Made by a program: the position numbers and the translations under genes | Origin: Candidatus Omnitrophota bacterium | Lineage (GTDB): Bacteria > Omnitrophota > Omnitrophia > Omnitrophales > Aquincolibacteriaceae | Direction of reading: 5' to 3' | Length of the DNA: 64,000 nucleotides | Assembly: GCA_043803685.1 (NCBI GenBank) | Contig: JAZDJU010000040.1 | Location: forward strand, 1-64,000 | Notes under the pieces: generated by a model | Database searches by the model: none | The model's input: the letters and a program-made list of their open reading frames with translations, nothing else | Told to the model about the DNA's origin: nothing | In this document: positions 1 through 64,000 of the stretch, piece by piece | Layout: each line of letters begins with the position of its first letter | How positions within the stretch are numbered: position 1 is the first letter of the stretch

Positions 1-353
1 CTCCTTTGATGCTGTTCCTAATACAAGTATAGGTCTTTGCTAGGTGTAATGCAACTTTGTTTAACTAGCAAAAGAGTCTATTTTTCTGTTAGAAAGTCTT
101 TTGTATAGCAACTTATAACATTTTGAGAGATTTGATGAGAGAACCATTTTTGGCGGGAAGACCCTGAGAAAACATAGCAATGCTCTGAGTATGGCCATTG
201 CCACAGACTGCCCCATTTTTCTCAGTCTGTCTTTTCAGTTTGTCTCTGGCAAAGTCGCGTGGCGCATACTTCTGGATTATGGGCCTTGGAATTTTGTATA
301 CTTGTGCAGGTCGTCGGCATTGTTGTCGTTTCATTTTCAAATAAAGGAAGATC

Positions 354-2099
354 ATGGGCAGCCCTTCATTCTTAACCGAGATCCTTCTGGTTCTTTTGAT
401 GGCGACCGTGGTGGCCGTGATCTTCGAGAGGTTCCGTCTTCCCGCGATCCTCGGATTTCTTCTGACAGGCGTGATCATCGGTCCCCAGGGACTCGGCATT
501 CTTTCGAATAACGAACACATCCGGATGCTCGCGGAGCTCGGAGTCGTGCTTCTCATGCTTACGATCGGGTTGGAGTTCTCCTTTGAGCGGTTGCGCGGGA
601 TGCAGAATATCGCGGTGATCGGCGGGACCCTGCAGATCCTGATCTCGATCGGGGTTTCGATGGCCTTCGGCTGGTGGCGCGGCTGGAACTTTTATGAGAG
701 TTTCTTTCTGGGCTCGGTCATCGCGCTCAGCTCGACGGCGATCGTTCTTAAATATTTGATGGACCGCGGCGAGATCGATTCGCCGCACGGTCGTATCGCG
801 ATCGCGATCCTGATCTTTCAGGATCTCGCGGTCGTGCCGCTTATGATCTTTCTCTCGGCCTTCGGGCAGTCGATGGCTTCGGTGGGTCTGGCCCTCGGAC
901 TCGCGCTCCTTAAAACGGTTCTGCTTTTGGCCGGAGCTTTTGTTTTTTCCCGCTTTCTTCTCCCTCAGCTTCTCTATCGCGTGGCGGCGATCCGGAACCG
1001 CGAGATCTTCTTCCTTTTCTCGGTCGTGGTGTGTCTGGGGATGGCGTGGGGGAGCGGTGCGCTAGGGCTTTCCATGGCCATCGGCGCGCTTCTGGCAGGG
1101 TTCATGTTCGCGAACACCGGTTTTTCACACCAGCTGATCGGGGATATCATTCCGTTCCGTCACCTCTTTGTGAGCATTTTCTTTGTTTCGATCGGGCTTT
1201 TATTCGATGTTCATTTCTTCCTGACGCATCTCCCTCTCGTGCTTTCGGTGGTGGGGCTTGTTCTTTTCATCAACTTTTTCATCATGACGCTTTTGATCAT
1301 GGCCTTCGGGTTCCCGCCGCGTGTGGCCGTGATCACCGGGATCATCCTTTCGCAGATCGGGGAGTTCTCGTTCCTGTTGATCGAAATGGCACGCGGGTCG
1401 GGGCACATTACGCCCGAACTTTACCAGGTGCTTCTCTCGACGGCATTCATGACCATGCTCATGACGCCGCTTCTCTTTGCGGCGATCCCGTTTGTACTGA
1501 AGATCTTGAGCCGGTTCGTGATCTTCGGGGTGCCTCCCGCGAGTTGGACCAAACCAGACCGCGGGCTTTCTTCTCTCACCGGTCATGTGATCCTCTGCGG
1601 GTTCGGACCTACGGGGCGGGAACTGGCCCTGGCTTTTCAGGAGGAAAAAGTGCCGTTCGTGATCGTTGAAATGAATCCGGTCAGGATGCGCGAGGCCAAG
1701 AAGCTGCACATGAAAGCGATCTATGGAGACGCGTCCAATCAGGAGGTCCTGAAAAGGGTCGGTATCAGCCGTGCCCGGGCGGTTGTTGTCAGCTTTCCCG
1801 ACCCCCTTGGCATGAGCCAGATCATTCGCGTGGTGCAGGGACTGAATCCGGATGTGACCCTTGCGGTGCGGGCGCGTTACGAAGGACAGATGTCACAACT
1901 TTATGAGCTGGGAGCGGATGTCGTGGTCACCGAAGAGTGGGAGGCGGGCCAAGAATTGAGTCGTCTGGTTCTCGGGCAATTGGATATTCCCAAGGAGAGG
2001 ATCGAGCATCACCTGAGCCGGATCCGCTCGCGTAAAGAACTCGCGGTCGAAGAAGCGATCTTCCGGCGCATGGCGAAAACGGCTATCCCTGGTAAATGA
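354..2099 (+). CDS. CPA2-family (Kef-type) cation:proton antiporter with C-terminal TrkA-N (RCK) domain
   Basis: ~12 TM segments, LAELGVVLLMLTIGLEFS, ALSSTAIV, IFQDL, LSQIGEFSF; RCK motif HVILCGFGPTG...YGDAS. Confidence 0.92.
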   Translation: MGSPSFLTEILLVLLMATVVAVIFERFRLPAILGFLLTGVIIGPQGLGILSNNEHIRMLAELGVVLLMLTIGLEFSFERLRGMQNIAVIGGTLQILISIGVSMAFGWWRGWNFYESFFLGSVIALSSTAIVLKYLMDRGEIDSPHGRIAIAILIFQDLAVVPLMIFLSAFGQSMASVGLALGLALLKTVLLLAGAFVFSRFLLPQLLYRVAAIRNREIFFLFSVVVCLGMAWGSGALGLSMAIGALLAGFMFANTGFSHQLIGDIIPFRHLFVSIFFVSIGLLFDVHFFLTHLPLVLSVVGLVLFINFFIMTLLIMAFGFPPRVAVITGIILSQIGEFSFLLIEMARGSGHITPELYQVLLSTAFMTMLMTPLLFAAIPFVLKILSRFVIFGVPPASWTKPDRGLSSLTGHVILCGFGPTGRELALAFQEEKVPFVIVEMNPVRMREAKKLHMKAIYGDASNQEVLKRVGISRARAVVVSFPDPLGMSQIIRVVQGLNPDVTLAVRARYEGQMSQLYELGADVVVTEEWEAGQELSRLVLGQLDIPKERIEHHLSRIRSRKELAVEEAIFRRMAKTAIPGK

Positions 2100-2183
2100 T
2101 AAGTGATAGATTAAAGCGTTTTCAGTGTTCCATGCTTTCATTTTTTGGAGTCCGAGTGATTTTCTAACCTACGGAGGTTCTCT

Positions 2184-3083
2184 ATGAAGTGGTTGATGAA
2201 ACTGATCATGCTGATCGTTGTCGTGTTGGTCGTGTTAGTGCTTGCGCGCAATGTCGTGGTGAAAGCGGCCGCGGAGAGCGGCGTGCGGGCCGTCACGGGG
2301 ATGCCCCTCAGTATCGGGAAGTTCGACCTCAATTTGTCGAACACATTCGTGGATATCGAAGCCCTCGTGGTCAAAAACCCGACGGGTTTTCACGATACGG
2401 CACTGGTCGATATCCCCAAGATCCTCGTCGACTACAATCTTTCCGATATTCTCAAAGGGAACGTTCATCTTGAAAGTATCGAATTCGATATGAAACAGTT
2501 CACGGTCGTGAAGAACGAAAAGGGCGAGCTCAATCTGGACCGGTTGAAAGCGCTCCAGGGGACCCAGAAGGCGCCTACCCAGCCCCAAAAACAGGAAGAG
2601 CCGAAAGCTCCCGCCAAGCCCATGCCGATCCAGATCGATATGATGCGCCTGAAGATCGGCAAAGTCGTTTTTGTGGATTATTCCAGCGGCAAGCCTTCGA
2701 CCAAGGAATTCCGCATCAATCTCGATCAAAGCTATCAGAACATCACGGACCTCAATAGCGTGGTGCGTTTGATCGTCCTGAAGGCCATGATGAGTTCCGG
2801 GATCTCGAATCTTGTGAATTTCGATCTGGGAGGTCTTGAGGGAACCCTGACGGGAGCCTTCAGCGCTTCCACCCAACTGGCGGCCCAGGCTGCGGCAAAA
2901 AGTCTGGATACGCTTAAGACCGCCGCAACGAATCCAACCGCGATCCCGGGACAGGTCGGGGGTGTTCTTAAGGATACGACCGGCGCTGTCGGAAGTACCA
3001 CTAAGGAAGTGGCCGGTGGCGTTAAGACCGCCGCGAGCAGTCTTAAGAATAAACTAAAAATTTTCGGGAGTAGTAATTCTTGA
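2184..3083 (+). CDS. AsmA-family-like membrane-anchored protein
   Basis: N-terminal TM anchor, VVKNPTGF motif, NEKGELNL; low-complexity A/T/G C-terminal tail; SD GGAGG upstream. Confidence 0.7.
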   Translation: MKWLMKLIMLIVVVLVVLVLARNVVVKAAAESGVRAVTGMPLSIGKFDLNLSNTFVDIEALVVKNPTGFHDTALVDIPKILVDYNLSDILKGNVHLESIEFDMKQFTVVKNEKGELNLDRLKALQGTQKAPTQPQKQEEPKAPAKPMPIQIDMMRLKIGKVVFVDYSSGKPSTKEFRINLDQSYQNITDLNSVVRLIVLKAMMSSGISNLVNFDLGGLEGTLTGAFSASTQLAAQAAAKSLDTLKTAATNPTAIPGQVGGVLKDTTGAVGSTTKEVAGGVKTAASSLKNKLKIFGSSNS

Positions 3084-3117
3084 TCTCCTCCAAAGCTGAG
3101 GCGAAAGGGAACCTTTC

Positions 3118-4341
3118 GTGAGCCGAGAAGAAGAACTCAAGGTACTTCTTTCCATTACGCATCAGATCAATGAAGGTCTGACGGTCGAGGAAGTCCTGGA
3201 TTACGCCTACAAGACCCTGCAGGCCATCATTCCTTACGACCGGATCGGATTTTCCCTTCTGGAGGAGAACAATACGGTCCTGCGTTCCTATTGGGCCTGC
3301 TCAAAAATGTCAGAGGTTCGGATAGGGAAAAATTACTCCGCAGGGATGAAAGGTAGCAGTCTTGAAAAAGTCCTTCAAACGCAAGAGCCGCGTATCCTGA
3401 ACGATCTCGAGACTTATCTCAGGGACCATCCGGACTCGAAGTCCACGAGAGATATTGTGGCAGAGGGAATGCGTTCGAGTTTGACCTGCCCCCTGATCGT
3501 CTCCGGAAAGCCCATGGGGTTTCTCTTTTTTTCAAGTCAGAAGACGCATCAATATCAAAACGCGCACGTAGAACTTTTTCAGGAGATCGCGGAACAGCTT
3601 GCCATGACCCTTGAAAAAAGCCGGCTTTATGAACAGGTGGTCCGGTTCAACGATATGAAGAACAAGTTCCTCGGCATGGCGGCGCATGACCTTCGTAGCC
3701 CCATCGCGGTCATCAAAGGCTACGCGGATCTTTTCACAGAAGGTTTTTTGGGGACCCTGGATGCTTCCCAGAAAGAACCGATACGGGTCATGTCCGGGAT
3801 CTGCGACAGAATGCTTGTTTTGATCAATGATCTGTTGGACGTCAGCGCGATCGAATCGGGCCATTTGGCGATGGATATGCGGGAGGTGGATCTGGAGGGC
3901 TATTTGACGGAGGCCCACCGGAATAACGCGCTTATGGCCAAAGCGAAGTCGATCGAGCTCATGCTGGATGTTCCGAAGGCCCTTCCGAGGATCTGGATGG
4001 ATCCCAATCGCATCGATCAAGTGATCAATAATCTCATCGCCAATGCCATTAAATTTTCAGAACCGCGGAGCCGGATCGTTCTCCGGGCGGTGCTTGTAGA
4101 GCGCGCGGTCGCGATCTCGGTCATCGACCAGGGGCAGGGCATTCCCGACGAAGAGATCCCCAAGATGTTCCAGTATTTTGGGAAGACGAAGGTTCTGCCG
4201 ACCGGGGGCGAGAAAAGCACAGGGCTCGGGCTCGCGATCGCTAAGCGTTTGGTGGAAGCCCACCGCGGGAAGATCAGCGTTGAAAGCCAACCGGGCCAAG
4301 GATCCACCTTTACCTTCACACTTCCTCTGAAGCTCTCCTGA
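3118..4341 (+). CDS. GAF-domain sensor histidine kinase (cytoplasmic, orphan)
   Basis: GAF ([19 protein letters not shown]), H-box AAHDLRSP, N-box [10 protein letters not shown]1 DQGQGI, G2 GLGLAI. Confidence 0.93.
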
Positions 4342-4348
4342 GCTCCCG

Positions 4349-4897
4349 GTGAATTCCCTCAGTTTGGAGATCAAGGCGCGATGTTCCGATCCCGTTCGCA
4401 TCCGAAAGATCCTGCTTGCCTATGGCGCGTCCTTCAAGGGATTGGACCTTCAGACCGACACGTATTTTCGCATTCCTTCCGGTCGGTTGAAGCTGCGTGA
4501 GGGGAATATCGAGAACGCTCTCATCCATTACAAGCGTGTGAACCAAAAGGGTTCCAAACGCTGTGATTCCACGCTCGCAAAATGCGAGAACGGTAGAGCG
4601 CTAAAAAAGACGTTGGCTGCCGCGCTTGGGGTTTTGACTGTGGTGATCAAGAAGCGGGAGATCTATTTTCTCCGCAACGTGAAATTCCATATCGATCGAG
4701 TCAAACATCTCGGGAATTTTGTCGAGATCGAGGCCTTTGGCCGCAAGGGCGGGAGTGCGGTGAAGCTCAGGAAACAATGCAAGTTTTATAAGAAGTTGCT
4801 TGGCATCTCTTCGCGGGATCTGCTTGCCGATTCGTATAGTGATCAGCTGTTGAGACTAGAGACTACAGACCGGAGACAGAAGACCAAAAATAAGTGA
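4349..4897 (+). CDS. CYTH / class IV adenylate cyclase family protein
   Basis: EIKAR start, QTDTYF, LKLRE, KKREIY, IDRVKHLGNFVEIE, SYSD. Confidence 0.88.
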   Translation: MNSLSLEIKARCSDPVRIRKILLAYGASFKGLDLQTDTYFRIPSGRLKLREGNIENALIHYKRVNQKGSKRCDSTLAKCENGRALKKTLAAALGVLTVVIKKREIYFLRNVKFHIDRVKHLGNFVEIEAFGRKGGSAVKLRKQCKFYKKLLGISSRDLLADSYSDQLLRLETTDRRQKTKNK

Positions 4898-4917
4898 AAA
4901 GGTTTTTGCTGTAGTCT

Positions 4918-6015
4918 TTAGTCTGCGGTCTTCAGTCTGACAGGTTGCCGTCTGGCTCCCCACGTTCCCGGCTTAGTTTCAAAGACCCCGGCGCAAGCAG
5001 CGCCACAAGAGCCGCACGCGCCGTTTTCTTTCAAGTTCCACAAGGTTATTTCATAACCGTCCCGGCCGATCAGTTTTTTACCGCAGGCATGGCAAAAGGT
5101 CGTCTCGCCTTCAGGGTTCTCGACATTTCCGGTATAACAGTAATGAATACCGTTTGCGAGCGCGATCTCGCGGGCTTTTTGGAGTGTGGAGGCCGGTGTC
5201 GAGGGAAGCTCCGGAAGTTTATGAGCCGGGTGAAAAGCCGTGAAGTGGAGCGGGACGTCCGGCCCCAGATTTTCCACGATCCAGGATGTCAGAGCTTGAA
5301 GTTCCTTGCCGGAATCATTCAGGCCCGGGATGAGGAGTGTCGTGATCTCGAGCCAGACCCGGGTCTCCTTCTTCAGATAGAGAAGCGTTTCGAGGACAGG
5401 TTGCAGGGAACTGTCCGTGTATTTTTTGTAGAACTCTTCCGTGAACCCTTTCAAGTCCACGTTCGCGGCATCCATCCACGCGTAAAATTCCTTCCGGGGT
5501 TCGGCGAACACGTAGCCCGCCGTGACCGCCACGGTCTTGATCCCGAGTTTGCGGCATTCCTTAGCGGTGTCGATGGCATACTCGTGGAAAATATGCGGTT
5601 CGTTGTAAGTGAAGGCGACGCTCCGGCAACGGAGCTCCCGGGCGGTTTCTGCGATGCGCTCGGGCGAGGCGGCATCTGCGAGCGTATCCATTTCCCGGGA
5701 GTGGCTGATATCCGCGTTTTGGCAGAATTTGCAGCCCAGGTTGCATCCTGCGGTTCCGAAGGAGAGTACCGGAGTTCCCGGGATAAAGTGGAAGAGCGGT
5801 TTTTTCTCGATCGGGTCCACGCAGAACCCGCTCGAACGGCCGTAAGTCGTGAGTACGATCCGGCCGTCCTGGCAGGCTCTGACAAAACAGAACCCGCGCT
5901 GTCCTTCCGTGAGCTTGCAATGGCGGGGACAAAGATCACACTGGATTTTGCCACCTTCAAGCTTGTGCCAGTATTTTGTCGGAACGATCGGTCCCATAAG
6001 GCCCCTATTCTGCAC
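4918..6015 (-). CDS. amrS: AmmeMemoRadiSam system radical SAM enzyme
   Basis: CDLCPRHC N-terminus, DPIEKKPLFHF, CNLGCKFCQN radical SAM motif, FTYNEP. Confidence 0.93.
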   Translation of the reverse strand: MQNRGLMGPIVPTKYWHKLEGGKIQCDLCPRHCKLTEGQRGFCFVRACQDGRIVLTTYGRSSGFCVDPIEKKPLFHFIPGTPVLSFGTAGCNLGCKFCQNADISHSREMDTLADAASPERIAETARELRCRSVAFTYNEPHIFHEYAIDTAKECRKLGIKTVAVTAGYVFAEPRKEFYAWMDAANVDLKGFTEEFYKKYTDSSLQPVLETLLYLKKETRVWLEITTLLIPGLNDSGKELQALTSWIVENLGPDVPLHFTAFHPAHKLPELPSTPASTLQKAREIALANGIHYCYTGNVENPEGETTFCHACGKKLIGRDGYEITLWNLKENGACGSCGAACAGVFETKPGTWGARRQPVRLKTAD

Positions 6016-6112
6016 CGGTTTTGGATGCTTGCCCAGACTAAAGAGAGGGGATCAGGAGGAGACAAGATTTGATCGAATAGGACGATAATCTCTCTCATAG
6101 CCAGAGAGGTGT

Positions 6113-6892
6113 TTGGAGATGAGTTCTTCCAGCGATTCTGAAGGAAAGCTTTTTGCTTATCTTTGCGCGGGCATTGTGTTGGGCATTGTGGGGTTCTTTC
6201 AAGGGTTCCAACTCCGCAAAAAAAGGAAGCTGATCGAGGATATTCCCACCTCGACCGTTCGCGGTGCCGCGTTGGGGTTGGCGGAGGTCAGCGGGACGGC
6301 CCGGGAATTTAAGAAGCTTCTGACCAGCGAATTCTCAAAGGTGCCTTGCGTTTTTTACCGCTACAAGGTCGAGGAGTACCGGAGCTCGGGGAAAAGCGGC
6401 AGTTGGGTCACGCTCGCGGAGCATACAAGCCCGGAATATTTTTATCTGGAAGACGCAACGGGCCGCTTGTTGATTTGCCCGGACCAGGCCGAGTTGCATG
6501 TGCATACAGACCATAAGTATAGCAACGGATTGGGCGCGAAGGACAAGGATCTCTTCTTGGCCCAACTGGAATCGATGGGGATCGGAACTCGGGGGTCATT
6601 TGGATTCGGGAAAAAACTTCGGTGTGAGGAAGCTTATATCGCTCCGGGAGATCCGGTTTATGCAATCGGACCGGTTCAACCGAATCCGCTGGTCAAGGGC
6701 TCCGCGCAAGGGTTCGAAAATGTTTGTATCGCGGCTCAGCCCGGCTCCTTTTTCCTGCTTTCCAGTGAAAGCGAAAAACATGTTTTGAGCGAATTTTCGG
6801 GTAGAATGTACCTGTTCCTTTACGGGGGCCCTGTGTTGACCGTGGCGTGTCTTTTTATTCTGATCGGACATTTCTTTCAGCGGATGTTTTAA
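6113..6892 (+). CDS. GIDE-domain (E3-ligase-like) membrane protein
   Basis: TM - IEDIPTS..G.AEVSG - CVFYRYKVEE - FYLEDATG - I.PGDPVYAIG - TM; adjacent to LemA. Confidence 0.75.
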   Translation: MEMSSSSDSEGKLFAYLCAGIVLGIVGFFQGFQLRKKRKLIEDIPTSTVRGAALGLAEVSGTAREFKKLLTSEFSKVPCVFYRYKVEEYRSSGKSGSWVTLAEHTSPEYFYLEDATGRLLICPDQAELHVHTDHKYSNGLGAKDKDLFLAQLESMGIGTRGSFGFGKKLRCEEAYIAPGDPVYAIGPVQPNPLVKGSAQGFENVCIAAQPGSFFLLSSESEKHVLSEFSGRMYLFLYGGPVLTVACLFILIGHFFQRMF

Positions 6893-6908
6893 AAAACAGG
6901 AGGGACGC

Positions 6909-7466
6909 ATGGAGCTTGTGGTGCTGGCGGTGGTGATCTTTGGAGTGCTCGGGATCATCGGGTATTTTGTCGGGATCTATAACGGTCTGATCCAGGTACG
7001 GAACAACGCGGACAAGGCTTGGGCGAATATCGATGTGCTTTTGAAACAGAGGCATGACGAATTGCCGAAGCTGATCGAGACCTGCAAGGGCTACATGAAA
7101 TACGAACAGTCGGTCCTCGAAAAGATCACTCAGGCCCGGACGGCTTTTATGAGCGCGACTTCGATCGAAGATAAAACGAAGGCGGAGAACCAGCTCGCGG
7201 CGGGGCTCAAAACGCTTTTCGCGGTCTCGGAGAACTATCCGGACCTGAAAGCAAACGCGAGTTTTCTCCAGCTCCAGACGCGCATTTCGGGGCTTGAAAA
7301 CGAGATCGCGGACCGGCGCGAATTCTTCAACGAGAGCGTCAATGTCTACAATATCCGGATCCAGCAATTTCCGGACGTTCTTCTTGCCAACAATCTCGGC
7401 TACACGCGTCGCTCTCTCTTGGAGATCCCTGCAGGGGAGAAGGAGGACGTGAAGATCCAGTTTTAG
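6909..7466 (+). CDS. lemA: LemA family protein
   Basis: YNGL...AWANIDVLLKQRHDELPKL, ENYPDLKA, ENEIADRREFFNESV. Confidence 0.95.
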   Translation: MELVVLAVVIFGVLGIIGYFVGIYNGLIQVRNNADKAWANIDVLLKQRHDELPKLIETCKGYMKYEQSVLEKITQARTAFMSATSIEDKTKAENQLAAGLKTLFAVSENYPDLKANASFLQLQTRISGLENEIADRREFFNESVNVYNIRIQQFPDVLLANNLGYTRRSLLEIPAGEKEDVKIQF

Positions 7467-7562
7467 CGGGGTTCCCCTCGCAAGTTCGCCCGACGGTGGG
7501 AGGGGATTGATGGGAGTGATCGGGGACCGGTGGAAATGAACTTTCACAAAGGAGAAGCCAGG

Positions 7563-7952
7563 ATGAAAAAGCTCTTTGGAGTGTTTGTAGCGATGATTTT
7601 TTGCTGTTCCATGTTTTGTGTTGCCCAGGTCCATGCCGAAGATAGCACCGGTACCTCGACGATGAGTCTTAAGGAGCAGCTTGAGGCGGATAAGGCGGCG
7701 ATCAAGGCGCAGAAGGAAGAGAATAAGGCTAACGCTCAAGCGGCCCGGTCAGAGGAAAAGTCCCTGAAAGAACAGATCCGCGCGGCCCGGCAATCCGGAG
7801 ACACCGCGAAGGTCAGCGAGCTTCAGGCTCAGTTGAAAACGACTCATAAGGAAAATGTCCAGGAGAAGAAGACGGACAGAAAAGAAATGCATGACGCTAA
7901 AAAGGAACTGAAGCAGGACCGTCGCACGGCGCGGGCCACAAGAAAACGCTAG
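7563..7952 (+). CDS. hypothetical secreted, highly charged coiled-coil protein
   Basis: SD AAGGAG, signal peptide ending VHA, K/E/A-rich body, followed by terminator. Confidence 0.7.
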   Translation: MKKLFGVFVAMIFCCSMFCVAQVHAEDSTGTSTMSLKEQLEADKAAIKAQKEENKANAQAARSEEKSLKEQIRAARQSGDTAKVSELQAQLKTTHKENVQEKKTDRKEMHDAKKELKQDRRTARATRKR

Positions 7953-7971
7953 GGAACGGATCTTTTTTCAG

Positions 7972-8015
7972 AAAAAAGGGGCAAGCCGGTCCTTCGGCTT
8001 GCCCCTTTTGTTTTT
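7972..8015. terminator. bidirectional intrinsic terminator
   Basis: AAAAGGGGCAAGCCG / CGGCTTGCCCCTTTT stem with A and T tails between convergent genes. Confidence 0.85.
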
Positions 8016-8034
8016 CAGACCCAAGTCGTGTGTC

Positions 8035-8382
8035 TTAAGAGCGGATCATGATCAGAAGCATTTTAAAAGGCTGGATAGCTTTGAGCGAATGAGGGATGCC
8101 CGCGGGCATGATGATCATTTCGCCTTTCTTCAAATGATACGGCTTTCCATCGATCAGGATCTTTGCTTTACCGTCAAGGATCAAGACCGACGCGTCGTAA
8201 GGGGCGGTGTGCTCGCTCAGGCCCTCGCCACGATCGAAAGCGAACAGGGTCAGCGACCCCGCCTTTTTATTCAGGATCTGTTTGCTGACGACGGAGCTTT
8301 TCTGGTAGGTCACAAGATTTGCGAGCACGAGAGGTTCCGCGATGAAATCTTTTGCTGGAGCGGGCGAAGGTTTGGAGGCCAT
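8035..8382 (-). CDS. cupin domain protein
   Basis: LTLFAFDRGEGLSEHTAP, MPAGIPHSL. Confidence 0.9.
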   Translation of the reverse strand: MASKPSPAPAKDFIAEPLVLANLVTYQKSSVVSKQILNKKAGSLTLFAFDRGEGLSEHTAPYDASVLILDGKAKILIDGKPYHLKKGEMIIMPAGIPHSLKAIQPFKMLLIMIRS

Positions 8383-8400
8383 AAGTCCTTTCAGGGATGT

Positions 8401-9465
8401 TTAAAAACATTTTCCTGTGGTTTTGCGCGGACAAGAGGTTGTGGAACATTGGTAGCAGATCTCATTCGGCAGTTTTTGTTCTTTGAAATAGGCTCGGACG
8501 TTCTCGAGGGTCGTGGTCGCGATATTCTGAAGCGCTTCCCGGGTAAAAAATCCCTGGTGGGATGTGACTACGACGTTATTGAAGGAAAGAAGACGCGCGA
8601 GCACGTCGTCCGTGATGACCTTGTTGGAAAAGTCCTCGAAGAAATAATCGCTTTCTTCTTCATACACATCGAGTCCCGCGAATCCGACCTTGCCCGTCTT
8701 CAGTCCCTCGACGAGGGATTTCGAGTCGATCAGCATGCCCCGGCCTGTGTTGATGATCATGACACCCGGTTTCATTTTCGCGATGCTTGCTTCGTTGATC
8801 AAATGGTAAGTTTCTTTCGTGAGCGGGCAGTGGAGCGAAAGGATGTCGGCATTTTTGTAAAGAGTGTCGAGGTCCACGTATTCAAAGCCTGTCTTCCTCT
8901 GAAATTCCAGATCGGGGAAGGCGTCGTAAGCGAGAACTCGCATCCCGAAGCCCTTGAGGATCTCGATCAGGACCTTTCCGATCTTTCCGGTGCCGATGAC
9001 ACCGGCGGTTTTTCCGCGCATATCAAAACCCAGGAGCCCGTTCAGCGTGAAATTGTTGTCGCGGGTCCGGTAATAAGCCCGGTGGACTTTTCGATTTAAT
9101 GCCATCATCAGGGCGACCGCATGCTCCGCGACCGCGTAAGGGGAATAAGCCGGAACGCGGACCGTGTGGATCTTCCCGAACAAGGTTTTCAGGTCGAGGT
9201 TGTTGTACCCGGCGGCCCGGATCGCGATCAGCCGGATCTTGTTCCGGGTCAGGACTTCGATCACGTCTTTCTGGACTGAGTCGTTCACAAAGACGCAGAT
9301 CACGTCAAAACCTTGTGTGAGCGAGGCGGTCTCGGAAGTCAGATGATTCTTGAAATAGGTGATCTTGAAACCGAAATCGTGGTTTGCGGCGTCAAAGAAT
9401 TCGATGTCGTAGGGCTTGGCGTCGAAGAAGGCGATCTTGAGTGGATCGGGCATTTTCGTTTCCAT
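8401..9465 (-). CDS. ldhA: D-isomer-specific 2-hydroxyacid (D-lactate) dehydrogenase
   Basis: RVPAYSPYAVAEH, GVIGTGKIG, SLHCPLT, INTGRG, LDVYEEE, TSHQGF. Confidence 0.9.
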   Translation of the reverse strand: METKMPDPLKIAFFDAKPYDIEFFDAANHDFGFKITYFKNHLTSETASLTQGFDVICVFVNDSVQKDVIEVLTRNKIRLIAIRAAGYNNLDLKTLFGKIHTVRVPAYSPYAVAEHAVALMMALNRKVHRAYYRTRDNNFTLNGLLGFDMRGKTAGVIGTGKIGKVLIEILKGFGMRVLAYDAFPDLEFQRKTGFEYVDLDTLYKNADILSLHCPLTKETYHLINEASIAKMKPGVMIINTGRGMLIDSKSLVEGLKTGKVGFAGLDVYEEESDYFFEDFSNKVITDDVLARLLSFNNVVVTSHQGFFTREALQNIATTTLENVRAYFKEQKLPNEICYQCSTTSCPRKTTGKCF

Positions 9466-9572
9466 CGGAGACTCCTTTCTGTTTCATTATAGTACGGCGC
9501 GGTAGCAAACTCCATACGTCTCCGGACCTTTTAGGTGTAGAATAAGGCCGGATTTCAGACTGGGAGGCAAGG

Positions 9573-10400
9573 ATGAAGACCCGAGAAAGGATCCGTACCG
9601 CTGCGGTAAGCGGGCAATTTTACAACGCAGAGCCGGAACACCTCCGACAAAAAGTTCGCGGGTTCCTGGCTGACGCGAAAGGCGTTCCCTCTAACGATGT
9701 CCGGGCGATTATCGTCCCGCATGCCGGGCATGAATATTCAGGACAGGTCGCGGCTGAGGCTTACAAACTCGTTGAAGGGCGGACGTTCGAGAGCGTGGTC
9801 GTTGTTGCTTTTTTACATCGTGTTTTTGCGCAGGGCGTTCTTGTCGATGATGTGACCGCTTATGAAACGCCGCTTGGACGTATTCCGGTCGATCTGGGAT
9901 TGGCCGGCCAGATCCGGCAATATCATCCGAGTCTCCAGAATGCGGTGCCTGTTCGCCTGGAAGAACATTCCTTGGAAGTCCAGCTTCCGTTTCTTCAGGA
10001 AGCGGTCCCTGGACTCAAGATCGTTCCTATCTATATCGGCATTCAGAATATCCAGAATGTTACGATCCTTGCGGACGCTTTGGCCAAAATGCTTGAGGGC
10101 CGCAATGTGCTCGTGGTCGTGACGACGGATCTTTCTCATTTTCATCCCTATGAAATAGCGTCCCAGAAAGATCAAGCCTTGGTCGCGATGTTCGAAAAAG
10201 GGGACGTCGGCGCGATCTATGACGCCTATACTCGCGAAGAAGCGGAAGCCTGCGGTATGGGGCCGGTGCTGACTTCGATCTTACTGGCCCGAAAAATGAA
10301 ATGGTCCGGTCCTTATTTACTCCAGTACGCTAATTCGGGGGATGTGACTGGGGACCGGAGCTCGGTCGTGGGTTATGCAGCGATGGTTTTTCGAAAATAG
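9573..10400 (+). CDS. amrB: AmmeMemoRadiSam system protein B (MEMO1 family)
   Basis: AVSGQFY, PHAGHEYSG, EHSLEVQLPFLQ, DLSHF, ACG, SGDVTGD...VVGY. Confidence 0.93.
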   Translation: MKTRERIRTAAVSGQFYNAEPEHLRQKVRGFLADAKGVPSNDVRAIIVPHAGHEYSGQVAAEAYKLVEGRTFESVVVVAFLHRVFAQGVLVDDVTAYETPLGRIPVDLGLAGQIRQYHPSLQNAVPVRLEEHSLEVQLPFLQEAVPGLKIVPIYIGIQNIQNVTILADALAKMLEGRNVLVVVTTDLSHFHPYEIASQKDQALVAMFEKGDVGAIYDAYTREEAEACGMGPVLTSILLARKMKWSGPYLLQYANSGDVTGDRSSVVGYAAMVFRK

Positions 10401-10483
10401 CGACAAGCGTTAAGTGGTAAGCGGTAAGAATAAAATCTGTTTTCTTAACGCCGGACGCTTATCTCTTACCGCTTAAAGGTGAA

Positions 10484-11023
10484 ATGATGCTCAACGGTAC
10501 GGAACAGAAAAAGATCCTTGTATATGTTCGAGAGTTGCTCGCGGCGCGTTTGACAGGAGCGCCCGAACCTCAGCTTGAGCTCTCTCAAGAGATCCTGGAG
10601 CAAAAACGCGGGATCTTTGTGACGCTTAAATCCCGGGGGCATCTTCGGGGTTGTATCGGGCACATTCTTGGATACGAACCACTCGGGAAAAGCATTCGTC
10701 AGATGACACTCGCTGCTGCGTTCGAAGATCCGCGGTTCCCGCCGCTCGTCTTGAGCGAACTGAAGGATCTTAAGTTCCACATCTCGATCCTTACGGAGCC
10801 TTCGCCCGTGAAAAGTTATACGGACATCCGGACGGGAACGGACGGTATCATTGTCAGTCTTGGATGGAAAAAGGGGGTCTATCTTCCCGAGGTCGCGACC
10901 GAGACCGGCTGGGATGCCCGGACATTTTTTGAAAGCTGCGCGCTAGAAAAAGCTGGCTTGACGAAGGGGGAACTCTCGCGGGCCACGATCGAGGTCTTTC
11001 AGACAGCGGGTTTTGAGGATTAA
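10484..11023 (+). CDS. amrA: AmmeMemoRadiSam system protein A (AMMECR1 family)
   Basis: GIFVTL...LRGCIG, AAFEDPRF, YLPEVA, KAG. Confidence 0.93.
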   Translation: MMLNGTEQKKILVYVRELLAARLTGAPEPQLELSQEILEQKRGIFVTLKSRGHLRGCIGHILGYEPLGKSIRQMTLAAAFEDPRFPPLVLSELKDLKFHISILTEPSPVKSYTDIRTGTDGIIVSLGWKKGVYLPEVATETGWDARTFFESCALEKAGLTKGELSRATIEVFQTAGFED

Positions 11024-11117
11024 GTTTCGCGCGTTCAAAAAAGATTAAAAAAGACGCGGAACAGCCGATACTCTACCTGGATTGAATGGGTTTCGACGAA
11101 AAGAGGAGAGTCTTCCA

Positions 11118-11501
11118 ATGAAAAAAACAGTACTATTTCTTGCCGCCGCACTGATATTTTCCTGCGCTCAGGCCCACGCCGTTCTCAAGGACGAAATGGA
11201 TTCCGGTAAGGCGCTCGATAAACTGGGTCGAGGAGTGGCCAATGTCATTACCGGTCCCGGGGAGGTCTTGTACCAAATGCCGGGGGCGATGGAGAGCAGT
11301 CCGGATTACATCTCGGGATTCGTCAAGGCGATCGGACGCGGGATCAAGTATGGTTTTCTGCGGACCGGAGCCGGGATCTACGATATCGCGACGGCCCCCT
11401 TCCCAGGGCCTTCCAAATACAAACCTATTACAAAACCGGGTACTCCGGAGACCATTGCTGACAGGGTCCTCAATACTACCATCAGTCGCACCCTTAGCTA
11501 G
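11118..11501 (+). CDS. exosortase-system-associated protein (TIGR04073-like)
   Basis: signal peptide; KLGRGVANV.TG.GE and R.GAG.YDI.TAPFP motifs. Confidence 0.75.
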   Translation: MKKTVLFLAAALIFSCAQAHAVLKDEMDSGKALDKLGRGVANVITGPGEVLYQMPGAMESSPDYISGFVKAIGRGIKYGFLRTGAGIYDIATAPFPGPSKYKPITKPGTPETIADRVLNTTISRTLS

Positions 11502-11524
11502 GGGATCCAAGGCTTCTTGATTTT

Positions 11525-11561
11525 GACCTTCGCTCGAGTTTTGAGCGAAGGTCTTTTTTTT
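11525..11561 (+). terminator. intrinsic terminator
   Basis: GACCTTCGCTC / GAGCGAAGGTC stem + T8. Confidence 0.85.
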
Positions 11562-11595
11562 CTGCGCGCTGTTTTCATGGGCGTTGAAATTGACA

Positions 11596-11689
11596 GGTAT
11601 TGGGACTATCCTTGCCTTGTATCCTTTTCCCAAAGGTTGGCAAGGATTGCCCCCAACTCAGCTTTGCTTCGATGAATCGGTATTGGGAC
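11596..11689 (-). repeat. dispersed palindromic repeat (GTCCCAATAC family)
   Basis: GGTATTGGGAC twice; related copies at 47413-47488 and 49624-49752. Confidence 0.7.
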
Positions 11690-11724
11690 TTAGAGCATCT
11701 CAATTCTTCCATGGAGGATGACCC

Positions 11725-12141
11725 ATGAAAACGCACACCGAATACCTGACTTTCGAGACGAAAAAGAAACGCGACTATATCCACATTACACCCCAGGTCG
11801 AAGCTGCGGTCACGAAGAGCGGCGTGAAGGAAGGTCTTTGCCTCGTCAATCCCATGCACATCACTGCGAGTGTTTATATCAATGATCATGAGCAGGGTCT
11901 GATCCGTGATTTCGACGACTTTCTCGAACGTATCGCGCCGTATGATCCCGACGGTTACCGTCATCATCAGACGGGCGAAGACAACGGCGATGCCCATGTG
12001 AAGCGGCAACTTTTTGGCCGCGAAGTCGTGATCGCCATTACGAAGGGACACCTCGATCTCGGGACCTGGGAGCGTATTTTTTACGCCGAGTTCGACGGTT
12101 GCCGCCCGAAACGCGTGCTCGTCAAGATCCTCGGGGAGTAG
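11725..12141 (+). CDS. yjbQ: YjbQ / UPF0047 family protein
   Basis: [36 protein letters not shown]. Confidence 0.92.
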
Positions 12142-12156
12142 GCTCAGGGAACTGCC

Positions 12157-14205
12157 ATGTCCAACACCTATCGTGATAAGCCCAAAAAGCGTCCGAAGAA
12201 AGTTCACGCGCCGCTCCCTCCCAGGATCGAGAAAAAAGAGGAACGCAGGATCTGGGTCGGCGATGAGGCCATCATTGAGAAACATTTTCTCCACCTGACA
12301 CGTCTTCTCCGCGATGAAGAGCGCGAGGAACAGAACCGCTTCAAAACGGATTTCCTGGACCGGAAGCCTGAAGAACGGGAAAAAAAAGGCAAGGCGATCT
12401 TCCGGCTCGATCTTCTGGAAACTCACTACAATCCGTCGGGTCAGAAACTCTTGACCTTCGCGCTCCAAAGCAGTCGTCCCTTGCCGCGTTATTCCCTGAG
12501 CCCCGGCGATGTCGTTTCGCTTTCCGGCTTCCAGACGCCTCCGGAAGACTGCCCCGCAGGCACCGTCTATGAGAAGGACCGTTTCCGCATCACGGTCGCT
12601 TTTAGCGGCAGGATCCCGGGTTGGGTCGAGAGTGAAAAAAGTTATCAGCTGAGCCTCTCCGAGAACCGCACCACGTATCAGCGGATGTATGAAGCCCTTC
12701 AGATGACGCGTACTGCGGAACATTCCAGAGTCTCCCGGCTGAGGGACATCAGTCTGGGACTTAAAAAACCTCTTCTGGGAGATCCGATCCCTGAGGGAGT
12801 GGCCCAGAGTTTTGACCCGACGCTGAATGATGATCAGAAAAAGGCTGTCCGGATGGCGCTTGAGACTGAGGATATTCTTCTCATTCACGGGCCTCCGGGA
12901 ACAGGGAAGACGAGGGTGTTGACCGAGATCATTCATCAGGTTTATCAAAAGGGCCAAACCGTTCTTGTCTCCGCCCCGAGCAATGCCGCGTGTGATCATC
13001 TGGTGGAGTGTCTCGTGAAAAAAAGGATTCCCGTGACGCGTCTCGGTCATCCAGCGAGGATCACTGAGCGGGTTCGTGAGCATACCTTGAGCTATAAACT
13101 TGCCGCGCATCCTTACGCGAAAATGATCGATGAGCATGAGGCAAGGCTCGAGCAGTTGTCCCGGCAAAAGGAGCGGCGGCAGGACCGGCGCGTCATGTCG
13201 TGGGAGGAGCGCAACGAAATGCGCGACGAAGTCCACCGGCTTCGCGATGATATTCGCGATCTCAAAACGCAGATCTTCAAGCAGGTCTGGAATGCTTCGG
13301 ATGTCGTTGTCGCGACGCACACGGTGTGCGGCGATCCGCTTATTCGCGCGAAGGCTTTTGATTGGGTGATCCTGGATGAGGCGACGCAGGGGATCGAGCC
13401 CGCGACATGGATCCCGATGCGCCATGGGGGGAAGGTCATTCTCGCGGGGGACCATTGCCAGCTCCCGCCGACGGTCTTTCGGTCCAAGCCGGGCGAGCGG
13501 GGCTTGGGGTTCACGCTTTTTGAGCGATTGCACGACGTGCTCGACGCGAAGGCCAGGGTGCGGTTGGAGAGGCAATACCGGATGCACGGGAGCATCATGG
13601 ATTTTTCTTCGCGGGAATTTTATGACGGCGCGCTTGTCGCAGATCCGTCGGTCGTGAGTCACACACTGAAAGACCTTCCGAAGATCAAAACCGAGGGATT
13701 GGACGGGACTCCCGTTGTTTTTCTCGACACCGCGGGACTCGGATATGAAGAGGAAATCGAGGATGGGACCGAAAGCCGCTACAATTCTCAAGAGGCAAAA
13801 CTTGTTGTAAAAGAACTGGAGTGTTTGCTCCGGGCCGGGGTTTCTCCCGACGAGATCGCGATCATCAGTCCTTACAGCGCTCAGGTAAAACTTTTGACAG
13901 GTATGATCCTTGGCGAAAAAGGAGATCCGGGCGACCTGGCAGCGCTTGAGATCGATAGCGTGGACGCGTTCCAGGGCCGGGAAAAAGAAGCGGTGATCGT
14001 TTCGCTCGTGCGGTCGAACCGTGAAGGACAGCTTGGGTTTCTCACCGATACGCGGCGGATGAACGTTGCTATGACGCGCGCGAAGCGAAAGCTCATCATG
14101 ATCGGAGACAGTGCGACGCTCTCCAACCACACCTTTTTCGAAGATCTGCTCCGCTACGTCGAATCCGTGGACGGTTATCGCAGTGCTTGGGAAGATACAA
14201 AATAG
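12157..14205 (+). CDS. IGHMBP2/UPF1-like superfamily 1 helicase (DNA2/NAM7)
   Basis: GPPGTGKT, APSNAACD, DEATQ, GDHCQLPP, QYRM, SPYSAQ, VDAFQGREK, RRMNVAMTRA. Confidence 0.93.
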   Translation: MSNTYRDKPKKRPKKVHAPLPPRIEKKEERRIWVGDEAIIEKHFLHLTRLLRDEEREEQNRFKTDFLDRKPEEREKKGKAIFRLDLLETHYNPSGQKLLTFALQSSRPLPRYSLSPGDVVSLSGFQTPPEDCPAGTVYEKDRFRITVAFSGRIPGWVESEKSYQLSLSENRTTYQRMYEALQMTRTAEHSRVSRLRDISLGLKKPLLGDPIPEGVAQSFDPTLNDDQKKAVRMALETEDILLIHGPPGTGKTRVLTEIIHQVYQKGQTVLVSAPSNAACDHLVECLVKKRIPVTRLGHPARITERVREHTLSYKLAAHPYAKMIDEHEARLEQLSRQKERRQDRRVMSWEERNEMRDEVHRLRDDIRDLKTQIFKQVWNASDVVVATHTVCGDPLIRAKAFDWVILDEATQGIEPATWIPMRHGGKVILAGDHCQLPPTVFRSKPGERGLGFTLFERLHDVLDAKARVRLERQYRMHGSIMDFSSREFYDGALVADPSVVSHTLKDLPKIKTEGLDGTPVVFLDTAGLGYEEEIEDGTESRYNSQEAKLVVKELECLLRAGVSPDEIAIISPYSAQVKLLTGMILGEKGDPGDLAALEIDSVDAFQGREKEAVIVSLVRSNREGQLGFLTDTRRMNVAMTRAKRKLIMIGDSATLSNHTFFEDLLRYVESVDGYRSAWEDTK

Positions 14206-14315
14206 GGATAGGAAGAGTTTGGCGTTGAGGCAGTCGTGATTTTCCTATAACCTATGTCCGTCGCGTTTAAAGGCCGCAACGATTTTTTTTGAGATAAAGC
14301 TGAAAGGAGAAAAAT

Positions 14316-14579
14316 ATGCAATGTCCTCTGGCCGGTTGCTTTTCTATGATGCCCAAGATCCTTTTTCTCGGTACCGGTGTTCTAGGTCTTGCCCTGGGGA
14401 TCCTTTCTATCGTATGGCCGAAACGGTCGATTGGCCTCTATCAATCGATCATGGCACGCTTTAACTGGAAGGTGGCTCCGATCGATGAGTCGCGCGAGGT
14501 GCGGAACACCCAAATCCTTGGAGCTGTTCTGACCGCATTGAGCCTTATCATTTTTCATCTGCTTTATCCTTGCCGCTGA
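14316..14579 (+). CDS. hypothetical small membrane protein
   Basis: SD AAGGAG; two hydrophobic segments; overlaps start of next gene. Confidence 0.6.
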   Translation: MQCPLAGCFSMMPKILFLGTGVLGLALGILSIVWPKRSIGLYQSIMARFNWKVAPIDESREVRNTQILGAVLTALSLIIFHLLYPCR

Positions 14580-15310
14580 GCGCCGTTGTGCTGAATGCCC
14601 TGCTTTCGATCTTTTTCTGGGTTAGTTGCGTCCTGCTTCTGGCGCTGCTTTACAGCGTCATGCTGGTTCTTCTGCTTATCACTTTTCCTTTCGACAAGCA
14701 AAGAAAGATCCTGCACCGGCAGTGTTTCTGGTGGTCGAGCGCCATCATTGGACTGAATCCTTATTGGACAGTGAAAGTGAATGGCCTGGAGCACGCGGAT
14801 CCCAAGCGCACTTACGTGATAGTGGCGAATCACCAGAGTTTGGCCGACATTGTGGTCTTGTACCAACTGCGCCTTCAGTTCAAGTGGGTGGCGAAGGAAA
14901 GCCTTTTTAGAGTTCCTTTCCTGGGATGGTGTCTCGGCCTTTGCAAACACATCAGCTTGAAGCGTAACGACCGCGCAAGCATTCGCGACGTTTACCGCGA
15001 AGCGATCGGTTATATCCGTTCGGGGATGTCCGTTCTTTTTTTTCCGGAAGGGACGCGTAGTGAGACAGAGGAGATGAACCCTTTTCAGTCTGGGGCCTTC
15101 AAGCTAGCTATTTCGGAGAGAGTGCCGATCCTGCCTGTGGCTGTGAGCGGAACGAGGAATGCGATCCCTAAGGGGGATTGGGTGATGAGGTCCAAGGTCT
15201 TCTGCAACTTGACCGTCCTCGAACCTATCGAGACGGATTCTTTACAATCCAGTGATTCTTCGAAATTGAGCGAAATCGTCCGCTCCCGCATCGCCGAAAA
15301 ATTGGTCTAA
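14570..15310 (+). CDS. lysophospholipid acyltransferase (PlsC-like)
   Basis: NHQSLAD and FFPEGTRS motifs. Confidence 0.92.
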   Translation: MPLSAVVLNALLSIFFWVSCVLLLALLYSVMLVLLLITFPFDKQRKILHRQCFWWSSAIIGLNPYWTVKVNGLEHADPKRTYVIVANHQSLADIVVLYQLRLQFKWVAKESLFRVPFLGWCLGLCKHISLKRNDRASIRDVYREAIGYIRSGMSVLFFPEGTRSETEEMNPFQSGAFKLAISERVPILPVAVSGTRNAIPKGDWVMRSKVFCNLTVLEPIETDSLQSSDSSKLSEIVRSRIAEKLV

Positions 15311-15321
15311 CGACTCATCCC

Positions 15322-15700
15322 GGGTGCATGACCGTAGCTGCGAGGCTTCAAACGCAAAGCAGGAAACCGTATGCCTCCCGATCGTTCGTCCGCCCCAGCG
15401 TGGCGGACTCACTCGCGCGCTCGACTTCGCTCGGCCGGGAGACTTTGCCAGAGCCAGCTCTCGGAGCGCGAGAGTGCAGGCGGCACTGGCTCTCTATAAA
15501 AAATCGTATTGAAAGCGAGTACCGCACTAAACTTCCGATAAATTCTTGTGGGTCGTTCAGTGCGGTCGGCGGCCGCAGGGCCGACGAACCGCTGGTGGCG
15601 GCGGCAAAGACTCCCGGCCACCATGCCCGCTCCGCCTCGCGAGCGTCGTTCGGCATACGGTTTCCTCCTTCAGCCTGCCCACAGCTACGGTCATGCACCC
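15322..15700. mobile_element. ~379-bp MITE-like long palindromic element
   Basis: perfect 19-bp terminal IR GGGTGCATGACCGTAGCTG; nested IRs 15361-15375/15652-15666 and 15433-15449/15603-15619; no credible protein. Confidence 0.65.
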
Positions 15701-15765
15701 CGCGGCGCCTTTTTTATTGATAATTGATTCTGAAAGGCGTAGTCTCCTCATTCCTTGAGGGAATT

Positions 15766-16065
15766 ATGATTCAATTCCAAAGAAATAAATCATTTTATTT
15801 TACGGCAATTCTTTTGCTGGCAGGCTTTGTCGCGCTCACCTTCCATCCGCTCATTCACGCGATCCATCATGATGGCGATAAGGATGATGCGGATTCTTGC
15901 CCGTTATGCCGGTTCGTCGCGGCGCTTGGTTTTGTTCTTTTCTGCGTTTTTTCATTTTTCCTCAAAGCTCGACAAGTGCGGTTCGATCTTTCCGAATTCA
16001 GACAATGCTTACCGTTTGAATTTCTTTCTCCTCGCTATGGCCGCGCCCCGCCCGTCCTTTCCTGA
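15766..16065 (+). CDS. DUF2946/CruR-like leader protein with His cluster, CxxC and C-terminal RAPP motif
   Basis: TM - HPLIHAIHH - CPLC - TM - GRAPPVLS*; directly upstream of metal-uptake genes. Confidence 0.75.
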   Translation: MIQFQRNKSFYFTAILLLAGFVALTFHPLIHAIHHDGDKDDADSCPLCRFVAALGFVLFCVFSFFLKARQVRFDLSEFRQCLPFEFLSPRYGRAPPVLS

Positions 16066-16183
16066 GACTGCGTTCCTGTAAACTTTACAGGCTCGCAGTA
16101 TTGCACCGCATGCTCCTTGAGATTTAAGGAGCGCGGAGCTGAGCGTTTTCTCTCGATCCCTAACGCAGGAAAGGAGTGTCACT

Positions 16184-17521
16184 ATGCGACTTCACACGCG
16201 GCCATTTTTTATACTGTTGTTCATTTTTTGTTTTAACCCTCTCGGGACCCTATGGGCGGAATCGACCCTCGGACCCAAGATGGGGCAAGACATCGCAGAT
16301 CTGAAGCGGATGATGACGGCGATGGAAAGTAATATGGAAGTTCTTAAATCGACCGTTCGGGCTCAGAACGAGATTATCGAGCGGCAAAATTACCGGATCG
16401 AGGTGTTCGAGAAAAAGCAGACCGCAGTTTCGGTCCAGACTGCGATGCCGCAAACGCCTCTCCAGGTAAACCCCAAGGCCAATGCAGGATGGAATCCGGA
16501 TATCGGGATCGCGGGGACGGTGCAAACGAAATTGACCCAGAACAAGTCGGATACGGAAGGTAATAACGCGATCGCATTGAAAGAGTTTGAAATGACTCTG
16601 GGGCAAGTGGTGGATCCCTACTCCCGTTTTGATGCAACGATCAGTCTTAACGATCATATCGAGGAGCATGTCATCCATCTCGAAGAAGCCTACTACACCC
16701 GATGGGGATTGCCGCTTGGGTTCACGGGGCAGATCGGAAAATTCCGCGCCAATATCGGGAAAGCGAACCTCATGCATGCCCATGCGCTGCCCACGGCGGA
16801 CTATCCTCTCGTTATCCAGAACTTTTTTGGCGAGGAAGGGTTGTCATCCTCCGGATTGCGGCTCAGGAACGATATCCCGAATCCGTGGGACCTGCCCTTG
16901 GAGGTTACCGGAGAGATCTTGCGAGGGAACAACGGGGCAAGTTTCGCAGAAGTGTCCAGGCGGCCTATTTTTAACACGCATCTCAAGACTTTTTTTGAGC
17001 CATCGGCTGATACGAATCTGGAGCTAGGCTGGACGACGATGTTCGGGACTGTGAATCCTCCCCTGACGATCGATGCGGGTGACGGAACGACCACGGAATG
17101 GACGCGGCCGGAAGGGACGGATTGGTACGGTGTCAAAGTCTATGGGGGGGATGCTACCTTTCATTGGTTTCTGCCGGAAGGTAAACAAGTGACCTGGCAG
17201 AACGAGATCTATTTTCAGAACAGGCCCGATCTTGTTAATTCCGTTAACACAAAACCTTGGGGTTTTTATTCGCTTGTGGAGTACAAACTCTCCCAAAGGT
17301 TTTGTCCCGGGGTCCGTTTTGATTATGTCGACCCCCTGGATGTTTCCGGCGGGCACGGCACGACCTCGGTTTCGCCCTATTTGATCTTTTGGCAAAGCGA
17401 ATATGTGGATGTGAAATTGCAGTACTCGCACACCGTCTATGCGGGCGGCGAAAAAACGGACAACGCCGCTTTTTTTGTGGTGGATTTCCTGGCGGGTAAC
17501 CACAAACACGCGATTCAATAA
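16184..17521 (+). CDS. outer-membrane beta-barrel / Zn-uptake-associated receptor-like protein
   Basis: signal peptide, coiled coil, NPDIG, VDPY, LEEAY, G..N.MHAH, C-terminal G.HKH; first gene of metal ABC cluster. Confidence 0.7.
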   Translation: MRLHTRPFFILLFIFCFNPLGTLWAESTLGPKMGQDIADLKRMMTAMESNMEVLKSTVRAQNEIIERQNYRIEVFEKKQTAVSVQTAMPQTPLQVNPKANAGWNPDIGIAGTVQTKLTQNKSDTEGNNAIALKEFEMTLGQVVDPYSRFDATISLNDHIEEHVIHLEEAYYTRWGLPLGFTGQIGKFRANIGKANLMHAHALPTADYPLVIQNFFGEEGLSSSGLRLRNDIPNPWDLPLEVTGEILRGNNGASFAEVSRRPIFNTHLKTFFEPSADTNLELGWTTMFGTVNPPLTIDAGDGTTTEWTRPEGTDWYGVKVYGGDATFHWFLPEGKQVTWQNEIYFQNRPDLVNSVNTKPWGFYSLVEYKLSQRFCPGVRFDYVDPLDVSGGHGTTSVSPYLIFWQSEYVDVKLQYSHTVYAGGEKTDNAAFFVVDFLAGNHKHAIQ

Positions 17522-17546
17522 ATTTTTTAATCACAGGAGGATTGTT

Positions 17547-18482
17547 ATGCTTACCCAAAAGACGATCGTGGCTTTAGTTCTAAGCCTTTTGCCTCTTTTT
17601 TCGGGGAACCTGCTCGGGGCTGAGAAGCTCAATGTCGTCGCGACGACGACTACTCTGTCCAGCATTGCCCAGGAAGTGGCGGGGGATAAGATCGGGCTTC
17701 AGGCGATCGCATCCACCAAACAGAACATCCATCATTACGCGCCGACGCCCAGGGATGTTCTTAAAATTAAAAGGGCGGATGTGTTGATTCATGAGGGGTT
17801 GGACCTGGAAGCCTGGCGCCAGCCACTACTGGAGGCTGCAGGCAATCGCCGGTTCCTGGGAGAGGGGGAATATTCTATCGATGTCTCCCGAGGGGTCTTA
17901 TTGCTTGAGATCCCTGCCACCTTTTCGCGGGCCGAAGGGGATATTCATGTTTTCGGGAATCCTCATTATGTGGGCGATCCCGGCAATGCGAAGATCATCG
18001 CTTTGAATATTGCAGAAGGATTGGCCAAAGTTGATCCCGAAAACGCTGATTTTTTTAGAGGCAATGCAACGGCCTTTAACAAAAAATTGGACGCGAAGAT
18101 CAAGGATTGGGAAACACGAATGGCGGGATTTCGGGGGGTTCCGGTCGTGACCTATCACCGCAGCTGGTCCTATTTTATTAAGCGCTTCGGGCTTTCCGTG
18201 ATCGGTGAAGTCGAGCACAAACCCGGGATCCCGCCCACCGCCAAACACCTTGCGGGTCTGATCCAGCAAATGAAAGATAAAAAAGCGAAAGTGATCATCA
18301 AAGAACCCTTTGAAGAGACTCGCGCTCCAAAAAAGATCGCGGAGGAAACTGGCGCGCAAGTGGTGACCCTTTCCCAGTCGGTGGGAGAACCCCAAGAGGC
18401 GAAGGATTACATCTCTCTCATGGAGCAGAATATCAGCTTGATCGAGTGGGCATTGGCCGGACAGAAAGGCGGGGTTTCATGA
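17547..18482 (+). CDS. Zn/Mn ABC transporter substrate-binding protein (TroA/ZnuA family)
   Basis: HHYAPTP, GLDLE.W, GDIHVFGNPHY, YHRSWSYF, KPGIPPTAKHL. Confidence 0.9.
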   Translation: MLTQKTIVALVLSLLPLFSGNLLGAEKLNVVATTTTLSSIAQEVAGDKIGLQAIASTKQNIHHYAPTPRDVLKIKRADVLIHEGLDLEAWRQPLLEAAGNRRFLGEGEYSIDVSRGVLLLEIPATFSRAEGDIHVFGNPHYVGDPGNAKIIALNIAEGLAKVDPENADFFRGNATAFNKKLDAKIKDWETRMAGFRGVPVVTYHRSWSYFIKRFGLSVIGEVEHKPGIPPTAKHLAGLIQQMKDKKAKVIIKEPFEETRAPKKIAEETGAQVVTLSQSVGEPQEAKDYISLMEQNISLIEWALAGQKGGVS

Positions 18483-19306
18483 ATGATTTTTTTCTTTTGA
18501 TGTGGAAACCCCTGTTGGCTTGTTTTATTTTGACGGGGATCCACACCTATCTGGGGGTCCATGTCGTTGAAAGGAAGGTCATTTTTGTGGACCTCGCCCT
18601 GGCCCAGATCGCGGCTTTGGGTGCGGTCCTCGCCTTCATGTTCGGGTTCGGATTGCACGGGCAGGCGACGTACGGGTGTTCTCTCGGGGCGACTTTTGTC
18701 GGGGCCATTATCTTTTCCGTAACACGGGCTCGACGGGAGAAAATACCTCAAGAGGCCATCATTGGAATTGTCTATGCGGTGGCTGCGGCCGGGGCCATTC
18801 TCATCCTGAGCCGGGCGGCGGAAGGGGACGAAGAAATCCGGCACATGTTGGTCGGCAATATCCTTCTAGTGGATCTCCGCGAGATACTTACGATGGCTGT
18901 TCTTTACGGCATCGTGGGTTTGTTCCACTGGTGTTTTCGAAACAAGTTTCTTCTGATCTCGACCCAACCCGAAGAGGCTTATCAAAAGGGCATCAAAGTC
19001 CGGGGATGGGATATTCTTTTTTACCTGACTTTCGGCCTTGTCGTCACAAGTTCGGTGCATATTGCGGGGGTTCTGCTCGTTTTTTCGTTCCTGATCATCC
19101 CGGCGGTCGGAGCGATCCTTTTTTCGGACAAGATCTCCGGCAGACTTTTTCTGGGATGGGGCTACGGGGTTCTTGCGAGTCTCACCGGGATCGGGCTTTC
19201 TTATTACTTCGATCTTCCGACAGGGGCCACGGTCGTCTGTGTATTCGGCGGGCTTTTAGTGTTACTGGCTTTTGCGAGGTCGATCTTCGTTAGGGCGACG
19301 CACTAG
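18479..19306 (+). CDS. metal ABC transporter permease (ZnuB/ABC-3 family)
   Basis: HTYLGVHVVERKVIFVDLALAQIAALG, EAIIG, AGVLLVFSFLIIP, DLPTGA. Confidence 0.9.
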   Translation: MNDFFLLMWKPLLACFILTGIHTYLGVHVVERKVIFVDLALAQIAALGAVLAFMFGFGLHGQATYGCSLGATFVGAIIFSVTRARREKIPQEAIIGIVYAVAAAGAILILSRAAEGDEEIRHMLVGNILLVDLREILTMAVLYGIVGLFHWCFRNKFLLISTQPEEAYQKGIKVRGWDILFYLTFGLVVTSSVHIAGVLLVFSFLIIPAVGAILFSDKISGRLFLGWGYGVLASLTGIGLSYYFDLPTGATVVCVFGGLLVLLAFARSIFVRATH

Positions 19307-19334
19307 TGCCGCAAAAGGGTATTGCTCCGAAGGA

Positions 19335-20147
19335 TCAACTAAAAGCGACGTCGAGGAACATCATGAGGGCGAAGCCGAGAATGGTGCCTGTCGTGGCGAG
19401 GTCGCTGTTCCCGTTCTGTTGTGATTCGGGGATCACTTCCTCCACGACGACAAAGATCATCGCGCCTGCGGCGAACGCGAGCGCGAAAGGCAGAAGCGGC
19501 TGAACGACCATCACGATCGCTGCGCCGATCACGGCCGCGACGGGCTCGACCGCTCCCGAAAGCAGACCGTACCAGAAGCTTTTCCCTTTGGAGAGACCGT
19601 CCCGGTGAAGCGGGAAGGAGACCGCGAGCCCTTCTGGGAAATTCTGGATCCCGATCCCAACCGCAAGCGCCATGGCGGCCATGAGCGGCATGGGGTTCAA
19701 GCTGGCGCCCGTGGAGCCAAAGGCCACGCCGACCGCCAATCCTTCGGGAATATTGTGGATCGTTAGCGCGAGAACAAGCAGTGTGCACTTGGGCCACTTC
19801 GTTTTGATCCCTTCGATCTTTTCGTCGGGCATCAGAGGGTGAAGATGGGGGAGGATCGTGTCAACCCCGCGGAAAAATATGGCGCCGAGAAGAAATCCGA
19901 CGAGGGCCGGAAGCCACGGGATCATGCCCTGTTCTCTAGCCATTTGGATCGAGGGTGCGAGAAGCGACCAGAAGCTGGCGGCGATCATGACGCCTGCCGC
20001 GAAGCCGAGCATGACATCCAGGATCTTCTGGTTGATCTTTCTGAAGATAAAGATTGTCGCTGCGCCAAGCCCGGTCATGGCCCACGTGAAAAGGCCGGCC
20101 ACGAGTGCTTGAAGTATCACGGGATAATGCGTTGAAGTTTGTAGCAT
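19335..20147 (-). CDS. ZIP family metal transporter (ZupT/GufA)
   Basis: GFAAGVMIAASFWSLL, HNIPEG, QNFPEG, EVIPES. Confidence 0.93.
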   Translation of the reverse strand: MLQTSTHYPVILQALVAGLFTWAMTGLGAATIFIFRKINQKILDVMLGFAAGVMIAASFWSLLAPSIQMAREQGMIPWLPALVGFLLGAIFFRGVDTILPHLHPLMPDEKIEGIKTKWPKCTLLVLALTIHNIPEGLAVGVAFGSTGASLNPMPLMAAMALAVGIGIQNFPEGLAVSFPLHRDGLSKGKSFWYGLLSGAVEPVAAVIGAAIVMVVQPLLPFALAFAAGAMIFVVVEEVIPESQQNGNSDLATTGTILGFALMMFLDVAFS

Positions 20148-20164
20148 CGAGGGTCCTTAAAGAA

Positions 20165-20204
20165 TTTTTGGGAGGCCCGGTTGTGACGGGGCCTCCCAAA
20201 AAAA
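20165..20204 (-). terminator. intrinsic terminator downstream of ferritin-like gene
   Basis: TTTTTGGGAGGCCC / GGGCCTCCCAAAAAAA. Confidence 0.75.
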
Positions 20205-20289
20205 GTGAGAGTCTAGTACTGTTCTCTATTTAATTTTAGGGGTTAACAGTACTGTACCGCATACCCCTAATTTTAATTGTCATGCGGCA

Positions 20290-20781
20290 CTAGGCGACAG
20301 GGGCCTTCATGTCCGCGAGCATCGCCTCAAGGTCTTCTTCGTGCTCGACCTCGTCTTCCAGGATCTCAAGGATGATCTTTTCGGTGATCGGGTCCTTGCC
20401 TTTGACGAAATCAAAAAGCTTTTTGTAGGTCATGATCGCGCACTGCTCGCCCTTGATGTTCTGCGCCAGAAGTTTCTTGGTGCAAGGGTCCGAGGGGGCG
20501 TCATAGCCGCAGTTCGTTTCCTTGAGAAGCGCTTCCGGACTGAGCAGGGGAGTCCCGCCGAGCTGGATCATGCGTTCAACGAGCATGCCCGCGTGCTTGA
20601 GCTCTTCTTCCGCGTGCTGTTCCAGTTCCTTGGCGACGATCCCGCGCATACGGCCCGAAGCCACTTTAGCGCCGACCCAGTACTGGTAGTAGGCAAGCCA
20701 TTCATCGGCGTAGGCCTTGTTCATCAGTTTTAATAGTTCCTCCACATTCACTCCCACGATCTCTTTGCCTTTGGTACCCAT
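20290..20781 (-). CDS. DPS-like (DPSL) ferritin-superfamily protein
   Basis: KAYADEWLAYYQYW, HAEEELKHA, GEQCAI, EDEVEHEED di-iron ligands. Confidence 0.9.
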   Translation of the reverse strand: MGTKGKEIVGVNVEELLKLMNKAYADEWLAYYQYWVGAKVASGRMRGIVAKELEQHAEEELKHAGMLVERMIQLGGTPLLSPEALLKETNCGYDAPSDPCTKKLLAQNIKGEQCAIMTYKKLFDFVKGKDPITEKIILEILEDEVEHEEDLEAMLADMKAPVA

Positions 20782-20934
20782 GGTCGATCCTCCTTTTAGC
20801 GGTTTCTCAAGGAACGAAAGCTCAGAGAGTCCCCATCCCTTGAGGTGTAGTTTACTGCAAAAGCTTTGATACAAAAGGTGAATTTTGTCCGCGGCGACTT
20901 CCGCAAGTTTTCTCTCTCACGTCCTGTCGGGCTT

Positions 20935-21279
20935 TCATTTTCCTTCGACCACTTCGGCGGCTTTTTCAACACAGCCGACGCAGGGGAGCTTTTTTAGGGC
21001 CTTGATCTCCCGGCATTTCAGGGAGCCTGCCGAGGCATGGAGCTGCTCGAGACTCTTTTGAGCGCGGTGGGGGAAGTGATGGTCCAGAATGCATTTGGCC
21101 GCGTAGAAAGCGCCGCAATAACCTTCTGGAGCCATGCCTCCGCCGCAGCCCGAAAGCAGCACGGTGGTTTTTTCCTCGAGCGGGAATTGCCCCCGGAACG
21201 TCTCCGAAACGGATTGGGCGCAGTTGAGTCTCCGCGGACCCTTCTTTCCTAAAAAGTAAGCTTTGGCCGTTTCTTTCAT
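20935..21279 (-). CDS. C-GCAxxG-C-C family redox protein
   Basis: NCAQSV, GGG...CGA, GSLKC, C..CV. Confidence 0.8.
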   Translation of the reverse strand: MKETAKAYFLGKKGPRRLNCAQSVSETFRGQFPLEEKTTVLLSGCGGGMAPEGYCGAFYAAKCILDHHFPHRAQKSLEQLHASAGSLKCREIKALKKLPCVGCVEKAAEVVEGK

Positions 21280-21281
21280 TT

Positions 21282-21647
21282 TTAATGGCACCCGTGTTGA
21301 GTGCAAGCGTTCTCGACCGTCAGTTCCTGAAGGCCGCCCCTTGAGAATTGCTGCAGGATATCCTCAACGGTTCCGGGAATAGCGCGGTAGACTTTGATCC
21401 CGCCTTCGTTCAGTTTCTGGACCGCTCGGGCTCCCATGCCTCCGGTGACGACCGCGTCGATCCCTTTTCCGACAAGCGCGCTCATGGGTTGGCACATGCC
21501 ATGGGAGTGGTGCTGGTTCGCGTTGTCGATGATCTCCGTCGTGTTCTTTTCAGTATCGCAAAGAGTGAAAAAGGGAGCGCTTCCGAAATGCTCATGGACT
21601 TGCGCGGATTTTCCGTCCTGGGTGGCCGTAGGGATGCAGATCTTCAT
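21282..21647 (-). CDS. NifB/NifX (FeMo-cofactor-binding) family protein
   Basis: HFGSAPFF, HHSHGMC, GGMGARA, Cys/His tail. Confidence 0.85.
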   Translation of the reverse strand: MKICIPTATQDGKSAQVHEHFGSAPFFTLCDTEKNTTEIIDNANQHHSHGMCQPMSALVGKGIDAVVTGGMGARAVQKLNEGGIKVYRAIPGTVEDILQQFSRGGLQELTVENACTQHGCH

Positions 21648-22264
21648 GGATTCCTCCTTTGCGCCACAAAAACTCGGTGGCATGGGTGACGATAGCTTTG
21701 GACGTTAAAGTGATGTGCGAGAAGATGTTTTTTTAGCTTTTTAAAGGGGATCTTGGGTGTTTCGTGTTTCTTTCCTTCCTTTTTGTGAACGATATCCATG
21801 ATCCTCATGCCGTTCTTGTTCAGGTCCGCGATCGTGAGCGTCTTTCGTGTCACGCGTATCATTTCTTTCAAGCATCGGATCGGATCTTTGGCGTGGTGGA
21901 AAAAATCCATCGAGATCACATGGTCAAAGCTTCTGGCGCCAAAACGAAGTTTTTCTGCATTCATCTTTTTAAGTGAAACTCGCTCGGTAAGTTTTAGCGC
22001 GGTTAAATGGGCTTTTGCTGTTTTGAGAGCCGCTCTGTCAAGATCGACGGAGATGATCTCAAGGTCTTTTTGGGCCAGCAGGGCGGTGAGGTGTCCCTTG
22101 CCTGTTCCGATCTCGAGGACTCTTCCGCGATGGATCCCTGACATCTTCCAAACGAAACGGCGTGAGGCGGGGAGGTCGTAGCCGTATTGTTTGAATTGGC
22201 GGATTTTTTTTCTGAGTATGGATAATACCGGGTTTGCTCTGGATCTCCGATCTGTTTTAATCAT
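21644..22264 (-). CDS. class I SAM-dependent methyltransferase
   Basis: VLEIGTGKG motif I, SFDHV, HH..DP...LKEM.RV. Confidence 0.88.
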   Translation of the reverse strand: MIKTDRRSRANPVLSILRKKIRQFKQYGYDLPASRRFVWKMSGIHRGRVLEIGTGKGHLTALLAQKDLEIISVDLDRAALKTAKAHLTALKLTERVSLKKMNAEKLRFGARSFDHVISMDFFHHAKDPIRCLKEMIRVTRKTLTIADLNKNGMRIMDIVHKKEGKKHETPKIPFKKLKKHLLAHHFNVQSYRHPCHRVFVAQRRNP

Positions 22265-22563
22265 ATTTTCGCTTTCCTGCTGGCCGTATCGACCGCGATC
22301 TTGAGGGCTTTGCTGTTGACGAGCGCGTCGGCGATCTTCTTGTGAGCGGCGGCGATGATGTTGCCGAACGTCTGGCGGGAAATAGCCATTTTTTTGGCGG
22401 CGTCTTCCTGATAAAGGCCTTCCAGGTCCGCGAGGCGGATCGCTTCAAATTCGCAGAGCGTTAGGCCCGTCTCCTGCAATTCGGAAAGCGGAATGCCTCT
22501 GGGCTTAAAGTAATCCGTTCCGGGCGTTCCGCAGACGTGCCGGCACTTAACAGGTCTTGGCAT
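22261..22563 (-). CDS. DUF134 (UPF0251) HTH DNA-binding protein
   Basis: MPRPVKCR, FKPRG, EFEAIRLAD.EGL.QE.AA..M.ISRQT. Confidence 0.92.
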   Translation of the reverse strand: MPRPVKCRHVCGTPGTDYFKPRGIPLSELQETGLTLCEFEAIRLADLEGLYQEDAAKKMAISRQTFGNIIAAAHKKIADALVNSKALKIAVDTASRKAKI

Positions 22564-22578
22564 GGAGGGCTCCGAGAG

Positions 22579-22623
22579 TTATTAGCATATGCCAATAATA
22601 GCCTCGAGGTTTGTTTTTGTCAA
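22579..22623 (-). promoter_or_regulatory. sigma70 promoter with 20-bp palindromic operator (DUF134 operon 1)
   Basis: minus strand TTGACA-17-TATTAT; operator TTATTGGCATATGCTAATAA overlaps -10. Confidence 0.75.
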
Positions 22624-22628
22624 GAACG

Positions 22629-22684
22629 TTGACACCCGCCGGCCTTTCGGCTACACTCCGCTTATTCAGACTTAGTCTTAATAA
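22629..22684 (+). promoter_or_regulatory. fur-feo promoter and candidate Fur-family operator
   Basis: TTGACA-17-TACACT, then 23-bp imperfect IR TTATTCAGACTTAGTCTTAATAA (22662-22684). Confidence 0.65.
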
Positions 22685-22692
22685 GGAGTTGG

Positions 22693-23121
22693 ATGACCCA
22701 GCATAAAAAAGTCTTCTCCCAGTTCGTCCGGACCAAGGGGCTGCGTCTCACCGAAGAGCGTCTCAAGCTTTTTGAGGGCGCCGGCCGCCAGCCCGGACAC
22801 TTCAATGTGGACGACCTGGTCCGTCGCCTCCGCCGGGGAGGTTTGAAGGTCTCCCGCGATACGGTCTATCGGAACATTCCGATCCTGCTTGAGGCGGGCG
22901 TGATTGAACAGAGTTTCAAGACGAGCCGGGACACTTTTTACGAATCCGCGAGAAAAAAGAAGCACCATGACCATCTTTTTTGCCGGAGCTGCAACAAGGT
23001 CGTGGAATTCAGCGACCCGATCATCGAGAAACTCCAGAAGAAGATCGCGGACCGTTTCGCCTTCAAGGTCGAGTTTCACTGTCATCAGCTTATGGGGCTT
23101 TGTAAAAAATGCCGGAAATGA
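22693..23121 (+). CDS. fur: Fur family transcriptional regulator
   Basis: GLRLTEER, SRDTVYRN, HHDHLFCRSC, C..C C-terminus. Confidence 0.92.
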   Translation: MTQHKKVFSQFVRTKGLRLTEERLKLFEGAGRQPGHFNVDDLVRRLRRGGLKVSRDTVYRNIPILLEAGVIEQSFKTSRDTFYESARKKKHHDHLFCRSCNKVVEFSDPIIEKLQKKIADRFAFKVEFHCHQLMGLCKKCRK

Positions 23122-23417
23122 ACGTCGTTACGTTAGATCGTCTTCTTCCCGGGGAAGCCGGGACCATTCAGGGATATGCCGGGGTCGAGGATCTGCATCA
23201 CAGGCTTAAGGAGCTCGGGCTGGTCGCGGGAACGCGGGTGAGGGTGAGACGTTGCGCCCCTCTTGGAGATCCGATGGAGCTTTCGATCCGAGGCTATCAT
23301 CTGTCCATCCGGAAGCAGGATGCACGGGGCATTCTTATAAGGAAGGATGAGGGATCCTCTTGCGTTCCCGGAGCGTGCGGCGGTCATGGAAGACACCGTC
23401 ATCGGGGTGGTCAATGA
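23118..23417 (+). CDS. feoA: ferrous iron transport protein A
   Basis: RLKELGLVAGT, APLGDPM..IRGYHLSIR; Cys/His tail. Confidence 0.93.
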   Translation: MNVVTLDRLLPGEAGTIQGYAGVEDLHHRLKELGLVAGTRVRVRRCAPLGDPMELSIRGYHLSIRKQDARGILIRKDEGSSCVPGACGGHGRHRHRGGQ

Positions 23418-25396
23418 AAGAGCGGGAGGTCCGGGAGATCGCGTTGGTTGGAAATCCTAACACCGGAAAGACCACGATCTTCAACATGCTGACCGGGCTT
23501 CGCCACACGACCGCGAATTACCCGGGAGTGACCGTTGAAAGACGCGCCGGGAGCATGAAGCTTGCGGACGGCGGGGAAGTCTCGGTGATCGATCTTCCGG
23601 GGGCTTACAGTCTTCTCCCCAGGTCGCCGGACGAACAAGTGGTTCACGATGTGCTTCTCGGAACACAAAAAGGAACGCCGCCTCCCGATCTTGTGCTGGT
23701 CGTTCTTGCCGCGAATAACCTGGAACGGAACCTTTATCTGGCCACTCAGGCGATCGAGTTGGGGCTCAGGACGGTTTTTGTCGTCAACATGTGGGACGTT
23801 GCTCGCGAGACCGGGATCGTGATCGATCTCGATAAGCTCGAGGCGATGACCGGTGTCCGCTGTGTTCCCGCAGCCGGGACGCACGGCGCCTATATCAAAA
23901 AAGTGAAGCAGGTCATTAGCGAGGAGCTCGGGAAAAGTTCCACGCGCCCTTGTACGTTCGATCCGGCGGTGCCGCCGGAGGTTCGCTACAAGGCGATCGA
24001 GAATATCGTGCAGGGCTCTGTCCGGCGGATAGAAAAAAGGGCGCTCAGCGTTTCTGAAACGCTGGACGGAGTGTTGACCCATCGTGTCTGGGGCCTGCTC
24101 GCATTCGTGGGGGTCATGGCGTTCGTGTTCCAGTCCATTTTCAGCTGGGCGCAGGTTCCCATGGGATGGATCTCGCACGGGATCGAGTCCTTGTCTGTTT
24201 TCGCGAAAGCGGCGCTGCCTGACGGCGCGCTCGAAAGCCTCGTGGTGGATGGAGTGATCGCCGGCGTCGGCAACGTGCTCGTGTTCCTGCCGCAGATCAT
24301 GCTTCTTTTCTTTTTTATCGCGTTCTTCGAGGACACGGGCTATATGGCGCGCGCGGTGTTCGTGCTGGACCGGGTCATGAAAACCGTAGGACTGAACGGG
24401 AAGGCGTTCCTGCCGCTTCTCAGTTCCTTCGCATGTACGGTCCCCGGGGTGCTCGCGACGCGCACGATCGAGGACCGGAACGACCGGCTCGCGACGATCC
24501 TTGTGGCGCCTCTTATGAGTTGCAGCGCGCGCCTTCCGATCTACACGCTGCTCGCGGCCGCCTTTATTCCCCCAACATTTCTTTTCGGGATCTTTTCCAT
24601 GCAGGGGTTGACGCTTCTGGTCATGTATCTTCTCAGCATCGGGGCAGGGCTTGGCATGGCGGCGATCTTCCGGAAAACATTTCTCAAGGGGAACCGGATG
24701 CCGTTCGTTTTCGAGCTTCCGCCTTACCGGATGCCGCATTGGAGGAATGTTCTTTCGGCCATGTGGGACCGGTCGAAGGAGTTTCTGGTCCGTGCGGGAA
24801 GTATTATCTTCCTGCTTTCGATCGTGCTCTGGTTCTGTGTGAATTATCCCAAGGACCCTGCGGCGGAGATCCGTTTCAAGGAAGCAAGAGGAGTGGCGAG
24901 CGTGACGATGAGTGGCGAGACTCTCAGGGGACGCCTTGAGGTGATCGAACAGGACCAAAAAGATCTTCAGCTCCGTTCGAGTTTTGCCGGCGTTCTCGGA
25001 AGAACGATCGAGCCCGTGATCCGACCTTTGGGATTTAACTGGGAGATCGGCATCGGGATCGTGGCTTCCTTCGCGGCGCGCGAACTTCTGATCAGCACGC
25101 TTGCGATCGTTCATCACGTGAAAAGCGAAGGGACGGGCATGACCGAGGGTCTGATCAAGGCCCTGCAGTCCGTGAAGGCTCCCGATACCGGAAAACCGAT
25201 CTATACGCCGCTGGGCGCTGTCGCGCTCATGGTTTTTTATGTGTTCGCGTGCCAGTGCTTCTCGACCTTCGCGATCGTGAAGCGCGAGACTGGGTCCTGG
25301 GGTTGGATGTTCTTTATGATCGCTTACATGACCGGCCTCGCGTGGGCGGCTTCTTTTGCGGTCTATCAGGGCGGGCGGCTTTTGGGGTTTGAATAA
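23414..25396 (+). CDS. feoB: ferrous iron transport protein B
   Basis: GNPNTGKTT, NYPGVTVE, DLPG, EDTGYMAR, MSCSARLP. Confidence 0.96.
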   Translation: MKEREVREIALVGNPNTGKTTIFNMLTGLRHTTANYPGVTVERRAGSMKLADGGEVSVIDLPGAYSLLPRSPDEQVVHDVLLGTQKGTPPPDLVLVVLAANNLERNLYLATQAIELGLRTVFVVNMWDVARETGIVIDLDKLEAMTGVRCVPAAGTHGAYIKKVKQVISEELGKSSTRPCTFDPAVPPEVRYKAIENIVQGSVRRIEKRALSVSETLDGVLTHRVWGLLAFVGVMAFVFQSIFSWAQVPMGWISHGIESLSVFAKAALPDGALESLVVDGVIAGVGNVLVFLPQIMLLFFFIAFFEDTGYMARAVFVLDRVMKTVGLNGKAFLPLLSSFACTVPGVLATRTIEDRNDRLATILVAPLMSCSARLPIYTLLAAAFIPPTFLFGIFSMQGLTLLVMYLLSIGAGLGMAAIFRKTFLKGNRMPFVFELPPYRMPHWRNVLSAMWDRSKEFLVRAGSIIFLLSIVLWFCVNYPKDPAAEIRFKEARGVASVTMSGETLRGRLEVIEQDQKDLQLRSSFAGVLGRTIEPVIRPLGFNWEIGIGIVASFAARELLISTLAIVHHVKSEGTGMTEGLIKALQSVKAPDTGKPIYTPLGAVALMVFYVFACQCFSTFAIVKRETGSWGWMFFMIAYMTGLAWAASFAVYQGGRLLGFE

Positions 25397-25490
25397 AAAA
25401 TAGATCCACGAGCCAAGGTCCACGAACCACGAAGGAGCGGGTTGCGTGGATCGTGGCGCGTGGCACAGGGTGCGTGGCACGGGAGATCTT

Positions 25491-25658
25491 ATGGACACAA
25501 ATGAAATGATCGCATTAAGCATCGTGGCACTGGCCGCCTTTCTTGCCTTGCGTCATTTTTTTGGGAAAAAAGGCGGCGGGTGCTGCGGTTCCGATTGCCT
25601 CCCGAAGTTTGAAAAGAAAGATAAAGTCGAAAAAACCGGGATGGGAGAAAAGAAATGA
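25491..25658 (+). CDS. FeoB-associated Cys-rich small membrane protein
   Basis: TM then KKGGGCCGSDC, directly after feoB. Confidence 0.7.
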   Translation: MDTNEMIALSIVALAAFLALRHFFGKKGGGCCGSDCLPKFEKKDKVEKTGMGEKK

Positions 25659-26584
25659 TTTTCAGAAATATTTTGATGGCGCTCGTTCTTTTGGCATGTT
25701 GGGGGGCACTACCCACCTCGGCTGATGCAACGCACGTTGCGGACAACCTGGCTATCGAGGAACATTCCAAGGTAGTGACAGGCGATGCGACGCCCAATGA
25801 TCCCGGGCAAGTGGAGATCTGGGGCTCTTATGTTGTCCAGGGAGGAAAATTCGCCTGGCGGTCCGATGGGGAACGGCAGAAGAGAGGCTCTTATCTCGCC
25901 CAGAGCTTTCAAACCCAGGTTACTGTGGGGGTGATCAAGGACGTTGACGTGGGGATCATCAACGGGTTCCAGCACACGCTTGATAAGGAAAATAATTACG
26001 ATGAATTCAGGGACATGCTGGACCCGGACACGGGGGAGGCGATCGAGGACGGGACGGTGGGACCTACGCACGGCTTTGGATTCAGGGATCTTGGGGTTGC
26101 GGGGCGGTGGCGTTTCTACGATTCGGCGGAAAAGAAGCTTGAGATCTCCTACACGTCCACGATCTTTGTGCCGACCGGACGGCGCAGCAATTTTGACCAC
26201 CTCGGCGCCAGTCAGGGGTATACCAGCCTGGACAATTCTTTCGCGTTCACCAAAGACCTCGGGCGCTGGAATGGGACCGTGAACGTGGGGCATAACACAC
26301 CGCTCGCGCACTGGGAACGTACGAATTATTATTACGGGACGACCCACGCGAATTTCGCGGTCGGATACCAGGTTTTCTGGTGGCTGCAGCCTGAAGCCGA
26401 GTTGGTGTATCTTCATGATTTTGGCGGTCACGGACAGACCGGAAATCTTGCGAGTGTTGTTCTGGGGTTGATCATGCCTTTGGGCGACCACTTGCGTCTG
26501 GAGATGGGCGCTCAACAAGATATTTTCGGAAGCAACAAGGTGCAGACGACCTCCGGCATTTTTAGCGTCGCCTTCCTGACCTGA
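25655..26584 (+). CDS. secreted outer-membrane beta-barrel-like protein (MetA-pathway/transporter-like)
   Basis: signal peptide, TGDA.P.DPG..E, GF.D....GRWRF, PTG; alternating amphipathic strands. Confidence 0.6.
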   Translation: MIFRNILMALVLLACWGALPTSADATHVADNLAIEEHSKVVTGDATPNDPGQVEIWGSYVVQGGKFAWRSDGERQKRGSYLAQSFQTQVTVGVIKDVDVGIINGFQHTLDKENNYDEFRDMLDPDTGEAIEDGTVGPTHGFGFRDLGVAGRWRFYDSAEKKLEISYTSTIFVPTGRRSNFDHLGASQGYTSLDNSFAFTKDLGRWNGTVNVGHNTPLAHWERTNYYYGTTHANFAVGYQVFWWLQPEAELVYLHDFGGHGQTGNLASVVLGLIMPLGDHLRLEMGAQQDIFGSNKVQTTSGIFSVAFLT

Positions 26585-26607
26585 TCCGACTTTCCCCTAA
26601 AAAACAT

Positions 26608-26652
26608 TTGACGGAACCCCGGCGCGCGTCTATTATGCACATATGTGCATAA
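26608..26652 (+). promoter_or_regulatory. sigma70 promoter with perfect 20-bp palindromic operator (DUF134 operon 2)
   Basis: TTGACG-17-TATTAT; TTATGCACATATGTGCATAA at 26633-26652. Confidence 0.78.
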
Positions 26653-26664
26653 CTGAGATGGGCC

Positions 26665-26970
26665 ATGCGTCCTAAAAAAACAAGACATGTGGGTTGCAAG
26701 CCGGGGGACCGGTGTTTCCGTCCGCTTCACGTGCCGCGCAAGGATATCGTGGTCACGAAGATCACCCTCGATGAACTAGAGGCCCTGCGGCTTTGTGACG
26801 GGATGCGTCTCGAACAGAACGCCGCGGCCCGGAAAATGAAAGTCCACCGTTCGACCGTTTCCCGCATTCTCACCTCAGCCCGCAAGAAAATCGCTAATGC
26901 CCTCGTCCACCATCACGGCATTAAGATCGAGGGGGGCTGCTGCCAGCCCGCCCGGGGGAACATTCGATGA
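26665..26970 (+). CDS. DUF134 (UPF0251) HTH DNA-binding protein
   Basis: MRPKK.R, FRP, DELEALRLCD...EQ..AA.KM.VHRST. Confidence 0.9.
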   Translation: MRPKKTRHVGCKPGDRCFRPLHVPRKDIVVTKITLDELEALRLCDGMRLEQNAAARKMKVHRSTVSRILTSARKKIANALVHHHGIKIEGGCCQPARGNIR

Positions 26971-28139
26971 ATGAATGGAAAAAAATTCTTTATGTCTTAG
27001 CGGGATTTCTGGCGTGTTTTTATCTTCCGGTCGAAAACCTTCGCTTCACCAACGCGATCTTTGAGGCGCTCGCGCTGGTCAAATGGTATGCCCGCGAGCA
27101 TGTGATCCTTTGTCTTGTCCCCGCGTTTTTTATCGCCGGAGCCATTTCCGTATTTGTCAGTCAGGCGTCTGTCATGAAATATTTCGGAGCGAAAGCCAAT
27201 AAATTCCTTTCTTACAGCGTTGCTTCGGTTTCGGGGACGATCCTGGCCGTATGTTCCTGCACCGTTTTGCCGCTTTTTTCGGGGATCTATAAAAGAGGCT
27301 CCGGCCTCGGGCCCGCGATCGCCTTCCTTTATTCGGGGCCTGCCATCAATGTTCTCGCGATCATCCTGACGGCCCGCATCCTCGGGTGGGAACTTGGCCT
27401 TGCCCGAGCGATCGGAGCGGTAGTTTTTAGTGTGGTGATCGGGCTCCTGATGCATCTGATCTTCCTCAAAGAGGAACAAGCGCGCCATGCAGAAGGTAAT
27501 TTCAATGTGGGGGAAGTGAAAGAAACCCGGCCGTTAGGTAAAACGATCCTGTATTTTGGTTCGATGATCGCGTTCCTGGTTTTTGCGAACTGGGGCAAGC
27601 CTCTTGAGGGCGATCATGGTGTTTGGGCTCTGATCTATCAATATAAGTGGTGGATCTCCGGTCTGTCCTTGGCTTCGCTTGCGATCATGTTGATCTCATG
27701 GTTCAAAAAAGAAGAACTGAAGGAATGGACCTCTGCCTCATGGACTTTTGCGCTTCAGATCCTGCCGCTTCTTTTGGGCGGAGTGCTGATCTCCGGATTC
27801 CTGTTGGGCCGTGTAGGTCATGAAGGGATCATTCCTTCGAAGTACGTGGTGGCGCTAGTGGGCGGGAATTCCTTTTTTGCTAATTTCTTTTCGTCCATTG
27901 TCGCGGCCTTTATGTATTTTGCCACATTGACCGAAGTGCCGATCCTGCAGGGGCTGATGAATTCCGGGATGGGGAAAGGACCCGCGCTTGCGCTTCTTCT
28001 CGCCGGTCCCGCGCTCAGTCTTCCTAGCATGCTCGTGATACGAAGTGTGATCGGAACAAAAAAAACAGTGGTCTATGTAAGCCTCGTCGTAGTCATGGCC
28101 ACGATCAGCGGCATGATCTTTGGTGTGATCGCTCAATAG
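26967..28139 (+). CDS. arsP: DUF318 / ArsP-type permease
   Basis: AVCSCTVLPLF, AFLYSGPAIN, MYFATLTEVP, LLAGPALSLP. Confidence 0.85.
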   Translation: MNEWKKILYVLAGFLACFYLPVENLRFTNAIFEALALVKWYAREHVILCLVPAFFIAGAISVFVSQASVMKYFGAKANKFLSYSVASVSGTILAVCSCTVLPLFSGIYKRGSGLGPAIAFLYSGPAINVLAIILTARILGWELGLARAIGAVVFSVVIGLLMHLIFLKEEQARHAEGNFNVGEVKETRPLGKTILYFGSMIAFLVFANWGKPLEGDHGVWALIYQYKWWISGLSLASLAIMLISWFKKEELKEWTSASWTFALQILPLLLGGVLISGFLLGRVGHEGIIPSKYVVALVGGNSFFANFFSSIVAAFMYFATLTEVPILQGLMNSGMGKGPALALLLAGPALSLPSMLVIRSVIGTKKTVVYVSLVVVMATISGMIFGVIAQ

Positions 28140-28150
28140 GAGATTGGGAA

Positions 28151-28384
28151 ATGAAAATAGAGATTTTGGGAACGGGTTGTCCGAAATGCAAACAGCTCAC
28201 CGCGAATGTCGAAGCGGCGGTCAAAGAGCTGAATCTTCAGGCCGAGGTTGGCAAGGTCACGGATATCGACAAGATCACGGACTACGGAGTCATGATGACG
28301 CCCGCGCTGGTGGTTGACGGGATCGTGGTCTCCTCGGGAAAATTGCTCAACAAGGACGAGATCAAAAGGATCCTCGCGAAATAA
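28151..28384 (+). CDS. small redox-active thioredoxin (MTH895/TM0996 family)
   Basis: ILGTGCPKC, YGVMMTPALVVDG. Confidence 0.92.
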   Translation: MKIEILGTGCPKCKQLTANVEAAVKELNLQAEVGKVTDIDKITDYGVMMTPALVVDGIVVSSGKLLNKDEIKRILAK

Positions 28385-28396
28385 CAGGAGAGAGAA

Positions 28397-28837
28397 ATGA
28401 AAAAGAATTTTGGGATCTTTCTTTTACTGGCGGCTGTTGCGCTGGCAAGTAATTTATTTTTTGGTGGTTCTGCGACCTTGGCCGAGGAGGCTCCGGCGGG
28501 GGGCACGGTCACGGCGTATTATTTCCACGGGACCTTTCGCTGCCCTACTTGTCATAAATTGGAAGCGTATGCCAAAGAGGCCATAGAAAATAATTTCAGG
28601 AATGAGCTGGCTTCCGGAAAACTCTCGTTCAAGATCGTGAATATCGAGAACAAGGGGAACGAGCACTTCGTAAAGGACTACCAGCTCTACACAAAATCTG
28701 TGGTCCTTTCTCTCACAAGGGATGGCAAAGAGATCCGCTCTAAGAATCTCGATAAGATCTGGGAATATGTCCGGAATAAAGACCGTTACGAAAATTATGT
28801 TAGGGATGAAGTGGCCGCATTTCTGAAGGAGGCGTGA
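28397..28837 (+). CDS. arsF: ArsF-family periplasmic thioredoxin-like protein
   Basis: signal peptide, YYFHGTFRCPTC, KNL.KIW. Confidence 0.8.
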   Translation: MKKNFGIFLLLAAVALASNLFFGGSATLAEEAPAGGTVTAYYFHGTFRCPTCHKLEAYAKEAIENNFRNELASGKLSFKIVNIENKGNEHFVKDYQLYTKSVVLSLTRDGKEIRSKNLDKIWEYVRNKDRYENYVRDEVAAFLKEA

Positions 28838-29532
28838 TGGATCCTTTTTGGGTGGGCTGGTTTTCCGCGCTTTGGCTCGGCATTCTGACTTCAATCAGTC
28901 CGTGCCCGTTGGCTTCGAATATCGCGGCGGTTTCTTTCTTGTCGAAAAAGATCGCGCACCCGGCGGCTGTTTTTGTTTCAGGCCTCGCGTATACGTTTGG
29001 CAGAATGGCATCCTATGCTGCGGTGGGGTGGCTCATCATTCATTCTTTGGTGGGCATTCCGCAGATCTCCATGTTTCTCCAGAAATACATGGGGAAAGCG
29101 CTAGGGCCGATCTTGGTCGTGACAGGGTTGATCCTGCTCGAGGTCCTTGTGTTCCGGCTTCCCGGATTTTCTCTTTCCCAAAAGCATCACCATAAACTCG
29201 CCGAATCCGGGGCGCCGGGCGCTTTTCTTCTCGGTTTTATCTTCGCGCTCGCGTTCTGTCCCGTGTCCGCGGCGCTTTTCTTTGGAAGCCTCATTCCCCT
29301 GGCGCTGAATCATCCTTCGAGCACGCTCCTGCCATTCATCTACGGGATCGGTACCGGCTTGCCTGTGTTGGCGTTCGCTGTGGCAATAGCCCTTGGCGTA
29401 AAGTCGCTAAGCCATTGGTTCCACAAGCTGACGAAGATCGAACTTTATACGCGCAAGATCACAGGCGTCATCTTCATCGGCGCGGGCATTTACTACGTTT
29501 GGGCTTATTGGTTACAGGGAGGGAGCTCATGA
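28834..29532 (+). CDS. arsG: ArsG-family (CcdA-like) permease
   Basis: [33 protein letters not shown]. Confidence 0.82.
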
Positions 29533-30575
29533 GCGAATGCCCTAAAAAGCAGTTGTCATTTTTAGACCGCTTTTTAACACTTTGGATCTTTCTCGGCATG
29601 GGGGTGGGCGTTCTCGCGGGGTATTTTTATCCGCCGGTCGTAAGCTTTTGGAACAAATTCCAGGTGGGCACGACCAATATCCCGATCGCCATAGGGCTTA
29701 TTCTCATGATGTACCCGCCGCTCGCCAAGGTGAAATACGAAGAGCTCGGCGATGTGTTCAAGAACGTCAGGGTCCTCGGGTTGTCGCTCGTCCAGAACTG
29801 GGTGATCGGTCCCGTGCTCATGTTCGTGCTGGCGATCACTTTTTTGCGCGGTTATCCGGAGTACATGGTCGGGCTCATTATGATCGGCCTTGCCCGTTGC
29901 ATTGCCATGGTCATTGTCTGGAACGACCTCGCGGAAGGGGACGCCGAATATTGCGCGGGACTTGTGGCGTTCAACTCGATCTTTCAGGTCCTGTTTTTTT
30001 CGCTTTACGCGTGGGTCTTCATCACGGTCCTGCCGCAGTGGTTCGGACTTCAGGGCGCGGCGGTGGATATCACGATCACCCAGATCGCCAAGAGCGTATT
30101 TATCTATCTCGGCATTCCTTTTCTTGCGGGGATGCTGACACGGTTCGTCCTGCTTAAGATCAAGAGCAAAGTCTGGTATGAAACTAAATTTATCCCGTCG
30201 ATCAGCCCCGTGACGCTCATCGCGCTTCTCTTCACGATCGTTGTGATGTTCTCGCTGAAAGGGGAGGCGATCGTTAAGATCCCTATGGATGTTGTCCGTA
30301 TCGCGGTCCCGCTGCTTATTTATTTTGTCGTGATGTTCCTCATTTCTTTTTTTATGAGCCGCAAGATTAGGGCGACCTATGCTCAATCCGCGACGCTGTC
30401 CTTTACCGCCGCGAGCAATAATTTCGAGCTTGCTATCGCGGTGTCCGTGGCGGTGTTTGGCATTCATTCCGGAGCCGCTTTCGCGGCGGTGATTGGACCT
30501 TTGGTTGAGGTGCCTGTCCTGATCGGACTTGTGCATGTGGCGCTCTGGCTCAAACGTAAATATTACGCCGAATGA
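29529..30575 (+). CDS. acr3: ACR3 family arsenite efflux transporter
   Basis: [46 protein letters not shown]. Confidence 0.96.
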
Positions 30576-30666
30576 AAAGGAGGGTGTGGCGATTTTTCCA
30601 GGTTGGATAAAGTGTGTGATGGGGATAGAATAACAGCGGTTTTTTCATAACCACAAGGGGGACGCG

Positions 30667-31443
30667 ATGAAAAAAGCACTTTCGATACTCATTATTTTAA
30701 CGCTTGTCTTGGGGGTAGCCCCGAGAGGTTTTGCCGCGGAGGCCGCCGCCACGCACTTGCCTTTGATCGGTGAAGACGCGCCCGCTTTTACGGCGGAGAC
30801 CACTCAGGGGACGATCAATTTTCCGGCGGACTACAAAGGAAAATGGATCATTCTTTTCAGCCACCCGGCGGATTTTACGCCCGTCTGCACCACCGAGTTC
30901 ATGACTTTTGCTTCCATGAAACCCGAGTTCGATCAATTGAACACCCAGCTGGTCGGGCTTTCGATCGATGGTCTTTACAGCCATATCGCGTGGCTCAGGA
31001 CGATCAAGGAAAAGATCGAATTTAAAGGGATGAAGAACGTCGAAGTGATTTTCCCGCTCATCGCGGACATCAAGATGGAAGTGGCCAAGAAATACGGCAT
31101 GCTCCAACCCTCGGCGAGCGACACCAAAGCGGTGCGCGCGGTCTTCATCATTGACCCGGCAGGCAAGATCCGGGCCGTCCTCTATTATCCACTCTCGAAC
31201 GGCCGCAACTTCGAGGAGATCAAGCGCTTGCTGATCGCCATGCAGACCTCCGATGCCTACCAGATCGCCACGCCGGCCAACTGGCAGCCGGGCGATGATG
31301 TGATCGTGCCTCCGGCGGGTTCCTGCGGGACCGCCAAGGAACGCATGGAAAAATCCGGGCAGGGAGAGATCGATTGCAAGGACTGGTTCATGTGCTTCAA
31401 AAAACTCTCCAAAGAAGAGGTCGAGACGGCAACCCGTTCGTAG
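30667..31443 (+). CDS. peroxiredoxin (Prx6 subfamily) with N-terminal signal-like segment
   Basis: FSHPADFTPVCTTEF, GRNFEE, TPANW, DWFMC. Confidence 0.93.
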   Translation: MKKALSILIILTLVLGVAPRGFAAEAAATHLPLIGEDAPAFTAETTQGTINFPADYKGKWIILFSHPADFTPVCTTEFMTFASMKPEFDQLNTQLVGLSIDGLYSHIAWLRTIKEKIEFKGMKNVEVIFPLIADIKMEVAKKYGMLQPSASDTKAVRAVFIIDPAGKIRAVLYYPLSNGRNFEEIKRLLIAMQTSDAYQIATPANWQPGDDVIVPPAGSCGTAKERMEKSGQGEIDCKDWFMCFKKLSKEEVETATRS

Positions 31444-31523
31444 ATCCAAGATCTCCGGGGGCCCGCCACAGACGGGCTCCCGGGAATTGGTCGTGTGTAG
31501 CGGAAAAAATGGGAAATAACTCT

Positions 31524-32918
31524 ATGAAAAAGATGATGGCCCTGCTCCTGAGCGCTTTTTTGATGATGCCTTCGGTCCTTTTTGCCGGAGAGGCCGCGGC
31601 GCCGGTTTCAAACGCCGGAATGCAGACGATGACCTTTCTCGATTGCTACGCGAAGGTGCTCGCCCATTACCCCGCGCTGAAAAAGAAATATGAAGAGCTC
31701 GCGCAGGCGAAGGCCGGGAAGAACCTCGCTTGGGCGGAACTCTTTCCAAAAGTCCAGGGCGTCACCTCCTTGACCACGACGGACGATCCCGTGGGCGTTT
31801 TCGGGGATCTTCTCCGGCAGGAGTCCTTCACCGCGCGGGATTTTGAGCTGAACTCGCTCAATTCACCGCGCCACCGCACGAACTATCATTTCGGCCTGAC
31901 GGGGGAGATGCTTCTCTTCGATTCTTTCAACACGATTTCCAAGATCCGCTCCGCGCGCCGGCTCGTGAAGTCCGCGGACCTCGAGGCGGATTTCACGGAA
32001 ATGGAAGCTTCGCTTGTGACCCTTGAAAGTTATCTGGCGGTCCTGCATGCTCAAGAACTTCTGAATATCACGGCCGCTCTGAAAGAAGTCGTCGACCGGG
32101 ACCTCAAACAAGCTGAGGACCTGAAACAAAAAGGCATGATCCTGGGCGCGGATTTCTACGCGGCCAAGGTCGCCGCGGCGGGGATCGAACGCGCGCTCAA
32201 CCGGGCGCGGGCCAGGGTGAAGACCTCGCGCATGTTCATGAATATTCTCATGGGTGAAGATCCCGTGCTGGAATGGAACGCGACGGGAAAACTTTCCGGG
32301 TCGGCGCAGGACAAAGGCCCGCTTCAGGAGTGGATCGCCCAGGCGTATCAACAGCGCAAGGACCTTGTGGCGATGGATCAGCTGATCGACGCCCAGCGCA
32401 TTGAGTCGCTTCGTCAGAAGACCTCATTCCTTCCCAAGATCTACGGGTTCGGCAGTCTCGACGCCGATAGCCACGACCTGCGCTCGAGCGGCAAGAATTT
32501 TACCGTGGGGATCAAAGGCACGATGGACCTTTTCGATCCGTCATATTTAGGACGCACGCAGCAGGCCAAACACCGTTATGAGGCACTCAAAGCGGATCGC
32601 CAGGCGCTTCGTGACGAGATCGCGAAACAGTTGATCGGGGAACTCGCGAGTTACGAGACTGTGGTTATCGATCAGCCGGTCCTGTCGCAGGCCTTCCAGG
32701 ACGCGAAAGAGGCGAGCGACCAGACCGCGAAGCTTTATCAGGAGGGCCGGAAATCCATCGCCGATCTTCTCACGATCCGCGGCGTGTATCTCGAGACCGC
32801 GTCCGGATTGCAGCAGCTCTTGCTCGCGCTTGAGCTGGAGCACGCGAAACTTCTTTTTCTTTCAGGGCAGTTGACCGAGGATAACCTTCACCTGGTGAAT
32901 GCAAGGTTGCAGGGATAA
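31524..32918 (+). CDS. TolC family outer-membrane efflux protein
   Basis: signal peptide, two OEP repeats (..LFP.. / ..FLP..), YQEG...ADLL. Confidence 0.85.
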   Translation: MKKMMALLLSAFLMMPSVLFAGEAAAPVSNAGMQTMTFLDCYAKVLAHYPALKKKYEELAQAKAGKNLAWAELFPKVQGVTSLTTTDDPVGVFGDLLRQESFTARDFELNSLNSPRHRTNYHFGLTGEMLLFDSFNTISKIRSARRLVKSADLEADFTEMEASLVTLESYLAVLHAQELLNITAALKEVVDRDLKQAEDLKQKGMILGADFYAAKVAAAGIERALNRARARVKTSRMFMNILMGEDPVLEWNATGKLSGSAQDKGPLQEWIAQAYQQRKDLVAMDQLIDAQRIESLRQKTSFLPKIYGFGSLDADSHDLRSSGKNFTVGIKGTMDLFDPSYLGRTQQAKHRYEALKADRQALRDEIAKQLIGELASYETVVIDQPVLSQAFQDAKEASDQTAKLYQEGRKSIADLLTIRGVYLETASGLQQLLLALELEHAKLLFLSGQLTEDNLHLVNARLQG

Positions 32919-32986
32919 GTGAACCAAGACAACACCCGGTGTTGCGGGTATTCCAACACCGGGTGTTGATAAAGCGACAGGTATCT

Positions 32987-35900
32987 ATGACCCAACACCA
33001 CTCGGATATCATCAGCGGTATTGTCAGCTATTTCGCGCGTTCCAAGATCACACCGCTGATCATTCTCACTTCCTTTCTGATCGGGATCTTCGCGGTCGTG
33101 AACCTCCCGCGCGAGGAAGAGCCGCAGATCTCGGTGCCGATGTTCGATGTGTTCGTGTCCTATCCCGGCGCGAATTCCGAAGAGGTGGAACAGCGCATTG
33201 TGAACCTCGGGGAGCGGAAATTCTGGGAGATCCCGGGCGTCGAATACGTTTACACCACCGCCGAGCCGGAAGGCGCGCTTTTCATCATTCGTTTCAAGGT
33301 CGGCGAAAACGTCGAAAAGAGCCTGATCAAACTTTATACCAAGGTCTATTCCAACCTCGATTTCCTGCCGCGGGGCGGGACGCAGCCTCTGATCAAGGTC
33401 CGGTCCATTGATGATGTGCCGATCATGACGCTCACGTTCCACAGCGAGAAACAGGAACCCGTGGAGCTTCGCAAGACCGTGGCGAACCTCCAGAGGATCA
33501 TCAACGCCATTCCGGACGTTTCCGAAACGCATATTACCGGAGGACGCAAGCGCCAGTTCCAGGTTTTTTTTGACGAAGAGAAATTGAAGGCGCGGCTCAT
33601 GAACCCGCTTGAGATCGGTCAGCTCATTCGCGCGGCGAACGTCAAACAAAGCGCCGGGCATCTTGAAGGGGTGTCCGTGCTCACGCAGGTCGAGGCGGAT
33701 TCCTTTTTCCGCACGAAGACCGATCTTGAGAACCTCGTGGTCGGCGCGAGCGGAGGCGGCACCGTGATGCTCAAGGACGTGGCGCAAGTCGTGGACGGCC
33801 CCGACGAGGAAGAGCGTTCGGCGCACATCCTTTTTGGACCCGCGGAAAAGGGTGCGAAGCCGGGCATTTTTGAGGCCGTGACGCTCGCCATTTCCAAACG
33901 CAAGGGCGCGAACGCGGCGCATCTCTCAGAGGTGATCCTCCACACGCTGAAGAAACTTCCTGAGGCGGTCTTTCCGAAGGATGTTGAAATGACCGTGACG
34001 CGCGATTACGGGGAAACGGCCAAGGAAAAATCCGACGAGCTTTTATTCCATATGGCGATCGCGGTGTTCGGTGTAAGCCTTTTGATCGCGTGGTCGCTGG
34101 GCCGCCGCGAGGCCGGGGTGGTGGCGATCGCGATCCCGATGACCCTGGCGCTCACGCTCGCGACGTTCTATTTCCTCGGATTTACGCTGAACCGCATCAC
34201 ACTTTTCGCGCTTATCTTTTCGATCGGGATCCTGGTCGATGACCCGATCGTGGATGTGGAAAATATCGTGCGGCATCTTCGAATGCCTTCTAATAAAGGA
34301 AAGAACCTTCTCGACGTGACGATCGATGCCGTGAACGAAGTCCGGAGCCCGCTCATCCTTGCGACACTTACTGTGATCGCGGCGATCCTTCCCATGGCGT
34401 TCGTGAGCGGTCTTATGGGCCCTTACATGCGGCCTATTCCGATCGGCGCGAGCGCGGCGATGGTGTTCTCCATGTTCGTGGCGTTCGTGGCCACGCCGTG
34501 GGCCGCGTATCAGATCCTGGGACGGGCGTTCACTCAGGGGAAACTCAAGGCGCACGAGGAGGGTGAGAAGGAAGACTTTCTGACTCGCCTTTACCGTTCT
34601 TATATGAATCCGTTGATCCACAATCCCAAAGTGCGCCGGATATTCCTTTGGGCGCTGGGAGGGATGTTGATCGCCGCGGTGATGCTCGTGCCGCTCAAAC
34701 TTGTGCGTATGAAGATGCTGCCATTCGACAACAAGAACGAGTTCCAGGTCGTGCTCAACATGCCGGAAGGGACGCCGGAACCGAAGACGCATCAGGTGAT
34801 CGAAGAGGTCGCGAAATATCTGGCGACGGTGCCGGAAGTGAAGGACATCGAGATGTATGTCGGGACCGCGGCGCCTTATAACTTCAATGGGCTCGTGAGG
34901 CATTATTTCCTGCGCTCCAAACCCTACCAGGCGGACCTTCAGGTGAACCTCGCGGCCAAGCACGACCGCAAGCGGCAGAGCCATGATATCGCGAAGGCCG
35001 TGCGGCCGAAGGTCCATGAGATCGTGAAAAAATACGGCGGACATGTCCAGGTCGCGGAAGTTCCGCCCGGGCCGCCCGTCCTTTCAACGCTCGTGCTGGA
35101 AGTCTACGGGCCAACTCTTGAAGGGCAGAACGAGCTTGCGGCAAGTATCGAAAAACTTCTTTCCGATGCGGGAGACGTGACGGATATCGATACCTATGTG
35201 CAGGCAAAAGAAAAGCTCGCGCGATTCCGCGTAAATACGCAGAAGGCGTCGCTCAATGGTATTCCGGTCACGCAGATCGCGGGGGCGATTACGACCGCGA
35301 TCGGAGGCCAGACCGTTGACCTCGCGCATTTGCCTGAGGAATACGAGCCGGTCGAGATCCTCCTGCGCCTGCCGGAGGCCAAGCGCAAGACGCTCGACGC
35401 GGTGCTCAACACGACGCTTCTGTCGCGCTTCGGCAGTCCCATTCCCATCCGGGATCTCGTGGACGTTGAAGATGCTACGAAGGACCGTGCGATCTATCAT
35501 AAGAATCTCATGCGCGTCTCTTACGTGATCGCGGACGTCGCGGGAAAATTCGAAAGTCCGGCCTACGCGATCCTGAAACTCAAGGATTCAGTGGCCCAGT
35601 TGCCCTTGCCTCCGGGCGCGGGGGGGCAGAAAAAGCTCGAGCAGATCTTCACGGGACAGCCGGCCTCGACCGATCAGTGGACGCTCAAGTGGGACGGGGA
35701 GTGGCAGATCACCTATGAAGTGTTCCGCGACCTCGGGATCGCGTTCGCGTTTGTGATGATCCTCATTTATGTGCTCGTGGTCGGCTGGTTCCAGTCGTTC
35801 AAGACGCCGTGGATCATCATGCTTCCCATTCCGCTCACGCTGATCGGCATTCTGCCCGCGCACTGGCTCGGCGGCGTGTTCTTCACCGCGACCTCGATGA

Positions 35901-36217
35901 TAGGCATGATCGCGGGCGCGGGGATCGTGGTGCGTAATTCCATCATCCTTGTGGATTTTATCGAGCTCCGGCGCTCGGAAGGCATGCCGCTCGAGGAAGC
36001 GGTGATCGATGCCGGCGTGAAACGGTTCAGGCCCATGCTTCTTACCGCCGCTGCCGTGGTGGTCGGGGCTTCCGTGATCCTCTTTGATCCGATCTTTCAG
36101 GGACTCGCCGTGGCATTGATGGCAGGAGAGATCGCCTCCACCATTCTTTCTCGCACCGCCGTGCCGGTTTTTTATTACATGATGGCTAGAAAGAACCCGG
36201 GGAACGTGGAACGCTAA
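32987..36217 (+). CDS. RND efflux transporter permease (AcrB/CzcA superfamily)
   Basis: PREEEPQI, GILVDDPIV.VENI, GIVVRNSIILVDF, RFRPMLLT. Confidence 0.95.
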   Translation: MTQHHSDIISGIVSYFARSKITPLIILTSFLIGIFAVVNLPREEEPQISVPMFDVFVSYPGANSEEVEQRIVNLGERKFWEIPGVEYVYTTAEPEGALFIIRFKVGENVEKSLIKLYTKVYSNLDFLPRGGTQPLIKVRSIDDVPIMTLTFHSEKQEPVELRKTVANLQRIINAIPDVSETHITGGRKRQFQVFFDEEKLKARLMNPLEIGQLIRAANVKQSAGHLEGVSVLTQVEADSFFRTKTDLENLVVGASGGGTVMLKDVAQVVDGPDEEERSAHILFGPAEKGAKPGIFEAVTLAISKRKGANAAHLSEVILHTLKKLPEAVFPKDVEMTVTRDYGETAKEKSDELLFHMAIAVFGVSLLIAWSLGRREAGVVAIAIPMTLALTLATFYFLGFTLNRITLFALIFSIGILVDDPIVDVENIVRHLRMPSNKGKNLLDVTIDAVNEVRSPLILATLTVIAAILPMAFVSGLMGPYMRPIPIGASAAMVFSMFVAFVATPWAAYQILGRAFTQGKLKAHEEGEKEDFLTRLYRSYMNPLIHNPKVRRIFLWALGGMLIAAVMLVPLKLVRMKMLPFDNKNEFQVVLNMPEGTPEPKTHQVIEEVAKYLATVPEVKDIEMYVGTAAPYNFNGLVRHYFLRSKPYQADLQVNLAAKHDRKRQSHDIAKAVRPKVHEIVKKYGGHVQVAEVPPGPPVLSTLVLEVYGPTLEGQNELAASIEKLLSDAGDVTDIDTYVQAKEKLARFRVNTQKASLNGIPVTQIAGAITTAIGGQTVDLAHLPEEYEPVEILLRLPEAKRKTLDAVLNTTLLSRFGSPIPIRDLVDVEDATKDRAIYHKNLMRVSYVIADVAGKFESPAYAILKLKDSVAQLPLPPGAGGQKKLEQIFTGQPASTDQWTLKWDGEWQITYEVFRDLGIAFAFVMILIYVLVVGWFQSFKTPWIIMLPIPLTLIGILPAHWLGGVFFTATSMIGMIAGAGIVVRNSIILVDFIELRRSEGMPLEEAVIDAGVKRFRPMLLTAAAVVVGASVILFDPIFQGLAVALMAGEIASTILSRTAVPVFYYMMARKNPGNVER

Positions 36218-36276
36218 GCGGGGAACGAAAAAGTATTTACATTCCCCGTTCCCCGAAATCTCAATGGAGATTTCAC

Positions 36277-36477
36277 ATGACCATGGAAAAATACATTCGT
36301 ATCATCGCGGGAACTTTTATTCTCGTGAGCGTCGCGCTGGCGGTGTGGGTGAATCCCTGGTGGCTTCTCTGGACCGCGTTTGTCGGTGTGAATCTCATCC
36401 AGTCCGCCTTTACCGGCTGGTGTCCTGCCGAGAAGCTCTTGAAGAAGCTCGGCGTCAAATCTAGCTGCTGCTCCTAG
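36277..36477 (+). CDS. DUF2892 (YgaP-like) membrane protein
   Basis: IRIIAG...FVGVNLIQSAFTGWCP. Confidence 0.9.
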   Translation: MTMEKYIRIIAGTFILVSVALAVWVNPWWLLWTAFVGVNLIQSAFTGWCPAEKLLKKLGVKSSCCS

Positions 36478-36553
36478 CGCCCTTCCAAGACCCGGCTCTA
36501 GAACCCGGTCTTGGAAGGGGGATGTCACTGCAGGCGTTTCAAAGGAGGTGGTT

Positions 36554-37207
36554 ATGAGACTTACACGTTTTGTTTGCTCAGTAGCTTTCATCGCTGTCAT
36601 GGCGGTCGTGGTCAGTTTTTTTGGCGTTCCCGAGGCACGGGCGGCGACGAGTGCGGAAGGAAAGAAAGAACTTCTCAAGCTTGGGAGCGAGGCCCCCGAT
36701 TTCGCGCTTCCCGATGTGGTGACTGGAAAGGTCGTCCGGCGCGACGATCTCAAGGACTCGAAAGCGCTCCTCGTCGTCATTTTGTGCCGGCACTGTCCCT
36801 ACGTGAAGCATATTCGCCAGGACCTTTCGAAACTGGGAAAGGATTATGAGGGCCAAGGGCTCGCGATTGTGGGAATCAGCGCGAATGATCCTGCCGCTTA
36901 TCCGGAGGACGGTCCGGAAAGTCTCAAGGAGATGGCCGTCAGCGAGGGTTTTACGTTCCCGGTCCTCTTCGACGGACCTCAGGAGGTGGCGAAGGCTTAC
37001 ACCGCGGTTGCGACTCCGGATTTCCTTCTTTTTGATAAAGATCGCAAGCTGGTGTACCGGGGCCAGTACGACGACGCACGTCCGGGAAACGCGTCCCCGG
37101 TGACGGGCAAGGATCTCCGTGCCGCCGTGGATGCGGTGCTTGCGGGAAACCCCGTGCCTACGGACCAGAAACACGCGGTCGGTTGTTCGATCAAATGGAA
37201 GAAATAA
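36554..37207 (+). CDS. thioredoxin/peroxiredoxin-like (PRX_like1) protein
   Basis: APDFALPD, CRHCPYV, ISANDP..YPED, TPDF, YRGQYDD.RP, GCSIKW. Confidence 0.9.
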   Translation: MRLTRFVCSVAFIAVMAVVVSFFGVPEARAATSAEGKKELLKLGSEAPDFALPDVVTGKVVRRDDLKDSKALLVVILCRHCPYVKHIRQDLSKLGKDYEGQGLAIVGISANDPAAYPEDGPESLKEMAVSEGFTFPVLFDGPQEVAKAYTAVATPDFLLFDKDRKLVYRGQYDDARPGNASPVTGKDLRAAVDAVLAGNPVPTDQKHAVGCSIKWKK

Positions 37208-37231
37208 GAACGTTCTTCTGAAGGGACGGTC

Positions 37232-38089
37232 ATGATCCTCGCAAAGCTCGGACTGGAGCACCAATCCCTTCTCCAGAACCGTCTGAAAAGCACCGGCTCC
37301 TCTCTTTCCGAATTCAGTTTCGCGAACCTTTATCTTTTCCGCGAAACCCACGACTACCATGTGCTCACGGCTCCGGAAGGGATCTTCGTCCGCGGTAAGG
37401 CCTACGACGGCGGCCGTTTTCTGATGCCGGCTGAAAAGATCGAAACCGAACGGGCGGACGTCCTGCTCGGGCTTTTAAAGGATGGGGAATATCTTTTCCC
37501 GGTTCCTGAAGAATGGCTCCCGGCTTTCGACGGGAAAAAAGTTTCTTTCGAGGCTTCGGAAGACGATTCGGATTATGTTTATACGGTCGAGAAGCTTTCG
37601 GCCTACCGGGGACCGGAACTCCACGGTCAGAAGAATCTTTTGAACCAGTTCCTTGCGCGGTACACGCCCGAAGCCCGGCCCCTGACCCAAGACCGCATGG
37701 ACGACGCGCGGACGGTCCTTGATGCCTGGCAGGAGGATGTGGGCGAGGAAAAGTCCTCGACGGATTTTTTCCCGTGCCGTGAGGCTTTCGAGCGTTACGA
37801 CGAACTCATTCTTTGTGGCGGGATCTATTATGTCGAAGGGGAACCGGCAGGGTTCGTGATCGGCGAGGAGATTCGCCCCGACATGTTCGCCCTTCATTTC
37901 GCGAAAGGCCGGCGCAAGTTCAAAGGGCTCTACCAGTATATGTACAACCACTTCGCGAAGCTCTTGCCGAAGCAGTACGCCTTTCTCAATTTCGAGCAGG
38001 ACCTCGGGAAACTGGCGCTCCGCATTGCGAAATCCTCTTACCACCCCGACAAGGTCCTCAAAAAATTCCGCGTCCGTCCCGTTCTTTAG
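37232..38089 (+). CDS. DUF2156 / phosphatidylglycerol lysyltransferase-like domain protein
   Basis: SEFSFANLYLF, DYVY, KN..N.F, HFAKG, NFEQDLG..LR.AK.SY.P. Confidence 0.85.
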   Translation: MILAKLGLEHQSLLQNRLKSTGSSLSEFSFANLYLFRETHDYHVLTAPEGIFVRGKAYDGGRFLMPAEKIETERADVLLGLLKDGEYLFPVPEEWLPAFDGKKVSFEASEDDSDYVYTVEKLSAYRGPELHGQKNLLNQFLARYTPEARPLTQDRMDDARTVLDAWQEDVGEEKSSTDFFPCREAFERYDELILCGGIYYVEGEPAGFVIGEEIRPDMFALHFAKGRRKFKGLYQYMYNHFAKLLPKQYAFLNFEQDLGKLALRIAKSSYHPDKVLKKFRVRPVL

Positions 38090-38108
38090 CGGCAGAGACT
38101 GTCTTGGA

Positions 38109-38567
38109 TCAACGGTAGGCGCTGCCGCCGTCGAAGACGATGGTGGTTTTGTTCAGACCCGAGAGGTCCGAATAATCCAAAGTGATCTCTTCTCCCTTAT
38201 AGTAACCCTTCCACATGTAATGCTTGGCCCCGGGGCTAACTTCGCTGGGATTCCCGAAATCCCGTAGCAGTCTTTTCCTGATATCGTCACCGACGCGCGT
38301 CGTGTCCCAAGTGACCCGGATCTTGTTGAGTCTCAGGGCGTCGTTGAACATGAATTGCGCGACGCAGGGTTCGCCTCCGAGGAAAACGTCTGCCTCGATC
38401 ATTTGCTTCGTCCGTGTAGAACGGATATCCCAGTCTTTCTTTTCCAGTTTTTCGAGGACGCTTGCCTTGCTGTCGCCCCAGTTATAGCCCTCCAGACGAA
38501 AGGCCAGGGCGGACGGAGCTCCGAGGATGGCGGTCAGTAATACAGTCAGCAAGATCTTCTTAAGCAT
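38109..38567 (-). CDS. hypothetical secreted protein
   Basis: SD AAGGAGG, signal peptide ending ALA, F.G..WG.S motif. Confidence 0.7.
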   Translation of the reverse strand: MLKKILLTVLLTAILGAPSALAFRLEGYNWGDSKASVLEKLEKKDWDIRSTRTKQMIEADVFLGGEPCVAQFMFNDALRLNKIRVTWDTTRVGDDIRKRLLRDFGNPSEVSPGAKHYMWKGYYKGEEITLDYSDLSGLNKTTIVFDGGSAYR

Positions 38568-38734
38568 GGATAACCTCCTTGGAGTCCAATGTTCGATATA
38601 TGCATCGCCCTTTCGGAGTATAAATTGACAGCTGTTTTCACGAAAGTTCTCGGGAACGGCGGGACTCCTTATTTGACACGCTCCACCCATTCGGGCAGAA
38701 TGTGACCGCTTTTAACCCGTTAGTAGAGGACTTG

Positions 38735-38965
38735 CCCCGTTAGAGATTGACGGGGGATATTTAAAGAATGGGTTTGCAGCAGGATGTGAAAATTTTTTTG
38801 ATGGAATTTCTGACATAGACGGAAACGCTCTGGGCGTTTCCTATCTCTAAAAAGGGGTTCACCCCGTTAGAGATTCATTTATGGCTAGGGCGAAATATTT
38901 TAAAAGAGTTCCAGTCTAAACATGAAATACGGAAGAATTCAGAGCGTTTCCTATCTCTAACGGGG
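38735..38965. repeat. two tandem IR-bounded elements (CCCCGTTAGAGAT...ATCTCTAAcGGGG)
   Basis: units 38735-38857 and 38862-38965 share termini and the motif GCGTTTCCTATCTCTAA. Confidence 0.75.
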
Positions 38966-39252
38966 TGAATATGGAATTCAATATTGAACGGGTCGCGGAA
39001 CTCGCGCGGCTCAATCTGAAACCCGAAGAAAAGCAGAAGCTCGCCAAAGACCTTGGCGCCATTCTGACCTATGTTCAGAAGCTGGACGCCCTGGACACGA
39101 AAAATGTCGAGCCCACGAGCCACGTCCTTAATATGGAGAACGTGTTCCGCGCTGACGAGGTGAAACCCTCGGACGCCGCGACGAAGGCTCTGGAGCACGC
39201 TCCGGAGACGGAAGGCCCTTTCTTTAAAGTTCCAAAAATTGTGAACAGATAA
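38965..39252 (+). CDS. gatC: Asp/Glu-tRNA amidotransferase subunit C
   Basis: VAELARL, LDTKNVEPTSH, NVFRAD, FFKVPKI. Confidence 0.95.
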   Translation: MNMEFNIERVAELARLNLKPEEKQKLAKDLGAILTYVQKLDALDTKNVEPTSHVLNMENVFRADEVKPSDAATKALEHAPETEGPFFKVPKIVNR

Positions 39253-39279
39253 GCGTTAAGTGATAAGCGTTAGGCTAAA

Positions 39280-40710
39280 ATGAATACACCCCTGCACCAA
39301 CTGACAGTAAAAGAAGCGATTGAGTTCTGCCAAAAAGGCGGGGCCCGGGATCTCCTGCACGCCTTGACCGAACGGTCTCAAAAACTAAATCCCCGGGTAA
39401 ATGCTTTTTTGCGGATGGGTGCCTCTGACAGCAACTTGCCGCTTTCTGCTGAACGCTTACCGCTCTCCGGCGTTCCCATCTCTATTAAAGACAACATCTG
39501 TATCGACGGCGCGGAGGTGACTTGTGCTTCAAAGATCCTTGAAAAACACGTGCCGCCTTACGACGCGACCGTGATCACAAAACTTAAAAATGCCGGCGCA
39601 ACACTTTTCGGCCAGTGCAACATGGACGAGTTCGCGTTCGGTTCCTCCTGCGAAACCTCGGCGTTCGGCCCGTGCCGGAACCCGTGGGACCTCGAGCGTG
39701 TACCGGGCGGTTCAAGCGGCGGCTCCGCGGCCTCGGTCGCGGCGGACATGACGGTTGCGGCGCTCGGCTCCGACACCGGAGGCTCCATTCGTCAGCCCGC
39801 GGCTCTTTGCGGCATTGTCGGCGTGAAACCCACGTACGGGCGCGTGTCACGTTATGGACTCATTGCCTTCGGTTCAAGCTTTGACCAGATCGGTCCTCTT
39901 ACGAAGACCGTGGAGGACTCGGCTATTTTGTTGAATGTCCTGTGCGGCCACGACCCGAAGGACTCGACCTCGTCACCGGTGAAAGTTCCGGATTTTACGC
40001 AGGCGCTCACGCGCGACGTGAAGGGCCTGAGGATCGGCTTGCCGAAAGAGTATTTCATTGAAGGGATCGATCCTGAGATCGAGAAAAGCGTGCTCCAGGC
40101 CGCGGAAACTTATAAGAAGCTCGGCGCCGAGATCAAAACCATCAGTCTGCCGCACACGGAGCACTCAGTCGCGGTCTACTATATTGTGGCCGTCGCGGAG
40201 GCGAGCTCGAACCTCGGCCGCTTTGACGGCGTGGAGTACGGCCTTCGCGTGCCGTCGAAGGACCTGCGCGAAATGTATTTCGAGACCCGCGACCGGGGAT
40301 TCGGTCACGAAGCGAAGCGTCGCATTCTGCTCGGAACCTTTGTTCTCTCGGCGGGTTATTACGAGGCGTATTACCTGAAAGGGCAGAAGGTCCGCACGCT
40401 CATTCGCCAGGATTTCGAACAGGCGTTCAAAGAAGTGGACGTCATCCTTTCGCCGACGTCGCCCACCGCGGCGTTCAAGATCGGCGAAAAGGTCTCGGAT
40501 CCTATTGCCATGTACCTCTCGGATATTTTTACGATTCCCGCGAACCTGGCCGGGATTCCCGCGATGTCGGTGCCGTGCGGTTTCACCTCGGGCGGACTTC
40601 CCATCGGCATGCAGCTCATGGCTCGTCCGTTCGACGAGTCCACCATGCTCCGCGCCGCCCACGCCTTCGAGCAGGAAGCCGGAATCTATAAGCTCAAACC
40701 CAAATTGTAG
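39280..40710 (+). CDS. gatA: Asp/Glu-tRNA amidotransferase subunit A
   Basis: IKDN, NMDEF, PGGSSGGS, GSDTGGSIRQPA, SAGYYEAYY. Confidence 0.97.
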   Translation: MNTPLHQLTVKEAIEFCQKGGARDLLHALTERSQKLNPRVNAFLRMGASDSNLPLSAERLPLSGVPISIKDNICIDGAEVTCASKILEKHVPPYDATVITKLKNAGATLFGQCNMDEFAFGSSCETSAFGPCRNPWDLERVPGGSSGGSAASVAADMTVAALGSDTGGSIRQPAALCGIVGVKPTYGRVSRYGLIAFGSSFDQIGPLTKTVEDSAILLNVLCGHDPKDSTSSPVKVPDFTQALTRDVKGLRIGLPKEYFIEGIDPEIEKSVLQAAETYKKLGAEIKTISLPHTEHSVAVYYIVAVAEASSNLGRFDGVEYGLRVPSKDLREMYFETRDRGFGHEAKRRILLGTFVLSAGYYEAYYLKGQKVRTLIRQDFEQAFKEVDVILSPTSPTAAFKIGEKVSDPIAMYLSDIFTIPANLAGIPAMSVPCGFTSGGLPIGMQLMARPFDESTMLRAAHAFEQEAGIYKLKPKL

Positions 40711-40714
40711 GCGT

Positions 40715-40755
40715 TTGACAGGGTGGTTACTTGGTGCTACAATGTAGCTACATTG
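40715..40755 (+). promoter_or_regulatory. TA promoter with palindromic operator
   Basis: TTGACA-17-TACAAT; perfect palindrome CAATGTAGCTACATTG at 40740-40755. Confidence 0.75.
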
Positions 40756-40773
40756 GGTTAACCGGAGGAACTT

Positions 40774-41001
40774 ATGATAAAGCACCTAACGAGCCACGGA
40801 AACAGTCTCGCCTTGATTATCGAAAAACCGGTGTTGCAGCTTTTGCGCATTACTGCCAAGACTCCGCTGGAGGTCAACACCGACGGTCGTAGTCTCATTA
40901 TTTCGCCTGTGAATGACGATGCCAGGGAAAAGAAATTTAATGCCGTCATGGAAAAGATCCACAAGCAGTACGCGACCACTTTCAAGGCGCTTGCGGATTA
41001 A
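40774..41001 (+). CDS. AbrB/MazE-type antitoxin
   Basis: K.LT.HGNSLALII.K, LIISP, C-terminal Y...F.ALA. Confidence 0.88.
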   Translation: MIKHLTSHGNSLALIIEKPVLQLLRITAKTPLEVNTDGRSLIISPVNDDAREKKFNAVMEKIHKQYATTFKALAD

Positions 41002-41006
41002 TAGCT

Positions 41007-41456
41007 GTGAAGCGCAAAACTAAAAAAACAAAATTCTCCGTTCGCGAAGAGGGCGCTGTTTATAGGCCTTCTGCCCCTGTTTTTTTGACGCACGACGAGG
41101 TGTTGAAGCTACATGTCCGGCAAATTGAGCTTTTTGGCGGCACCGACGGCATTCGAGATATGGCGTTATTGCATTCGGCATTGGCTCAGCCAGAGGCGAG
41201 TTTTGGAGGACATTGGCTTCACAATGACATTTTTGAAATGGCCGCCGCTTATGCTTATCATATTTGCCAGAACCACCCGTTTTTTGATGGCAATAAGCGC
41301 ACAGCCCTTGACGCGGCCCTGATGTTCCTAGGCACGAACGGAATCTTGTTCAAAGATCCTAAAGAGATCTTTATTGGCGTGATGCTTTCGGTCGCGAGAG
41401 GGAAGATGGGTAAAAAAGAGCTGGCGCAGATTTTTCGCGATCTGCCCCGGGAATAG
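41007..41456 (+). CDS. doc: Doc/Fic family toxin
   Basis: FGG..GIRD..LL.SA, NHPFFDGNKRTA. Confidence 0.9.
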   Translation: MKRKTKKTKFSVREEGAVYRPSAPVFLTHDEVLKLHVRQIELFGGTDGIRDMALLHSALAQPEASFGGHWLHNDIFEMAAAYAYHICQNHPFFDGNKRTALDAALMFLGTNGILFKDPKEIFIGVMLSVARGKMGKKELAQIFRDLPRE

Positions 41457-41480
41457 ACATTCGGGCGTGCGTCAGCAGCT

Positions 41481-42627
41481 GATTTTCCAGCGGGCTGGGA
41501 AATTGGGCAAGGGGGCGTAGATTTTTCCGGCGCCGGAAAAATTAGCAGCCAATTCATCGGCGGGCCGATGAATTGAGGCGAACAGAAGATTTATCGGACG
41601 TCCGACGAATTGAGGGGGCAAGGCCTCCCGGGTAGCTCGAGGCTTTATAGCTTAAAGGATATACAGCAAAACAGCCGCCAGCGGCTGAATTGACCAACCG
41701 TGCGGCGAAGTTGTTAAGCAGAATGTACGTAAAACAAATGGGGAGCTAACCCCTCCCCACCGGACGCCGTCCGGTTTTCTCGCATGCGGGAAAATTGGAG
41801 CACTGAATTCATCGGCGGGCCGATGAATTGAGGGGGCAAGGCTTCCCGGGTAGTTCGAGGCCTCATATCATATATGATATGAGGCAAAAACGGGCGCGGG
41901 CGACTGAATTGGCTGGTGAGATAATTCAAAATAATGAGAGAACCAAGGCGAGGTGGCGATATGCGTAGAATGACAGCGGGTCTGATCGCTTTTATGTTTC
42001 CGCTCATGTTGGGGACCACCTACATTGTCAGAGAGAATGGCAAAGAGGTAGGGACTTGGGTGGAGAAGGATGGAAGTGATGTTACTCGATATATCGACAA
42101 TACAGTGACCAAGACAGGATCGCAAGCTATCGCAGAGCAGCAGATTGTTACCTCCGGACGAGCTAAGGTCAGCGACGAGCAAGAGAGAATAGAAGGTGAA
42201 AAATACATGGAAAGGGAAGAGACCTTTGGTATTCGTGAGGGATTGACGCGAGCGCAACTTGAAAATATTTCCATGGAAAAAGGCCTGCTCCGAAAAACAA
42301 AATATTCAGATAATGATACTTCCACAGGGGAAGGATTTTGGATCTTTGAGTATGTGACAGAAACAAAACATTACAAGCACCTTTTTAAGGTCTATCTAGA
42401 ATCAAACTATTGGACGGTAAAGAAAGTTTTTCATAGCGTTGAAGAGCGGTGACAAATCCTGGCAGTGATTTAACCGGACGTGATTTTCAATTTTCCAGTG
42501 GGCTGAAGAATTTGTACTGAATTAGTCGGCGGGCCGACGAATTGAGGGGGCAAGGCCTCCCGGGCAGTTCGAGGCCTCATATCATATATGATATGAGGCG
42601 ATTTAGTCGCTGGCGACCAAATTGACC
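41481..42627 (+). repeat. three composite repeat units built from 24-bp RATT-N16-AATT hairpins and an 11-6-11 core
   Basis: colinear units 41588-41691, 41806-41910, 42520-42623; 11 fixed-length 24-bp elements in total. Confidence 0.85.
41961..42452 (+). CDS. hypothetical protein with N-terminal hydrophobic segment (AT-rich, repeat-flanked)
   Basis: SD GAGGTGG, open frame between repeat units 2 and 3. Confidence 0.65.
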   Translation: MRRMTAGLIAFMFPLMLGTTYIVRENGKEVGTWVEKDGSDVTRYIDNTVTKTGSQAIAEQQIVTSGRAKVSDEQERIEGEKYMEREETFGIREGLTRAQLENISMEKGLLRKTKYSDNDTSTGEGFWIFEYVTETKHYKHLFKVYLESNYWTVKKVFHSVEER

Positions 42628-42725
42628 AGGAAATTATAGGCCCGAGACTTCGGTAAAAGGAAATACGTAGGGCGTCCAGTGGCAGGCCGCCTACTTTTGA
42701 ACGCTAACACTGAGGAGAAAATCAG

Positions 42726-42908
42726 ATGAAAGAATATATTAATGGATTGGAGAAAGCGATAAACGACGAAAATGAACATCTTAACTTAATCAATCGATGT
42801 GAAAAAAAGGGGATACAAGGCTTTGATTATGAGGTGTTGCGTCGTCGAATTAAAGAGAACATATCCTTGTATCAAAGGTTGAAAAAACAAACAGAGAGCT
42901 CCTCTTAA
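42726..42908 (+). CDS. hypothetical small helical protein
   Basis: SD GAGGAG, 60 aa, AT-rich. Confidence 0.55.
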   Translation: MKEYINGLEKAINDENEHLNLINRCEKKGIQGFDYEVLRRRIKENISLYQRLKKQTESSS

Positions 42909-42916
42909 GGATCTTT

Positions 42917-43729
42917 ATGGGCTTATTTCTTTTTGATGCGTTTAAATGCTTTTACAGCGGGGGGGTTGGTCCATTTTCAGTTAGAACATTGCATGATATC
43001 AAATCCTCTCGCTGTTGTTTATGTGGAAGTAAGGTTTACCCAACCGAGCTATTGGGGAATGCATGGATAAAGCAAAATGATGAATATAAAATCTTATGCT
43101 ATCGATGCAGAGGGCTAGAAGGTAAATTTAATAGCGCAAAATTGAGTGGAGAAGTAGTCCTTTCAACAGCAAAAGTGGCGGCAGAAATTATTCGTTCAAG
43201 GTGCCATAAATGCAATCGCAAGATAGATGCAAACTCTGTTATTCAAGGAATAAGGTCAGGCGGCTCACATGTAACAGTGCATTGCGAAGAATGCCAGTTT
43301 TGGCCTTTTCCGAACTCAACGAGATTTAGTTGCGGAGAATGTGGAGCTTTGAACACACATCGCGACGAGGGCAGCTGGGAGGATGAGAAATGCTGGAGTT
43401 GCAATCTATCACATAAAGAGCAATGGTTTTATAACTTGCCTTGCGAAGATGAAACCATGTATCTAGAAAAAGAATGTCCCAATTGCGATAGAGAAAATCC
43501 TCAAAAAAATTGTTCCGTATGTAAGGGGGGTGGAATTTTAGTTGCGAGCCAAGAAATACCAGAATGGATTTCTTATCTAAAAAAGAAAAAAGGATATACG
43601 CAAAAGAATTTAGCGATATTGTTAGATGCTTCCGAGGATTTAATAAATGATATCATGGCCAAAAAAGCAAAACTAACGCATGGCCAACTTCAGAAGCTAT
43701 ACGTCGATATTGAGAAAGAATCTTCTTAA
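42917..43729 (+). CDS. multi-CxxC zinc-ribbon protein with C-terminal XRE-type HTH
   Basis: CLC, CYRC, CHKC, CEEC, CGEC, CWSC, CPNC, CSVC; LKKKKGYTQKNLAILLDAS. Confidence 0.65.
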   Translation: MGLFLFDAFKCFYSGGVGPFSVRTLHDIKSSRCCLCGSKVYPTELLGNAWIKQNDEYKILCYRCRGLEGKFNSAKLSGEVVLSTAKVAAEIIRSRCHKCNRKIDANSVIQGIRSGGSHVTVHCEECQFWPFPNSTRFSCGECGALNTHRDEGSWEDEKCWSCNLSHKEQWFYNLPCEDETMYLEKECPNCDRENPQKNCSVCKGGGILVASQEIPEWISYLKKKKGYTQKNLAILLDASEDLINDIMAKKAKLTHGQLQKLYVDIEKESS

Positions 43730-43825
43730 CCGTAGTAACGTTAATAGCCGAGCAGTGTTTGGCGAAGAGCAATAAAAAGGAATTTTGGCTATAGTCTGTG
43801 GTCTGCAGTCTAAGCGGAGCGAAAT

Positions 43826-45319
43826 ATGAATTACGAACCTGTGATTGGACTTGAGGTCCACGTACAACTGAAGACGAAGAGCAAGCTCTTCTGCTCATGC
43901 TCCACGGAATTTGGGGCGGGGGGGAACGAGCATACGTGCCCGGTGTGTCTGGGGTGGCCGGGGTCGTTGCCGGTCTTAAACGAAGCGGCCTTGAAGCTCG
44001 GGATCCGCGTCGGGCTCGCGCTTAATTGCAAGGTGGCGGAGCGGCTCAAATTCGACCGGAAGAATTATTTCTATCCCGACCTTCCCAAGGCGTATCAGAT
44101 CTCGCAATTCGACATGCCGGTGAATGGCAAAGGTTTCCTCGATATCGAAACGCGAGCCAAGAGCCAAGGGCCACGGGCCACGAAGAACGAAGAACAAAAC
44201 GTGGGGCGTGGGTCGTGGGACGTGGAACGAAAGAGGATCGGTATCACTCGCGCGCACCTGGAAGAGGACGCGGGGAAGCTTCTCCATGAAGGCATCGCGG
44301 ACGGGAGCCTCGTGGATTACAACCGTGGCGGCATTCCGCTCCTCGAGATCGTTTCCGAGCCGGACCTTGGCAGTCCGCAGGAGGCCTATGATTACCTCAC
44401 GGCGCTCAAAGCCATTCTTCAATATCTGGAAGTGAGCGACTGCGATATGGAAAAGGGGAGCCTCCGCTGTGACGCGAACGTGTCGGTGCGCCCCGTGAGT
44501 CAGGCCAAGCTTGGCACGAAAGTCGAGATCAAGAATCTGAATTCCTTCAAGATGGTGCACAAAGCCATTCAGTATGAGATCGAACGCCAGACCGAGGCGC
44601 TCGAACGCGGGGAAACCATTGTTCAGGAAACGCGGCTCTGGAATGACGGGAAAGGCACGACCTTTTCCATGCGTTCCAAGGAAGAAGCGCACGATTACCG
44701 TTATTTCCCGGAGCCGGACCTTGTGCCGTTCACGCTCACGCGCGAAACCGTGGAAGAGATCCGCAAGACGCTGCCCGAGCTGCCGCTTGAGCGCGCGAAA
44801 CGGTTCATCAAAGAATTTGGCATTCCGGAATACGACGCCTACGTGCTCGTGCAGGAAAAGAAAGTCGCGGCCTATTTCGAATCGTGTGTGCGCGAAGGGG
44901 CCGCGGCAAAGTCCGCGAGCAATTGGATCCAAACCGAGCTTTTGGCGCTACTTAACGCGAAAAATATCGCGATCGACCAATGTCTGGTTTCACCGCACGC
45001 GCTCGCGGGACTCATTCGTCTTGTCGAGAAAGGGACGCTGAGCGGCAAGACCGCGAAGGATGTGCTTCAGGAAATGGCGGCGACGGGCAAGGCTGCGGAC
45101 ACAATCGTTCAGGAAAAAGGACTTACGCAGGTCTCGGACACGGGGTTGATCGAGAAAGCGGTCGAGAAGGCCATTGCCGCGAACCCGACCGCTGTCGCGG
45201 AATTCAAGGCCGGGAAGCAGAAGGCCCTCGGCGCGCTCGTCGGCGCGGTGATGAAAGAGACCGGCGGCAAGGCGAACCCGAAAATCGTGAATGAAATTTT
45301 GATGAAGAAGTTGTCCTAA
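43826..45319 (+). CDS. gatB: Asp/Glu-tRNA amidotransferase subunit B (with repeat-derived insertion)
   Basis: IGLEVHVQL, RKNYFYPDLPK.YQISQ, HLEEDAGK, RCDANVS, DYRYFPEPDL. Confidence 0.97.
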   Translation: MNYEPVIGLEVHVQLKTKSKLFCSCSTEFGAGGNEHTCPVCLGWPGSLPVLNEAALKLGIRVGLALNCKVAERLKFDRKNYFYPDLPKAYQISQFDMPVNGKGFLDIETRAKSQGPRATKNEEQNVGRGSWDVERKRIGITRAHLEEDAGKLLHEGIADGSLVDYNRGGIPLLEIVSEPDLGSPQEAYDYLTALKAILQYLEVSDCDMEKGSLRCDANVSVRPVSQAKLGTKVEIKNLNSFKMVHKAIQYEIERQTEALERGETIVQETRLWNDGKGTTFSMRSKEEAHDYRYFPEPDLVPFTLTRETVEEIRKTLPELPLERAKRFIKEFGIPEYDAYVLVQEKKVAAYFESCVREGAAAKSASNWIQTELLALLNAKNIAIDQCLVSPHALAGLIRLVEKGTLSGKTAKDVLQEMAATGKAADTIVQEKGLTQVSDTGLIEKAVEKAIAANPTAVAEFKAGKQKALGALVGAVMKETGGKANPKIVNEILMKKLS

Positions 45320-45421
45320 CTGCCGGGACACGTGCCACGATCCACGCACCACGAAATCCGTTTTTCGCGCCCCGTGGCCCATGGGAATGACAAGCGTTCA
45401 GTCTAAAACGCGGGAGAGAAC

Positions 45422-45727
45422 ATGACGGTCGTATTTGCTCAGCTGACGATGGTTTTCGCGGGCCTTGTTTTTTTGATGCTCGCCGGGTCTTTTTTCGCGA
45501 GGATCCGAAATCCCCAGGGAGGGAAGAAGCCCATCGCTTTGTTCTGTCTGGTGGAGTTCATGATCTTTGTTTGCGCGGTCATGTTCCTGATCTTTCGTAA
45601 TGGGACCTCTGAAAGCGTTACGGCGCTCTTGATGCCCGCTTTGGGTCTGACCTTGATCGTGAGCCTTCCGGTCCTCGCGATCGTTTGGGCGACACAGAAA
45701 ACGCCGCAAGCGAAGAAGAAAAAATAA
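45422..45727 (+). CDS. hypothetical membrane protein
   Basis: SD GGAG, three TM segments; flanked on both sides by heptamer-IR repeats. Confidence 0.6.
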   Translation: MTVVFAQLTMVFAGLVFLMLAGSFFARIRNPQGGKKPIALFCLVEFMIFVCAVMFLIFRNGTSESVTALLMPALGLTLIVSLPVLAIVWATQKTPQAKKKK

Positions 45728-45871
45728 CAGGATGACGGTAAGCCAGAGAGTGCCCATGAAGTTCTTCCTCAGAAAATATTCTAAATTCGGGGGCACGTGC
45801 CATGAGCCACGGGCCACGAAAAACGGCTTTCGTGGTGCGTGGTACGTGGCACGTGGCACGCGTAGGTCAGC

Positions 45872-46876
45872 ATGCTGACCCTCGGCATCGAAACCTCGTG
45901 CGACGAAACGTCGTGCTCCATTCTTCGCGGTAAAGACACGCTTCTTTCGAACGTCGTTTCCTCCAGTCTTTTCCGGCATAAGCAATTCGGCGGCGTCGTG
46001 CCCGAGATCGCGTCCCGGCATTGCATGGAGCAGATCCAATGCGTGTTCGAGGAAGCGCTTCAGGAAGCCAAGATCAAACCCAAAGACCTTGATCTTATTG
46101 CCGTAACGCAGGGACCGGGGCTCATTGGTTCACTGCTGGTCGGCGTCGCGTTCGCCAAGGCGCTCGCTTACCAACTCGAAATTCCTCTCGTAGGTGTGAA
46201 TCATATGGAAGGTCATCTCGTCGCGAACTTTCTCGGGCAAAAGGAACCCAAACGTTACGTGGGGCTTCTCGTCTCGGGCGGGCACACGATGCTCACCTTC
46301 TGCGAAAAAGGAAAGATCCATATCCTGGGCGAGACGGTGGACGACGCCGTGGGCGAAGCCTATGACAAGGTCGCGAAGATCATGGGACTCAGTTATCCCG
46401 GTGGGCCCATGCTCGACAAACTCGCGCGGCAGGGGAATCCTCGCGCAGTCCCGTTCACGCGGCCCAAACAGGATGAGCGTTTCGGCTTCAGTTTCAGCGG
46501 CGTGAAAACAGCCGTACTTTACAAGATGAAAGACCCGAAGACGGGAGCGCCGCTTCCGGACGCGCCGTCCGTGAAAGACATGGTGGCGAGTTTCCAACAT
46601 GCCGCGATCGGCTGGCTCGTCGAGAAGACGCTTGACGCCGCGGAGTTCAAAAAAGTTTCCGATGTCGTGGTGGGCGGAGGCGTGAGCGCGAATTCCTGGC
46701 TCCGCGAAAAACTAACGCGGGACGCCGCGGCCAAAGGCATCAAAGTCTGGCTTCCGCCGTTCGTCCTGAGCACGGACAACGCCGCGATGATCGCACGCCG
46801 CGGGTTCGAGCTTTATCAAAACGGGAAACGGTCGAAACTAAATATGACCGGAGATCCTGCGCTGCAAATAAAATAA
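45872..46876 (+). CDS. tsaD: tRNA N6-threonylcarbamoyladenosine transferase subunit
   Basis: LGIETSCDET, GGVVPEIASR.H, HMEGH, VSGGHT, TDNAAMI. Confidence 0.97.
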   Translation: MLTLGIETSCDETSCSILRGKDTLLSNVVSSSLFRHKQFGGVVPEIASRHCMEQIQCVFEEALQEAKIKPKDLDLIAVTQGPGLIGSLLVGVAFAKALAYQLEIPLVGVNHMEGHLVANFLGQKEPKRYVGLLVSGGHTMLTFCEKGKIHILGETVDDAVGEAYDKVAKIMGLSYPGGPMLDKLARQGNPRAVPFTRPKQDERFGFSFSGVKTAVLYKMKDPKTGAPLPDAPSVKDMVASFQHAAIGWLVEKTLDAAEFKKVSDVVVGGGVSANSWLREKLTRDAAAKGIKVWLPPFVLSTDNAAMIARRGFELYQNGKRSKLNMTGDPALQIK

Positions 46877-46936
46877 GTGTCAGAGTTTCATGATACGCTG
46901 ACACTTTGATACGCGTTTTGATAGGGGAGGGTCCTT

Positions 46937-47410
46937 ATGTGTACTTTTTTTTCGTGGCTTACGCCGACGGATATCCAGTTCGCGGTCAAATTGTGCGTCG
47001 CGACATTGCTCGGCGCTTTGATCGGTCTCGAGCGGGAGGTTCACGGCAAAGAAGCCGGTTTCAAGACCTATTCGCTCGTGTGTCTGGGGTCGGCGCTCAT
47101 GATGATCGTTTCTATTGACGTTTTTGAGATCTACAAGGGCGTCGCAGCCGTGGACCCGGGACGCATTGCAGCCCAGGCGGTGACCGGCATTGGATTCCTC
47201 GGCGCGGGTGCCATTATCCGTTCTTCGGAGGGAAGTATCAGAGGTTTGACGACGGCCGCCGGGATATGGTCCGCTTGCGCCATTGGATTGGCGTGCGGGT
47301 TGGGGCTTTACAAACAGGCGATCATGACCACGATCCTCGTGCTGGTGATCCTTGTGATCTTTTCCAAGCTTCAGAAAAGTATGCTCCACAAAAAGCATCC
47401 TGGGCAGTGA
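46937..47410 (+). CDS. MgtC/SapB family protein
   Basis: IGLERE..KEAG.KT, DPGRIAAQ..TGIGFLGAG, GLTTAA.IW. Confidence 0.93.
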   Translation: MCTFFSWLTPTDIQFAVKLCVATLLGALIGLEREVHGKEAGFKTYSLVCLGSALMMIVSIDVFEIYKGVAAVDPGRIAAQAVTGIGFLGAGAIIRSSEGSIRGLTTAAGIWSACAIGLACGLGLYKQAIMTTILVLVILVIFSKLQKSMLHKKHPGQ

Positions 47411-47543
47411 CGGTCCCAATACTGATTATCCCGCTTTTTTCGGGATGGGCCGTCCAAACTACGATTTTTAAAATAATGAAAAGTTTGGCATCACATTCTC
47501 TGGGATTGACACTCGAGGGGCAAAAAGCTAGAATTCGCCCCCT

Positions 47544-48425
47544 ATGACATCCACAAACAAGCTTAAGATCGCGATACCCAAGGGAAGTCTCGAAGAGGCG
47601 ACCTGTAATCTTTTCAAGCGGGCCGGCTACAAGATCAACGTCAGCTCCCGTTCCTACATTCCTTCCATCGACGACCCCGAGATCGAGGTCGTGCTCTTTC
47701 GTCCCCAGGAAATGTCGCGGTACGTTGAAGATGGTATTGTGGATTGCGGCCTGACGGGGCATGACTGGATCGTGGAGAACGATTCCGATATCGTGGAACT
47801 GTGTGAACTTCAATACTCCAAGCGCACCTCGAACCCCGTTCGCTGGGTCCTGGCCGTGCACGAGTCTTCGCCGTTCAAAAGCATCAAGGACCTGAACGGG
47901 AAGAAGATCGTGACCGAGCTTGTGAGCGTCACGAAACGTTATCTTAAGAAGAACAAAGTGAACGCGGAAGTCGAATTTTCGTGGGGCGCCACGGAAGCCA
48001 AACCGCCGAAACTCGCGGATGCTATCGTGGAAGCGACCGAGACAGGGTCCAGTCTTCGCGCGAACAAACTCAAGATCATCGACACTGTCATCGTTTCTAT
48101 CCCTAAGTTCATCGCGAACAAGCAGAGCGTGAAGAACCCCTGGAAAAAGCAGAAGATGGACAATCTGATGATGCTCCTCGAAGGCGCCATGCGCGCTCAG
48201 GAGAAGGTGGGCCTGAAGATGAACGTCGAGAAGAAGCACCTGCAAAGGGTCCTGAGCCTTCTTCCGGCCATGAAAAAACCGACCATCGCGAACCTGACGG
48301 ACAAGAACTGGCTCGATGTCGAGACCATTATTGACGAGTCCGTGGTCCGGGAATTGATCCCGGCGCTCAAGAAGGCCGGCGCGTCGGGCATTATCGAATA
48401 TCCGCTCAATAAAGTGATTCCGTAA
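47544..48425 (+). CDS. hisG: ATP phosphoribosyltransferase, long form
   Basis: [30 protein letters not shown]-terminal regulatory domain. Confidence 0.95.
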
Positions 48426-48507
48426 AAGCAGGGATAGGCGGTAAGCGTAAAGCGTTAAGAGAACTTACCGCTTACCGCTTGACGCTTACAACTAACTGGA
48501 GGCAACA

Positions 48508-48606
48508 ATGCCTTGGGCTCGTAAACAGCGCAAGAAGAAGATGAACAAGCATAAGCGCAAGAAGAAACTGCGCCGGAACCGCCACAAGAAAAAAGACTGG
48601 TCCTAG
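48508..48606 (+). CDS. bS22/mS38-like (AURKAIP1/COX24) small basic protein, 32 aa
   Basis: SD GGAGG; MPWARKQRKKKMNKHKRKKKLRRNRHKKKDWS (KM.KHK.KK..R..RH pattern); below ORF-track cutoff. Confidence 0.8.
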   Translation: MPWARKQRKKKMNKHKRKKKLRRNRHKKKDWS

Positions 48607-48745
48607 CAAAGTGTCGCCTGGAAAGGCGACGCTTTGCGTGAAGGCGGGGAACGGTCAGCGGGAAGCGCATTCTTTGCGTTCCCCGTTCTCCGTTTCCCGT
48701 TTTTTTCTTTCCAATGGTTTTTCACAGACTGCCCGCAGGCTGAGT

Positions 48746-49624
48746 ATGAAAAAAATCACCCTTCAGAGTCCCGCGAAACTCAATCTCCACCTGCGCATTC
48801 TTGGGAAACAGCCGGACGGGTATCACAAGCTTTTGACGCTTTTCCACCGCATTTCGCTCGTGGACACGATCGTGATCCGCAAACGTTCCGCGGGTTTCAA
48901 GCTCACGACGAACATTCCTTCGCTTGAGACCGGGGAAGGGAACCTCATTACCAAAGCCTACCGCGCGCTTCAGAAGAGATTCCCGGAGTTGGGCGGGGTT
49001 TCTGTGCGACTTACCAAGCGTATTCCTCTGGGGGCGGGGCTCGGCGGCGGTTCCAGCAATGCGGCGTTCTTTCTCTTGGGGATGAAAAGACTTTTCCGGC
49101 TCAAGCTTTCCACGAAGGAGCTCTTGGCCATGGGGAAGAAGCTCGGGGCCGATGTCCCGTTCTTCCTTCTCGAGGCACGGCAGGCGTTGGCCTGGGGGAT
49201 CGGGGACAAGCTCGAAAAGACGCCGTGCCGTGCACGTCTCGGATTTCTCTTACTTGTAACAGACCAGGGGCTGAATACGCGAAAAGTCTATCAAACGCTT
49301 GCCTGGAGCGGGCGGCCCCTTTCCTTGACAAAGGAAAGGCGTATTGCTAAAATCCTGCGCTCTTTTCTAGATAGAAAGAGGATCCGGGAAGCATCGACGC
49401 TCGCGCAAAATGACCTGGAAACACCGGCCTTTCGCTTAATGCCGTCCGTTCCCAAAGCCATGTCGGTCCTCAAAGACCACGGCGCGCCTTTCGTTCTCAT
49501 GAGTGGAAGCGGGGCCACGGTCTTCGTAGCATTCTCCAGCCGGAAAAAAGCTTTAGATTTATCGAAGAGATTGAAAGAAGTTCCCTTTCCTTTTCGCAAG
49601 GTGATTTGTCACTCATACGAGTAG
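48746..49624 (+). CDS. ispE: 4-diphosphocytidyl-2-C-methyl-D-erythritol kinase
   Basis: PAKLNL.L, DGYH, KRIP.GAGLGGGSS.AA, GADVPF, NDLE, MSGSG. Confidence 0.96.
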   Translation: MKKITLQSPAKLNLHLRILGKQPDGYHKLLTLFHRISLVDTIVIRKRSAGFKLTTNIPSLETGEGNLITKAYRALQKRFPELGGVSVRLTKRIPLGAGLGGGSSNAAFFLLGMKRLFRLKLSTKELLAMGKKLGADVPFFLLEARQALAWGIGDKLEKTPCRARLGFLLLVTDQGLNTRKVYQTLAWSGRPLSLTKERRIAKILRSFLDRKRIREASTLAQNDLETPAFRLMPSVPKAMSVLKDHGAPFVLMSGSGATVFVAFSSRKKALDLSKRLKEVPFPFRKVICHSYE

Positions 49625-49818
49625 TCCCAATACTGATCAAATGAAGCGAATCGGTCCCAATACCGATCAATCAAAGCGTAGCTGAGATTGGGGCCGTCCA
49701 AACTTCCATCGTGGAAAAGAATAAAAAGTTTGGGCGGAAATTGGGGCAATCCTTTCTCAGGCTTTTGATTCAAAGCACGGCTGGAAGAAGATCTTTAAGG
49801 ACGGTTTTGTAAGTTTAT

Positions 49819-49927
49819 TGCCCGGTGGTGAAATGGTATCACACTGCCCTTTTCCGCCTGAGGCGGATTCGTCCGCGAGGCGAATCCCCCGATGGACGGA
49901 TTCGCCTCTGGCGAAGGAGGCAAGATT
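49819..49927 (+). pseudogene. 5' part of tRNA-Gln with 63-bp insertion in the anticodon
   Basis: TGCCCGG-TG-GTGAAATGGTATCAC-A-CTGCC-CTTT [49853-49915 insert] GGA-GGCAA-GATT, truncated before T arm. Confidence 0.85.
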
Positions 49928-49932
49928 TTTAA

Positions 49933-50169
49933 ATGTGGGTCTATGTTTTGGAAAGTCAAAAAGACAACCGTCATTACGTTGGCAGCGGTGAAGACGTCGA
50001 AGAAAGATTGCGGCGGCACAATTTAGGCGATTATCGCTATACTAAGGGTCATCGTCCGTGGATTGCGATTTACCGGGAGTTTTGCAAGTCTCGCTCGAAG
50101 GCTGTTAAGCGCGAACGGTTTTTGAAGTCAGGTGTCGGGCGAAAGTATTTGAAAACAGTTTTACAGTAG
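49933..50169 (+). CDS. small GIY-YIG nuclease family protein
   Basis: VYVL...YVGS..D.E.RL..HN.G..RYTK..RPW...E....S.A..RE..LKS. Confidence 0.93.
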   Translation: MWVYVLESQKDNRHYVGSGEDVEERLRRHNLGDYRYTKGHRPWIAIYREFCKSRSKAVKRERFLKSGVGRKYLKTVLQ

Positions 50170-50182
50170 CTTGATCAGTTAG

Positions 50183-50253
50183 TGCCCCGTGGTGAAATGG
50201 TATCACACTGCCCTTTGGAGGCAAGGTTCCTGGTTCGAGCCCAGGCGGGGCAG
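50183..50253 (+). tRNA. tRNA-Gln(TTG)
   Basis: cloverleaf: acceptor TGCCCCG/CGGGGCA, D arm GTGA/TCAC, loop CT-TTG-GA, T arm CCTGG-TTCGAGC-CCAGG; no encoded CCA. Confidence 0.92.
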
Positions 50254-50263
50254 ATTTGAGCAT

Positions 50264-50776
50264 ATGATGGAAAAATTAATGATAGAAATATTAGAAAAGT
50301 TTCAAGGCGCCTTTTTAGTTTTACTGAGCTCTCTGTTGAGTTTCCTGTTTGCGTTATGGGCATTCAATCATCAGGAAGCGAGAAGAGAAGGAAAAAACGA
50401 AAAAGATGTTTTAAAGAATTTTCTTAGCGAGATTAAATTAAATGAAATTCGTTGTGGAATGATGGTCGATTCCGAATCATTTAATTTATTCGATATCGAT
50501 GTTCTTAACAGGTTTAAGAATAGCGCGCAATTTTTGAGCAAAGCCATTGCCAAATATGTAATTTTCATTGGACTCGTTAATAATAGCGTTGCTGATTTTT
50601 TGGATTTCGAGCGATTTTATACTGGTGATGCAAAAAACGGGACTCAAGAAAACGAGAAAGCGTCGAATTCTAAAAGAATCAGACTGCTTGAAAGCCTGAA
50701 AAGTTTCCAAGAAACTTTGGCTATGGCTAAGGCTGATGTCGCGGCTATTTTAGAAAAGGGTAAGATGGGTAAATAA
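50264..50776 (+). CDS. hypothetical AT-rich protein with N-terminal TM
   Basis: open frame, TM then E...N motif; composition differs from host genes. Confidence 0.65.
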   Translation: MMEKLMIEILEKFQGAFLVLLSSLLSFLFALWAFNHQEARREGKNEKDVLKNFLSEIKLNEIRCGMMVDSESFNLFDIDVLNRFKNSAQFLSKAIAKYVIFIGLVNNSVADFLDFERFYTGDAKNGTQENEKASNSKRIRLLESLKSFQETLAMAKADVAAILEKGKMGK

Positions 50777-50778
50777 TT

Positions 50779-50888
50779 ACTGCCCTTTTCCGCCTGAGGC
50801 GGATTCGTCCGCGAGGCGAATCCCCCGATGGACGGATTCGCCTCTGGCGAAGGAGACAAGATTCCTGGTTCGAGTCCAGGCCGGGCAG
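50779..50888 (+). pseudogene. 3' part of tRNA-Gln with the same 63-bp anticodon insertion
   Basis: ACTGCCCTTT [50789-50851 insert] GGAGACAAGATT-CCTGG-TTCGAGT-CCAGG-CCGGGCA-G; acceptor strand pairs with 49819-49825. Confidence 0.85.
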
Positions 50889-51052
50889 TTGTTCTAGTGA
50901 ACAACTACTATGCCGTGAGAGTTCAGGGATAACTCTCTACGGCATGGCAGTTTTGCCAGTGCAAAACTACTACGCTGTGACGGCTCAATGAAAGCCGTCT
51001 ACCGCGTCGCCGTCTCTGTCGCAGTTTTGTAAATGAGGATGTCTGAACTTAC

Positions 51053-51964
51053 ATGAAAAACGGAATGAAGGATAAAACGAAGGAAACGATCGCGGCGTAC
51101 GGCTTTCTCATGCCGAACCTGCTCGGGTTCCTTCTGTTCACGTCGATCCCGGTGCTGGCGTCTATGGGACTCAGTTTCGTGAAGTGGGACCTTTTGTCGG
51201 ACGGTCCGCAGTTCACGGGGCTTGCGAACTTTATCGAGCTCGTCAAAGACCCGTTCTTCGGGAAGTACTGCTGGAACACGATGGTCCTGATGGTGGCCAT
51301 TCCCATCAGTATGACCGGGTCGCTTCTCTTGGCGATCGCGCTCAACCAGAAGCTTAAAGGTACGGTCGTTTTCAGGACGCTCTATTTTCTCCCGACCATC
51401 TGCTCGGGCGTTGCGATCTTCATGCTCTGGCGTTTGATCTATAATCCCAATTTTGGCCTCTTGAATGGGATGATCGCAAATTTTGGGGATTTGCTGGGGC
51501 TGCATTTGACGGGACCGAACTGGCTAACCGACGAGGCGTGGGCCAAACCGTCTTTTATTATCATGAGTGTGTGGCAATCGATCGGCGGATATAACATGAT
51601 CCTTTATCTCGCGGCGTTGCAGGGGGTGCCGCGGGACCTTTATGACGCCGCGGAAGTGGACGGCGCGAACAACTGGCAGAAGTTCTGGAACGTGACCTGG
51701 CCGCAGATCTCACCGACGACCTTTTTTATCGCGACCATGAGCTTGATCGGCGGGTTCCAGGCGGGGTTCGACCAGGCGTACATCATGACGGGCGGCGGGC
51801 CGAACGGGTCCACGACGACGATCATTTATTACATTTTCAACAACGCGTTCGAATGGTACCGCATGGGATACGCGGCCGCTATTTCGTGGGTCCTGTTCCT
51901 GATCATTTTTGCCGCGACGGTCGTGAAATGGCGTTTTTTCGGCAAGTCGGTCCATTACACCTGA
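51053..51964 (+). CDS. carbohydrate ABC transporter permease (MalF/UgpA type)
   Basis: GLANF, FRTLYFLP, EAA-like LYDAAEVDGA, TGGGP. Confidence 0.92.
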   Translation: MKNGMKDKTKETIAAYGFLMPNLLGFLLFTSIPVLASMGLSFVKWDLLSDGPQFTGLANFIELVKDPFFGKYCWNTMVLMVAIPISMTGSLLLAIALNQKLKGTVVFRTLYFLPTICSGVAIFMLWRLIYNPNFGLLNGMIANFGDLLGLHLTGPNWLTDEAWAKPSFIIMSVWQSIGGYNMILYLAALQGVPRDLYDAAEVDGANNWQKFWNVTWPQISPTTFFIATMSLIGGFQAGFDQAYIMTGGGPNGSTTTIIYYIFNNAFEWYRMGYAAAISWVLFLIIFAATVVKWRFFGKSVHYT

Positions 51965-51973
51965 GGAAAAATT

Positions 51974-52930
51974 ATGGGAACGCATATCGATCAGTTGATC
52001 CATGAAGAGATGAAGCAAGAGATCGCCGCGTCCGCTTCCCGATCCAAAAAGAAAAGAGTCGTGAAGGTGGTGACCGAGCTCAAGGAAAAGTCTCCTTTAA
52101 AGAGGAGACTCCAGCGTGCGGTGCTTTTTGTGGCGCTTTCGGTGGGGGCGGTAAGTATGGCCGCGCCATTCCTTTGGATGATCTCAACCTCGCTCGCTGA
52201 TGCGGGACAGGTGTTTGCCGAGAACCGTCCGTGGTGGCAGGAATGGTTGCCCACCACTTTCGTATGGCAGAATTATGTCCGGGTCTGGGCCGTGGTCCCA
52301 TTCGCGCAGTTTTTTCTGAATTCCATCTTTGTCAGTCTTTGCATCACGTTCGGGCAGGTCGTCACGAGTTCGATGGCCGCGTACGCGTTCGCGCGCTTGA
52401 ATTTTCCGGGCCGCGACAGGCTCTTTTTCGGTTATCTCGCGACCATGATGATCCCTGGCGCGGTGACTATGATCCCAGTCTTTATCCTGCTCCGCCATTT
52501 TGGCTGGATCGACACGTACAAGGCTCTGATCCTTCCTGGGATCTTTACCGCTTACGGGACGTTCATGCTGCGGCAGTTCTTTCTCACGCTGCCCAAGGAT
52601 CTGGAAGACGCCGCGAAGATCGACGGATGCTCGTATGTCCGTATTTTCTGGCATATCATTCTTCCGCTTTCAAAACCGGCCCTCGCGACCTTGACCACGT
52701 TTACATTCATGGGGTCGTGGATGAACCTGATGTGGCCTTTGATCGTGGTGAATACGCACACGAAATACACGCTGCCGGTTGGACTGGCTTATTTTCAGGG
52801 AGTGCACGGCACGGACTGGACGCTCCTCATGGCGGCATCGATGATGATGGTCCTGCCGATCTTGATCGTCTTTTTATTCAATCAACGGTTCTTTGTTGAA
52901 GGTATCAAGCTAACCGGGATCAAGGGATAA
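51974..52930 (+). CDS. carbohydrate ABC transporter permease (MalG/UgpE type)
   Basis: AAYAFARL.FPGR, LEDAAKIDG, QRFFVEGI. Confidence 0.92.
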   Translation: MGTHIDQLIHEEMKQEIAASASRSKKKRVVKVVTELKEKSPLKRRLQRAVLFVALSVGAVSMAAPFLWMISTSLADAGQVFAENRPWWQEWLPTTFVWQNYVRVWAVVPFAQFFLNSIFVSLCITFGQVVTSSMAAYAFARLNFPGRDRLFFGYLATMMIPGAVTMIPVFILLRHFGWIDTYKALILPGIFTAYGTFMLRQFFLTLPKDLEDAAKIDGCSYVRIFWHIILPLSKPALATLTTFTFMGSWMNLMWPLIVVNTHTKYTLPVGLAYFQGVHGTDWTLLMAASMMMVLPILIVFLFNQRFFVEGIKLTGIKG

Positions 52931-52936
52931 TCTTTC

Positions 52937-54187
52937 ATGGAAGCGATCGTGCTCGCGGCGGGAAAAGGAACGCGGATGTGTTCCGAGCTGCCGAAAGTCC
53001 TGCATCCGGTGTTCGGAAAGCCCGTGCTCGGATACGTGCTCGAGACTTTGGCCGGTGCCGGGATCAAGAACCTCCTGGTGGTCGTGGGCCACAAGGCCGA
53101 TGAAGTGCGTTCCTTCGCGAAAAATTATGGCGCGACCTCGGTGCTTCAGCGCGAGCAAAAAGGGACCGGCCACGCGGTGATGATGGCCAAGGCCGCGATT
53201 AAACAGGCGCAAGGTCCTGTGCTGGTTTGGCCGGGGGATATGCCGCTTGTGAAGGCGGAAACGCTTACGAAGTTTCTGGCGGCGCATAAAAAGTCGCAGG
53301 CGCATGTGAGTGTTCTGTCCTGTATCCAGAACGACCCGTTCGGTTATGGAAGGATCGTGAGAGAAGAAGGGCATTTTGCCGCGATCCGCGAAGAGCTGGA
53401 CGCCACGCCCGAAGAGCGCGCGATCCGGGAAGTGAATACCGGTATCTATCTTTTTGATAAAAAAGTTTTGTTTGAAGCTCTGGGAAAGATCGGACAGAAC
53501 AATCAAAAGGGCGAGTATTATTTGACGGACACTGTGGAAATTCTCCGGCGCGAAGGTTATTGCGTGGAGGCTTTCGCGCTTGCGGACGCGGAAGAAGGGC
53601 AGGGGATCAATTCCCAGAATGATCTGGCCGCCGTGACGAAAAAGATCAATGAACGGGAGATCGCCAAGCACCAGGGAAAAGGCGTGACGTTCATGGCTCC
53701 CGAGCAGACCTTTGTGGCGCCGGGCGTGAAGATCGGCAAAGGTGCGACGATCTATCCGTGGTGTTTCATTGAAGGTGGGGTCGAGATCGGTGCGGGAAGT
53801 GAGATCGGTCCTTTCGCGAAGATCCGCCGCGGCACCGTGATCGGCGACGGCGCGGTGATCGGGAGTTTTGTCGAGGTGAACCGGAGCCGTCTCGGGAAAA
53901 AAGTTTCAGCCAAGCATTTGACTTATTTGGGGGACGCGGTGATCGGCGACGGTGTGAATATCGGAGCCGGGACGGTCACGGCGAATTTTGACGGAAAGAA
54001 GAAGCACCCGACCGTGATCGGGAAAAATGTGATGGTGGGTTCTAATACGGTCTTTGTGGCGCCTGTCCGCATCCCGGATGGAGTAAAAACGGGCGCGGGG
54101 TCCGTGGTGATCTCAAAAATTAAAATTAAAAAAGGGGATGTGGTCGTCGGCGTTCCAGCCCGGCCCGTCTCGAAGAAGAAAAGGTAG
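52937..54187 (+). CDS. glmU: bifunctional UDP-GlcNAc pyrophosphorylase / glucosamine-1-P acetyltransferase
   Basis: LAAGKGTRM.S.LPKVLH, GTGHAV, GYGRI, EYYLTD, HLTYLGDA, hexapeptide repeats. Confidence 0.95.
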   Translation: MEAIVLAAGKGTRMCSELPKVLHPVFGKPVLGYVLETLAGAGIKNLLVVVGHKADEVRSFAKNYGATSVLQREQKGTGHAVMMAKAAIKQAQGPVLVWPGDMPLVKAETLTKFLAAHKKSQAHVSVLSCIQNDPFGYGRIVREEGHFAAIREELDATPEERAIREVNTGIYLFDKKVLFEALGKIGQNNQKGEYYLTDTVEILRREGYCVEAFALADAEEGQGINSQNDLAAVTKKINEREIAKHQGKGVTFMAPEQTFVAPGVKIGKGATIYPWCFIEGGVEIGAGSEIGPFAKIRRGTVIGDGAVIGSFVEVNRSRLGKKVSAKHLTYLGDAVIGDGVNIGAGTVTANFDGKKKHPTVIGKNVMVGSNTVFVAPVRIPDGVKTGAGSVVISKIKIKKGDVVVGVPARPVSKKKR

Positions 54188-54195
54188 GTATTTTT

Positions 54196-55173
54196 ATGGC
54201 GAGGATCCAGAAGAAACAGAACGGGGATATGGTGCTTTTAACGGGGAGCTCTCATCCCGAGCTTGCCAAGGAGATCGCAAGGCATCTCCGAATTCCGCTC
54301 GGCGATGTGTTGCTCGGTCGCTTTCCAGAAGGCGAGATCCAGCTCCAGATCCGCGATAATATTCGCGGCAAGGACGTTTTTATCGTTCAGCCGACCTGCA
54401 CGCCGCCCAACGAGAGTTTGATGGAGCTTTTGATCCTGATCGACGCCGCGCGCCGAGCCTCGGCCAAGCGCATCACGGCGGTGTTGCCGTTCTTTGGTTA
54501 CGCCCGTCAGGACCGCAAGGACAAACCGCGTGTTCCGATCACGGCGAAACTTGTCGCAAATCTGATCGTGAGCGCCGGCGCGAACCGTGTGCTTGCGATG
54601 GATCTTCACGCGGGACAGATCCAGGGATTCTTCGATATTCCGGTGGACCATCTCTATTCGATCACCGTGATGGGAAGCTATTTCAAAAAAAAGAAGATCA
54701 AGGACCTCGTCGTGGTTTCGCCTGACGTGGGCGGGATCAAAATGGCGCGCGGGTATGCCAAGCTTTTCGATTGCGATTTCGCGATCGTGGACAAACGGCG
54801 CGAAAGCGCGTCCCAGACGCATGTGATGCACATCATCGGCTCCGTGGAGGGGAAGAACGTCATCATTATTGATGACATGATCTCGACCGGTGGATCACTC
54901 GTCGAAGCCGCCAAAGCCCTCAAGAAAGCGGGCGCATTGGACATCTATGCTAATATTGTCCACCCTGTTCTGGCCGGTCAGGCCGTGGAGAGGATCCGGG
55001 ACTCTGTGATCAAGGAACTGATTGTGACCAACAGTATCCCGCTCGGGAAAGAAAAACGGATCAAAAAGATCACGCAGCTTTCGATCGCCTCGCTTTTAGC
55101 GGACGCGATCTGCAGGATCCATTATAACGAATCGATCAGCAGTCTTTTTTCAAGTGCAGGAGTTGAAGCATAG
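54196..55173 (+). CDS. prs: ribose-phosphate pyrophosphokinase
   Basis: YARQDRK, DLHAGQIQGFF, VSPDVGG, DDMISTGGS. Confidence 0.97.
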   Translation: MARIQKKQNGDMVLLTGSSHPELAKEIARHLRIPLGDVLLGRFPEGEIQLQIRDNIRGKDVFIVQPTCTPPNESLMELLILIDAARRASAKRITAVLPFFGYARQDRKDKPRVPITAKLVANLIVSAGANRVLAMDLHAGQIQGFFDIPVDHLYSITVMGSYFKKKKIKDLVVVSPDVGGIKMARGYAKLFDCDFAIVDKRRESASQTHVMHIIGSVEGKNVIIIDDMISTGGSLVEAAKALKKAGALDIYANIVHPVLAGQAVERIRDSVIKELIVTNSIPLGKEKRIKKITQLSIASLLADAICRIHYNESISSLFSSAGVEA

Positions 55174-55240
55174 CAGCATAAACCGAACGAGAGGGAAGTC
55201 ACTTCCGTCTTAATCACAGGACATCAAGGAGGAATTTTCA

Positions 55241-55963
55241 ATGCAAACCATCGAATTGCAGGCTAAACCACGCACTCCCAACGGGACCAGCAAGGCACGC
55301 GGGGTCCGTCGCAACGAAATGTTTCCGGCCATCGTCTACGGCCACGGCATGAAGCCGCTCGCGATCGAAGTTCAGGATAAGGCCTTTCTCAAGGCCGTCC
55401 ACACCAAGGCCGGCGCCAACGTCCTGATCACGCTTCAGGTCGAAGGCGTGAAGCTGAAGGAATCCACGTGCCGTATCAAGGCTATTCAGAGCAATCCTAT
55501 TACCGACAAGATCGACCATATTGATTTTATGGTCATTTCGTTGACGGAAAAGATCAAGGTGAAGGTGCCGGTGATCCTTCTTCATGTTGAAGACGCGCCC
55601 GGTATCAAGGAAGGCGGATCGCCTGATCTGGTGCATCGTGAGATCGAGATCGAATGTTTGCCGACCCAGATCCCGGAAAAGATCGAGATCGAGACAAAGG
55701 CCATGAAGATCAATGATGCCGTTCATGCCAAAGATCTGATCCTACCGCAAGGCCTTGTTTGCCTGCTCCAGCCTGAGGAAGTGGTTTTCGCGATCCATCC
55801 TCCTCGTGAGGAAGAAGTGAAGCCCACCGAAGAGGGTGGCGCGGAACCTGAGGTCATGGAAAAGGGTAAGAAAGAGAAGGAAGGCGAGGAAGGGGCGGCT
55901 CCTGCGAAGGCCGCGCCTGCTGCCGGAAAACCTGCCGCGGCACCTGCCAAGGACGCTAAGTAA
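55241..55963 (+). CDS. rplY: 50S ribosomal protein L25/Ctc
   Basis: PAIVYG, Q.NP...HIDF, G.KEGG, EPEV tail. Confidence 0.95.
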   Translation: MQTIELQAKPRTPNGTSKARGVRRNEMFPAIVYGHGMKPLAIEVQDKAFLKAVHTKAGANVLITLQVEGVKLKESTCRIKAIQSNPITDKIDHIDFMVISLTEKIKVKVPVILLHVEDAPGIKEGGSPDLVHREIEIECLPTQIPEKIEIETKAMKINDAVHAKDLILPQGLVCLLQPEEVVFAIHPPREEEVKPTEEGGAEPEVMEKGKKEKEGEEGAAPAKAAPAAGKPAAAPAKDAK

Positions 55964-56021
55964 CGACGATGGATCTCTCGAGGGACGCGTGAGCGCCCCT
56001 CGAGAAGGTCCTGAGGTTCTG

Positions 56022-56624
56022 ATGAAACTCATCATTGGGCTTGGAAATCCAGGGGATGAATATGTCCGTACGCGACATAACATCGGCCGGCGGCTCATGG
56101 AGTTCATCGCGGGAGAAGAAAAGGCGAAGTTCGCCTTTAAGAAATCCCGGTGCTCGGCCGAGACTCCCGTCTCGTGGAGCGGCGAGACACTTTATCTGGC
56201 ATTCCCCATGACCTACATGAATCTTTCCGGGGCGGCGGTTGCTGCGCTTGTCAGATATTGGAAAGTCTCCGCGGACAAAGACCTCTTGGTGGTGGTCGAT
56301 GACGTCGCGCTTCCATTCGGAAAATTCCGTTTGCGCGGCGAAGGAAGTTCGGGGGGGCACAATGGTCTCGCTTCGATCGAAGAACATCTCGGGAGTCGAA
56401 AATATCAAAGGCTCCGCGTCGGGATCGGTTCTTCTGGAGACAGGACGGAGACGGGATCAGTCGGGTTCGAAGGAGTGCTTCGGGATTATGTTCTCTCATC
56501 TTTTTCTGTTACCGAAGAGAAAAAAATGAGCGGGCTTCTTGAAAAAGGAATGGAAGCGTGCCGCGTTTGGGCCGGGGAACCTCTGACGAAGGCCATGAGC
56601 CGGATCAACGCGATGGCTTTATAG
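56022..56624 (+). CDS. pth: peptidyl-tRNA hydrolase
   Basis: GLGNPG..Y..TRHN.G, TYMNLSG, GGHNGL.SI, RLRVGIG. Confidence 0.97.
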   Translation: MKLIIGLGNPGDEYVRTRHNIGRRLMEFIAGEEKAKFAFKKSRCSAETPVSWSGETLYLAFPMTYMNLSGAAVAALVRYWKVSADKDLLVVVDDVALPFGKFRLRGEGSSGGHNGLASIEEHLGSRKYQRLRVGIGSSGDRTETGSVGFEGVLRDYVLSSFSVTEEKKMSGLLEKGMEACRVWAGEPLTKAMSRINAMAL

Positions 56625-56653
56625 AGGCTGTTTGGGGTGCCCGCCATGGGAAA

Positions 56654-56785
56654 ATCCTGATTTCTGCATCATAAAAGAAAATGAAAGTCAGGGTTGCCCA
56701 GGGTCTTTTATTCATTTCCAGGTGGTTGACCCTGGACTATCCTGACTTCTGTATCATAAAAGAAAATGAAAGTCAGGGTTGCCCA
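56654..56785. repeat. 47-bp direct repeat pair of hairpin units
   Basis: 56654-56700 vs 56739-56785, 2 mismatches, separated by another hairpin. Confidence 0.85.
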
Positions 56786-56935
56786 AGTAAAGCATTTGTG
56801 TTACATTGTCACCTCTTTTAGCCCTCTCCATGGGCCAAAAACTTCATAACTGCTTCTGTAGCTTCTGCTTATGAAACTTACGGGAAGAGTTATCATTTTA
56901 ATCTGGAATTGCGCTAGACACTGAGGGAGTGTGTG

Positions 56936-57283
56936 ATGAAAAAATACGAAGGGTTGTTCATTTTTCCGCCGGAGATCACGGGCGAGTCTCACAAGGATCC
57001 TGCCGCGGAAGTCGTGAAATGGATCGAGAAGTACCAGGGCAAAGTGATCCAGAAAACCGATCTCGGGAAAAAGACGTTGGGCCATATGATCGGGAAGTAT
57101 AAAGACGGCCGGACGTTCGTGTTCGAGTTCGAGATGGATCCTTCCCGGACGCAGGATTTTCGTAAGGAACTTGAGCTTCAGGAGAACCTTTTGAAATACA
57201 TGGTGAGCATTCCTGCCAAAAAGCCGGCGTTGCCGCCTCTTGCAACCACGCCCGTGACTCCTGTCGCGGCGCCTAAAGTATAA
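56936..57283 (+). CDS. rpsF: 30S ribosomal protein S6
   Basis: KKYEGLFIF, GKK.L...I.K..DG; synteny with ssb-rpsR-rplI. Confidence 0.88.
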   Translation: MKKYEGLFIFPPEITGESHKDPAAEVVKWIEKYQGKVIQKTDLGKKTLGHMIGKYKDGRTFVFEFEMDPSRTQDFRKELELQENLLKYMVSIPAKKPALPPLATTPVTPVAAPKV

Positions 57284-57310
57284 TTCATCTAACGCGCGAG
57301 ATATTGACCT

Positions 57311-57796
57311 ATGGCCGTAAGTTTGAATAAAGTCATGTTGATCGGGAATCTCACCCGGGATCCGGAACTCCGGTATATCCCTTCGGGACAGGCCGTGACG
57401 ACTTTTACGATCGCGGTCAACCGTACGTTCAACTCCAAGGCCGGAGAAAAAAAAGAAGAAGTTTGTTTTATCCGGATCGTGGTCTGGGCGCGTCTCGCGG
57501 AGATCTGCAATGAATACTTGAAAAAAGGTCGCCCTGTTTTCGTGGAAGGAAGGATCCAGACACGGAGTTGGGATGGACCGGATGGTAATAAACGGTACTC
57601 CACGGAAGTCGTCGCTGACAATGTCCAGTTCCTCGGCTCGAAACCCGGAAGCGGGAAGGGCGAGGGCTCTGACGTGCCGGCCATGGATGTGGATGACAGC
57701 ATTTTTGAAGCCCCGGAGGGCGGCATGCCTTCCAAAAAGGGTTCCGTCTCCCTTTCAAAGGACGAACTTAAACCCGACGAAGAAATTCCCTTCTAA
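57311..57796 (+). CDS. ssb: single-stranded DNA-binding protein
   Basis: NKVMLIGNLTRDPELRY, C-terminal EEIPF. Confidence 0.97.
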   Translation: MAVSLNKVMLIGNLTRDPELRYIPSGQAVTTFTIAVNRTFNSKAGEKKEEVCFIRIVVWARLAEICNEYLKKGRPVFVEGRIQTRSWDGPDGNKRYSTEVVADNVQFLGSKPGSGKGEGSDVPAMDVDDSIFEAPEGGMPSKKGSVSLSKDELKPDEEIPF

Positions 57797-57894
57797 TACC
57801 GCGTTACTATTGATTTTTTACGGGTTCGCAGCATTGTACCGTTAACCCGTAAGAAAAATAAAAAACGGTGCTAAATCAGCCAGGTGTGAAAGAT

Positions 57895-58212
57895 ATGAAA
57901 CCGAGATCTTCTAAGTTTGGAAAATTTGAAAAGAAAAAACCTTTCGACAAGAATGCCCGCGGTCCGAAAAAAGGCGAAAAGGGCTACGGTTCTCCCGTCC
58001 GGACTCCTTCGCGCGCGCCGCGTAAGCGGATGCGCCGTGTGCTTCCTCACATGGATTACAAGGATGTGGAAGCTCTCGGGAAATATGTTACTGAAAAGGG
58101 CAAGATCCTGCCGCGTCGTATCACGCGCTTGAGCTCGAAGGACCAGCGGACGCTCACGCGTCTCATCAAGAAGTCGCGTCACTCGGGGCTTCTGGCGTTC
58201 CAGGCGAATTGA
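57895..58212 (+). CDS. rpsR: 30S ribosomal protein S18 (N-terminally extended)
   Basis: [19 protein letters not shown]...IK.SR..GLL. Confidence 0.93.
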
Positions 58213-58256
58213 TCGCCCGGCCACTTTAAAAATATAGAAAAAAGAGGAATCGATCC

Positions 58257-58712
58257 ATGGAGTTATTGCTTCTGAAGAATGTGGCGGATGTCGGAAAAAA
58301 AGGCGATGTCGTGCGTGTGCGTGACGGGTTTGCGCGGAATTTCCTGCTCCCTCAAGATCTCGCGATCCCGGCGACCCGCGCCAACAAACAATTCTTTGCG
58401 GAAAAGCGCGCCCGGAATACCGTGCGTAAAGCCAAGGAAAAAGAAGCGGCCGAGAAGCGCGCCAAGGATATGAAGGATCTGACGATCTCGATCGAGGTCA
58501 AGGCGGGCGAGGGGGATAAGCTTTATGGTTCCGTGACGGCTGAAGATCTTCGCGTGGCGCTTGAAAAGATGGGGCACGCTTTTGAAAAGAAGCAGATCCG
58601 GATCAAAGATCCCTTGAAGACCTTGGGATCCCACCAGGTCGATCTGGAGATCTACCCGCAAGTCAAGACGCGTCTGACGGTCGAGCTCATTCGCAGTTCC
58701 GAACCGCAATAA
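58257..58712 (+). CDS. rplI: 50S ribosomal protein L9
   Basis: G..GDVV.V.DGFARNFLLP, KLYGSVT. Confidence 0.96.
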   Translation: MELLLLKNVADVGKKGDVVRVRDGFARNFLLPQDLAIPATRANKQFFAEKRARNTVRKAKEKEAAEKRAKDMKDLTISIEVKAGEGDKLYGSVTAEDLRVALEKMGHAFEKKQIRIKDPLKTLGSHQVDLEIYPQVKTRLTVELIRSSEPQ

Positions 58713-58809
58713 TTTTAGAGAAATCAGGCAAGGAATCCCGGACGGTTCTCTTCAGCGTTTATAATAAGGGAGATCGGCCGGCCGTTTTAGTTCCCCTCTG
58801 AGGTCATTT

Positions 58810-60171
58810 GTGGCTGAATTGCAGACAACGGTCAATCATTACGAAAAACTTCCGCCCCAGAATCGCGAAGCTGAAATGAGCGTTCTGGGCGCGATGTTTT
58901 TTGACGAGATCGCGCTCGCGAAGGCCATTGAAGTCCTGTCCCCCGATTTTTTCTACGACCAGCGTCACCAGAATATCTTCACGGTCATGACCGGTCTTTT
59001 TTCCAAAAACCAGCCTGTGGACCTCATCACCGTCTCCGAAGAGCTTAAGCAGCGCAAACAGCTTGAGGAATTGGGCGGGATCAGCTACCTGACCCAACTC
59101 ACCACGATTGTTCCGACCGCGGCGAATATCGAACACTATGCCCGTATCGTTAAGGACAAGGCGCTGCTCCGTAAGCTCATCCAGTCGGGGACGCAGATCG
59201 TGCAAAGCAGTCTTGAGTCTGACGGGAATGCTCGCGAGATGATCGATAACGCCGAGAAGATGATCTTTGATATCGGTCAATCGCAGATCGAGAACAAGAC
59301 CGTTCAGATCAAGGACATCATTCACGAGAGCATGGAGACGATCGACCAACTCTTTCAGCGCAAGGAACATATCACAGGGGTCGCGACCGGTTTTCACGAA
59401 TTCGACATGAAGACCGCGGGGCTTCAACCTTCGGACCTGATCATCGTGGCGGGCCGTCCTTCAATGGGGAAATCCGCTTTCGCCACAGCGATCATTGAAC
59501 ACGCGGGCATTAATCTGAAAAAACCCGTCGTCATTTTCTCGCTTGAAATGAGCAAAGAACAGCTCGTGCAGAGGATGCTGTGTTCGCATGCGCGTGTGGA
59601 CGCTCAAAAAGTCCGCACAGGGTATCTGTCCCACCAGGATTGGCCGAAGCTCACGGCCGCCGCCGGGAAACTTTCCGAAGCGCCGATCTTCATTGATGAC
59701 ACGCCGGGTCAGACCGTGCTCGAGATCCGCGCGAAGGCGCGCCGTCTCAAGATGAAGCACGATATTTCGCTGATCGTGATCGACTATTTGCAGCTCATGC
59801 AAGGCTCGAAGGCCGAGAACCGCCAGCAGGAGATCTCCGAGATCTCCCGGTCTCTTAAGGCCCTTGCGCGCGAGGTCCGGGTTCCCGTGATCGCGGTCAG
59901 CCAGCTTTCCCGGGCCGTGGAGTCCAGGACCGGCAACCGGCCGCAGTTGTCCGATCTTCGTGAGTCAGGCGCCATTGAACAGGACGCAGACGTAGTTGTA
60001 TTTCTTTTCAGAGAGGAGTATTATCAACCCTCCGAAGAGAACAAGAATAAGGCCGAGGCGATCATCGCCAAGCAGCGTAACGGCCCCACGGGTGCCATCC
60101 CGCTTGTGTTTCTCAAGGAATGGACACGTTTCGATAATCCAGAATTTTTTAGATCTGAGGAATCTGCATGA
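58810..60171 (+). CDS. dnaB: replicative DNA helicase
   Basis: PPQN.EAE, GRPSMGKS, FSLEMS, IDYLQL, SQLSR, DLRESGAIEQDAD; no intein. Confidence 0.97.
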   Translation: MAELQTTVNHYEKLPPQNREAEMSVLGAMFFDEIALAKAIEVLSPDFFYDQRHQNIFTVMTGLFSKNQPVDLITVSEELKQRKQLEELGGISYLTQLTTIVPTAANIEHYARIVKDKALLRKLIQSGTQIVQSSLESDGNAREMIDNAEKMIFDIGQSQIENKTVQIKDIIHESMETIDQLFQRKEHITGVATGFHEFDMKTAGLQPSDLIIVAGRPSMGKSAFATAIIEHAGINLKKPVVIFSLEMSKEQLVQRMLCSHARVDAQKVRTGYLSHQDWPKLTAAAGKLSEAPIFIDDTPGQTVLEIRAKARRLKMKHDISLIVIDYLQLMQGSKAENRQQEISEISRSLKALAREVRVPVIAVSQLSRAVESRTGNRPQLSDLRESGAIEQDADVVVFLFREEYYQPSEENKNKAEAIIAKQRNGPTGAIPLVFLKEWTRFDNPEFFRSEESA

Positions 60172-62531
60172 AGCGTTTCGTAGCTCTCTTGTTAGTGCTC
60201 ACTCTCTGCGTGACCGGTTCGTCCGCGTTGTGGGCGGAAGATGTCGCCCCAAAGGCGACGGATCAAGCGGTCGCGGCCTCCCCAAGTTCTGGCGCCTCAG
60301 ACCCACAGGGTGTTTCCAAAGTCACCCCGACGGTCGTGGCGGTGGAAGTACGTGGGAACCGTATCGTGAGCACGAACACGATTCTGAGCAAGATCCAAAC
60401 AAAACAGGGGCTCGCGCTCAAACAGCAGACGGTCAATGAAGATATTAAGCGCCTTTACGCGACCGGATTCTTTGAGGATGTGAAGCTCGAGGTGGAGGAA
60501 CTTCCCGCGGGTTATAAGCTGATCGTGGAAGTGGATGAGAAACCGATCGTCAAGCAGATCACCTTTGACGGGGCGATCACCTTTAAAGAGGACAAACTTC
60601 GCAAGACGCTCGGCGTGATCGAAGGACAGATCCTGGACCGCAAGGCCGTTAAGAAGGGCGAAGAGGAGATCCGCAAACTTTACGCGGACAAGGGGTTCCG
60701 ATTCCTGGACCTGCAGACTTCCGTGAATGTGGATTCGTCGACCAAGGAAGCCATCATCACGATCACGATCTTCGAAGGGAAAAAGTTCAAGATCAGCAAG
60801 ATCTCGTTCGAAGGGCAGAAGGCCTTTAAGGCCAAGCAACTCTCCAAGCTCATGAAGACCAAAGAGAAGTTGTTCTTTCTCTTCGGTTCGTTCAAAGAGG
60901 GCGATTTCGAGAAAGACCTTGAAAAGATCAGCTTCTTCTATCAGAAGGAGGGTTATCTGGATGTGAAAGTTGTTCCGGAATTCAATTATGACAAGGATCG
61001 GAACACGATCCAGATCGTGATCAAAATCGAAGAAGGACAACATTATGTGACCGGCGAGGTGAAGTTCAAGGGTAACACCCTTTTCCCGGAATCCGAACTT
61101 TGGCAGCAACTCGAGATGTTGCCCGGTCTGACCTATTCGCAGTACTATGTGGCGCAGGACATCGAAAAGATCCGCCAGTTCTACGCCAGTGAAGGTTATA
61201 TAGAAGCCCGCGTGGTGCCTGACGTGAAGCTGAACCGTGACAGCGGGAAGGTAGACGTCGCTTACGAGATCCAGGAAGGGGACCTCTACTTTGTGGAGAA
61301 GGTCCAGATCCGTGGGAACACCAAGACCCGGGATAAGGTCATCCGTCGCGAGCTTCGCATCCGCCCAGGTGAGCGCTTTGACGGGAAGAAGATCGACAAG
61401 TCCAAGGAACGCCTCGAGAATCTGAACTATTTTGAAGAGATCACCTATGATACCGAGCCCACGGAGTCCGGGTCGAACCGGAAGGACCTTATTTTCAGGG
61501 TCAAAGAGAAACGCACTGGAGAACTTTCGTTCGGCGGCGGTGTCAGCTCGGTCGATACCTTCATGGGTTTTGCCGAGATCTCCCAGCGCAACTTTGACAT
61601 GTTCAATTGGCCCCGTTTTACCGGCGGCGGGCAATCGCTTTCGATCCGCGGACAGATGGGGACCGTTCATCAGGAATACGACGTCAGTTTCGTTGAGCCC
61701 TATCTTTTCAATAAACCGATCTCTTGGGGCACGAATATTTTTCTTAACTCCCAGGACAACAAGAACACCCTCTTTGGCGAGCGTCGCATGGGCGCTTCGA
61801 CGACCGTGTCGCGTCTTTTCAAGGATGTTCTCCGTGTCGGTAGCGGGTATACGCTGGAGCGCGTGAAACTCGAGGATGTTGCGGATACGGCCCCTGTTTC
61901 TGTGACGGAGTTTGAAGGGCCGGACTGGCTTTCCAGGCTTCGCGCGTTCACGACCTTTGACAATCGCGACAACGTGTTCAATCCCAGCAAAGGGCGCGTG
62001 CTCAATCTTTCGGGTGAGCTCGTCGGAAGTTTCCTCGGGGGCGATCAGGAGTTTTACATCCTCCGGTCGGGGTATACGGAATATCTTACGATCCGCAAGA
62101 AGCATCAGTTGGAATTCCAGGCCCGGTTGGCCACGTCGCAGGCGTTCGGGAAATCCTCAACGACTCCGGCCTACGACAGGTTTTTTGCCGGCGGTCTTGG
62201 AACGGTGCGCGGTTATAATTACCGTCGTGTCGGTCCCCAGGAAGATGGAGAAGCTGTGGGTGGTCAGACCATGGCCATTGTGAATCTGGACTACACTTTC
62301 CCGCTTCCTTATCTTGACGCGTTCCGCGGCGTGCTGTTTGTGGACGCGGGAAATGTCAGCGCGGATTCTTACAATGTCGATTTCGGGGATTTCGCCGTCA
62401 GCGTGGGGCCCGGGATCAAAGTGAAGACGCCGATCGGGCCTTTGGCGTTTTATTACGGGCTTCCCGTCCTCAATCGGGATACCAAGAACAGAAATGGACG
62501 TTTTGAATTTAGTTTGAGCCGCAGTTTCTAA
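60168..62531 (+). CDS. bamA: outer-membrane protein assembly factor
   Basis: five POTRA domains, GNTKTRDKVIRRE, VRGY motif, TPIGP, terminal F. Confidence 0.96.
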   Translation: MKRFVALLLVLTLCVTGSSALWAEDVAPKATDQAVAASPSSGASDPQGVSKVTPTVVAVEVRGNRIVSTNTILSKIQTKQGLALKQQTVNEDIKRLYATGFFEDVKLEVEELPAGYKLIVEVDEKPIVKQITFDGAITFKEDKLRKTLGVIEGQILDRKAVKKGEEEIRKLYADKGFRFLDLQTSVNVDSSTKEAIITITIFEGKKFKISKISFEGQKAFKAKQLSKLMKTKEKLFFLFGSFKEGDFEKDLEKISFFYQKEGYLDVKVVPEFNYDKDRNTIQIVIKIEEGQHYVTGEVKFKGNTLFPESELWQQLEMLPGLTYSQYYVAQDIEKIRQFYASEGYIEARVVPDVKLNRDSGKVDVAYEIQEGDLYFVEKVQIRGNTKTRDKVIRRELRIRPGERFDGKKIDKSKERLENLNYFEEITYDTEPTESGSNRKDLIFRVKEKRTGELSFGGGVSSVDTFMGFAEISQRNFDMFNWPRFTGGGQSLSIRGQMGTVHQEYDVSFVEPYLFNKPISWGTNIFLNSQDNKNTLFGERRMGASTTVSRLFKDVLRVGSGYTLERVKLEDVADTAPVSVTEFEGPDWLSRLRAFTTFDNRDNVFNPSKGRVLNLSGELVGSFLGGDQEFYILRSGYTEYLTIRKKHQLEFQARLATSQAFGKSSTTPAYDRFFAGGLGTVRGYNYRRVGPQEDGEAVGGQTMAIVNLDYTFPLPYLDAFRGVLFVDAGNVSADSYNVDFGDFAVSVGPGIKVKTPIGPLAFYYGLPVLNRDTKNRNGRFEFSLSRSF

Positions 62532-62573
62532 AGTCTTTCAACTGTCATCCCATTCAAAAAAAGGAGAAATACC

Positions 62574-63086
62574 ATGGATCGTAAAGTCAAAGCGGGTCTT
62601 TTAGCAATATTGTTGGTCGTCAGTCTGGTGCTACCGGCTTTCGCGGCCGAGATGAAGTTTGCCTATGTCGATGTCGGCGAAGTTTTTGATAATTACCAGA
62701 GGACCAAGGACCAGGACCTGATGCTCAAAACAGCGGGGGAAGCCAAGGAAAAAGAACGCGCTGAGATGGCGACAAAGATCCGTTCGATGGAAGACGAATT
62801 GGCCCTTCTGGCAGCCGATGCCCGTGCCACCAAGCAGGAGCAACTGATCGAAAAGAAACGCCAACTTGAGGATTTTGATCGCGTGGTCCGTCAGCAACTC
62901 GCGGAACAGCGTGACAAGGTGGTCCGTGAGATCTTCCAGGAGATCGACGCGATCGTTCAGGACCTTTCGGCTAAGGGCGGTTATGACATGGTCTTCAACA
63001 AACGCGTCCTTCTCGCTCAGAAAAAGAACTTTGACATTACCCCGCAGGTTTCTGCTGAGCTTGCGAAAAAATACAAAAAGGTCTAA
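62574..63086 (+). CDS. skp: OmpH/Skp periplasmic chaperone
   Basis: signal peptide, K.AYVD, coiled coil, GYD.V, DIT. Confidence 0.9.
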   Translation: MDRKVKAGLLAILLVVSLVLPAFAAEMKFAYVDVGEVFDNYQRTKDQDLMLKTAGEAKEKERAEMATKIRSMEDELALLAADARATKQEQLIEKKRQLEDFDRVVRQQLAEQRDKVVREIFQEIDAIVQDLSAKGGYDMVFNKRVLLAQKKNFDITPQVSAELAKKYKKV

Positions 63087-63095
63087 GCCGGAACG

Positions 63096-64000
63096 ATGAA
63101 ACAAAGAACCCTAAAAGCCCGAGCTGTTTTTGAAGGAACGGGACTTCATACCGGCCGTAAGGTGACCGTGTGTGTGCGTCCAGCCGCGGAAAATGCCGGG
63201 ATCCTCTTTTGTCGCGTGGATCTGGCACCGGAACTCAAGGTCAAGGCCGCGATCGAGAATGTCCGCTCCGATGAAATGCGCCAGACCGCGATCACGGTCG
63301 GGGAAGGATGCGTTCGCACGATCGAGCATCTCATGGCCTCTTTCCACGGACTCGGGATCGACAACGCGTTGGTGGAGATCGACGGCGAGGAAGTCCCGGG
63401 GATGGACGGAAGCGCTCTGGAATTCACGCAAGGGTTGATCTCGGCCGGGCTTGAGGAGCAGAGCGCGGAACGCAAGTTTCTTGAGGTCACCGTCCCTGTG
63501 TACGTCGATCAGGGCGATCAGTCGATCGTCATTCTTCCGGCCGATTCGTTCTCGATCTCGTATATGCTGAACTACCGGGATGCCGACCTTCTAGACCAGT
63601 ATCTTTCGCTCCCCATCATGCCGGAGATCTTTGAGCGGGAATTGGCACCGGCCCGCACTTTTTGTCTTAAAAAGGAAGCGGAGCTACTGCTTTCCAAAGG
63701 GTTCGGGAAAGGCGCGAATCCTTCCAACACGCTTATTTTCGAAAAGAACCGGCCGCTCCAGAACACGCTTCGATTTGAGAATGAAGCTTGCCGCCACAAA
63801 ATGATGGATATTCTCGGCGATATTTTTTTGTGCGGAAAATTCATCCGCGGGCACGTGATCGCTTCCCGGAGCGGCCATGCCCTTAACGTTGAACTTGTGA
63901 GGAAACTGATGATGAACATTCCTTCGGAACCGAAGCCGCTTGCCAAAACGTTGAATGTGGAAGAGATCCAAAAGATCATTCCCCACCGCTATCCCTTTCT
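63096..64000 (+). CDS. lpxC: bifunctional LpxC/FabZ (partial, runs off window)
   Basis: MKQRTL..G.GLHTG, TIEHLMA, GIDN, P.MDGS, APARTF, RHKMMD..GD, then FabZ start IQKIIPHRYPF; absent from ORF track because no stop in window. Confidence 0.93.
   Translation, partial: MKQRTLKARAVFEGTGLHTGRKVTVCVRPAAENAGILFCRVDLAPELKVKAAIENVRSDEMRQTAITVGEGCVRTIEHLMASFHGLGIDNALVEIDGEEVPGMDGSALEFTQGLISAGLEEQSAERKFLEVTVPVYVDQGDQSIVILPADSFSISYMLNYRDADLLDQYLSLPIMPEIFERELAPARTFCLKKEAELLLSKGFGKGANPSNTLIFEKNRPLQNTLRFENEACRHKMMDILGDIFLCGKFIRGHVIASRSGHALNVELVRKLMMNIPSEPKPLAKTLNVEEIQKIIPHRYPF

Follow-up and report, generated by a model that had tools for sequence, protein, structure and literature searches.

Genes and features between gatA and gatB

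The stretch of DNA analysed here ("the window", 64,000 nucleotides at the start of contig JAZDJU010000040.1) comes from a Candidatus Omnitrophota MAG, denoted G000 below (2.89 Mb scanned, 91% complete). Between gatA and gatB it carries an array of short hairpins and composite repeat units, together with several ORFs. The features are, in order:

39280..40710, plus strand: gatA, left conserved flank (ORF; a tblastn ortholog lies directly 5' of the gap in 14 other genomes of the genus)
40715..40743, plus strand: sigma-70-like promoter ahead of phd-doc, TTGACA-17-TACAAT with TG (11/12 in a consensus scan; a consensus match only)
40774..41001, plus strand: Phd-like antitoxin, 75 aa (NCBIfam TIGR02609 doc_partner, E 2.8e-7, below cut-off)
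41007..41456, plus strand: Doc (Fic-family) toxin of a type II toxin-antitoxin pair (Pfam Fic, 5.7e-18; TIGR01550 DOC_P1, 5.7e-19)
41481-41504, 41520-41543 and 41551-41574, no strand: three 24-bp hairpins of the class ATT..GC-rich stem..AATT(G) (sequence reading and scan)
41588..41691, plus strand: unit 1, with hairpin 41588-41611, GGGCAAGGC box 41612-41643, operator-like core 41641-41668 and hairpin 41668-41691
41741..41783, plus strand: terminator-like element GGGAGCTAACCCCTCCCC + CCGGACGCCGTCCGG + TTTT, found after a core in three loci
41773..41796, no strand: hairpin of the same ATT..stem..AATT(G) class (sequence reading)
41806..41910, plus strand: unit 2, with hairpin 41806-41829, box 41830-41861, palindrome 41860-41885 and imperfect hairpin 41887-41910
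41934..42452, plus strand: cargo ORF A, 172 aa, or 163 aa from the ATG at 41961 (GC 0.44)
42489..42512, no strand: hairpin of the same ATT..stem..AATT(G) class (sequence reading, repeat family D3)
42520..42623, plus strand: unit 3, with hairpin 42520-42543, box 42544-42575, palindrome 42574-42599 and hairpin 42600-42623
42667..42694, plus strand: conserved leader element GTAGGGCGTCCAGTGGCAGGCCGCCTAC, 3' of unit 3 (85% over 41 nt to G004; colinear with G007)
42726..42908, plus strand: cargo ORF B, 60 aa (GC 0.34)
42917..43729, plus strand: cargo ORF C, 270 aa, with many CxxC pairs and a C-terminal HTH-like stretch (GC 0.39)
43826..45319, plus strand: gatB, right conserved flank (ORF; present in 20/20 genomes of the genus)

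The flanking genes have a GC content of 0.58 (gatA) and 0.57 (gatB), and that of the genome is 0.52. The length of the gatA-gatB gap varies from 0 to 3119 bp across the 15 genus genomes compared, and wherever the gap contains ORFs they differ from genome to genome, the types encountered being phd-doc, RhuM-Fic, AbiJ-, AbiU2- and DUF2971-type genes. As gap content varies by genome, the expectation that variable ORFs occupy a conserved site is supported. Orthologs of the Phd-like antitoxin occur at the same position in G052 and G006.

Family searches with the proteins of ORFs A and B assigned neither to a family. Residues 213-261 of ORF C have a weak match to PADLOC PDC-M64C; Atlas feature matches of this protein to HTH cro/C1 clusters (0.86) are a lead only. 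ORF C was also considered as the cognate regulator of the array and set aside, as it has neither BLASTP similarity to the 71-aa XRE protein described below nor its recognition-helix motif. The 21 cargo ORFs gave no match to recombinase or transposase families, and Rfam gave none over 38000-46000 on both strands at E values up to 1. Among public reads, only two DNA runs and no RNA run contained the sampled words (6-8% of them); the contigs derived from these reads cover both flanking genes, phd-doc and a 172-nt fragment of ORF A, with no joint inside the array.

Anatomy of the composite units

The three colinear units of about 105 nt that had been proposed originally can be read directly in the sequence, and a repeat search grouped them as one three-copy family of 108 nt, the other two copies being 69% and 76% identical to the reference. 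The spacing between the paired 24-mers is 56, 57 and 56 nt in units 1, 2 and 3, as predicted, and the 26-nt perfect palindrome GCCTCATATCATATATGATATGAGGC indeed occurs twice, in units 2 and 3. One AT-rich ORF (A) lies between units 2 and 3, and two (B and C) follow unit 3. In blastn comparisons, units 2 and 3 align over 84 nt at 94% identity (E 1.5e-29), and unit 1 aligns with them over 42 nt at 93-95%. The diverged core of unit 1 was correctly described as GGCTTTATAGC-TTAAAG-GATATACAGCA; it contains the motif TATAGC-TTAAAG-GATATA at 41646-41663. Among the three units there are two half-site types and three different centres.

On folding, units 2 and 3 each form three separate hairpins of 22-26 nt. 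The core of unit 1 forms no hairpin (whole-unit z = -1.0), so that a reading as two half-sites in double-stranded DNA fits all three cores. The GGGCAAGGC box was considered as a conserved hairpin, which was rejected as the changes between species are not compensated, and as a sigma-54 site or sigma-70 -35 element, for which neither inspection by eye nor a consensus scan gave a consistent fit.

The terminator-like element after unit 1 is identical to G016 in 37/37 positions and has a related copy at C31:29512; the region also received a terminator-like call on the minus strand. A leftward small RNA that would start at the unit 2 core and end at the terminator-like site on the minus strand (41761-41737) was considered and dropped because this arrangement is conserved neither in G016 nor on C31.

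The units are confined to one locus

Within the assembly, the full unit is found in the gatA-gatB gap only. The units are not scattered over the genome without relation to variable ORFs, which had been named as one of the outcomes that would contradict a cassette-like array. The same confinement holds across genomes wherever the context is readable. A profile built from nine units gave full-length matches at 8 places in 6/96 genomes of the order, and shorter matches in G052 and G006, both of them between gatA and gatB after phd-doc. A wide pattern scan for the composite unit returned two loci on genome contigs and four on metagenome contigs, all belonging to this genus; one of these (L097) gave a unit that was new relative to the genus genomes, and this sole unit has the core type of unit 1.

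Between species the units are about 70-76% identical, diverging with the species as orthologous DNA does. In G007, which has one unit, both that unit and the sequence after it are colinear with unit 3 and its continuation. G004 lacks the unit precisely between two hairpin ends that are found in G007, and in G001 and G002 there are hairpin arrays that have neither core nor cargo.

The core matches sites beside small XRE regulator genes

Across the nine units and the XRE-linked sites, the conserved core positions are TATAKC-N6-GMTATA with GC clamps. Three small XRE/C-protein-like genes are encoded in G000 (C31:29881-30093, C31:156539-156748 and C117:15940-16149), and 3/3 of these paralogs are bracketed by core-like palindromes, one of which lies directly 5' of each gene. 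Type A cores flank the subfamily 1 gene, at a distance of about 25-30 nt on its 5' side and about 25-40 nt on its 3' side. In both subfamily 2 genes, TATATC-N6-GCTATA lies a few bases 5' of the Shine-Dalgarno-like AAGGATGGA, and GCCTTATAGCTTAWAAGCTATAAGGC follows about 30-45 nt past the stop codon, ahead of the next genes. The upstream motif is present in 7/8 subfamily 2 homologs examined, from 7 genomes, and an upstream core in 4/4 of the closest subfamily 1 homologs, within about 55 nt in three and at about 515 nt in one.

The strict motif has 7 copies in G000, whereas 20 shuffles averaged 0.75 and the reversed motif has none; all 7 copies lie at XRE loci or in unit 1. The core of unit 1 equals the upstream site of subfamily 2 on the opposite strand, and units 2 and 3 have 16/16 central bases in common with the core on the 3' side of the subfamily 1 gene. 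Exact copies of the 20-mer GTATATCATATATGATATAC lie at 42 loci in many phyla. The start of an HTH_3 gene lies within 150 nt in 17/42 of these, and within 21 nt in 16 of the 17; at six further loci, GntR, LysR or TrpR-like regulators adjoin. On a viral contig, the 20-mer separates a divergent pair of HTH_3 genes, of which one also encodes a Peptidase_S24 domain.

The XRE proteins have the common motif GLTQxxLAxxLxTSQSxIARIExGxQN and match the PADLOC Control_protein and capH models. The two proteins of 69 aa match Pfam HTH_3 at 3.7e-13 and 5.5e-13, and the one of 71 aa matches Control_protein at 3.2e-8, with XRE-type NCBIfam models below cut-off. One of the genes heads a restriction-modification operon of MazG-like, RE_BsaWI-like, C5-methylase and Vsr genes, and in G015 a core lies ahead of a TIR/ThsB-like gene (PDC-S66, 1.4e-65). 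In passages of a published account, small C-family regulators are described as having palindromic sites just 5' of their own, often leaderless, genes and as occurring beyond restriction-modification gene neighbourhoods too (PMC2632904).

The regulator was not found everywhere that the operator-like core occurs, as three of the six genomes with full units have no intact close XRE gene in their assemblies. Such a gene is present in G000, G015 and G018. In G012 (91% complete) the close copy is interrupted by a stop codon, and the assemblies of G007 (76% complete) and G016 (87%) yielded only HTH proteins of 32-38% identity. The units have a poor -35 region, and a consensus scan called no plus-strand promoter at any core.

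The core differs from the dif-like site of the genus

The original prediction had taken the core for a Xer/dif-type site and proposed its comparison with the dif site of the genome. The genus has a dif-like site, TCCTATAATGTATCTTATGTAAAGT, which occurs once per genome in 18/20 genomes (reversed control: 0) and is GAGTCCTATAA-TGTATC-TTATGTAAAGT at C12:22281-22308 of G000. It is thus another sequence in another place, sharing 3-5/28 positions with the core in register and 13-16/28 at the best of 26 offset and strand placements; it is the palindromes of XRE genes that the core matches instead. The 11-6-11 geometry cited for the core can be applied to any 28-bp palindrome, and the conserved core positions are arranged as 6-6-6. 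No tyrosine recombinase match of the assembly lies on the contig of the window, and no recombinase was found in or beside the gatA-gatB gap in the genomes read.

An attC site is a single long imperfect hairpin with R and L boxes. Judged from the folds of units 2 and 3, the units do not have this structure, and the best match to the integron integrase IntI (TIGR02249) in the 91%-complete assembly scored 95.6 bits against a cut-off of 265. Of the gene-cassette idea, the variable AT-rich ORFs that follow the units at a conserved place are supported, and the Xer-type core is not.

The short hairpins also occur inside genes

The hairpins predicted for the units are real, but their number was put too low, as 11 of the 24-bp class lie in 41481-42623. 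A strict scan of the assembly found 29, of which 6 are in this 1.15-kb stretch. The hairpin at 41481-41504 is identical in 26/26 positions (reverse strand) to a palindrome within a DUF1016 gene on C74. In G000, a palindrome of this class lies at one fixed position in 11/11 full DUF1016_N genes, where the encoded amino acids vary and the pairing is kept, and it was also found in 2/2 RhuM-Fic and 2/2 ORF6N genes examined. Among plasmid-borne DUF1016 homologs from other phyla, 4/6 score at a level that 0.7% of random windows reach. Outside the locus, 17 singleton hairpins were checked, and 12 of them are situated within long ORFs, six of these being of the DUF1016 family and one of the PALP family. 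Intergenic and intragenic palindromes match at 92-100% over 17-27 nt and have dissimilar flanks. Judged by sequence similarity, the 24-bp hairpins of the array are copies of a palindrome that otherwise lies inside DUF1016, RhuM and ORF6N genes.

In a covariation analysis of 27 hairpins, 96.5% of cells were paired and 60 cells carried double changes, compared to 17 in shuffles; since these hairpins had been chosen for pairing, it is the variety of the stems alone that is informative, not the pairing itself.

The array was also considered as decayed DUF1016 coding sequence, which was rejected as tblastn gave no flanking protein similarity (best E 0.023), and a search for displaced remnants of the DUF1016 C-terminal domain (YhcG_C) found none. 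The hairpins as REPs serviced by a RAYT were set aside as well, as the Y1 transposase genes of this genome accompany another dispersed repeat. Literature searches on DUF1016/YhcG gave no published account of the palindrome, and integrons, hotspots, gatB and palindromes do not come up in a preprint on Omnitrophota genomes.

Interpretation of the array

Of the explanations considered, we favour one where the units would be 5' regulatory modules of the cargo transcription units in a hypervariable gatA-gatB island, and on the sequence evidence we give this reading a probability of roughly 0.6. The AT-rich palindrome is predicted to be an operator for the small, C-protein-like regulators of the XRE family that are encoded elsewhere in the genome. 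A regulator dimer bound to the core would cover the -10-like hexamers TATCAT/TATGAT and would repress or time the expression of ORF A, and likewise that of ORF B-ORF C, where transcription would read through towards gatB. At this one locus the units are inherited vertically, and in this genome they have been multiplied locally. We infer that cargo is turned over by ordinary recombination, between the gatA and gatB flanks as well as between the repeated units and palindromes, and do not ascribe this turnover to a Xer-type reaction at the core.

Some features lie beyond what an operator explains. A recombinase dimer would be just as consistent with the symmetry and with the joint change of the two arms. 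An operator explains neither the conserved box nor the hairpins, nor does it explain the long stretch of near-identity in units 2 and 3 when their right sides differ.

That the core is instead the crossover site of a trans-acting Xer-like tyrosine recombinase, with the ORFs between units as captured or shuffled cassettes, we now regard as very improbable. Such a process would suit the single foreign-looking ORF bracketed by direct repeats, cargo that differs among genomes of the genus, and the homology of units 2 and 3, which breaks off precisely where the palindrome ends on the right. XRE genes elsewhere are also bracketed by cores, the module of core and XRE gene lies in non-homologous surroundings in four genomes, and a MITE-like element with a 9-bp duplication sits within a core, recalling IS elements that target pdif sites (PMC10132070). 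However, dif of the genus differs from the core in sequence and place, IntI is not found above cut-off in the assembly, and the gap is devoid of a recombinase, inside or alongside, in every genome read. Composite units at one locus only, diverging with the species like orthologous DNA, also argue against it, as do two half-site types with three centres among three units. Cores lie at fixed short distances before XRE start codons, and in other phyla they lie between divergent murB and HTH-murA, where recombination would make no sense.

Two other explanations turn on the hairpins. The 22-26-bp palindromes, and not the core, could be the active sites, which an integrase or DUF1016-type nucleases would use as breakpoints, landing pads or copy-paste units; the array would then be a stack of relics from serial gene replacement at the hotspot. 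We consider this unlikely, although the fixed position and kept pairing in DUF1016_N genes, the copies in RhuM-Fic and ORF6N genes, the scores of the plasmid-borne homologs, the sharp limits of the intergenic/intragenic match and the exact absence of a unit in G004 would all suit it. DUF1016 genes moreover adjoin integrase genes on C7, C5 and a Pseudomonas plasmid and border both the ligA hotspot and the C117 XRE locus, and the name "4.DUF1016", its referent unstated, stands in a list of excising islands that forms part of a preprint (10.64898/2026.09.08.750204). On the other hand, the variable region beside ligA ends about 245 nt short of the palindrome of the DUF1016 gene, displaced YhcG_C fragments are missing from the search results, and arm sequences vary between hairpins, which argues against one sequence-specific recombinase. 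Quite unlikely is a local mosaic resembling REP/BIME, where hairpins would act on RNA or chromosome (3'-end protection, insulation of gatCAB from foreign promoters, protein binding) and have no role in mobility. This would agree with an extragenic mosaic of short palindromes with conserved linkers, with the arrays of G001 and G002, and with several post-core hairpins that are terminator-like in having an A-run, stem and T-run (in G016 and G012, and on the minus strand of unit 1). Most hairpins, however, have no U-tract on either strand, there is no genome-wide family, most copies outside the locus being inside DUF1016 genes, and the Y1 transposase genes go with a different repeat.

If the operator reading is true, controller-type repressors known from restriction-modification would govern a wider set of foreign genes by way of "orphan" operators ahead of cargo that has no regulator of its own. 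In this little-studied phylum, newly acquired defence genes would then be under a switch that acts across the genome. The essential gatCAB operon tolerates a hotspot of gene turnover in its middle, and through the hairpins the locus is connected with a palindrome that is conserved within a widespread family of nuclease genes. Palindrome-directed gene replacement, doubtful as we hold it to be, would swap defence cargo at core-gene hotspots, with XRE-operated promoters heading the units and the breakpoints marked by a 22-26-bp hairpin, which would be maintained through compensatory changes within DUF1016, RhuM and ORF6N genes of many phyla and copied by itself into the intergenic array; it would represent an undescribed way of building cassette arrays that uses neither integron nor Xer machinery.

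Comparison with known systems

The closest parallels are the C proteins of restriction-modification systems with their C-box operators. According to parts of PMC2632904, these are small HTH_3 regulators (here 69-71 aa) with a palindromic site immediately 5' of their own gene and a second before the effector genes, a short spacing to the start codon, and an association with restriction-modification, other mobile or defence genes. The operators in the window differ in having no adjacent regulator gene and in lying ahead of unrelated cargo. They also consist of one palindrome of 18-26 bp, unlike the 35-bp double box of the PvuII type.

The pdif modules of Acinetobacter are similar in that sites of about 28 bp (XerC/XerD) bracket small gene modules, including toxin-antitoxin pairs, the recombinase would act in trans, and IS elements target the sites (PMC13141974, PMC7399989, PMC10132070). 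The present units differ in a core that bears no resemblance to dif of the genus, in their vertical inheritance at one chromosomal locus, and in being colinear and composite, as opposed to having alternating XerC/XerD orientations.

Integron cassette arrays consist of short ORFs separated by structured repeats (attC, with IntI as the integrase). The array resembles them in this arrangement and in its defence- or addiction-type cargo. It differs in that the unit folds as three separate short hairpins instead of one long bulged attC hairpin, and in that each cargo has an operator-like site of its own. The REP/BIME elements of enterobacteria are extragenic and present in hundreds of copies; in them, short imperfect palindromes form clusters with conserved linker motifs in between. 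The array has the same build, but as a locus-specific cluster, without a high-copy spread through the genome (29 hairpins, 6 of them here), and the palindrome is one that is embedded in DUF1016, RhuM and ORF6N coding sequences.

Defence-gene hotspots are flanked by conserved core genes. The locus agrees with this in its housekeeping flanks (gatA/gatB here, ligA at a second site) and in a cargo that changes from genome to genome (AbiJ/PDC-S32, AbiU2, PDC-S31, Fic/Doc, TIR). It departs from the usual hotspot in splitting an essential operon, the genes of which overlap in the simplest genomes of the genus, and in carrying a conserved noncoding module together with a hairpin array.

Repeat units between gatA and gatB

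Three repeat units lie between gatA and gatB, and a direct reading of the sequence bears out the positions and parts that the original prediction gave them. The genes run in the order gatC, gatA, a phd-like gene and a Doc toxin gene (preceded by a strong sigma-70-like promoter), an array of hairpins and units with three AT-rich ORFs, and gatB. The GC content, 0.58 in gatA, drops to 0.34–0.44 in the three ORFs and is back at 0.57 in gatB.

Features of the array
41588–41691, unit 1
41806–41910, unit 2
41934–42452, ORF A
42520–42623, unit 3
42726–42908, ORF B
42917–43729, ORF C, with many CxxC pairs and a C-terminal HTH-like stretch

All family matches of ORF C were below threshold; we take it to resemble zinc-ribbon plus HTH antitoxins such as MqsA. 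A repeat search of the window returned one family of three copies (108 nt) and a perfect 26-nt palindrome in two copies. Between units 2 and 3 the identity is 94% across 84 nt; the match starts four bases 5′ of the left hairpin and stops with the final base of the palindrome, past which the two diverge. Unit 1 has 42 nt in common with them (93–95%) and a different core. The sole unit of metagenome contig L097 has a core of the unit 1 type, so unit 1 is a distinct variant and not a decayed copy. The hairpins originally described are present, but the full count is higher, as 11 palindromes of one 24-bp class (ATT, a GC-rich stem, AATT and mostly then G) occur between 41481 and 42623. In a strict scan, 6 of the 29 such hairpins in the 2.89-Mb assembly fell within the 1.15-kb array. 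No copy of the full unit was found outside the array in the assembly of this genome, G000 (133 contigs, 91% complete, 6.6% contamination).

Nine units from seven sources (three from G000, the others from genomes G007, G012, G015, G016 and G018 and from L097) align as hairpin, box (GGGCAAGGC..GGYAG), 11-nt link, core, A-run and second hairpin, with an identity of about 70–76% between species. Pattern scans of species-representative genomes and JGI metagenomes found no composite unit outside the genus. A profile of the nine units, run against 96 genomes of the order, matched over its full length at eight places in six genomes, with shorter matches in G052, which belongs to another genus (C2:29334–32415, L239), and in G006 (C3, L241), both in the gatA-gatB gap and preceded by phd-doc orthologs; the stop codon of doc in G006 abuts the last 9 nt of the box, followed by a core variant. 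The order gatA, phd, doc, (hairpins), unit, cargo, gatB is common to the two genera and is therefore older than the genus of the window. From this distribution we infer that the unit is locus-specific, vertically inherited DNA, multiplied in G000 only.

Variable loci

gatB is present in 20 of 20 genomes of the genus. DNA upstream of it was surveyed in 17, and in 15 of these, G000 included, gatA and gatB lie on one stretch.

Length of the gatA-gatB gap and cargo, by genome
G019 and G010: 0 bp, genes overlap
G017: 113 bp
G001: 195 bp
G007: 430 bp
G002: 455 bp
G014: 840 bp; CDGSH protein
G005: 1096 bp; Rieske-flavoprotein
G011: 1226 bp; CDGSH protein
G018: 1696 bp
G009: 1918 bp; DUF2971/PDC-S31
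G016: 2007 bp; HEPN_AbiU2
G012: 2109 bp; RhuM-Fic and AbiJ/PDC-S32
G004: 3064 bp
G000: 3119 bp

The cargo varies among the genomes, with a recurrent pair of 71-aa and 77-aa ORFs that lack a family match, and the expectation of differing ORFs behind a conserved repeat at one place proved right. Among 21 gap ORFs scanned, none matched a recombinase or transposase family. The 5′ end of gatB is duplicated, in diverged form, in G016 (first 25 codons; L054, 6873–6947 of the oriented stretch, just 5′ of the working gatB) and, likewise in the gap, in G017 (first 12 codons). These extra copies are traces of past replacement of the gatB 5′ end, which fits an exchange with foreign alleles via conserved flanks. 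The best-supported reading of the gap is a defence-gene hotspot that can turn over without a dedicated recombinase.

A second variable stretch, of 1.5 to 7 kb, lies 3′ of ligA and ends at a DUF1016-SNase gene; it carries cores in G000, G005, G015 and G018, and the module of core and XRE gene is the sole DNA common to these loci in four genomes. In G000 (C31, about 25900–32900) it holds, among others, an ORF6N gene, a TPR protein, a 71-aa XRE protein between two cores and a LamG/PEP-CTERM protein, and a stretch of about 170 nt that encodes MTEEENEG.. is present in two copies, before two different ORFs. G015 has a core ahead of a TIR/ThsB-like gene (PDC-S66, 1.4e-65), and the two cores that follow flank an XRE gene. 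MITE-like inserts of about 110 bp, with imperfect terminal inverted repeats, an internal hairpin and a 9-bp target duplication, interrupt an GCCATATATCATATATGATATATGGC core in G018 (L013, C75, about 1390–1525) and, in mirror-image placement, in G012 (L014, C3, about 1495–1630).

Cores as proposed operator-like sites of XRE genes

The 16-mer ATATCATATATGATAT, with at most one mismatch, occurs in G000 and 10 of the 19 other genomes of the genus, and in 13 of 66 family genomes (G000 counted); its reversed control gave no match in either set. Outside gatA-gatB it stands immediately 5′ of small XRE genes, of which G000 has three with such sites.

XRE genes of G000 with core-like sites
C31:29881–30093, subfamily 1, type A cores on both sides
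C31:156539–156748, subfamily 2
C117:15940–16149, subfamily 2

Both subfamily 2 genes have TATATC-N6-GCTATA a few bases 5′ of AAGGATGGA and the start codon, and a perfect 26-bp palindrome, GCCTTATAGCTTAWAAGCTATAAGGC, 30–45 nt past the stop, before the next genes; these are MazG-like, BsaWI-like endonuclease, C5 methylase and Vsr genes on C31, and three ORFs without family match on C117. The site was found at seven of eight subfamily 2 homologs examined. The strict motif TATAKC-N6-GMTATA occurs seven times in G000 (0.75 expected), every time in one of these XRE loci or in unit 1. Read on the opposite strand, the core of unit 1 is identical to the site upstream of the subfamily 2 genes, and units 2 and 3 agree with the subfamily 1 sites in the 16 central bases and in the GCC..GGC clamps.

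Related palindromes are found beside such genes in other phyla. The exact 20-mer GTATATCATATATGATATAC occurs at 42 genome loci of Patescibacteria, Bacillota, Pseudomonadota, Chloroflexota, Planctomycetota and others. We took, on either side, the longest ORF with a start no more than 150 nt away (93 ORFs, 27 viral loci included), and found an HTH_3 gene starting beside the palindrome at 17 of the 42, within 21 nt in 16 of these. Eleven of the 17 are single ORFs in which an N-terminal HTH_3 is joined to a MurA-type (EPSP_synthase family) domain (L145, L147, L149, L152, L155, L160, L165, L166, L175, L179 and L182; Patescibacteria and other bins), with the palindrome 2–83 nt 5′ of the start; in five (L152, L155, L165, L166, L182) the ORF across the palindrome carries MurB-type domains. 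The arrangement suggests that these genes for cell-wall precursors regulate themselves. At six other loci the neighbouring gene is of the GntR, LysR or TrpR-like kind, a Gp49/HigB-like gene is present at one locus and a PIN gene at another, and on one viral contig the 20-mer lies between two divergent HTH_3 genes, one also with a Peptidase_S24 domain. The adjoining XRE proteins have GLTQxxLAxxLxTSQSxIARIExGxQN in common with those of Omnitrophota. Judged by sequence, this distribution looks like that of the operator of a conserved XRE subfamily, and it agrees with what PMC2632904 describes for C-protein family regulators.

We favour, with a probability of roughly 0.6, a regulatory reading in which the array units would head cargo transcription units and carry operators for C-protein-like XRE repressors whose genes lie elsewhere, in a defence-gene hotspot without a dedicated recombinase. 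Two points count against this reading: the units have a poor -35 region, and no intact close XRE gene is present in the incomplete assemblies of three of the six genomes that carry full units.

Alternative explanations

The core had been proposed to be a Xer/dif-like 11-6-11 site at which a recombinase acting in trans captures cassettes, on the strength of its geometry. A dif-like site of canonical form, GAGTCCTATAA-TGTATC-TTATGTAAAGT, lies elsewhere, on contig C12 (GAGTCCTATAATGTATCTTATGTAAAGT, C12:22281–22308). In 18 of 20 genomes of the genus it is nearly invariant and occurs once (reversed control, 0 matches), so these Omnitrophota appear to use an ordinary XerCD-type dif. Only 3–5 of 28 positions of the cores agree with it in register. 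None of the ten Phage_integrase-family matches in the assembly, on nine contigs, is on C40 (the window's contig) or C31, and the best score with the integron-integrase model was 95.6 bits (cut-off 265). Folded as single strands, units 2 and 3 each form three separate short hairpins and the unit 1 core does not fold, neither resembling attC. Coverage of the locus by public reads is confined to gatA, gatB, phd-doc and a 172-nt piece of ORF A. With dif elsewhere and the core matching XRE-linked sites, the identification as a Xer-like site is not supported, and the model built on it is very improbable.

A recombination process centred on the hairpins is unlikely, though less so than the Xer-like model. 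Of 17 singleton hairpins checked outside the array, 12 sit in long ORFs, six of which encode DUF1016_N fused to a YhcG or SNase nuclease domain. In G000 the palindrome occupies one domain position in all 11 full DUF1016_N copies, right 5′ of the (K/E)L(S/T)WSH codons, with pairing kept despite differing residues, and it is likewise present in two RhuM-Fic genes, those of G012 and G004, as well as in two ORF6N genes. Of six DUF1016 homologs on plasmids from five phyla, five have a palindrome at that position (four with a score attained by 0.7% of random 80-nt windows) and one has no recognisable motif. Intergenic and intragenic copies are 92–100% identical over 17–27 nt only, with no similarity outside, and at the one boundary checked, at the ligA-side DUF1016 gene, the variable region does not end at the palindrome. 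The array may represent stacked relics, breakpoints or landing sites, or elements acting as RNA or insulators; such an RNA or insulator role of the hairpin mosaic seems slightly less probable still than hairpin-centred recombination.

Other observations

On plasmid pTTS12 of Pseudomonas putida S12 (L219), a DUF1016-type PDDEXK nuclease gene overlaps the 3′ end of the upstream site-specific integrase gene by a few bases, and integrase and DUF1016 genes adjoin on contigs C7 and C5 of G000. Three versions of one region, about 85% identical (C7:4500–9500, C5:1500–6500, C45:4000–10500), contain an NTP_transferase followed by a DUF1016-YhcG gene, with the integrase after it on C7 and C5; they are either paralogous islands or due to more than one strain in the bin, whose contamination is 6.6%.

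A dispersed repeat of another family, (A)GTCCCAATNCTTATCAATTTCAAC-loop-GTTGAAATTGGGGC, occurs at about 24–30 places in G000 in both orientations (for example C106:35415–35435, C99:1225–1244 and C99:1308–1327). One copy lies about 190 nt 5′ of a Y1 (HUH) transposase gene on C106, and the two may thus form a REP/RAYT pair.

Follow-up and report, generated by a model that had tools for sequence, protein, structure and literature searches.

Palindromic 24-bp units between gatA and gatB of a Candidatus Omnitrophota genome match in-frame palindromes of DUF1016_N-SNase genes, predicted sites of ParB-like proteins

The gatA-gatB insert

The window, i.e. the whole 64-kb stretch of Candidatus Omnitrophota DNA (genome G000) analysed here, contains the genes gatA (39280..40710) and gatB (43826..45319) as left and right borders of a variable 3.1-kb insert of lower GC content. 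Besides an array of palindromic units, this insert contains three orphan ORFs and a toxin-antitoxin pair of the Doc type, and all of these genes are encoded on the plus strand. A sigma70-like promoter on the same strand (40715..40755, 11/12 matches) is overlapped by a perfect 16-bp palindrome, likely the toxin-antitoxin operator, and we infer that it would transcribe through the array toward gatB. The antitoxin gene (40774..41001; TIGR02609, below cut-off) is the partner of a Doc/Fic toxin gene (41007..41456). Of the orphan ORFs, the first (41934..42452, start likely at 41961) had one homolog besides itself when homologs of near length were sought. The second (42726..42908, 60 aa) belonged to no family, and the third (42917..43729) is Cys-rich, had no significant family match and appeared HTH-like by eye at its C-terminal end.

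Three 108-bp direct repeats on the plus strand, block A (41589..41696) and the blocks B (41807..41914) and C (42521..42628) that lie upstream and downstream of the first orphan ORF, each consist of a unit, a G-rich linker, a palindrome of a second type and another unit, and account for part of the copy number of the units. The second-type palindromes are 26 bp long and AT-rich, imperfect at 41642..41667 and perfect and of the same sequence at 41860..41885 and 42574..42599. Such palindromes also flank three small XRE-like HTH genes of G000 on both sides (C117:15888/16149, C31:29833/30118 and C31:156485/156747). Since solitary copies lie in the blocks, operator-like sites from more than one protein family come together in the array. 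The names XRE, ORF6N, RhuM, KilA-N, trpB, glpD, ileS, ValRS and radical-SAM denote throughout what we take these genes to be from the appearance of their sequences.

Other dispersed repeats of the insert (41739-41775 and 42667-42694) comprise an element centred on GGACGCCGTCC, with about 20 genomic matches that are often at gene boundaries, and a GTAG-footed hairpin. G000 is rich in palindromic inserts within coding sequence, and in-frame REP-like insertions of other families were seen in gatB (approximately 44150-44260) and in SNase domains on contigs C31, C116 and C74. The window has a second low-GC stretch (50001-51000) at a tRNA-Gln gene (50183-50253).

Palindromic units of the array

A preliminary description had reported eleven 24-bp elements at 41481..42623 with fixed ends and variable, self-complementary interiors, and we found all eleven as described. 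Each ends in AATT, and the start tetramers are GATT and AATT (four units each), AAAA (two) and GGTT (one). At least six of the eight possible inner Watson-Crick pairs are formed in nine of the eleven units (6, 8, 7, 6, 7, 7, 7, 5, 4, 6 and 6 pairs in order), compared with an average of 2.0 in other 16-mers. Ten of the units are distinct, as those starting at 41551 and 41806 are identical.

Whether the pattern exceeds background depended on palindromy. Bare RATT-N16-AATY was not enriched across the window (11 occurrences, 8 of them inside the array stretch, versus 9.2 expected), whereas palindromic RATT-N16-AATT with at least 6/8 inner pairs occurred at 21 sites genome-wide versus 1.0 expected from ten hexamer-block shuffles, none of which gave more than two sites. 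Seven of the 21 sites are in the 1.1-kb array, seven in DUF1016_N genes and seven elsewhere. The excess was specific to a spacing of 16; spacings of 12, 14, 18 and 20 gave 11, 4, 2 and 0 sites versus 6.2, 2.2, 0.5 and 0.1 expected. When the complete array was folded as ssDNA, the pairings were mixed. Two DNA sequencing runs in which the genome has a small share left the array uncovered, and no RNA run was listed. Rfam and ARAGORN found no match in the array region, and the only Rfam match in the 64-kb window was one tRNA.

In-frame palindromes of DUF1016_N-SNase genes

G000 has 13 DUF1016_N matches at E<=0.1, and seven intact short-type genes plus one broken gene carry the 24-mer in frame, where it encodes I-x5-K/E-L directly before S/T-W (the L-S/T-W motif). 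The 16-bp core of the 24-mer differs between paralogs. A Pfam scan identified DUF1016_N and SNase only in three of three proteins, and all three SNase motifs were present in 30/50 proteins, with many of the others cut by locus ends. DUF1016_N further matches the PADLOC defence candidate PDC-S02.

For a larger gene set, 60 short-type loci from the genus were combined with the eight from G000; 53 records were parsed, leaving 15/68 loci unparsed. At least six inner pairs were formed in 49 of 51 distinct gene cores. The mean of 7.02 pairs compares with 3.85 after synonymous codon resampling that preserved the protein and with 2.0 for other 16-mers of the same genes. Core palindromy is hence constrained at the DNA level, beyond codon need. 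A search with the protein motif, in which the core was given as N, returned at least 120 metagenome loci, and the core was palindromic in 98 of the 108 distinct records listed, false matches included. Classic YhcG genes carry a longer, odd-centred palindrome in frame at the same spot.

In the broken gene (C85:14100-14432), a deletion joins the helix to the palindrome, which is itself intact and followed by a stop. ORF6N-like genes of G000 (C31:157651, C31:32403, C31:149976 and C79:7483) have in-frame palindromes of 25-27 bp at their variable segment.

A predicted ParB-like reader and its residue-to-base code

The modelled domain (pLDDT 88.8) starts with one long helix and contains an HTH, followed by the loop encoded by the palindrome and a short helix. 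When solved structures were searched with a profile, the only matches were Spo0J, ParB and Noc (best Spo0J 6SDK, E=0.011). Foldseek ranked ParB and Noc first, with none at E<=0.001. VIA-align scored ParB-parS 6S6H highest (Z 9.0, rmsd 3.3, 104 aligned), followed by Spo0J (7.6), Raf1 (7.2) and KorB (6.7-6.8); these scores are modest, as Z 9.0 is below the approximately 13 advised for helical bundles. A homodimer via the long first helix was predicted with a score of 0.81 versus 0.00 for the best control (pLDDT 86, 100% contact agreement between runs), and the mark for a dimer was reached by 20/30 solved pairs and 1/23 single chains. The N-terminal CTPase domain of ParB was not found by Pfam in the three proteins scanned, and no ParA was recognised by eye among the ORFs neighbouring eight DUF1016_N genes. 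By a crude hydropathy rule, 32/53 proteins, and 6/7 in G000, have a signal-like N-terminus, and these signal-class proteins form one close clade. A conserved internal GTG start that would give a cytoplasmic form was not found (6/40 only).

Covariation between protein and core was analysed in 131 records, after removal of those that had fewer than five inner pairs, contained stops, offered too little context or were in another register (6 loci). Residues are numbered as u (before) or d (after) relative to the Leu of L-S-W, and bases by their position in the 24-mer. Mutual information linked u-22, u-18, u-21 and u-17 to bases 5, 6, 7 and 8, and d6, d7 and d3 to bases 9, 10 and 11, respectively, equally on both arms and at wobble positions. 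Arg at u-21 occurred with G in 47/48 half-sites and Tyr at u-17 with C in 93/96. In 61 disjoint nearest-neighbour pairs, co-change was strongest for u-18/base 6 (p=1.5e-7) and d6/base 9 (p=9e-6), the only two of 392 pair tests to pass Bonferroni correction; p values ranged from 2e-4 to 3e-3 for u-17/8 (p=2e-4), u-21/7, u-22/5 and d3/11. Leave-cluster-out prediction backed u-18, u-17 and d3, whereas u-22 failed for base 5, and at bases 7, 9 and 10 the code residue was equalled or surpassed by other residues.

In the profile alignment u-22 corresponds to R173 and d3 to G201 of ParB, and they are paired here with core bases 1 and 7. According to the accessible part of the published ParB work, R173 bonds to parS base 1 and residue 201 faces base 6 of the 16-bp site (PMC7383237). 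Because the separate pairing with outer and inner bases goes beyond whole-arm linkage, we infer that each protein binds the core of its own gene, while the covariation could in part be intramolecular, as the core is also protein-coding. Judged from the sequence covariation and the modelled fold, the 24-bp units are very probably binding sites of the DUF1016_N-SNase proteins themselves.

The preliminary description had suggested a dimeric protein reading the AATT ends. A dimeric reader agrees with our predictions, which name a candidate, while the ends do not appear to carry the specificity. On sequence evidence this is assigned to the variable 16-bp interior, because the source gene uses the ends as codons for Ile and Lys/Glu-Leu and because glpD of three relatives has the inner 16 bp without AATT-type ends.

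Array units as probable copies of gene cores

With a matrix built only from eight gene cores, the array units at 41481, 41773, 42489 and 41520 ranked 6, 8, 16 and 34 of 2.88 million positions, and the other seven window units ranked 118-4980. Several units reproduce known cores. Unit 1 (41481..41504, minus strand) has the inner 16 bp of the C74 DUF1016_N-SNase gene of G000, including an off-centre mismatch (23/24 overall), and unit 4 (41588..41611, plus strand) equals a gene core of relative G012 at 24/24 positions, including two off-centre mismatches. The inner 16 bp of unit 3 (41551..41574) and of unit 7 (41806..41829), both on the minus strand, are those of a gene core of relative G018. Two mismatches separate unit 6 (41773..41796) from the C116 core of G000, unit 10 (42520..42543) from a G018 core and unit 2 (41520..41543), whose inner palindrome is perfect, from the nearest known gene core. 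Unit 5 (41668..41691, plus strand), three mismatches from a G016 core, has the AAAA start of the P-K gene subclass. Unit 11 (42600..42623, 6/8 pairs) is four mismatches from the nearest known core, and unit 8 (41887..41910, 5/8 pairs) and unit 9 (42489..42512, 4/8 pairs) are decayed.

Among array units generally, 23/48 lay within one mismatch of a gene core, compared with 2.6% of palindromes drawn from the matrix. Against 129 cores, 21/46 units matched, two probable false units included (null 5%; core-to-core match 29%). Matches to genes of the same genome also exceeded expectation, with 9/41 units versus 2.2 expected (p=0.0003) and, in a separate set of nine genomes, 4/39 versus 0.40. No resident gene partner within one mismatch was found for 67/80 units in assemblies that are incomplete and have some genes unparsed (locus L230, with its single DUF1016_N core unrecovered, was left out). 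Four of 20 units with off-centre mismatches reproduced a gene core exactly, which argues for copying, since a symmetric binding preference would not create such mismatches. Nineteen of the 20 matched units matched signal-class genes, a class that makes up 31/50 cores. The asymmetric units are oriented antisense in 17 cases and sense in three. Homology of units to genes in the flanks is short and mainly one-sided, and homologous spacers enclose different cores in different genomes. Spacers of 7 bp (10/23) correspond to a 31-bp period, i.e. three helical turns; these are partly homologous and so not independent.

We compared the gatA-gatB gap in 20 of the 61 relatives with a gatB match, in 19 of them with both ends. 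Gap length ranged from 0 to 3.1 kb across these 19, and the cargo was varied and co-oriented. Arrays of 2-7 units were present in 9/19, two of these without cargo genes, while the remaining relatives had cargo without units (6) or an essentially empty gap (4). Within this essential operon the gap is a hotspot for cargo: the gaps of G004, G052, G002, G018, G009 and G016 (L084-L098) contain RhuM-Fic-like, CDGSH-like and Doc modules and two small genes of no known family (about 71 and 77 aa) that recur as a pair.

Arrays also occur at other loci and in other genera. Strict-pattern arrays were found in 12/401 genomes of the phylum versus 0 for a control pattern, although two or three of these matches are palindromic only in part. 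Named array records are mostly Candidatus Omnitrophota, and some are named Marinamargulisbacteria or Opitutaceae; the L205 array was not counted as outside the phylum, as the same array is among the same-phylum matches. The tandem pattern over all genomes was mostly chance, with at least two palindromic units in 14 of 123 listed loci, some of which are other families. Some arrays have a 20-bp period in which neighbours share AATT (L069:1501-1564, L214:2960-3003 and L232:215-258), as would be expected from target duplication or a staggered cut at AATT; the three units of L069 have a common centre and differing outer arms. The most CRISPR-like case, L074:1345-1700 (G056), has eight different units, the last five at a period of about 35 bp. 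A solitary intergenic unit of G000 (C31:128991) equals a G012 gene core and has gene-like flanks on both sides. The units at L218:612-2215 border an ORF6N-like gene and an ORF whose N-terminus is RAYT-like, and one of these units equals a resident gene core. Arrays of AATT-ended palindromes with another core type lie beside KilA-N-like genes at L177:1500-2050 and L251 (Saprospiraceae record) and may reflect the same process acting with a different domain.

Cores within conserved genes

Four solitary units of G000 lie in conserved genes (trpB, a radical-SAM gene, ileS and glpD). At the trpB position most relatives have a non-palindromic I-x5-R-L stretch, and G000, G003 and G018/G012 have three different cores of the same length as the native stretch, which differ from known gene cores by 2, 0 and 1 mismatches, respectively. 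Where the unit is present or absent on the trpB tree can be explained by two changes. Cores are also present in the radical-SAM gene of G000, G015 (an exact match) and G018. G000 and G005 share the ileS unit, which recurs in an array of another family. In glpD, the core of G000 is in a shifted frame with most residues changed, and three relatives have a different inner core with native ends. At these positions, picked because G000 has a unit there, 10/64 alignments of relatives also had a unit, versus 0/36,515 other positions (two gapped alignments were skipped); the ileS count of 5 takes in looser ends and one unit shared with G000. In ValRS of G012, two units lie in an in-frame patch that is 10 codons longer than in G000. 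Some overwritten sites, namely the radical-SAM gene with a series of 5, 7 and 8 pairs and glpD of G004, G005 and G007, look as if a native quasi-palindrome had been perfected step by step. These series, the choice of positions on G000 and the two changes on the trpB tree count against the copying of whole cores.

Proposed mechanism

We propose four steps. Each short-type DUF1016_N gene, mostly fused to SNase, carries an in-frame 24-bp palindrome. In all likelihood, a ParB/Noc/KorB-type HTH dimer binds the core, so that the gene would encode both reader and site; positions of the recognition helix would read core bases 1-4 and the helix after L-S-W bases 5-7. Comparison among relatives further suggests, with good confidence, that cores are copied as short patches elsewhere into the chromosome. 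They would replace stretches of equal length whose ends or centre are already unit-like. Since existing units would be the best recipients, arrays would grow by duplication and swap cores within conserved spacer scaffolds.

The fourth step is the weakest. Copying might be driven by the proteins, which mostly have a putative export signal and might meet DNA at the envelope, where binding and SNase trimming would favour survival and uptake of site-bearing fragments and their subsequent recombination. ComEC and DprA are present in the genome, which fits an envelope route. This would be a molecular drive akin to uptake sequences with many specificities, and the array would represent a library of the specificities once present in the lineage and, in a secondary role, a platform on which recombination adds or removes cargo. 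From sequence and models, a drive in which exported dimers bind and trim sites and short site-bearing pieces recombine in appears plausible yet slightly doubtful. It is a point against this drive that targeting by a nuclease usually favours losing the site over gaining it. The full proposal is more tentative still: exported, self-targeting DNA-binding nucleases with a readable code may spread their 16-24-bp sites through the chromosome, altering codons in essential genes and building a record in the array.

Alternative explanations

The array might instead be a cytoplasmic docking or decoy platform, on which DUF1016_N proteins, whether resident or incoming, and XRE-like HTH proteins regulate or roadblock transcription of cargo and of gatB, an essential gene, or are titrated; titration would make the array a sensor of incoming mobile genes. 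This explanation shares the reader-site identification with the drive model. The fixed place of the array in the gap of nine of 19 relatives, twice without a cargo gene, the 31-bp period, the above-chance matches to genes of the same genome, the operator-like second-type palindromes within the blocks and the PDC-S02 match all fit. We nevertheless consider it rather unlikely, as most units had no resident partner in the incomplete assemblies, matched genes mainly encode exported-looking proteins, the array is absent in 10/19 relatives, the 7-bp spacers are partly homologous, and a regulatory value of overwritten housekeeping codons is not evident.

Still less probably, the units are selfish hairpins of the REP type whose mobility depends on a Y1 (RAYT) transposase or on template switching at hairpins, with DUF1016_N genes as only one source or sink. 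G000 has three Y1_Tnp genes and many other palindrome families, and the L218 units flank an ORF that resembles RAYT by a motif. Intermediate palindromy at overwritten sites and the length-changing ValRS patch of G012 would also agree. Against this, no 24-bp unit lay within 1.5 kb of the three Y1_Tnp matches of G000 (0 units at 3/3 loci), coding cases are mostly same-length replacements, and the residue-base covariation would be unexplained. REP elements have one conserved sequence with a GTAG- or CGTC-type foot and flank a RAYT gene. No single sequence is common to the units, which have variable cores between RATT and AATT ends. They resemble REP/BIME and Rickettsia palindromic elements in forming palindromes in intergenic clusters and in frame in genes. 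Rickettsia elements are insertions of 100-150 nt, according to the accessible part of PMC4316617, whereas the units have 24 bp, mostly replace a stretch of the same length and lie apart from Y1_Tnp loci.

As a silent donor library, the array would return new cores to DUF1016_N genes and so diversify the loop or the site. The units coincide exactly with the variable part of the genes and occur in either orientation, and cores turn over within homologous scaffolds. Nevertheless, a change of core goes along with changes in helix residues that lie outside the unit, a base-6 change without one at u-18 was seen in only 5/34 pairs, and homology to gene flanks is short and one-sided, making this explanation very unlikely.

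The preliminary description had further considered a role as accessory or arm sites. In favour of recombinase sites, such as attC-like ones that delimit cassettes, are the variable, co-oriented cargo of the gatA-gatB gap and an orphan ORF flanked by direct repeats. The suggestion was not supported: the integron rule of one site per cassette fails, as six relatives have cargo without units and two have units without cargo, the insert encodes no integrase, the three best of ten tyrosine-recombinase matches in G000 read as XerC/XerD by eye, and the DUF1016_N origin of units would be unexplained, so that such a role is highly improbable. RNA hairpins, acting as mRNA stabilisers or as antisense or decoy RNAs against DUF1016_N mRNAs, can hardly account for the array either, for despite its position downstream of a strong promoter and the antisense bias, self-paired hairpins make poor antisense agents, Rfam gave no match, the fixed 16-bp geometry and the residue-base code point to duplex DNA, and an ssDNA or RNA hairpin role leaves the covariation unexplained.

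Comparison with known systems

The HTH fold modelled here and the predicted two-fold binding of a 16-bp palindrome resemble ParB-parS, Noc-NBS and KorB-OB (PDB 6S6H, 6SDK, 6Y93 and 1R71). In such systems parS is often found within or close to parB. The likeness extends to specificity at the positions equivalent to R173 and G201, within what is accessible of PMC7383237. In contrast to ParB, no CTPase domain was detected in the DUF1016_N proteins, SNase is fused and N-termini are mostly signal-like; genomes encode many paralogs, each with its own site, and sites occur in mixed arrays and over other genes. The predicted recognition is ParB-parS-like, but with no CTPase domain found in the three proteins scanned this is not a parABS system.

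Uptake sequences (USS/DUS) have an extracytoplasmic, sequence-specific reader. They accumulate in coding regions and alter peptides at poorly conserved residues, as stated in the accessible text of PMC2817400, and here too sites in coding sequence alter peptides and competence genes are present. USS/DUS are one motif in hundreds to thousands of copies, whereas here there are about 21 strict sites with many cores, each core traced to the gene of its putative reader and apparently copied en bloc. CRISPR arrays have constant repeats and unique spacers of about 30 bp. The present array likewise looks like a record of sequences whose source genes circulate in the lineage, but the variable part is the palindrome, spacers are 7-22 bp and there is no constant repeat; cas1 was not found in the 91% complete assembly of G000.

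With YhcG/DUF1016 (PDC-S02), the genes share the DUF1016_N domain and, as far as PMC4316617 and PMC9881135 are accessible, a mobile gene of the defence-island type, with SNase here and PD-(D/E)XK there. The accessible parts of both reports describe DUF1016 only as a mobile, predicted nuclease and mention no palindromes, ParB-type fold or arrays (PMC4316617, PMC9881135). A full-text literature search, whose coverage stopped short of most subscription papers and supplements, found neither palindromes in DUF1016 genes nor such arrays. The reader-site pair alone is a variant of ParB-parS, and the arrays and the overwriting fit no system that was tested or found.

Implications

DUF1016_N/YhcG is a widespread domain without assigned function and a defence candidate. 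The present analysis proposes its fold, predicts what each protein binds and offers a code open to testing, by which the site of each DUF1016_N protein could be read from its gene. With more than 100 putative natural reader-site pairs, the evolution of protein-DNA specificity, studied so far on one ParB/Noc switch, could be tested directly; the pairs would also represent a source of orthogonal DNA-binding parts. The presence of mobile-gene sites in arrays and over codons of trpB, ileS and glpD points to an undescribed short-patch writing process. If true, these lineages would keep a heritable, Cas-less palindrome record of the specificities that they have met, and well over a hundred orthogonal ParB-type pairs would be available together with a new route of targeted short-patch genome change.

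Follow-up and report, generated by a model that had tools for sequence, protein, structure and literature searches.

A hairpin-tagged GIY-YIG cassette, probably selfish and homing-like, nested in a tRNA-Gln(UUG) gene of a Candidatus Omnitrophota bacterium

The split tRNA-Gln gene and its contents

The DNA analysed here (64,000 nt in all, hereafter the window) comes from a MAG of Candidatus Omnitrophota, which comprises 2.89 Mb in 133 contigs and is 91% complete with 6.6% contamination. In a housekeeping neighbourhood with genes for TsaD, MgtC, HisG, a GHMP kinase (ispE-like), two ABC permeases and a GlmU-like protein, a tRNA-Gln gene of one allelic type (outer, or o-type) is broken between nt 34 and 35 in the anticodon loop, between CUUU and GGA, and persists as overlapping remnants of nt 1-46 and nt 25-71. 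Between these lie a small GIY-YIG gene, a complete tRNA-Gln gene of another type (inner, or i-type) and an AT-rich ORF; repeat, tRNA, ORF and domain searches bore out all the features, with their coordinates, of the original prediction, which had been made from the bare letters.

The left remnant begins with an o-type fragment of nt 1-34 (49819..49852, + strand), which ends with CCCTTT in the anticodon loop, matches the corresponding part of the inner tRNA with 97% identity and is 100% identical to the resident tRNA of four relatives (G011, G005, G010 and G007). Exactly at the break it is followed by the left copy of a 63-nt composite double hairpin, ins63 (TCCGCC...GGCGAA; 49853..49915, +), and then by a remnant of tRNA nt 35-46, GGAGGCAAGATT, read from the sequence at 49916..49927 (+). 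The GGAGG of this remnant, 12 nt before the ATG of the nuclease gene, is likely a ribosome-binding site, and the nuclease would probably be transcribed from the old tRNA promoter and translated by way of this anticodon-arm motif. The junction GGAGGCAAGATTTTTAAATG at this remnant recurs at locus L088, there beside a differently typed 5' fragment, and the nt 35-46 remnant beside the nuclease gene accompanies the cassette in other genomes too. On the right side, a remnant of tRNA nt 25-34 (ACTGCCCTTT; 50779..50788, +), which takes the shorter form GCCCTTT in G016 and G018, precedes the right copy of ins63 (50789..50851, +), identical to the left one and likewise exactly at the break. The o-type fragment of nt 35-71 then follows (50852..50888, +), 89% identical to the same part of the inner tRNA; it carries a G-to-A change at 50857, in the anticodon stem, relative to both the left copy and the relatives, and leads into its native downstream flank, which after 50888 is homologous to that of G011 and G018.

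The two sides share an 85-nt direct repeat (49843-49927 and 50779-50863; part of it is the nt 25-34 remnant) with 99% identity, one base being different, and a spacing of 936; these are the only full-length copies in the 2.89-Mb MAG (E 1e-38 and 2e-37). The repeat is thus present as predicted, with its 1 mismatch, but it is not a plain target duplication, being composed of tRNA nt 25-34, the 63-nt hairpin insert and tRNA nt 35-46. The tRNA overlap thus accounts for 22 nt, and the remainder is a hairpin found at other loci too.

The inner, complete tRNA-Gln(UUG) (50183..50253, +) was identified by ARAGORN, with an Rfam tRNA score of 57.2 bits, and is the sole tRNA that ARAGORN detects in the window. 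It is 100% identical to the resident tRNA of G004, G014, G001 and G008. The outer acceptor halves, TGCCCGG/CCGGGCA, pair with each other through G6 and C66, while the inner tRNA has TGCCCCG/CGGGGCA with C6:G66, and the o-type and i-type alleles are each the sole resident tRNA-Gln gene in different species of the genus. Both the acceptor pairing and the alleles of relatives therefore agree with the earlier claim of one allele for the two outer halves and a different one for the inner gene, and the combination of two o-type halves with a wholly i-type inner gene requires an imported complete tRNA. It had also been suggested that the cell may be addicted to the copy carried by the element. The inner gene is indeed the only tRNA-Gln(TTG) gene that ARAGORN found in the 91%-complete MAG; the strict form of the suggestion is unsupported, since recombination between the 34-nt or the 37-nt tRNA repeats would yield a nearly intact hybrid tRNA and the genus has cassette-free loci.

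The GIY-YIG gene (49933..50169, +) encodes a single-domain nuclease of 78 aa, which matches PF01541 over residues 1-70 (E 2e-14) and stops 8 residues past the catalytic domain, with no separate DNA-binding domain. Residues Y4, Y15, R25, H29 and E61 are invariant among 10 homologues, and dN/dS values of 0.05-0.12 indicate purifying selection. To the nearest homologues dS is ~1, and the DNA identity is similar to that of flanking genes; these values fit long vertical residence as well as recent mobility. In a PDB profile search the nearest solved structures were the UPF0213 proteins 1zg2 (E 4e-16) and 1ywl, and homing-endonuclease models matched weakly (TIGR01453 with 18.5 bits against a cut-off of 56, PHROGs with E 0.01-0.02 and PADLOC HEase with E 4e-4). 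ORF and domain searches found no tyrosine or serine recombinase (integrase), the GIY-YIG gene and ORF2 being the sole ORFs between the repeats, and no ORF or Pfam match for an HUH (Y1) transposase within the element; together with the tRNA searches, they agree with the prediction of a small GIY-YIG gene that sits, without an integrase, inside a split tRNA-Gln gene. In the same MAG, three of four small GIY-YIG paralogues abut tRNAs, and one paralogue has a tRNA-Lys 5' fragment with a hairpin on one side and the complete tRNA-Lys gene on the other.

ORF2 (50264..50776, +; 170 aa) has a GC content of 0.31-0.37 against roughly 0.5-0.6 on either side, and its N-terminus reads as a possible hydrophobic helix. 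No match was obtained in Pfam, NCBIfam or PADLOC, PHROGs gave only weak matches to families of unknown function (E 0.003-0.03), the Atlas held only clusters of hypothetical proteins, the metagenome scan returned no relatives, and the AlphaFold model (mean pLDDT 55.6) was too poor for a fold search. Of the 95 other genomes of the order, two have a homologue (37% and 46% identity); in each it comes immediately after a tRNA-Gln, which in turn follows a GIY-YIG gene. ORF2 is a putative cargo or partner gene of the cassette.

The insert ins63 consists of TCCGCC-TGA-GGCGGA followed by TTCG..CGAA around an 11-bp palindrome, folds as DNA with -22.2 kcal/mol (z -4.6) and is partly self-complementary. 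Relatives hold 15 distinct copies with identical ends, and ins63 was also found at other loci in either orientation, in the D- and T-loops of clear tRNA fragments and once within a protein-coding frame; for the gene broken by ins63 in G017, blastn found no orthologue in the own genome. Hairpins of the forms TCCGCC-N3-GGCGGA and TTCGCC-N3-GGCGAA stand on both sides of the nuclease gene and are scarce in the source MAG, with 12 sites. When Rfam was searched over the region, the inner tRNA alone reached its gathering score and no intron or ribozyme family appeared at E up to 10. A sub-threshold resemblance of ins63 to the Actinomyces-1 RNA was seen (23-28 bits against a gathering score of 39.1), and the literature search found nothing about the context of that motif. 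Since 19 of the 25 pairs of ins63 never vary and the covariation score is no better than that of shuffles, these near-invariant stems give the structure no support from covariation. A group I intron in the anticodon loop was considered and rejected, there being no Rfam intron match and the interval holding a complete tRNA together with duplicated exon parts.

Upstream and outside of the cassette, a dispersed repeat of ~130 nt, rep130 (49622..49754, without strand), occupies the position of the spoVG-like gene of relatives; it has 21 matches in the source MAG and numerous copies across genomes of the genus. Next to it, the stretch at 49766..49814 (+) is a remnant of the 3' end of an older type-2 GIY-YIG gene with its spacer to the tRNA, and it can be aligned to the 3' end of this gene in G005 and G004, where the type-2 gene is intact and stands before tRNA-Gln.

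Occurrence among relatives and across phyla

Empty alleles were looked for among relatives and are present as simple ispE-(spoVG-like gene)-tRNA-Gln-permease loci: G011, G010, G014 and G008 have the spoVG-like gene, tRNA-Gln and the permease, free of a cassette. Occupied loci were found in the window and in G012, G016, G018 and G022. In G012, a unit of nt 1-34, ins63, nt 35-46 and the GIY-YIG gene occurs twice and is followed by a complete tRNA, while G016 and G018 have the GIY-YIG gene, the tRNA and then ins63 with nt 35-71; in G022, which belongs to another genus, the break point is the same. A third GIY-YIG copy in G012 has an in-frame stop, and the frame is disrupted at L052. Moreover, several unrelated GIY-YIG subtypes invade the same tRNA at different positions.

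The earlier interpretation as a whole, a selfish element of less than 1 kb that homes into tRNA genes, was upheld in part. The module of GIY-YIG gene, tRNA-Gln and ORF2 homologue recurs in G092 and G052, so that with the window it is known from three genera. The G052 module contains a tRNA-Gln(CTG) and is flanked by a 5' fragment of nt 1-13 and a 3' fragment of nt 8-72, the latter bearing an ins63-like hairpin. However, the left-hand arrangement also occurs alone (G012, G022, L088), as does the right-hand one (G016, G018, L091); the 1-kb unit may accordingly be a composite of events, and a single 936-bp unit is only one possible history. The cargo after the tRNA varies as well: the window has ORF2, G012 and L086 have a DUF6036 nucleotidyltransferase with further ORFs, and in G016 and G018 a 31-nt spacer takes this place.

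A survey of small GIY-YIG genes, sampling Omnitrophota, Patescibacteria, Planctomycetota, Bacteroidota, Ignavibacteriota and other phyla, found the homologues overwhelmingly beside tRNA genes and tRNA fragments, as the original prediction had anticipated. A tRNA on the same strand lies within 700 nt of the nuclease homologue at 29 of 33 genome loci and within 150 nt at 41 of 49 metagenome loci, and four of the remaining eight metagenome contigs end less than 75 nt downstream; a few loci are represented by identical DNA in both sets. At 27 of the 33 genome loci, pieces of the adjacent tRNA were detected as well (E<0.05). As a control, 18 of the 45 tRNAs of the source MAG had a nearby fragment at E<0.05 (9 of 45 at E<1e-3), and tRNA fragments are common in this genome also where no GIY-YIG gene is near. 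In this lineage, then, a fragment by itself says little, and the distance from nuclease to tRNA is the stronger statistic. GC-rich perfect hairpins number 5.55 per kb beside the nuclease gene against 0.63 per kb farther out, with at least one at 65 of 80 loci.

In the nuclease tree, the clades largely track tRNA type across phyla. The Gln-TTG clade (8 rows, support 97/96) includes a MAG labelled Gammaproteobacteria, in which a diverged tRNA-Gln is broken at the same position after CCTTT. One well-supported pair is an exception in uniting a tRNA-Leu locus with a tRNA-Arg locus, and row L084, alone on a long branch, is uninformative. At L050, a locus from a distant phylum, the local tRNA is matched both by the 5' fragment and by the flank upstream of it, so the duplication there arose in place and import is not required.

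As for independent sequence evidence, no public sequencing run was found to contain this organism, 0.07 being the highest share of sampled words in any of them. The reads of four public runs yielded sequence from relatives only: ins63 attached to other tRNAs, and the relatives' alleles of the locus. Comparable architecture with unique junctions is present in independent assemblies of relatives from other samples.

Likeness to known systems

No paper describing this cassette was found in the literature, and its nearest known counterparts are the Ssn nucleases and the phage enzyme SegB. The Ssn proteins (cd10448) are small, single-domain GIY-YIG nucleases of about 80-100 aa, flanked and guided by hairpins (Chenal et al. 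2025, PMC11893778). They recognise a hairpin and cleave only ssDNA, at a site a few nt upstream of that hairpin. In SsnA of Neisseria meningitidis, which acts on NTS/SRM hairpin repeats, Y6, Y17 and E64 are essential (PMC11893778). The nuclease described here resembles them in its single small domain (78 aa against 94 aa for SsnA), in the spacing of Tyr, Tyr and Glu (Y4/Y15/E61 against Y6/Y17/E64, compared by position and not by direct alignment) and in the GC-rich hairpins on both sides, a 'hairpin-gene-hairpin' layout that the authors of that work likened to an insertion sequence (PMC11893778). It differs in that the published SRM motif has 0 matches in 49500-51200 and in the whole window, the hairpins occupy 12 sites in this genome as against the hundreds of copies given for Ssn, the nearest solved relatives are UPF0213 proteins, and the word tRNA has 0 occurrences in the main text of the Ssn paper (PMC11893778).

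SegB, a free-standing GIY-YIG homing endonuclease from the tRNA gene cluster of T-even phages, cuts within tRNA genes, and its substrate in vitro is double-stranded DNA (Chihara et al. 2026, PMC13096335). Both systems place a GIY-YIG gene among tRNA genes, with strong statistical co-localisation and many isotypes, and the recombination-dependent tandem amplification of a nuclease-plus-tRNA segment is comparable to the tandem units of G012 and G016 (PMC13096335). Unlike the chromosomal, bacterial protein of 78 aa found here, SegB is phage-encoded, and it is neither nested in a tRNA gene nor accompanied by hairpin tags or hairpin-interrupted tRNA fragments. Seg-type homing endonucleases in general share the GIY-YIG catalytic domain, as well as occupied and empty alleles at a conserved target among close relatives, but the present protein lacks the separate DNA-binding domain that would give specificity for a double-stranded target. 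SegB itself is a far bigger protein, in which DNA binding falls to a distinct part.

Integrase-borne islands and prophages have an entire tRNA gene at one of their ends and part of a second copy at the opposite end, with sublocations in the anticodon loop and the T-loop (Williams 2002, cited in PMC9897764). The complete and partial tRNAs, the anticodon-loop and T-loop sites and the cargo adjoining the tRNA are alike; here there is no recombinase, the size does not reach 1 kb, fragments of the 5' side occur as often as those of the 3' side, and hairpins mark the break. Short hairpins with conserved stems and variable loops, which insert beside short target words and nest mutually, recall the hairpin-guided single-strand transposition of IS200/IS605 and REP/RAYT elements (discussed in PMC11893778). 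Those elements depart from the cassette in their HUH (Y1) transposase, which is absent here. GIY-YIG enzymes hydrolyse DNA, and strand joining by them is not known.

Interpretation and competing readings

The region is probably a hairpin-tagged GIY-YIG cassette, selfish and homing-like, that is nested in a single tRNA-Gln(UUG) gene and keeps or supplies an intact copy of it. The recurrence of such a hairpin-tagged package at tRNA genes of many bacterial phyla points to a very small selfish DNA element, and the outer remnants are best explained as dead fragments, the inner i-type tRNA now doing the work. The cleavage, target recognition, repair route and direction of spread that we infer would run as follows. 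The nuclease and its cognate hairpins would break the DNA of a tRNA gene in the manner of Ssn nucleases; the break would be mended by recombination with a cassette-bearing copy, for which the conserved tRNA sequence would serve as homology arms, and the cassette would be copied in. Survivors would be only those cells that keep or gain an intact tRNA, and the partial duplications and the carried tRNA would then exist because no other outcome survives. The hairpins might also spread independently into any spare target loop and disable that copy. This route as a whole is tentative, with somewhat less than an even chance of being right. A bolder version is rather doubtful: a self-sufficient 'tRNA-replacement homing element' of less than 1 kb, in which a hairpin-guided nuclease of 78 aa would use the tRNA as homology arms, destroy and hairpin-tag the resident gene, and bring a working copy together with cargo.

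Beside the dS values and the separable halves, the points counted against the selfish cassette are the in-place duplication at L050, the 0 SRM matches, UPF0213 as the nearest family, the missing covariation support and the commonness of tRNA fragments. In an unlikely competing reading, the locus is a composite of separate events: a GIY-YIG insertion upstream would have left the 5' fragment, an unrelated cargo insertion downstream the 3' fragment, and ins63 would have landed independently in both spare loops, so that the 85-bp repeat and its 936-bp period are by-products and no 1-kb unit moves. Loci with the left side only (G012, G022, L088) or the right side only (G016, G018, L091), the varying cargo after the tRNA and the insertion of ins63 at other sites in both orientations would all be expected from such a history. 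It is harder to reconcile with the joint occurrence of GIY-YIG gene, tRNA-Gln and ORF2 in three genera, in G052 between both outer fragments, with the 85-nt copies differing at one base only, and with o-type halves around an i-type gene, for which an imported complete tRNA is needed. A domesticated host system is less probable again. The nuclease and hairpins would there aid recombination or amplification of tRNA genes, or shield the supply of tRNAs from toxins that cleave them or from integrative elements that target them, and the fragments would be by-products; a nuclease under strong purifying selection that has diverged deeply while its locus stayed fixed would suit a host function, as would the useful tRNA gene amplification driven by phage SegB, a GIY-YIG enzyme of tRNA clusters (PMC13096335), and the host-level role of Ssn in Neisseria transformation (PMC11893778). 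Against domestication speak the patchy presence among close relatives, the broken copies (the third in G012, and L052), the several unrelated subtypes that invade one tRNA at different positions, the clades that span phyla and the decayed older cassette upstream in the window.

Two further readings have very little probability. The duplication could be an assembly artefact, such as a single contig into which the alleles of two strains were merged, in keeping with a MAG of 133 contigs and 6.6% contamination and with two tRNA alleles at one locus; yet equivalent nested architectures with unique junctions occur in independent assemblies from other samples, and the junctions to the GIY-YIG gene and ORF2 are unique sequence. 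Common short-read assemblers can use word lengths that span an 85-nt repeat, which also argues against an artefact. Slighter still is the chance that ins63 is an intron, or that the outer pieces form a trans-joined split tRNA, so that the outer gene is still functional. The insert does lie within the anticodon loop, is strongly structured and is partly self-complementary, so that two copies could pair. This reading was rejected because no Rfam intron or ribozyme family matched at E up to 10, the right fragment has a stem-breaking G-to-A change, and the hairpin sits at other sites as well, in D- and T-loops of fragments, in reverse and inside a protein-coding frame; U35/G36, moreover, is not among the known splice positions of tRNA introns.

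If the selfish-cassette reading is true, the tRNA genes of many uncultured bacteria are invaded, besides integrase-borne islands, by a much smaller parasite that would need only a nuclease of ~80 aa and a hairpin of 30-60 nt, and the recently described hairpin-guided small GIY-YIG nucleases would gain a selfish way of life, as well as a target, in nature. The reading would also explain many of the "ghost" tRNA fragments and GC-rich hairpin islands near tRNA genes that confuse tRNA annotation. The nuclease-hairpin pairs, which apparently differ by target tRNA, could supply programmable single-strand DNA cutters. Furthermore, functional tRNA alleles could be replaced horizontally along with a mobile element, and if the tRNA-replacement version held, the host would come to depend on the tRNA of the element and tRNA alleles would be swapped between species. 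At locus L091 the combination seen in the window is reversed, the complete gene there being o-type and the 3' fragment i-type.

Anatomy of the split tRNA-Gln locus

The locus in the window is most likely a selfish, homing-like cassette. The only tRNA in the 64-kb window, positions 1-64000 of contig C40, is a tRNA-Gln(TTG) at 50183-50253 (ARAGORN; Rfam score 57.2 bits), and the MAG that holds it comprises 2.89 Mb in 133 contigs, with 91% completeness and 6.6% contamination; the titles of related contigs read Candidatus Omnitrophota. The anatomy given in the original prediction was borne out. Sequence comparison with this inner tRNA identified a copy of its nt 1-34 at 49819-49852 (34 nt) and of its nt 35-71 at 50852-50888 (37 nt), together with an 85-nt direct repeat at 49843-49927 and 50779-50863 (one mismatch, spacing 936). 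The inner tRNA is preceded by a 78-aa GIY-YIG ORF (49933-50169; PF01541, E 2e-14) and followed by ORF2, an AT-rich 170-aa ORF (50264-50776; GC 0.31-0.37). The acceptor halves of the outer pieces, TGCCCGG and CCGGGCA, are mutually complementary, and the inner gene carries TGCCCCG and CGGGGCA; these alleles are termed o-type (outer, broken) and i-type (inner, complete). The surrounding genes encode TsaD, MgtC, HisG, a GHMP kinase (ispE-like), two ABC permeases and a GlmU-like protein, and, in agreement with the predicted lack of an integrase, no recombinase gene was found among the locus and these housekeeping-type neighbours.

Each 85-nt copy is built of tRNA nt 25-34, then a 63-nt insert (ins63; TCCGCC...GGCGAA) and lastly tRNA nt 35-46; the insert splits the anticodon loop precisely between its CUUU and GGA. 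The predicted ssDNA fold of ins63 (-22.2 kcal/mol, z -4.6) comprises one hairpin, TCCGCC-TGA-GGCGGA, and then a second, TTCG..CGAA, around an 11-bp palindrome. Since one relative (locus L047) has a bare 30-nt form at the same position (TCCGCC-CGA-GGCGGA plus TTCGCC-TTT-GGCGAA), ins63 resembles a double hairpin into which a further hairpin has been nested. All 15 distinct copies from relatives start with TCCGCC and end with GGCGAA, with differences confined to the loops; 19 of the 25 base pairs never vary, so covariation is uninformative either way. The insert also occurs at the anticodon-loop position of 3' tRNA-Arg fragments, reversed in the T-loop of a tRNA-Arg fragment, and in the D-loop of a tRNA-Gln(CTG) fragment. 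At L032 (G017:C162) 517-579, it lies in frame (21 codons) in an open frame of >367 codons on the opposite strand, with flanks resembling the tRNA-Gln anticodon arm, and this copy suggests either that ins63 entered a look-alike site ectopically or that the flanks were co-converted. As a separate observation, ins63 with its tRNA flanks (window 49850-49919 and 50786-50855; L026 1546-1615) shows a sub-threshold likeness to the Actinomyces-1 RNA (RF02928; 23-28 bits versus a gathering score of 39.1), whose consensus likewise has ..CCGCC at its start and GGCGAAGGAG at its end; this RNA motif might belong to the same type of hairpin insert.

States of the locus and its cargo in relatives

Both alleles occur as resident genes within the genus: G011, G010, G007 and G005 have the o-type as their only such gene, and the single gene of G004, G014, G001 and G008 matches the inner i-type at 100% identity. 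The empty allele sought in relatives is present, as G011, G010, G014 and G008 have the plain order of spoVG-like gene, tRNA-Gln and permease. Among the other states, G012 carries [nt 1-34 + ins63 + nt 35-46 + nuclease gene] twice, with a stop breaking one nuclease copy, and then a complete tRNA. G016 and G018 have the nuclease gene followed by a complete i-type tRNA and, beyond a spacer of 31 nt, [GCCCTTT + ins63 + nt 35-71], a unit that G016 has twice and that ends in o-type sequence. The same break was found in G022, from another genus, where the duplication takes in 24 nt of native upstream flank, and the allele combination is reversed at L091 (complete o-type gene, i-type fragment). At L088, the junction GGAGGCAAGATTTTTAAATG is as in the window and adjoins an i-type 5' fragment, so the nt 35-46 remnant, whose GGAGG lies 12 nt before the nuclease start codon, belongs with the nuclease gene. 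A second nuclease subtype (53-54% identity) is inserted further 5' in G005 and G004, in the order nt 1-9, a 62-nt TCCGCC double hairpin, nt 10-16, nuclease gene and complete tRNA. Because a remnant of the 3' end of this subtype lies at 49766-49814, the window locus has undergone more than one invasion.

The surroundings of the tRNA vary as well. A third, more distant GIY-YIG gene lies between the i-type tRNA-Gln and the permease gene in G001 (L037, about 1230-1510). A 102-aa gene, which we take to be spoVG-like, lies between ispE and tRNA-Gln in most relatives (G012 locus L025:777-1082; compare window 49625-49818), and no copy was found by tblastn of the whole 91%-complete MAG; its position is filled in the window by a dispersed repeat of ~130 nt (49622-49754) with an internal 25-nt tandem (49624-49648 / 49654-49678), which gave 21 matches within the MAG and numerous ones in congeneric genomes.

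ORF2 matched no family in Pfam, NCBIfam or PADLOC, only weakly matched function-unknown families in PHROGs, and fell in clusters of hypothetical proteins in Atlas; the quality of its AlphaFold model was too poor for fold comparison. Homologues were found in 2/95 other genomes of the order (G092 and G052), both directly 3' of a tRNA-Gln that itself follows a GIY-YIG gene, and ORF2 is, on these sequence grounds, a real, sporadic gene. The order in G092 is ispE, [nt 1-34 + reversed hairpin complex + nt 35-46], nuclease gene, tRNA-Gln(TTG) and ORF2 homologue, while G052 has a 5' fragment (nt 1-13), nuclease gene, tRNA-Gln(CTG), ORF2 homologue, and then nt 8-17, an ins63-like hairpin and nt 18-72. 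A nuclease/tRNA-Gln/ORF2 module within a split resident tRNA-Gln thus recurs, which is the best support for the proposal that the element carries a complete tRNA. The position downstream of this tRNA-Gln is a variable cargo spot. Other AT-rich cargo 3' of tRNA-Gln was seen at L025 (G012) 2158-3718 and L086 440-1145, both with a DUF6036-type nucleotidyltransferase and a small downstream ORF; G012 also has a 241-aa membrane-like ORF.

The nuclease family and its tRNA linkage

Residues Y4, Y15, G17, R25, H29 and E61 are invariant in ten nuclease homologues, and among solved structures the UPF0213 proteins 1zg2 and 1ywl are closest, with Slx1 next. Seven intact Gln-type copies gave dN/dS of 0.05-0.12 with dS around 1 or saturated, which indicates that the nuclease is maintained and that the copies are not recent transfers.

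The survey of small GIY-YIG genes for flanking split tRNAs supported the predicted association. In one-genome-per-species contigs, a tRNA lies within 700 nt of the nuclease homologue in 29/33 loci, always on the same strand, and fragments of the neighbouring tRNA occur in 27/33 at E<0.05 and 25/33 at E<1e-3, with the caution that such fragments are generally frequent in the window's own genome (9/45 tRNAs with one at E<1e-3). In metagenomes, 41/49 loci have a same-strand tRNA within 150 nt, some being the same DNA as in the genome set (G012, G016, G018, L052/L099, L058/L108); of the remaining eight, four contigs end <75 nt downstream and three have a tRNA at 176-386 nt. Two layouts were found, 5' fragment/nuclease/complete tRNA and complete tRNA/nuclease/3' fragment, and several loci have fragments on both sides. 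GC-rich perfect hairpins number 5.55 per kb beside the gene versus 0.63 further out (about ninefold), with at least one in 65/80 loci.

In the nuclease tree, read without one mis-framed row, most well-supported clades hold one tRNA type across phyla, including a Gln-TTG clade (8 rows, support 97/96), pairs for Cys (Saccharimonadota with Portnoybacteria), Gly (Chlorobiota with Ignavibacteriota) and Ser, and a Pro-CGG clade; one well-supported pair (97/94) instead unites a tRNA-Leu locus with a tRNA-Arg locus. A MAG labelled Gammaproteobacteria also falls in the Gln-TTG clade; its rather different tRNA-Gln is broken at the same position, directly after CCTTT, and the local gene is matched by both the tRNA fragment and its upstream flank.

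In the window's own MAG (G000), three of four small GIY-YIG paralogues adjoin tRNAs. One (G000:C104:5514-5900, minus strand; 42% identity) lies between a 5' tRNA-Lys(CTT) fragment, whose D-loop holds a 42-nt TCCGCC/CCCGCC double hairpin, and a complete tRNA-Lys heading a Lys-Leu-Gly tRNA cluster. At G000:C129:10055-10504, ~150 nt of GC-rich hairpins lie between a tRNA-Gln(CTG) and, downstream, the fourth gene (31% identity).

Proposed mechanism and dependence on the carried tRNA

Single-domain GIY-YIG nucleases of the Ssn type are described as binding a flanking ssDNA hairpin and cleaving a few nt upstream (PMC11893778), and SegB as cutting in tRNA genes and driving recombination-dependent tandem amplification (PMC13096335). 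Beyond an intact and conserved nuclease, what we infer of the mechanism is modelled on these two systems, both studied by experiment. The hairpins are probably the binding sites of the enzyme. The nuclease and its hairpins would cause breaks in tRNA-gene DNA, the cassette would be copied in by recombinational repair with conserved tRNA sequence as the homology, and only products that have an intact tRNA, whether duplicated or imported, would survive. Hairpins would spread to every spare copy of the target loop and could not persist in a working gene. The lengths of fragment overlap differ (about 5 nt in G052, 22 nt in the window, about 65 nt in G022), which argues against a fixed staggered cut and favours recombinational or illegitimate repair.

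The cassette is akin to free-standing GIY-YIG and Ssn-like selfish elements, as a variant. Full-text searches retrieved no account of small GIY-YIG cassettes lying within bacterial tRNA genes. 'tRNA' occurs 0 times in the main text of the Ssn paper (PMC11893778), and 'GIY', 'endonuclease' and 'hairpin' 0 times in the text of a paper on tRNA gene fragments, passages of which ascribe MGE-derived fragments to integrating elements, e.g., phages and ICEs. The window locus contributes the anticodon-loop break with both halves retained, the complete replacement tRNA of another allele, the recurrent cargo gene, and a series of states across the genus in which the locus is occupied, empty or decayed.

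The proposed addiction of the host to the carried tRNA stood in part. No tRNA-Gln(TTG) other than the inner gene was found in the 91%-complete MAG, tRNA-Gln(CTG) is unable to read CAA, and recombination between the 85-nt repeats would leave a hairpin-interrupted gene. However, recombination between the 34-nt or 37-nt repeats is predicted to give a hybrid tRNA in which a single acceptor pair is mismatched, and some relatives lack the cassette, so dependence is plausible but not strict.

Other tRNA-associated inserts were also observed. A second insert family of roughly 100-200 nt (GAAGGGAGC..long hairpin..GCGGGTGG(C/T)CGACC..GGAGGCGCC), without an Rfam match at E up to 1, occupies the T-loop of duplicated 3' tRNA fragments just 3' of complete tRNA-Leu, -Arg, -Gln and -Val (G000:C104:5234-5400 and 13230-13370; L030 (G005) 1430-1620; L040 (G007); L033 (G017:C167)). 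At G000:C104:15833-16230, the last 19-20 nt of tRNA-Phe(GAA) recur after the gene as a tandem pair, and an inverted 13-nt stretch of the tRNA-Phe T-arm precedes each of the two copies.
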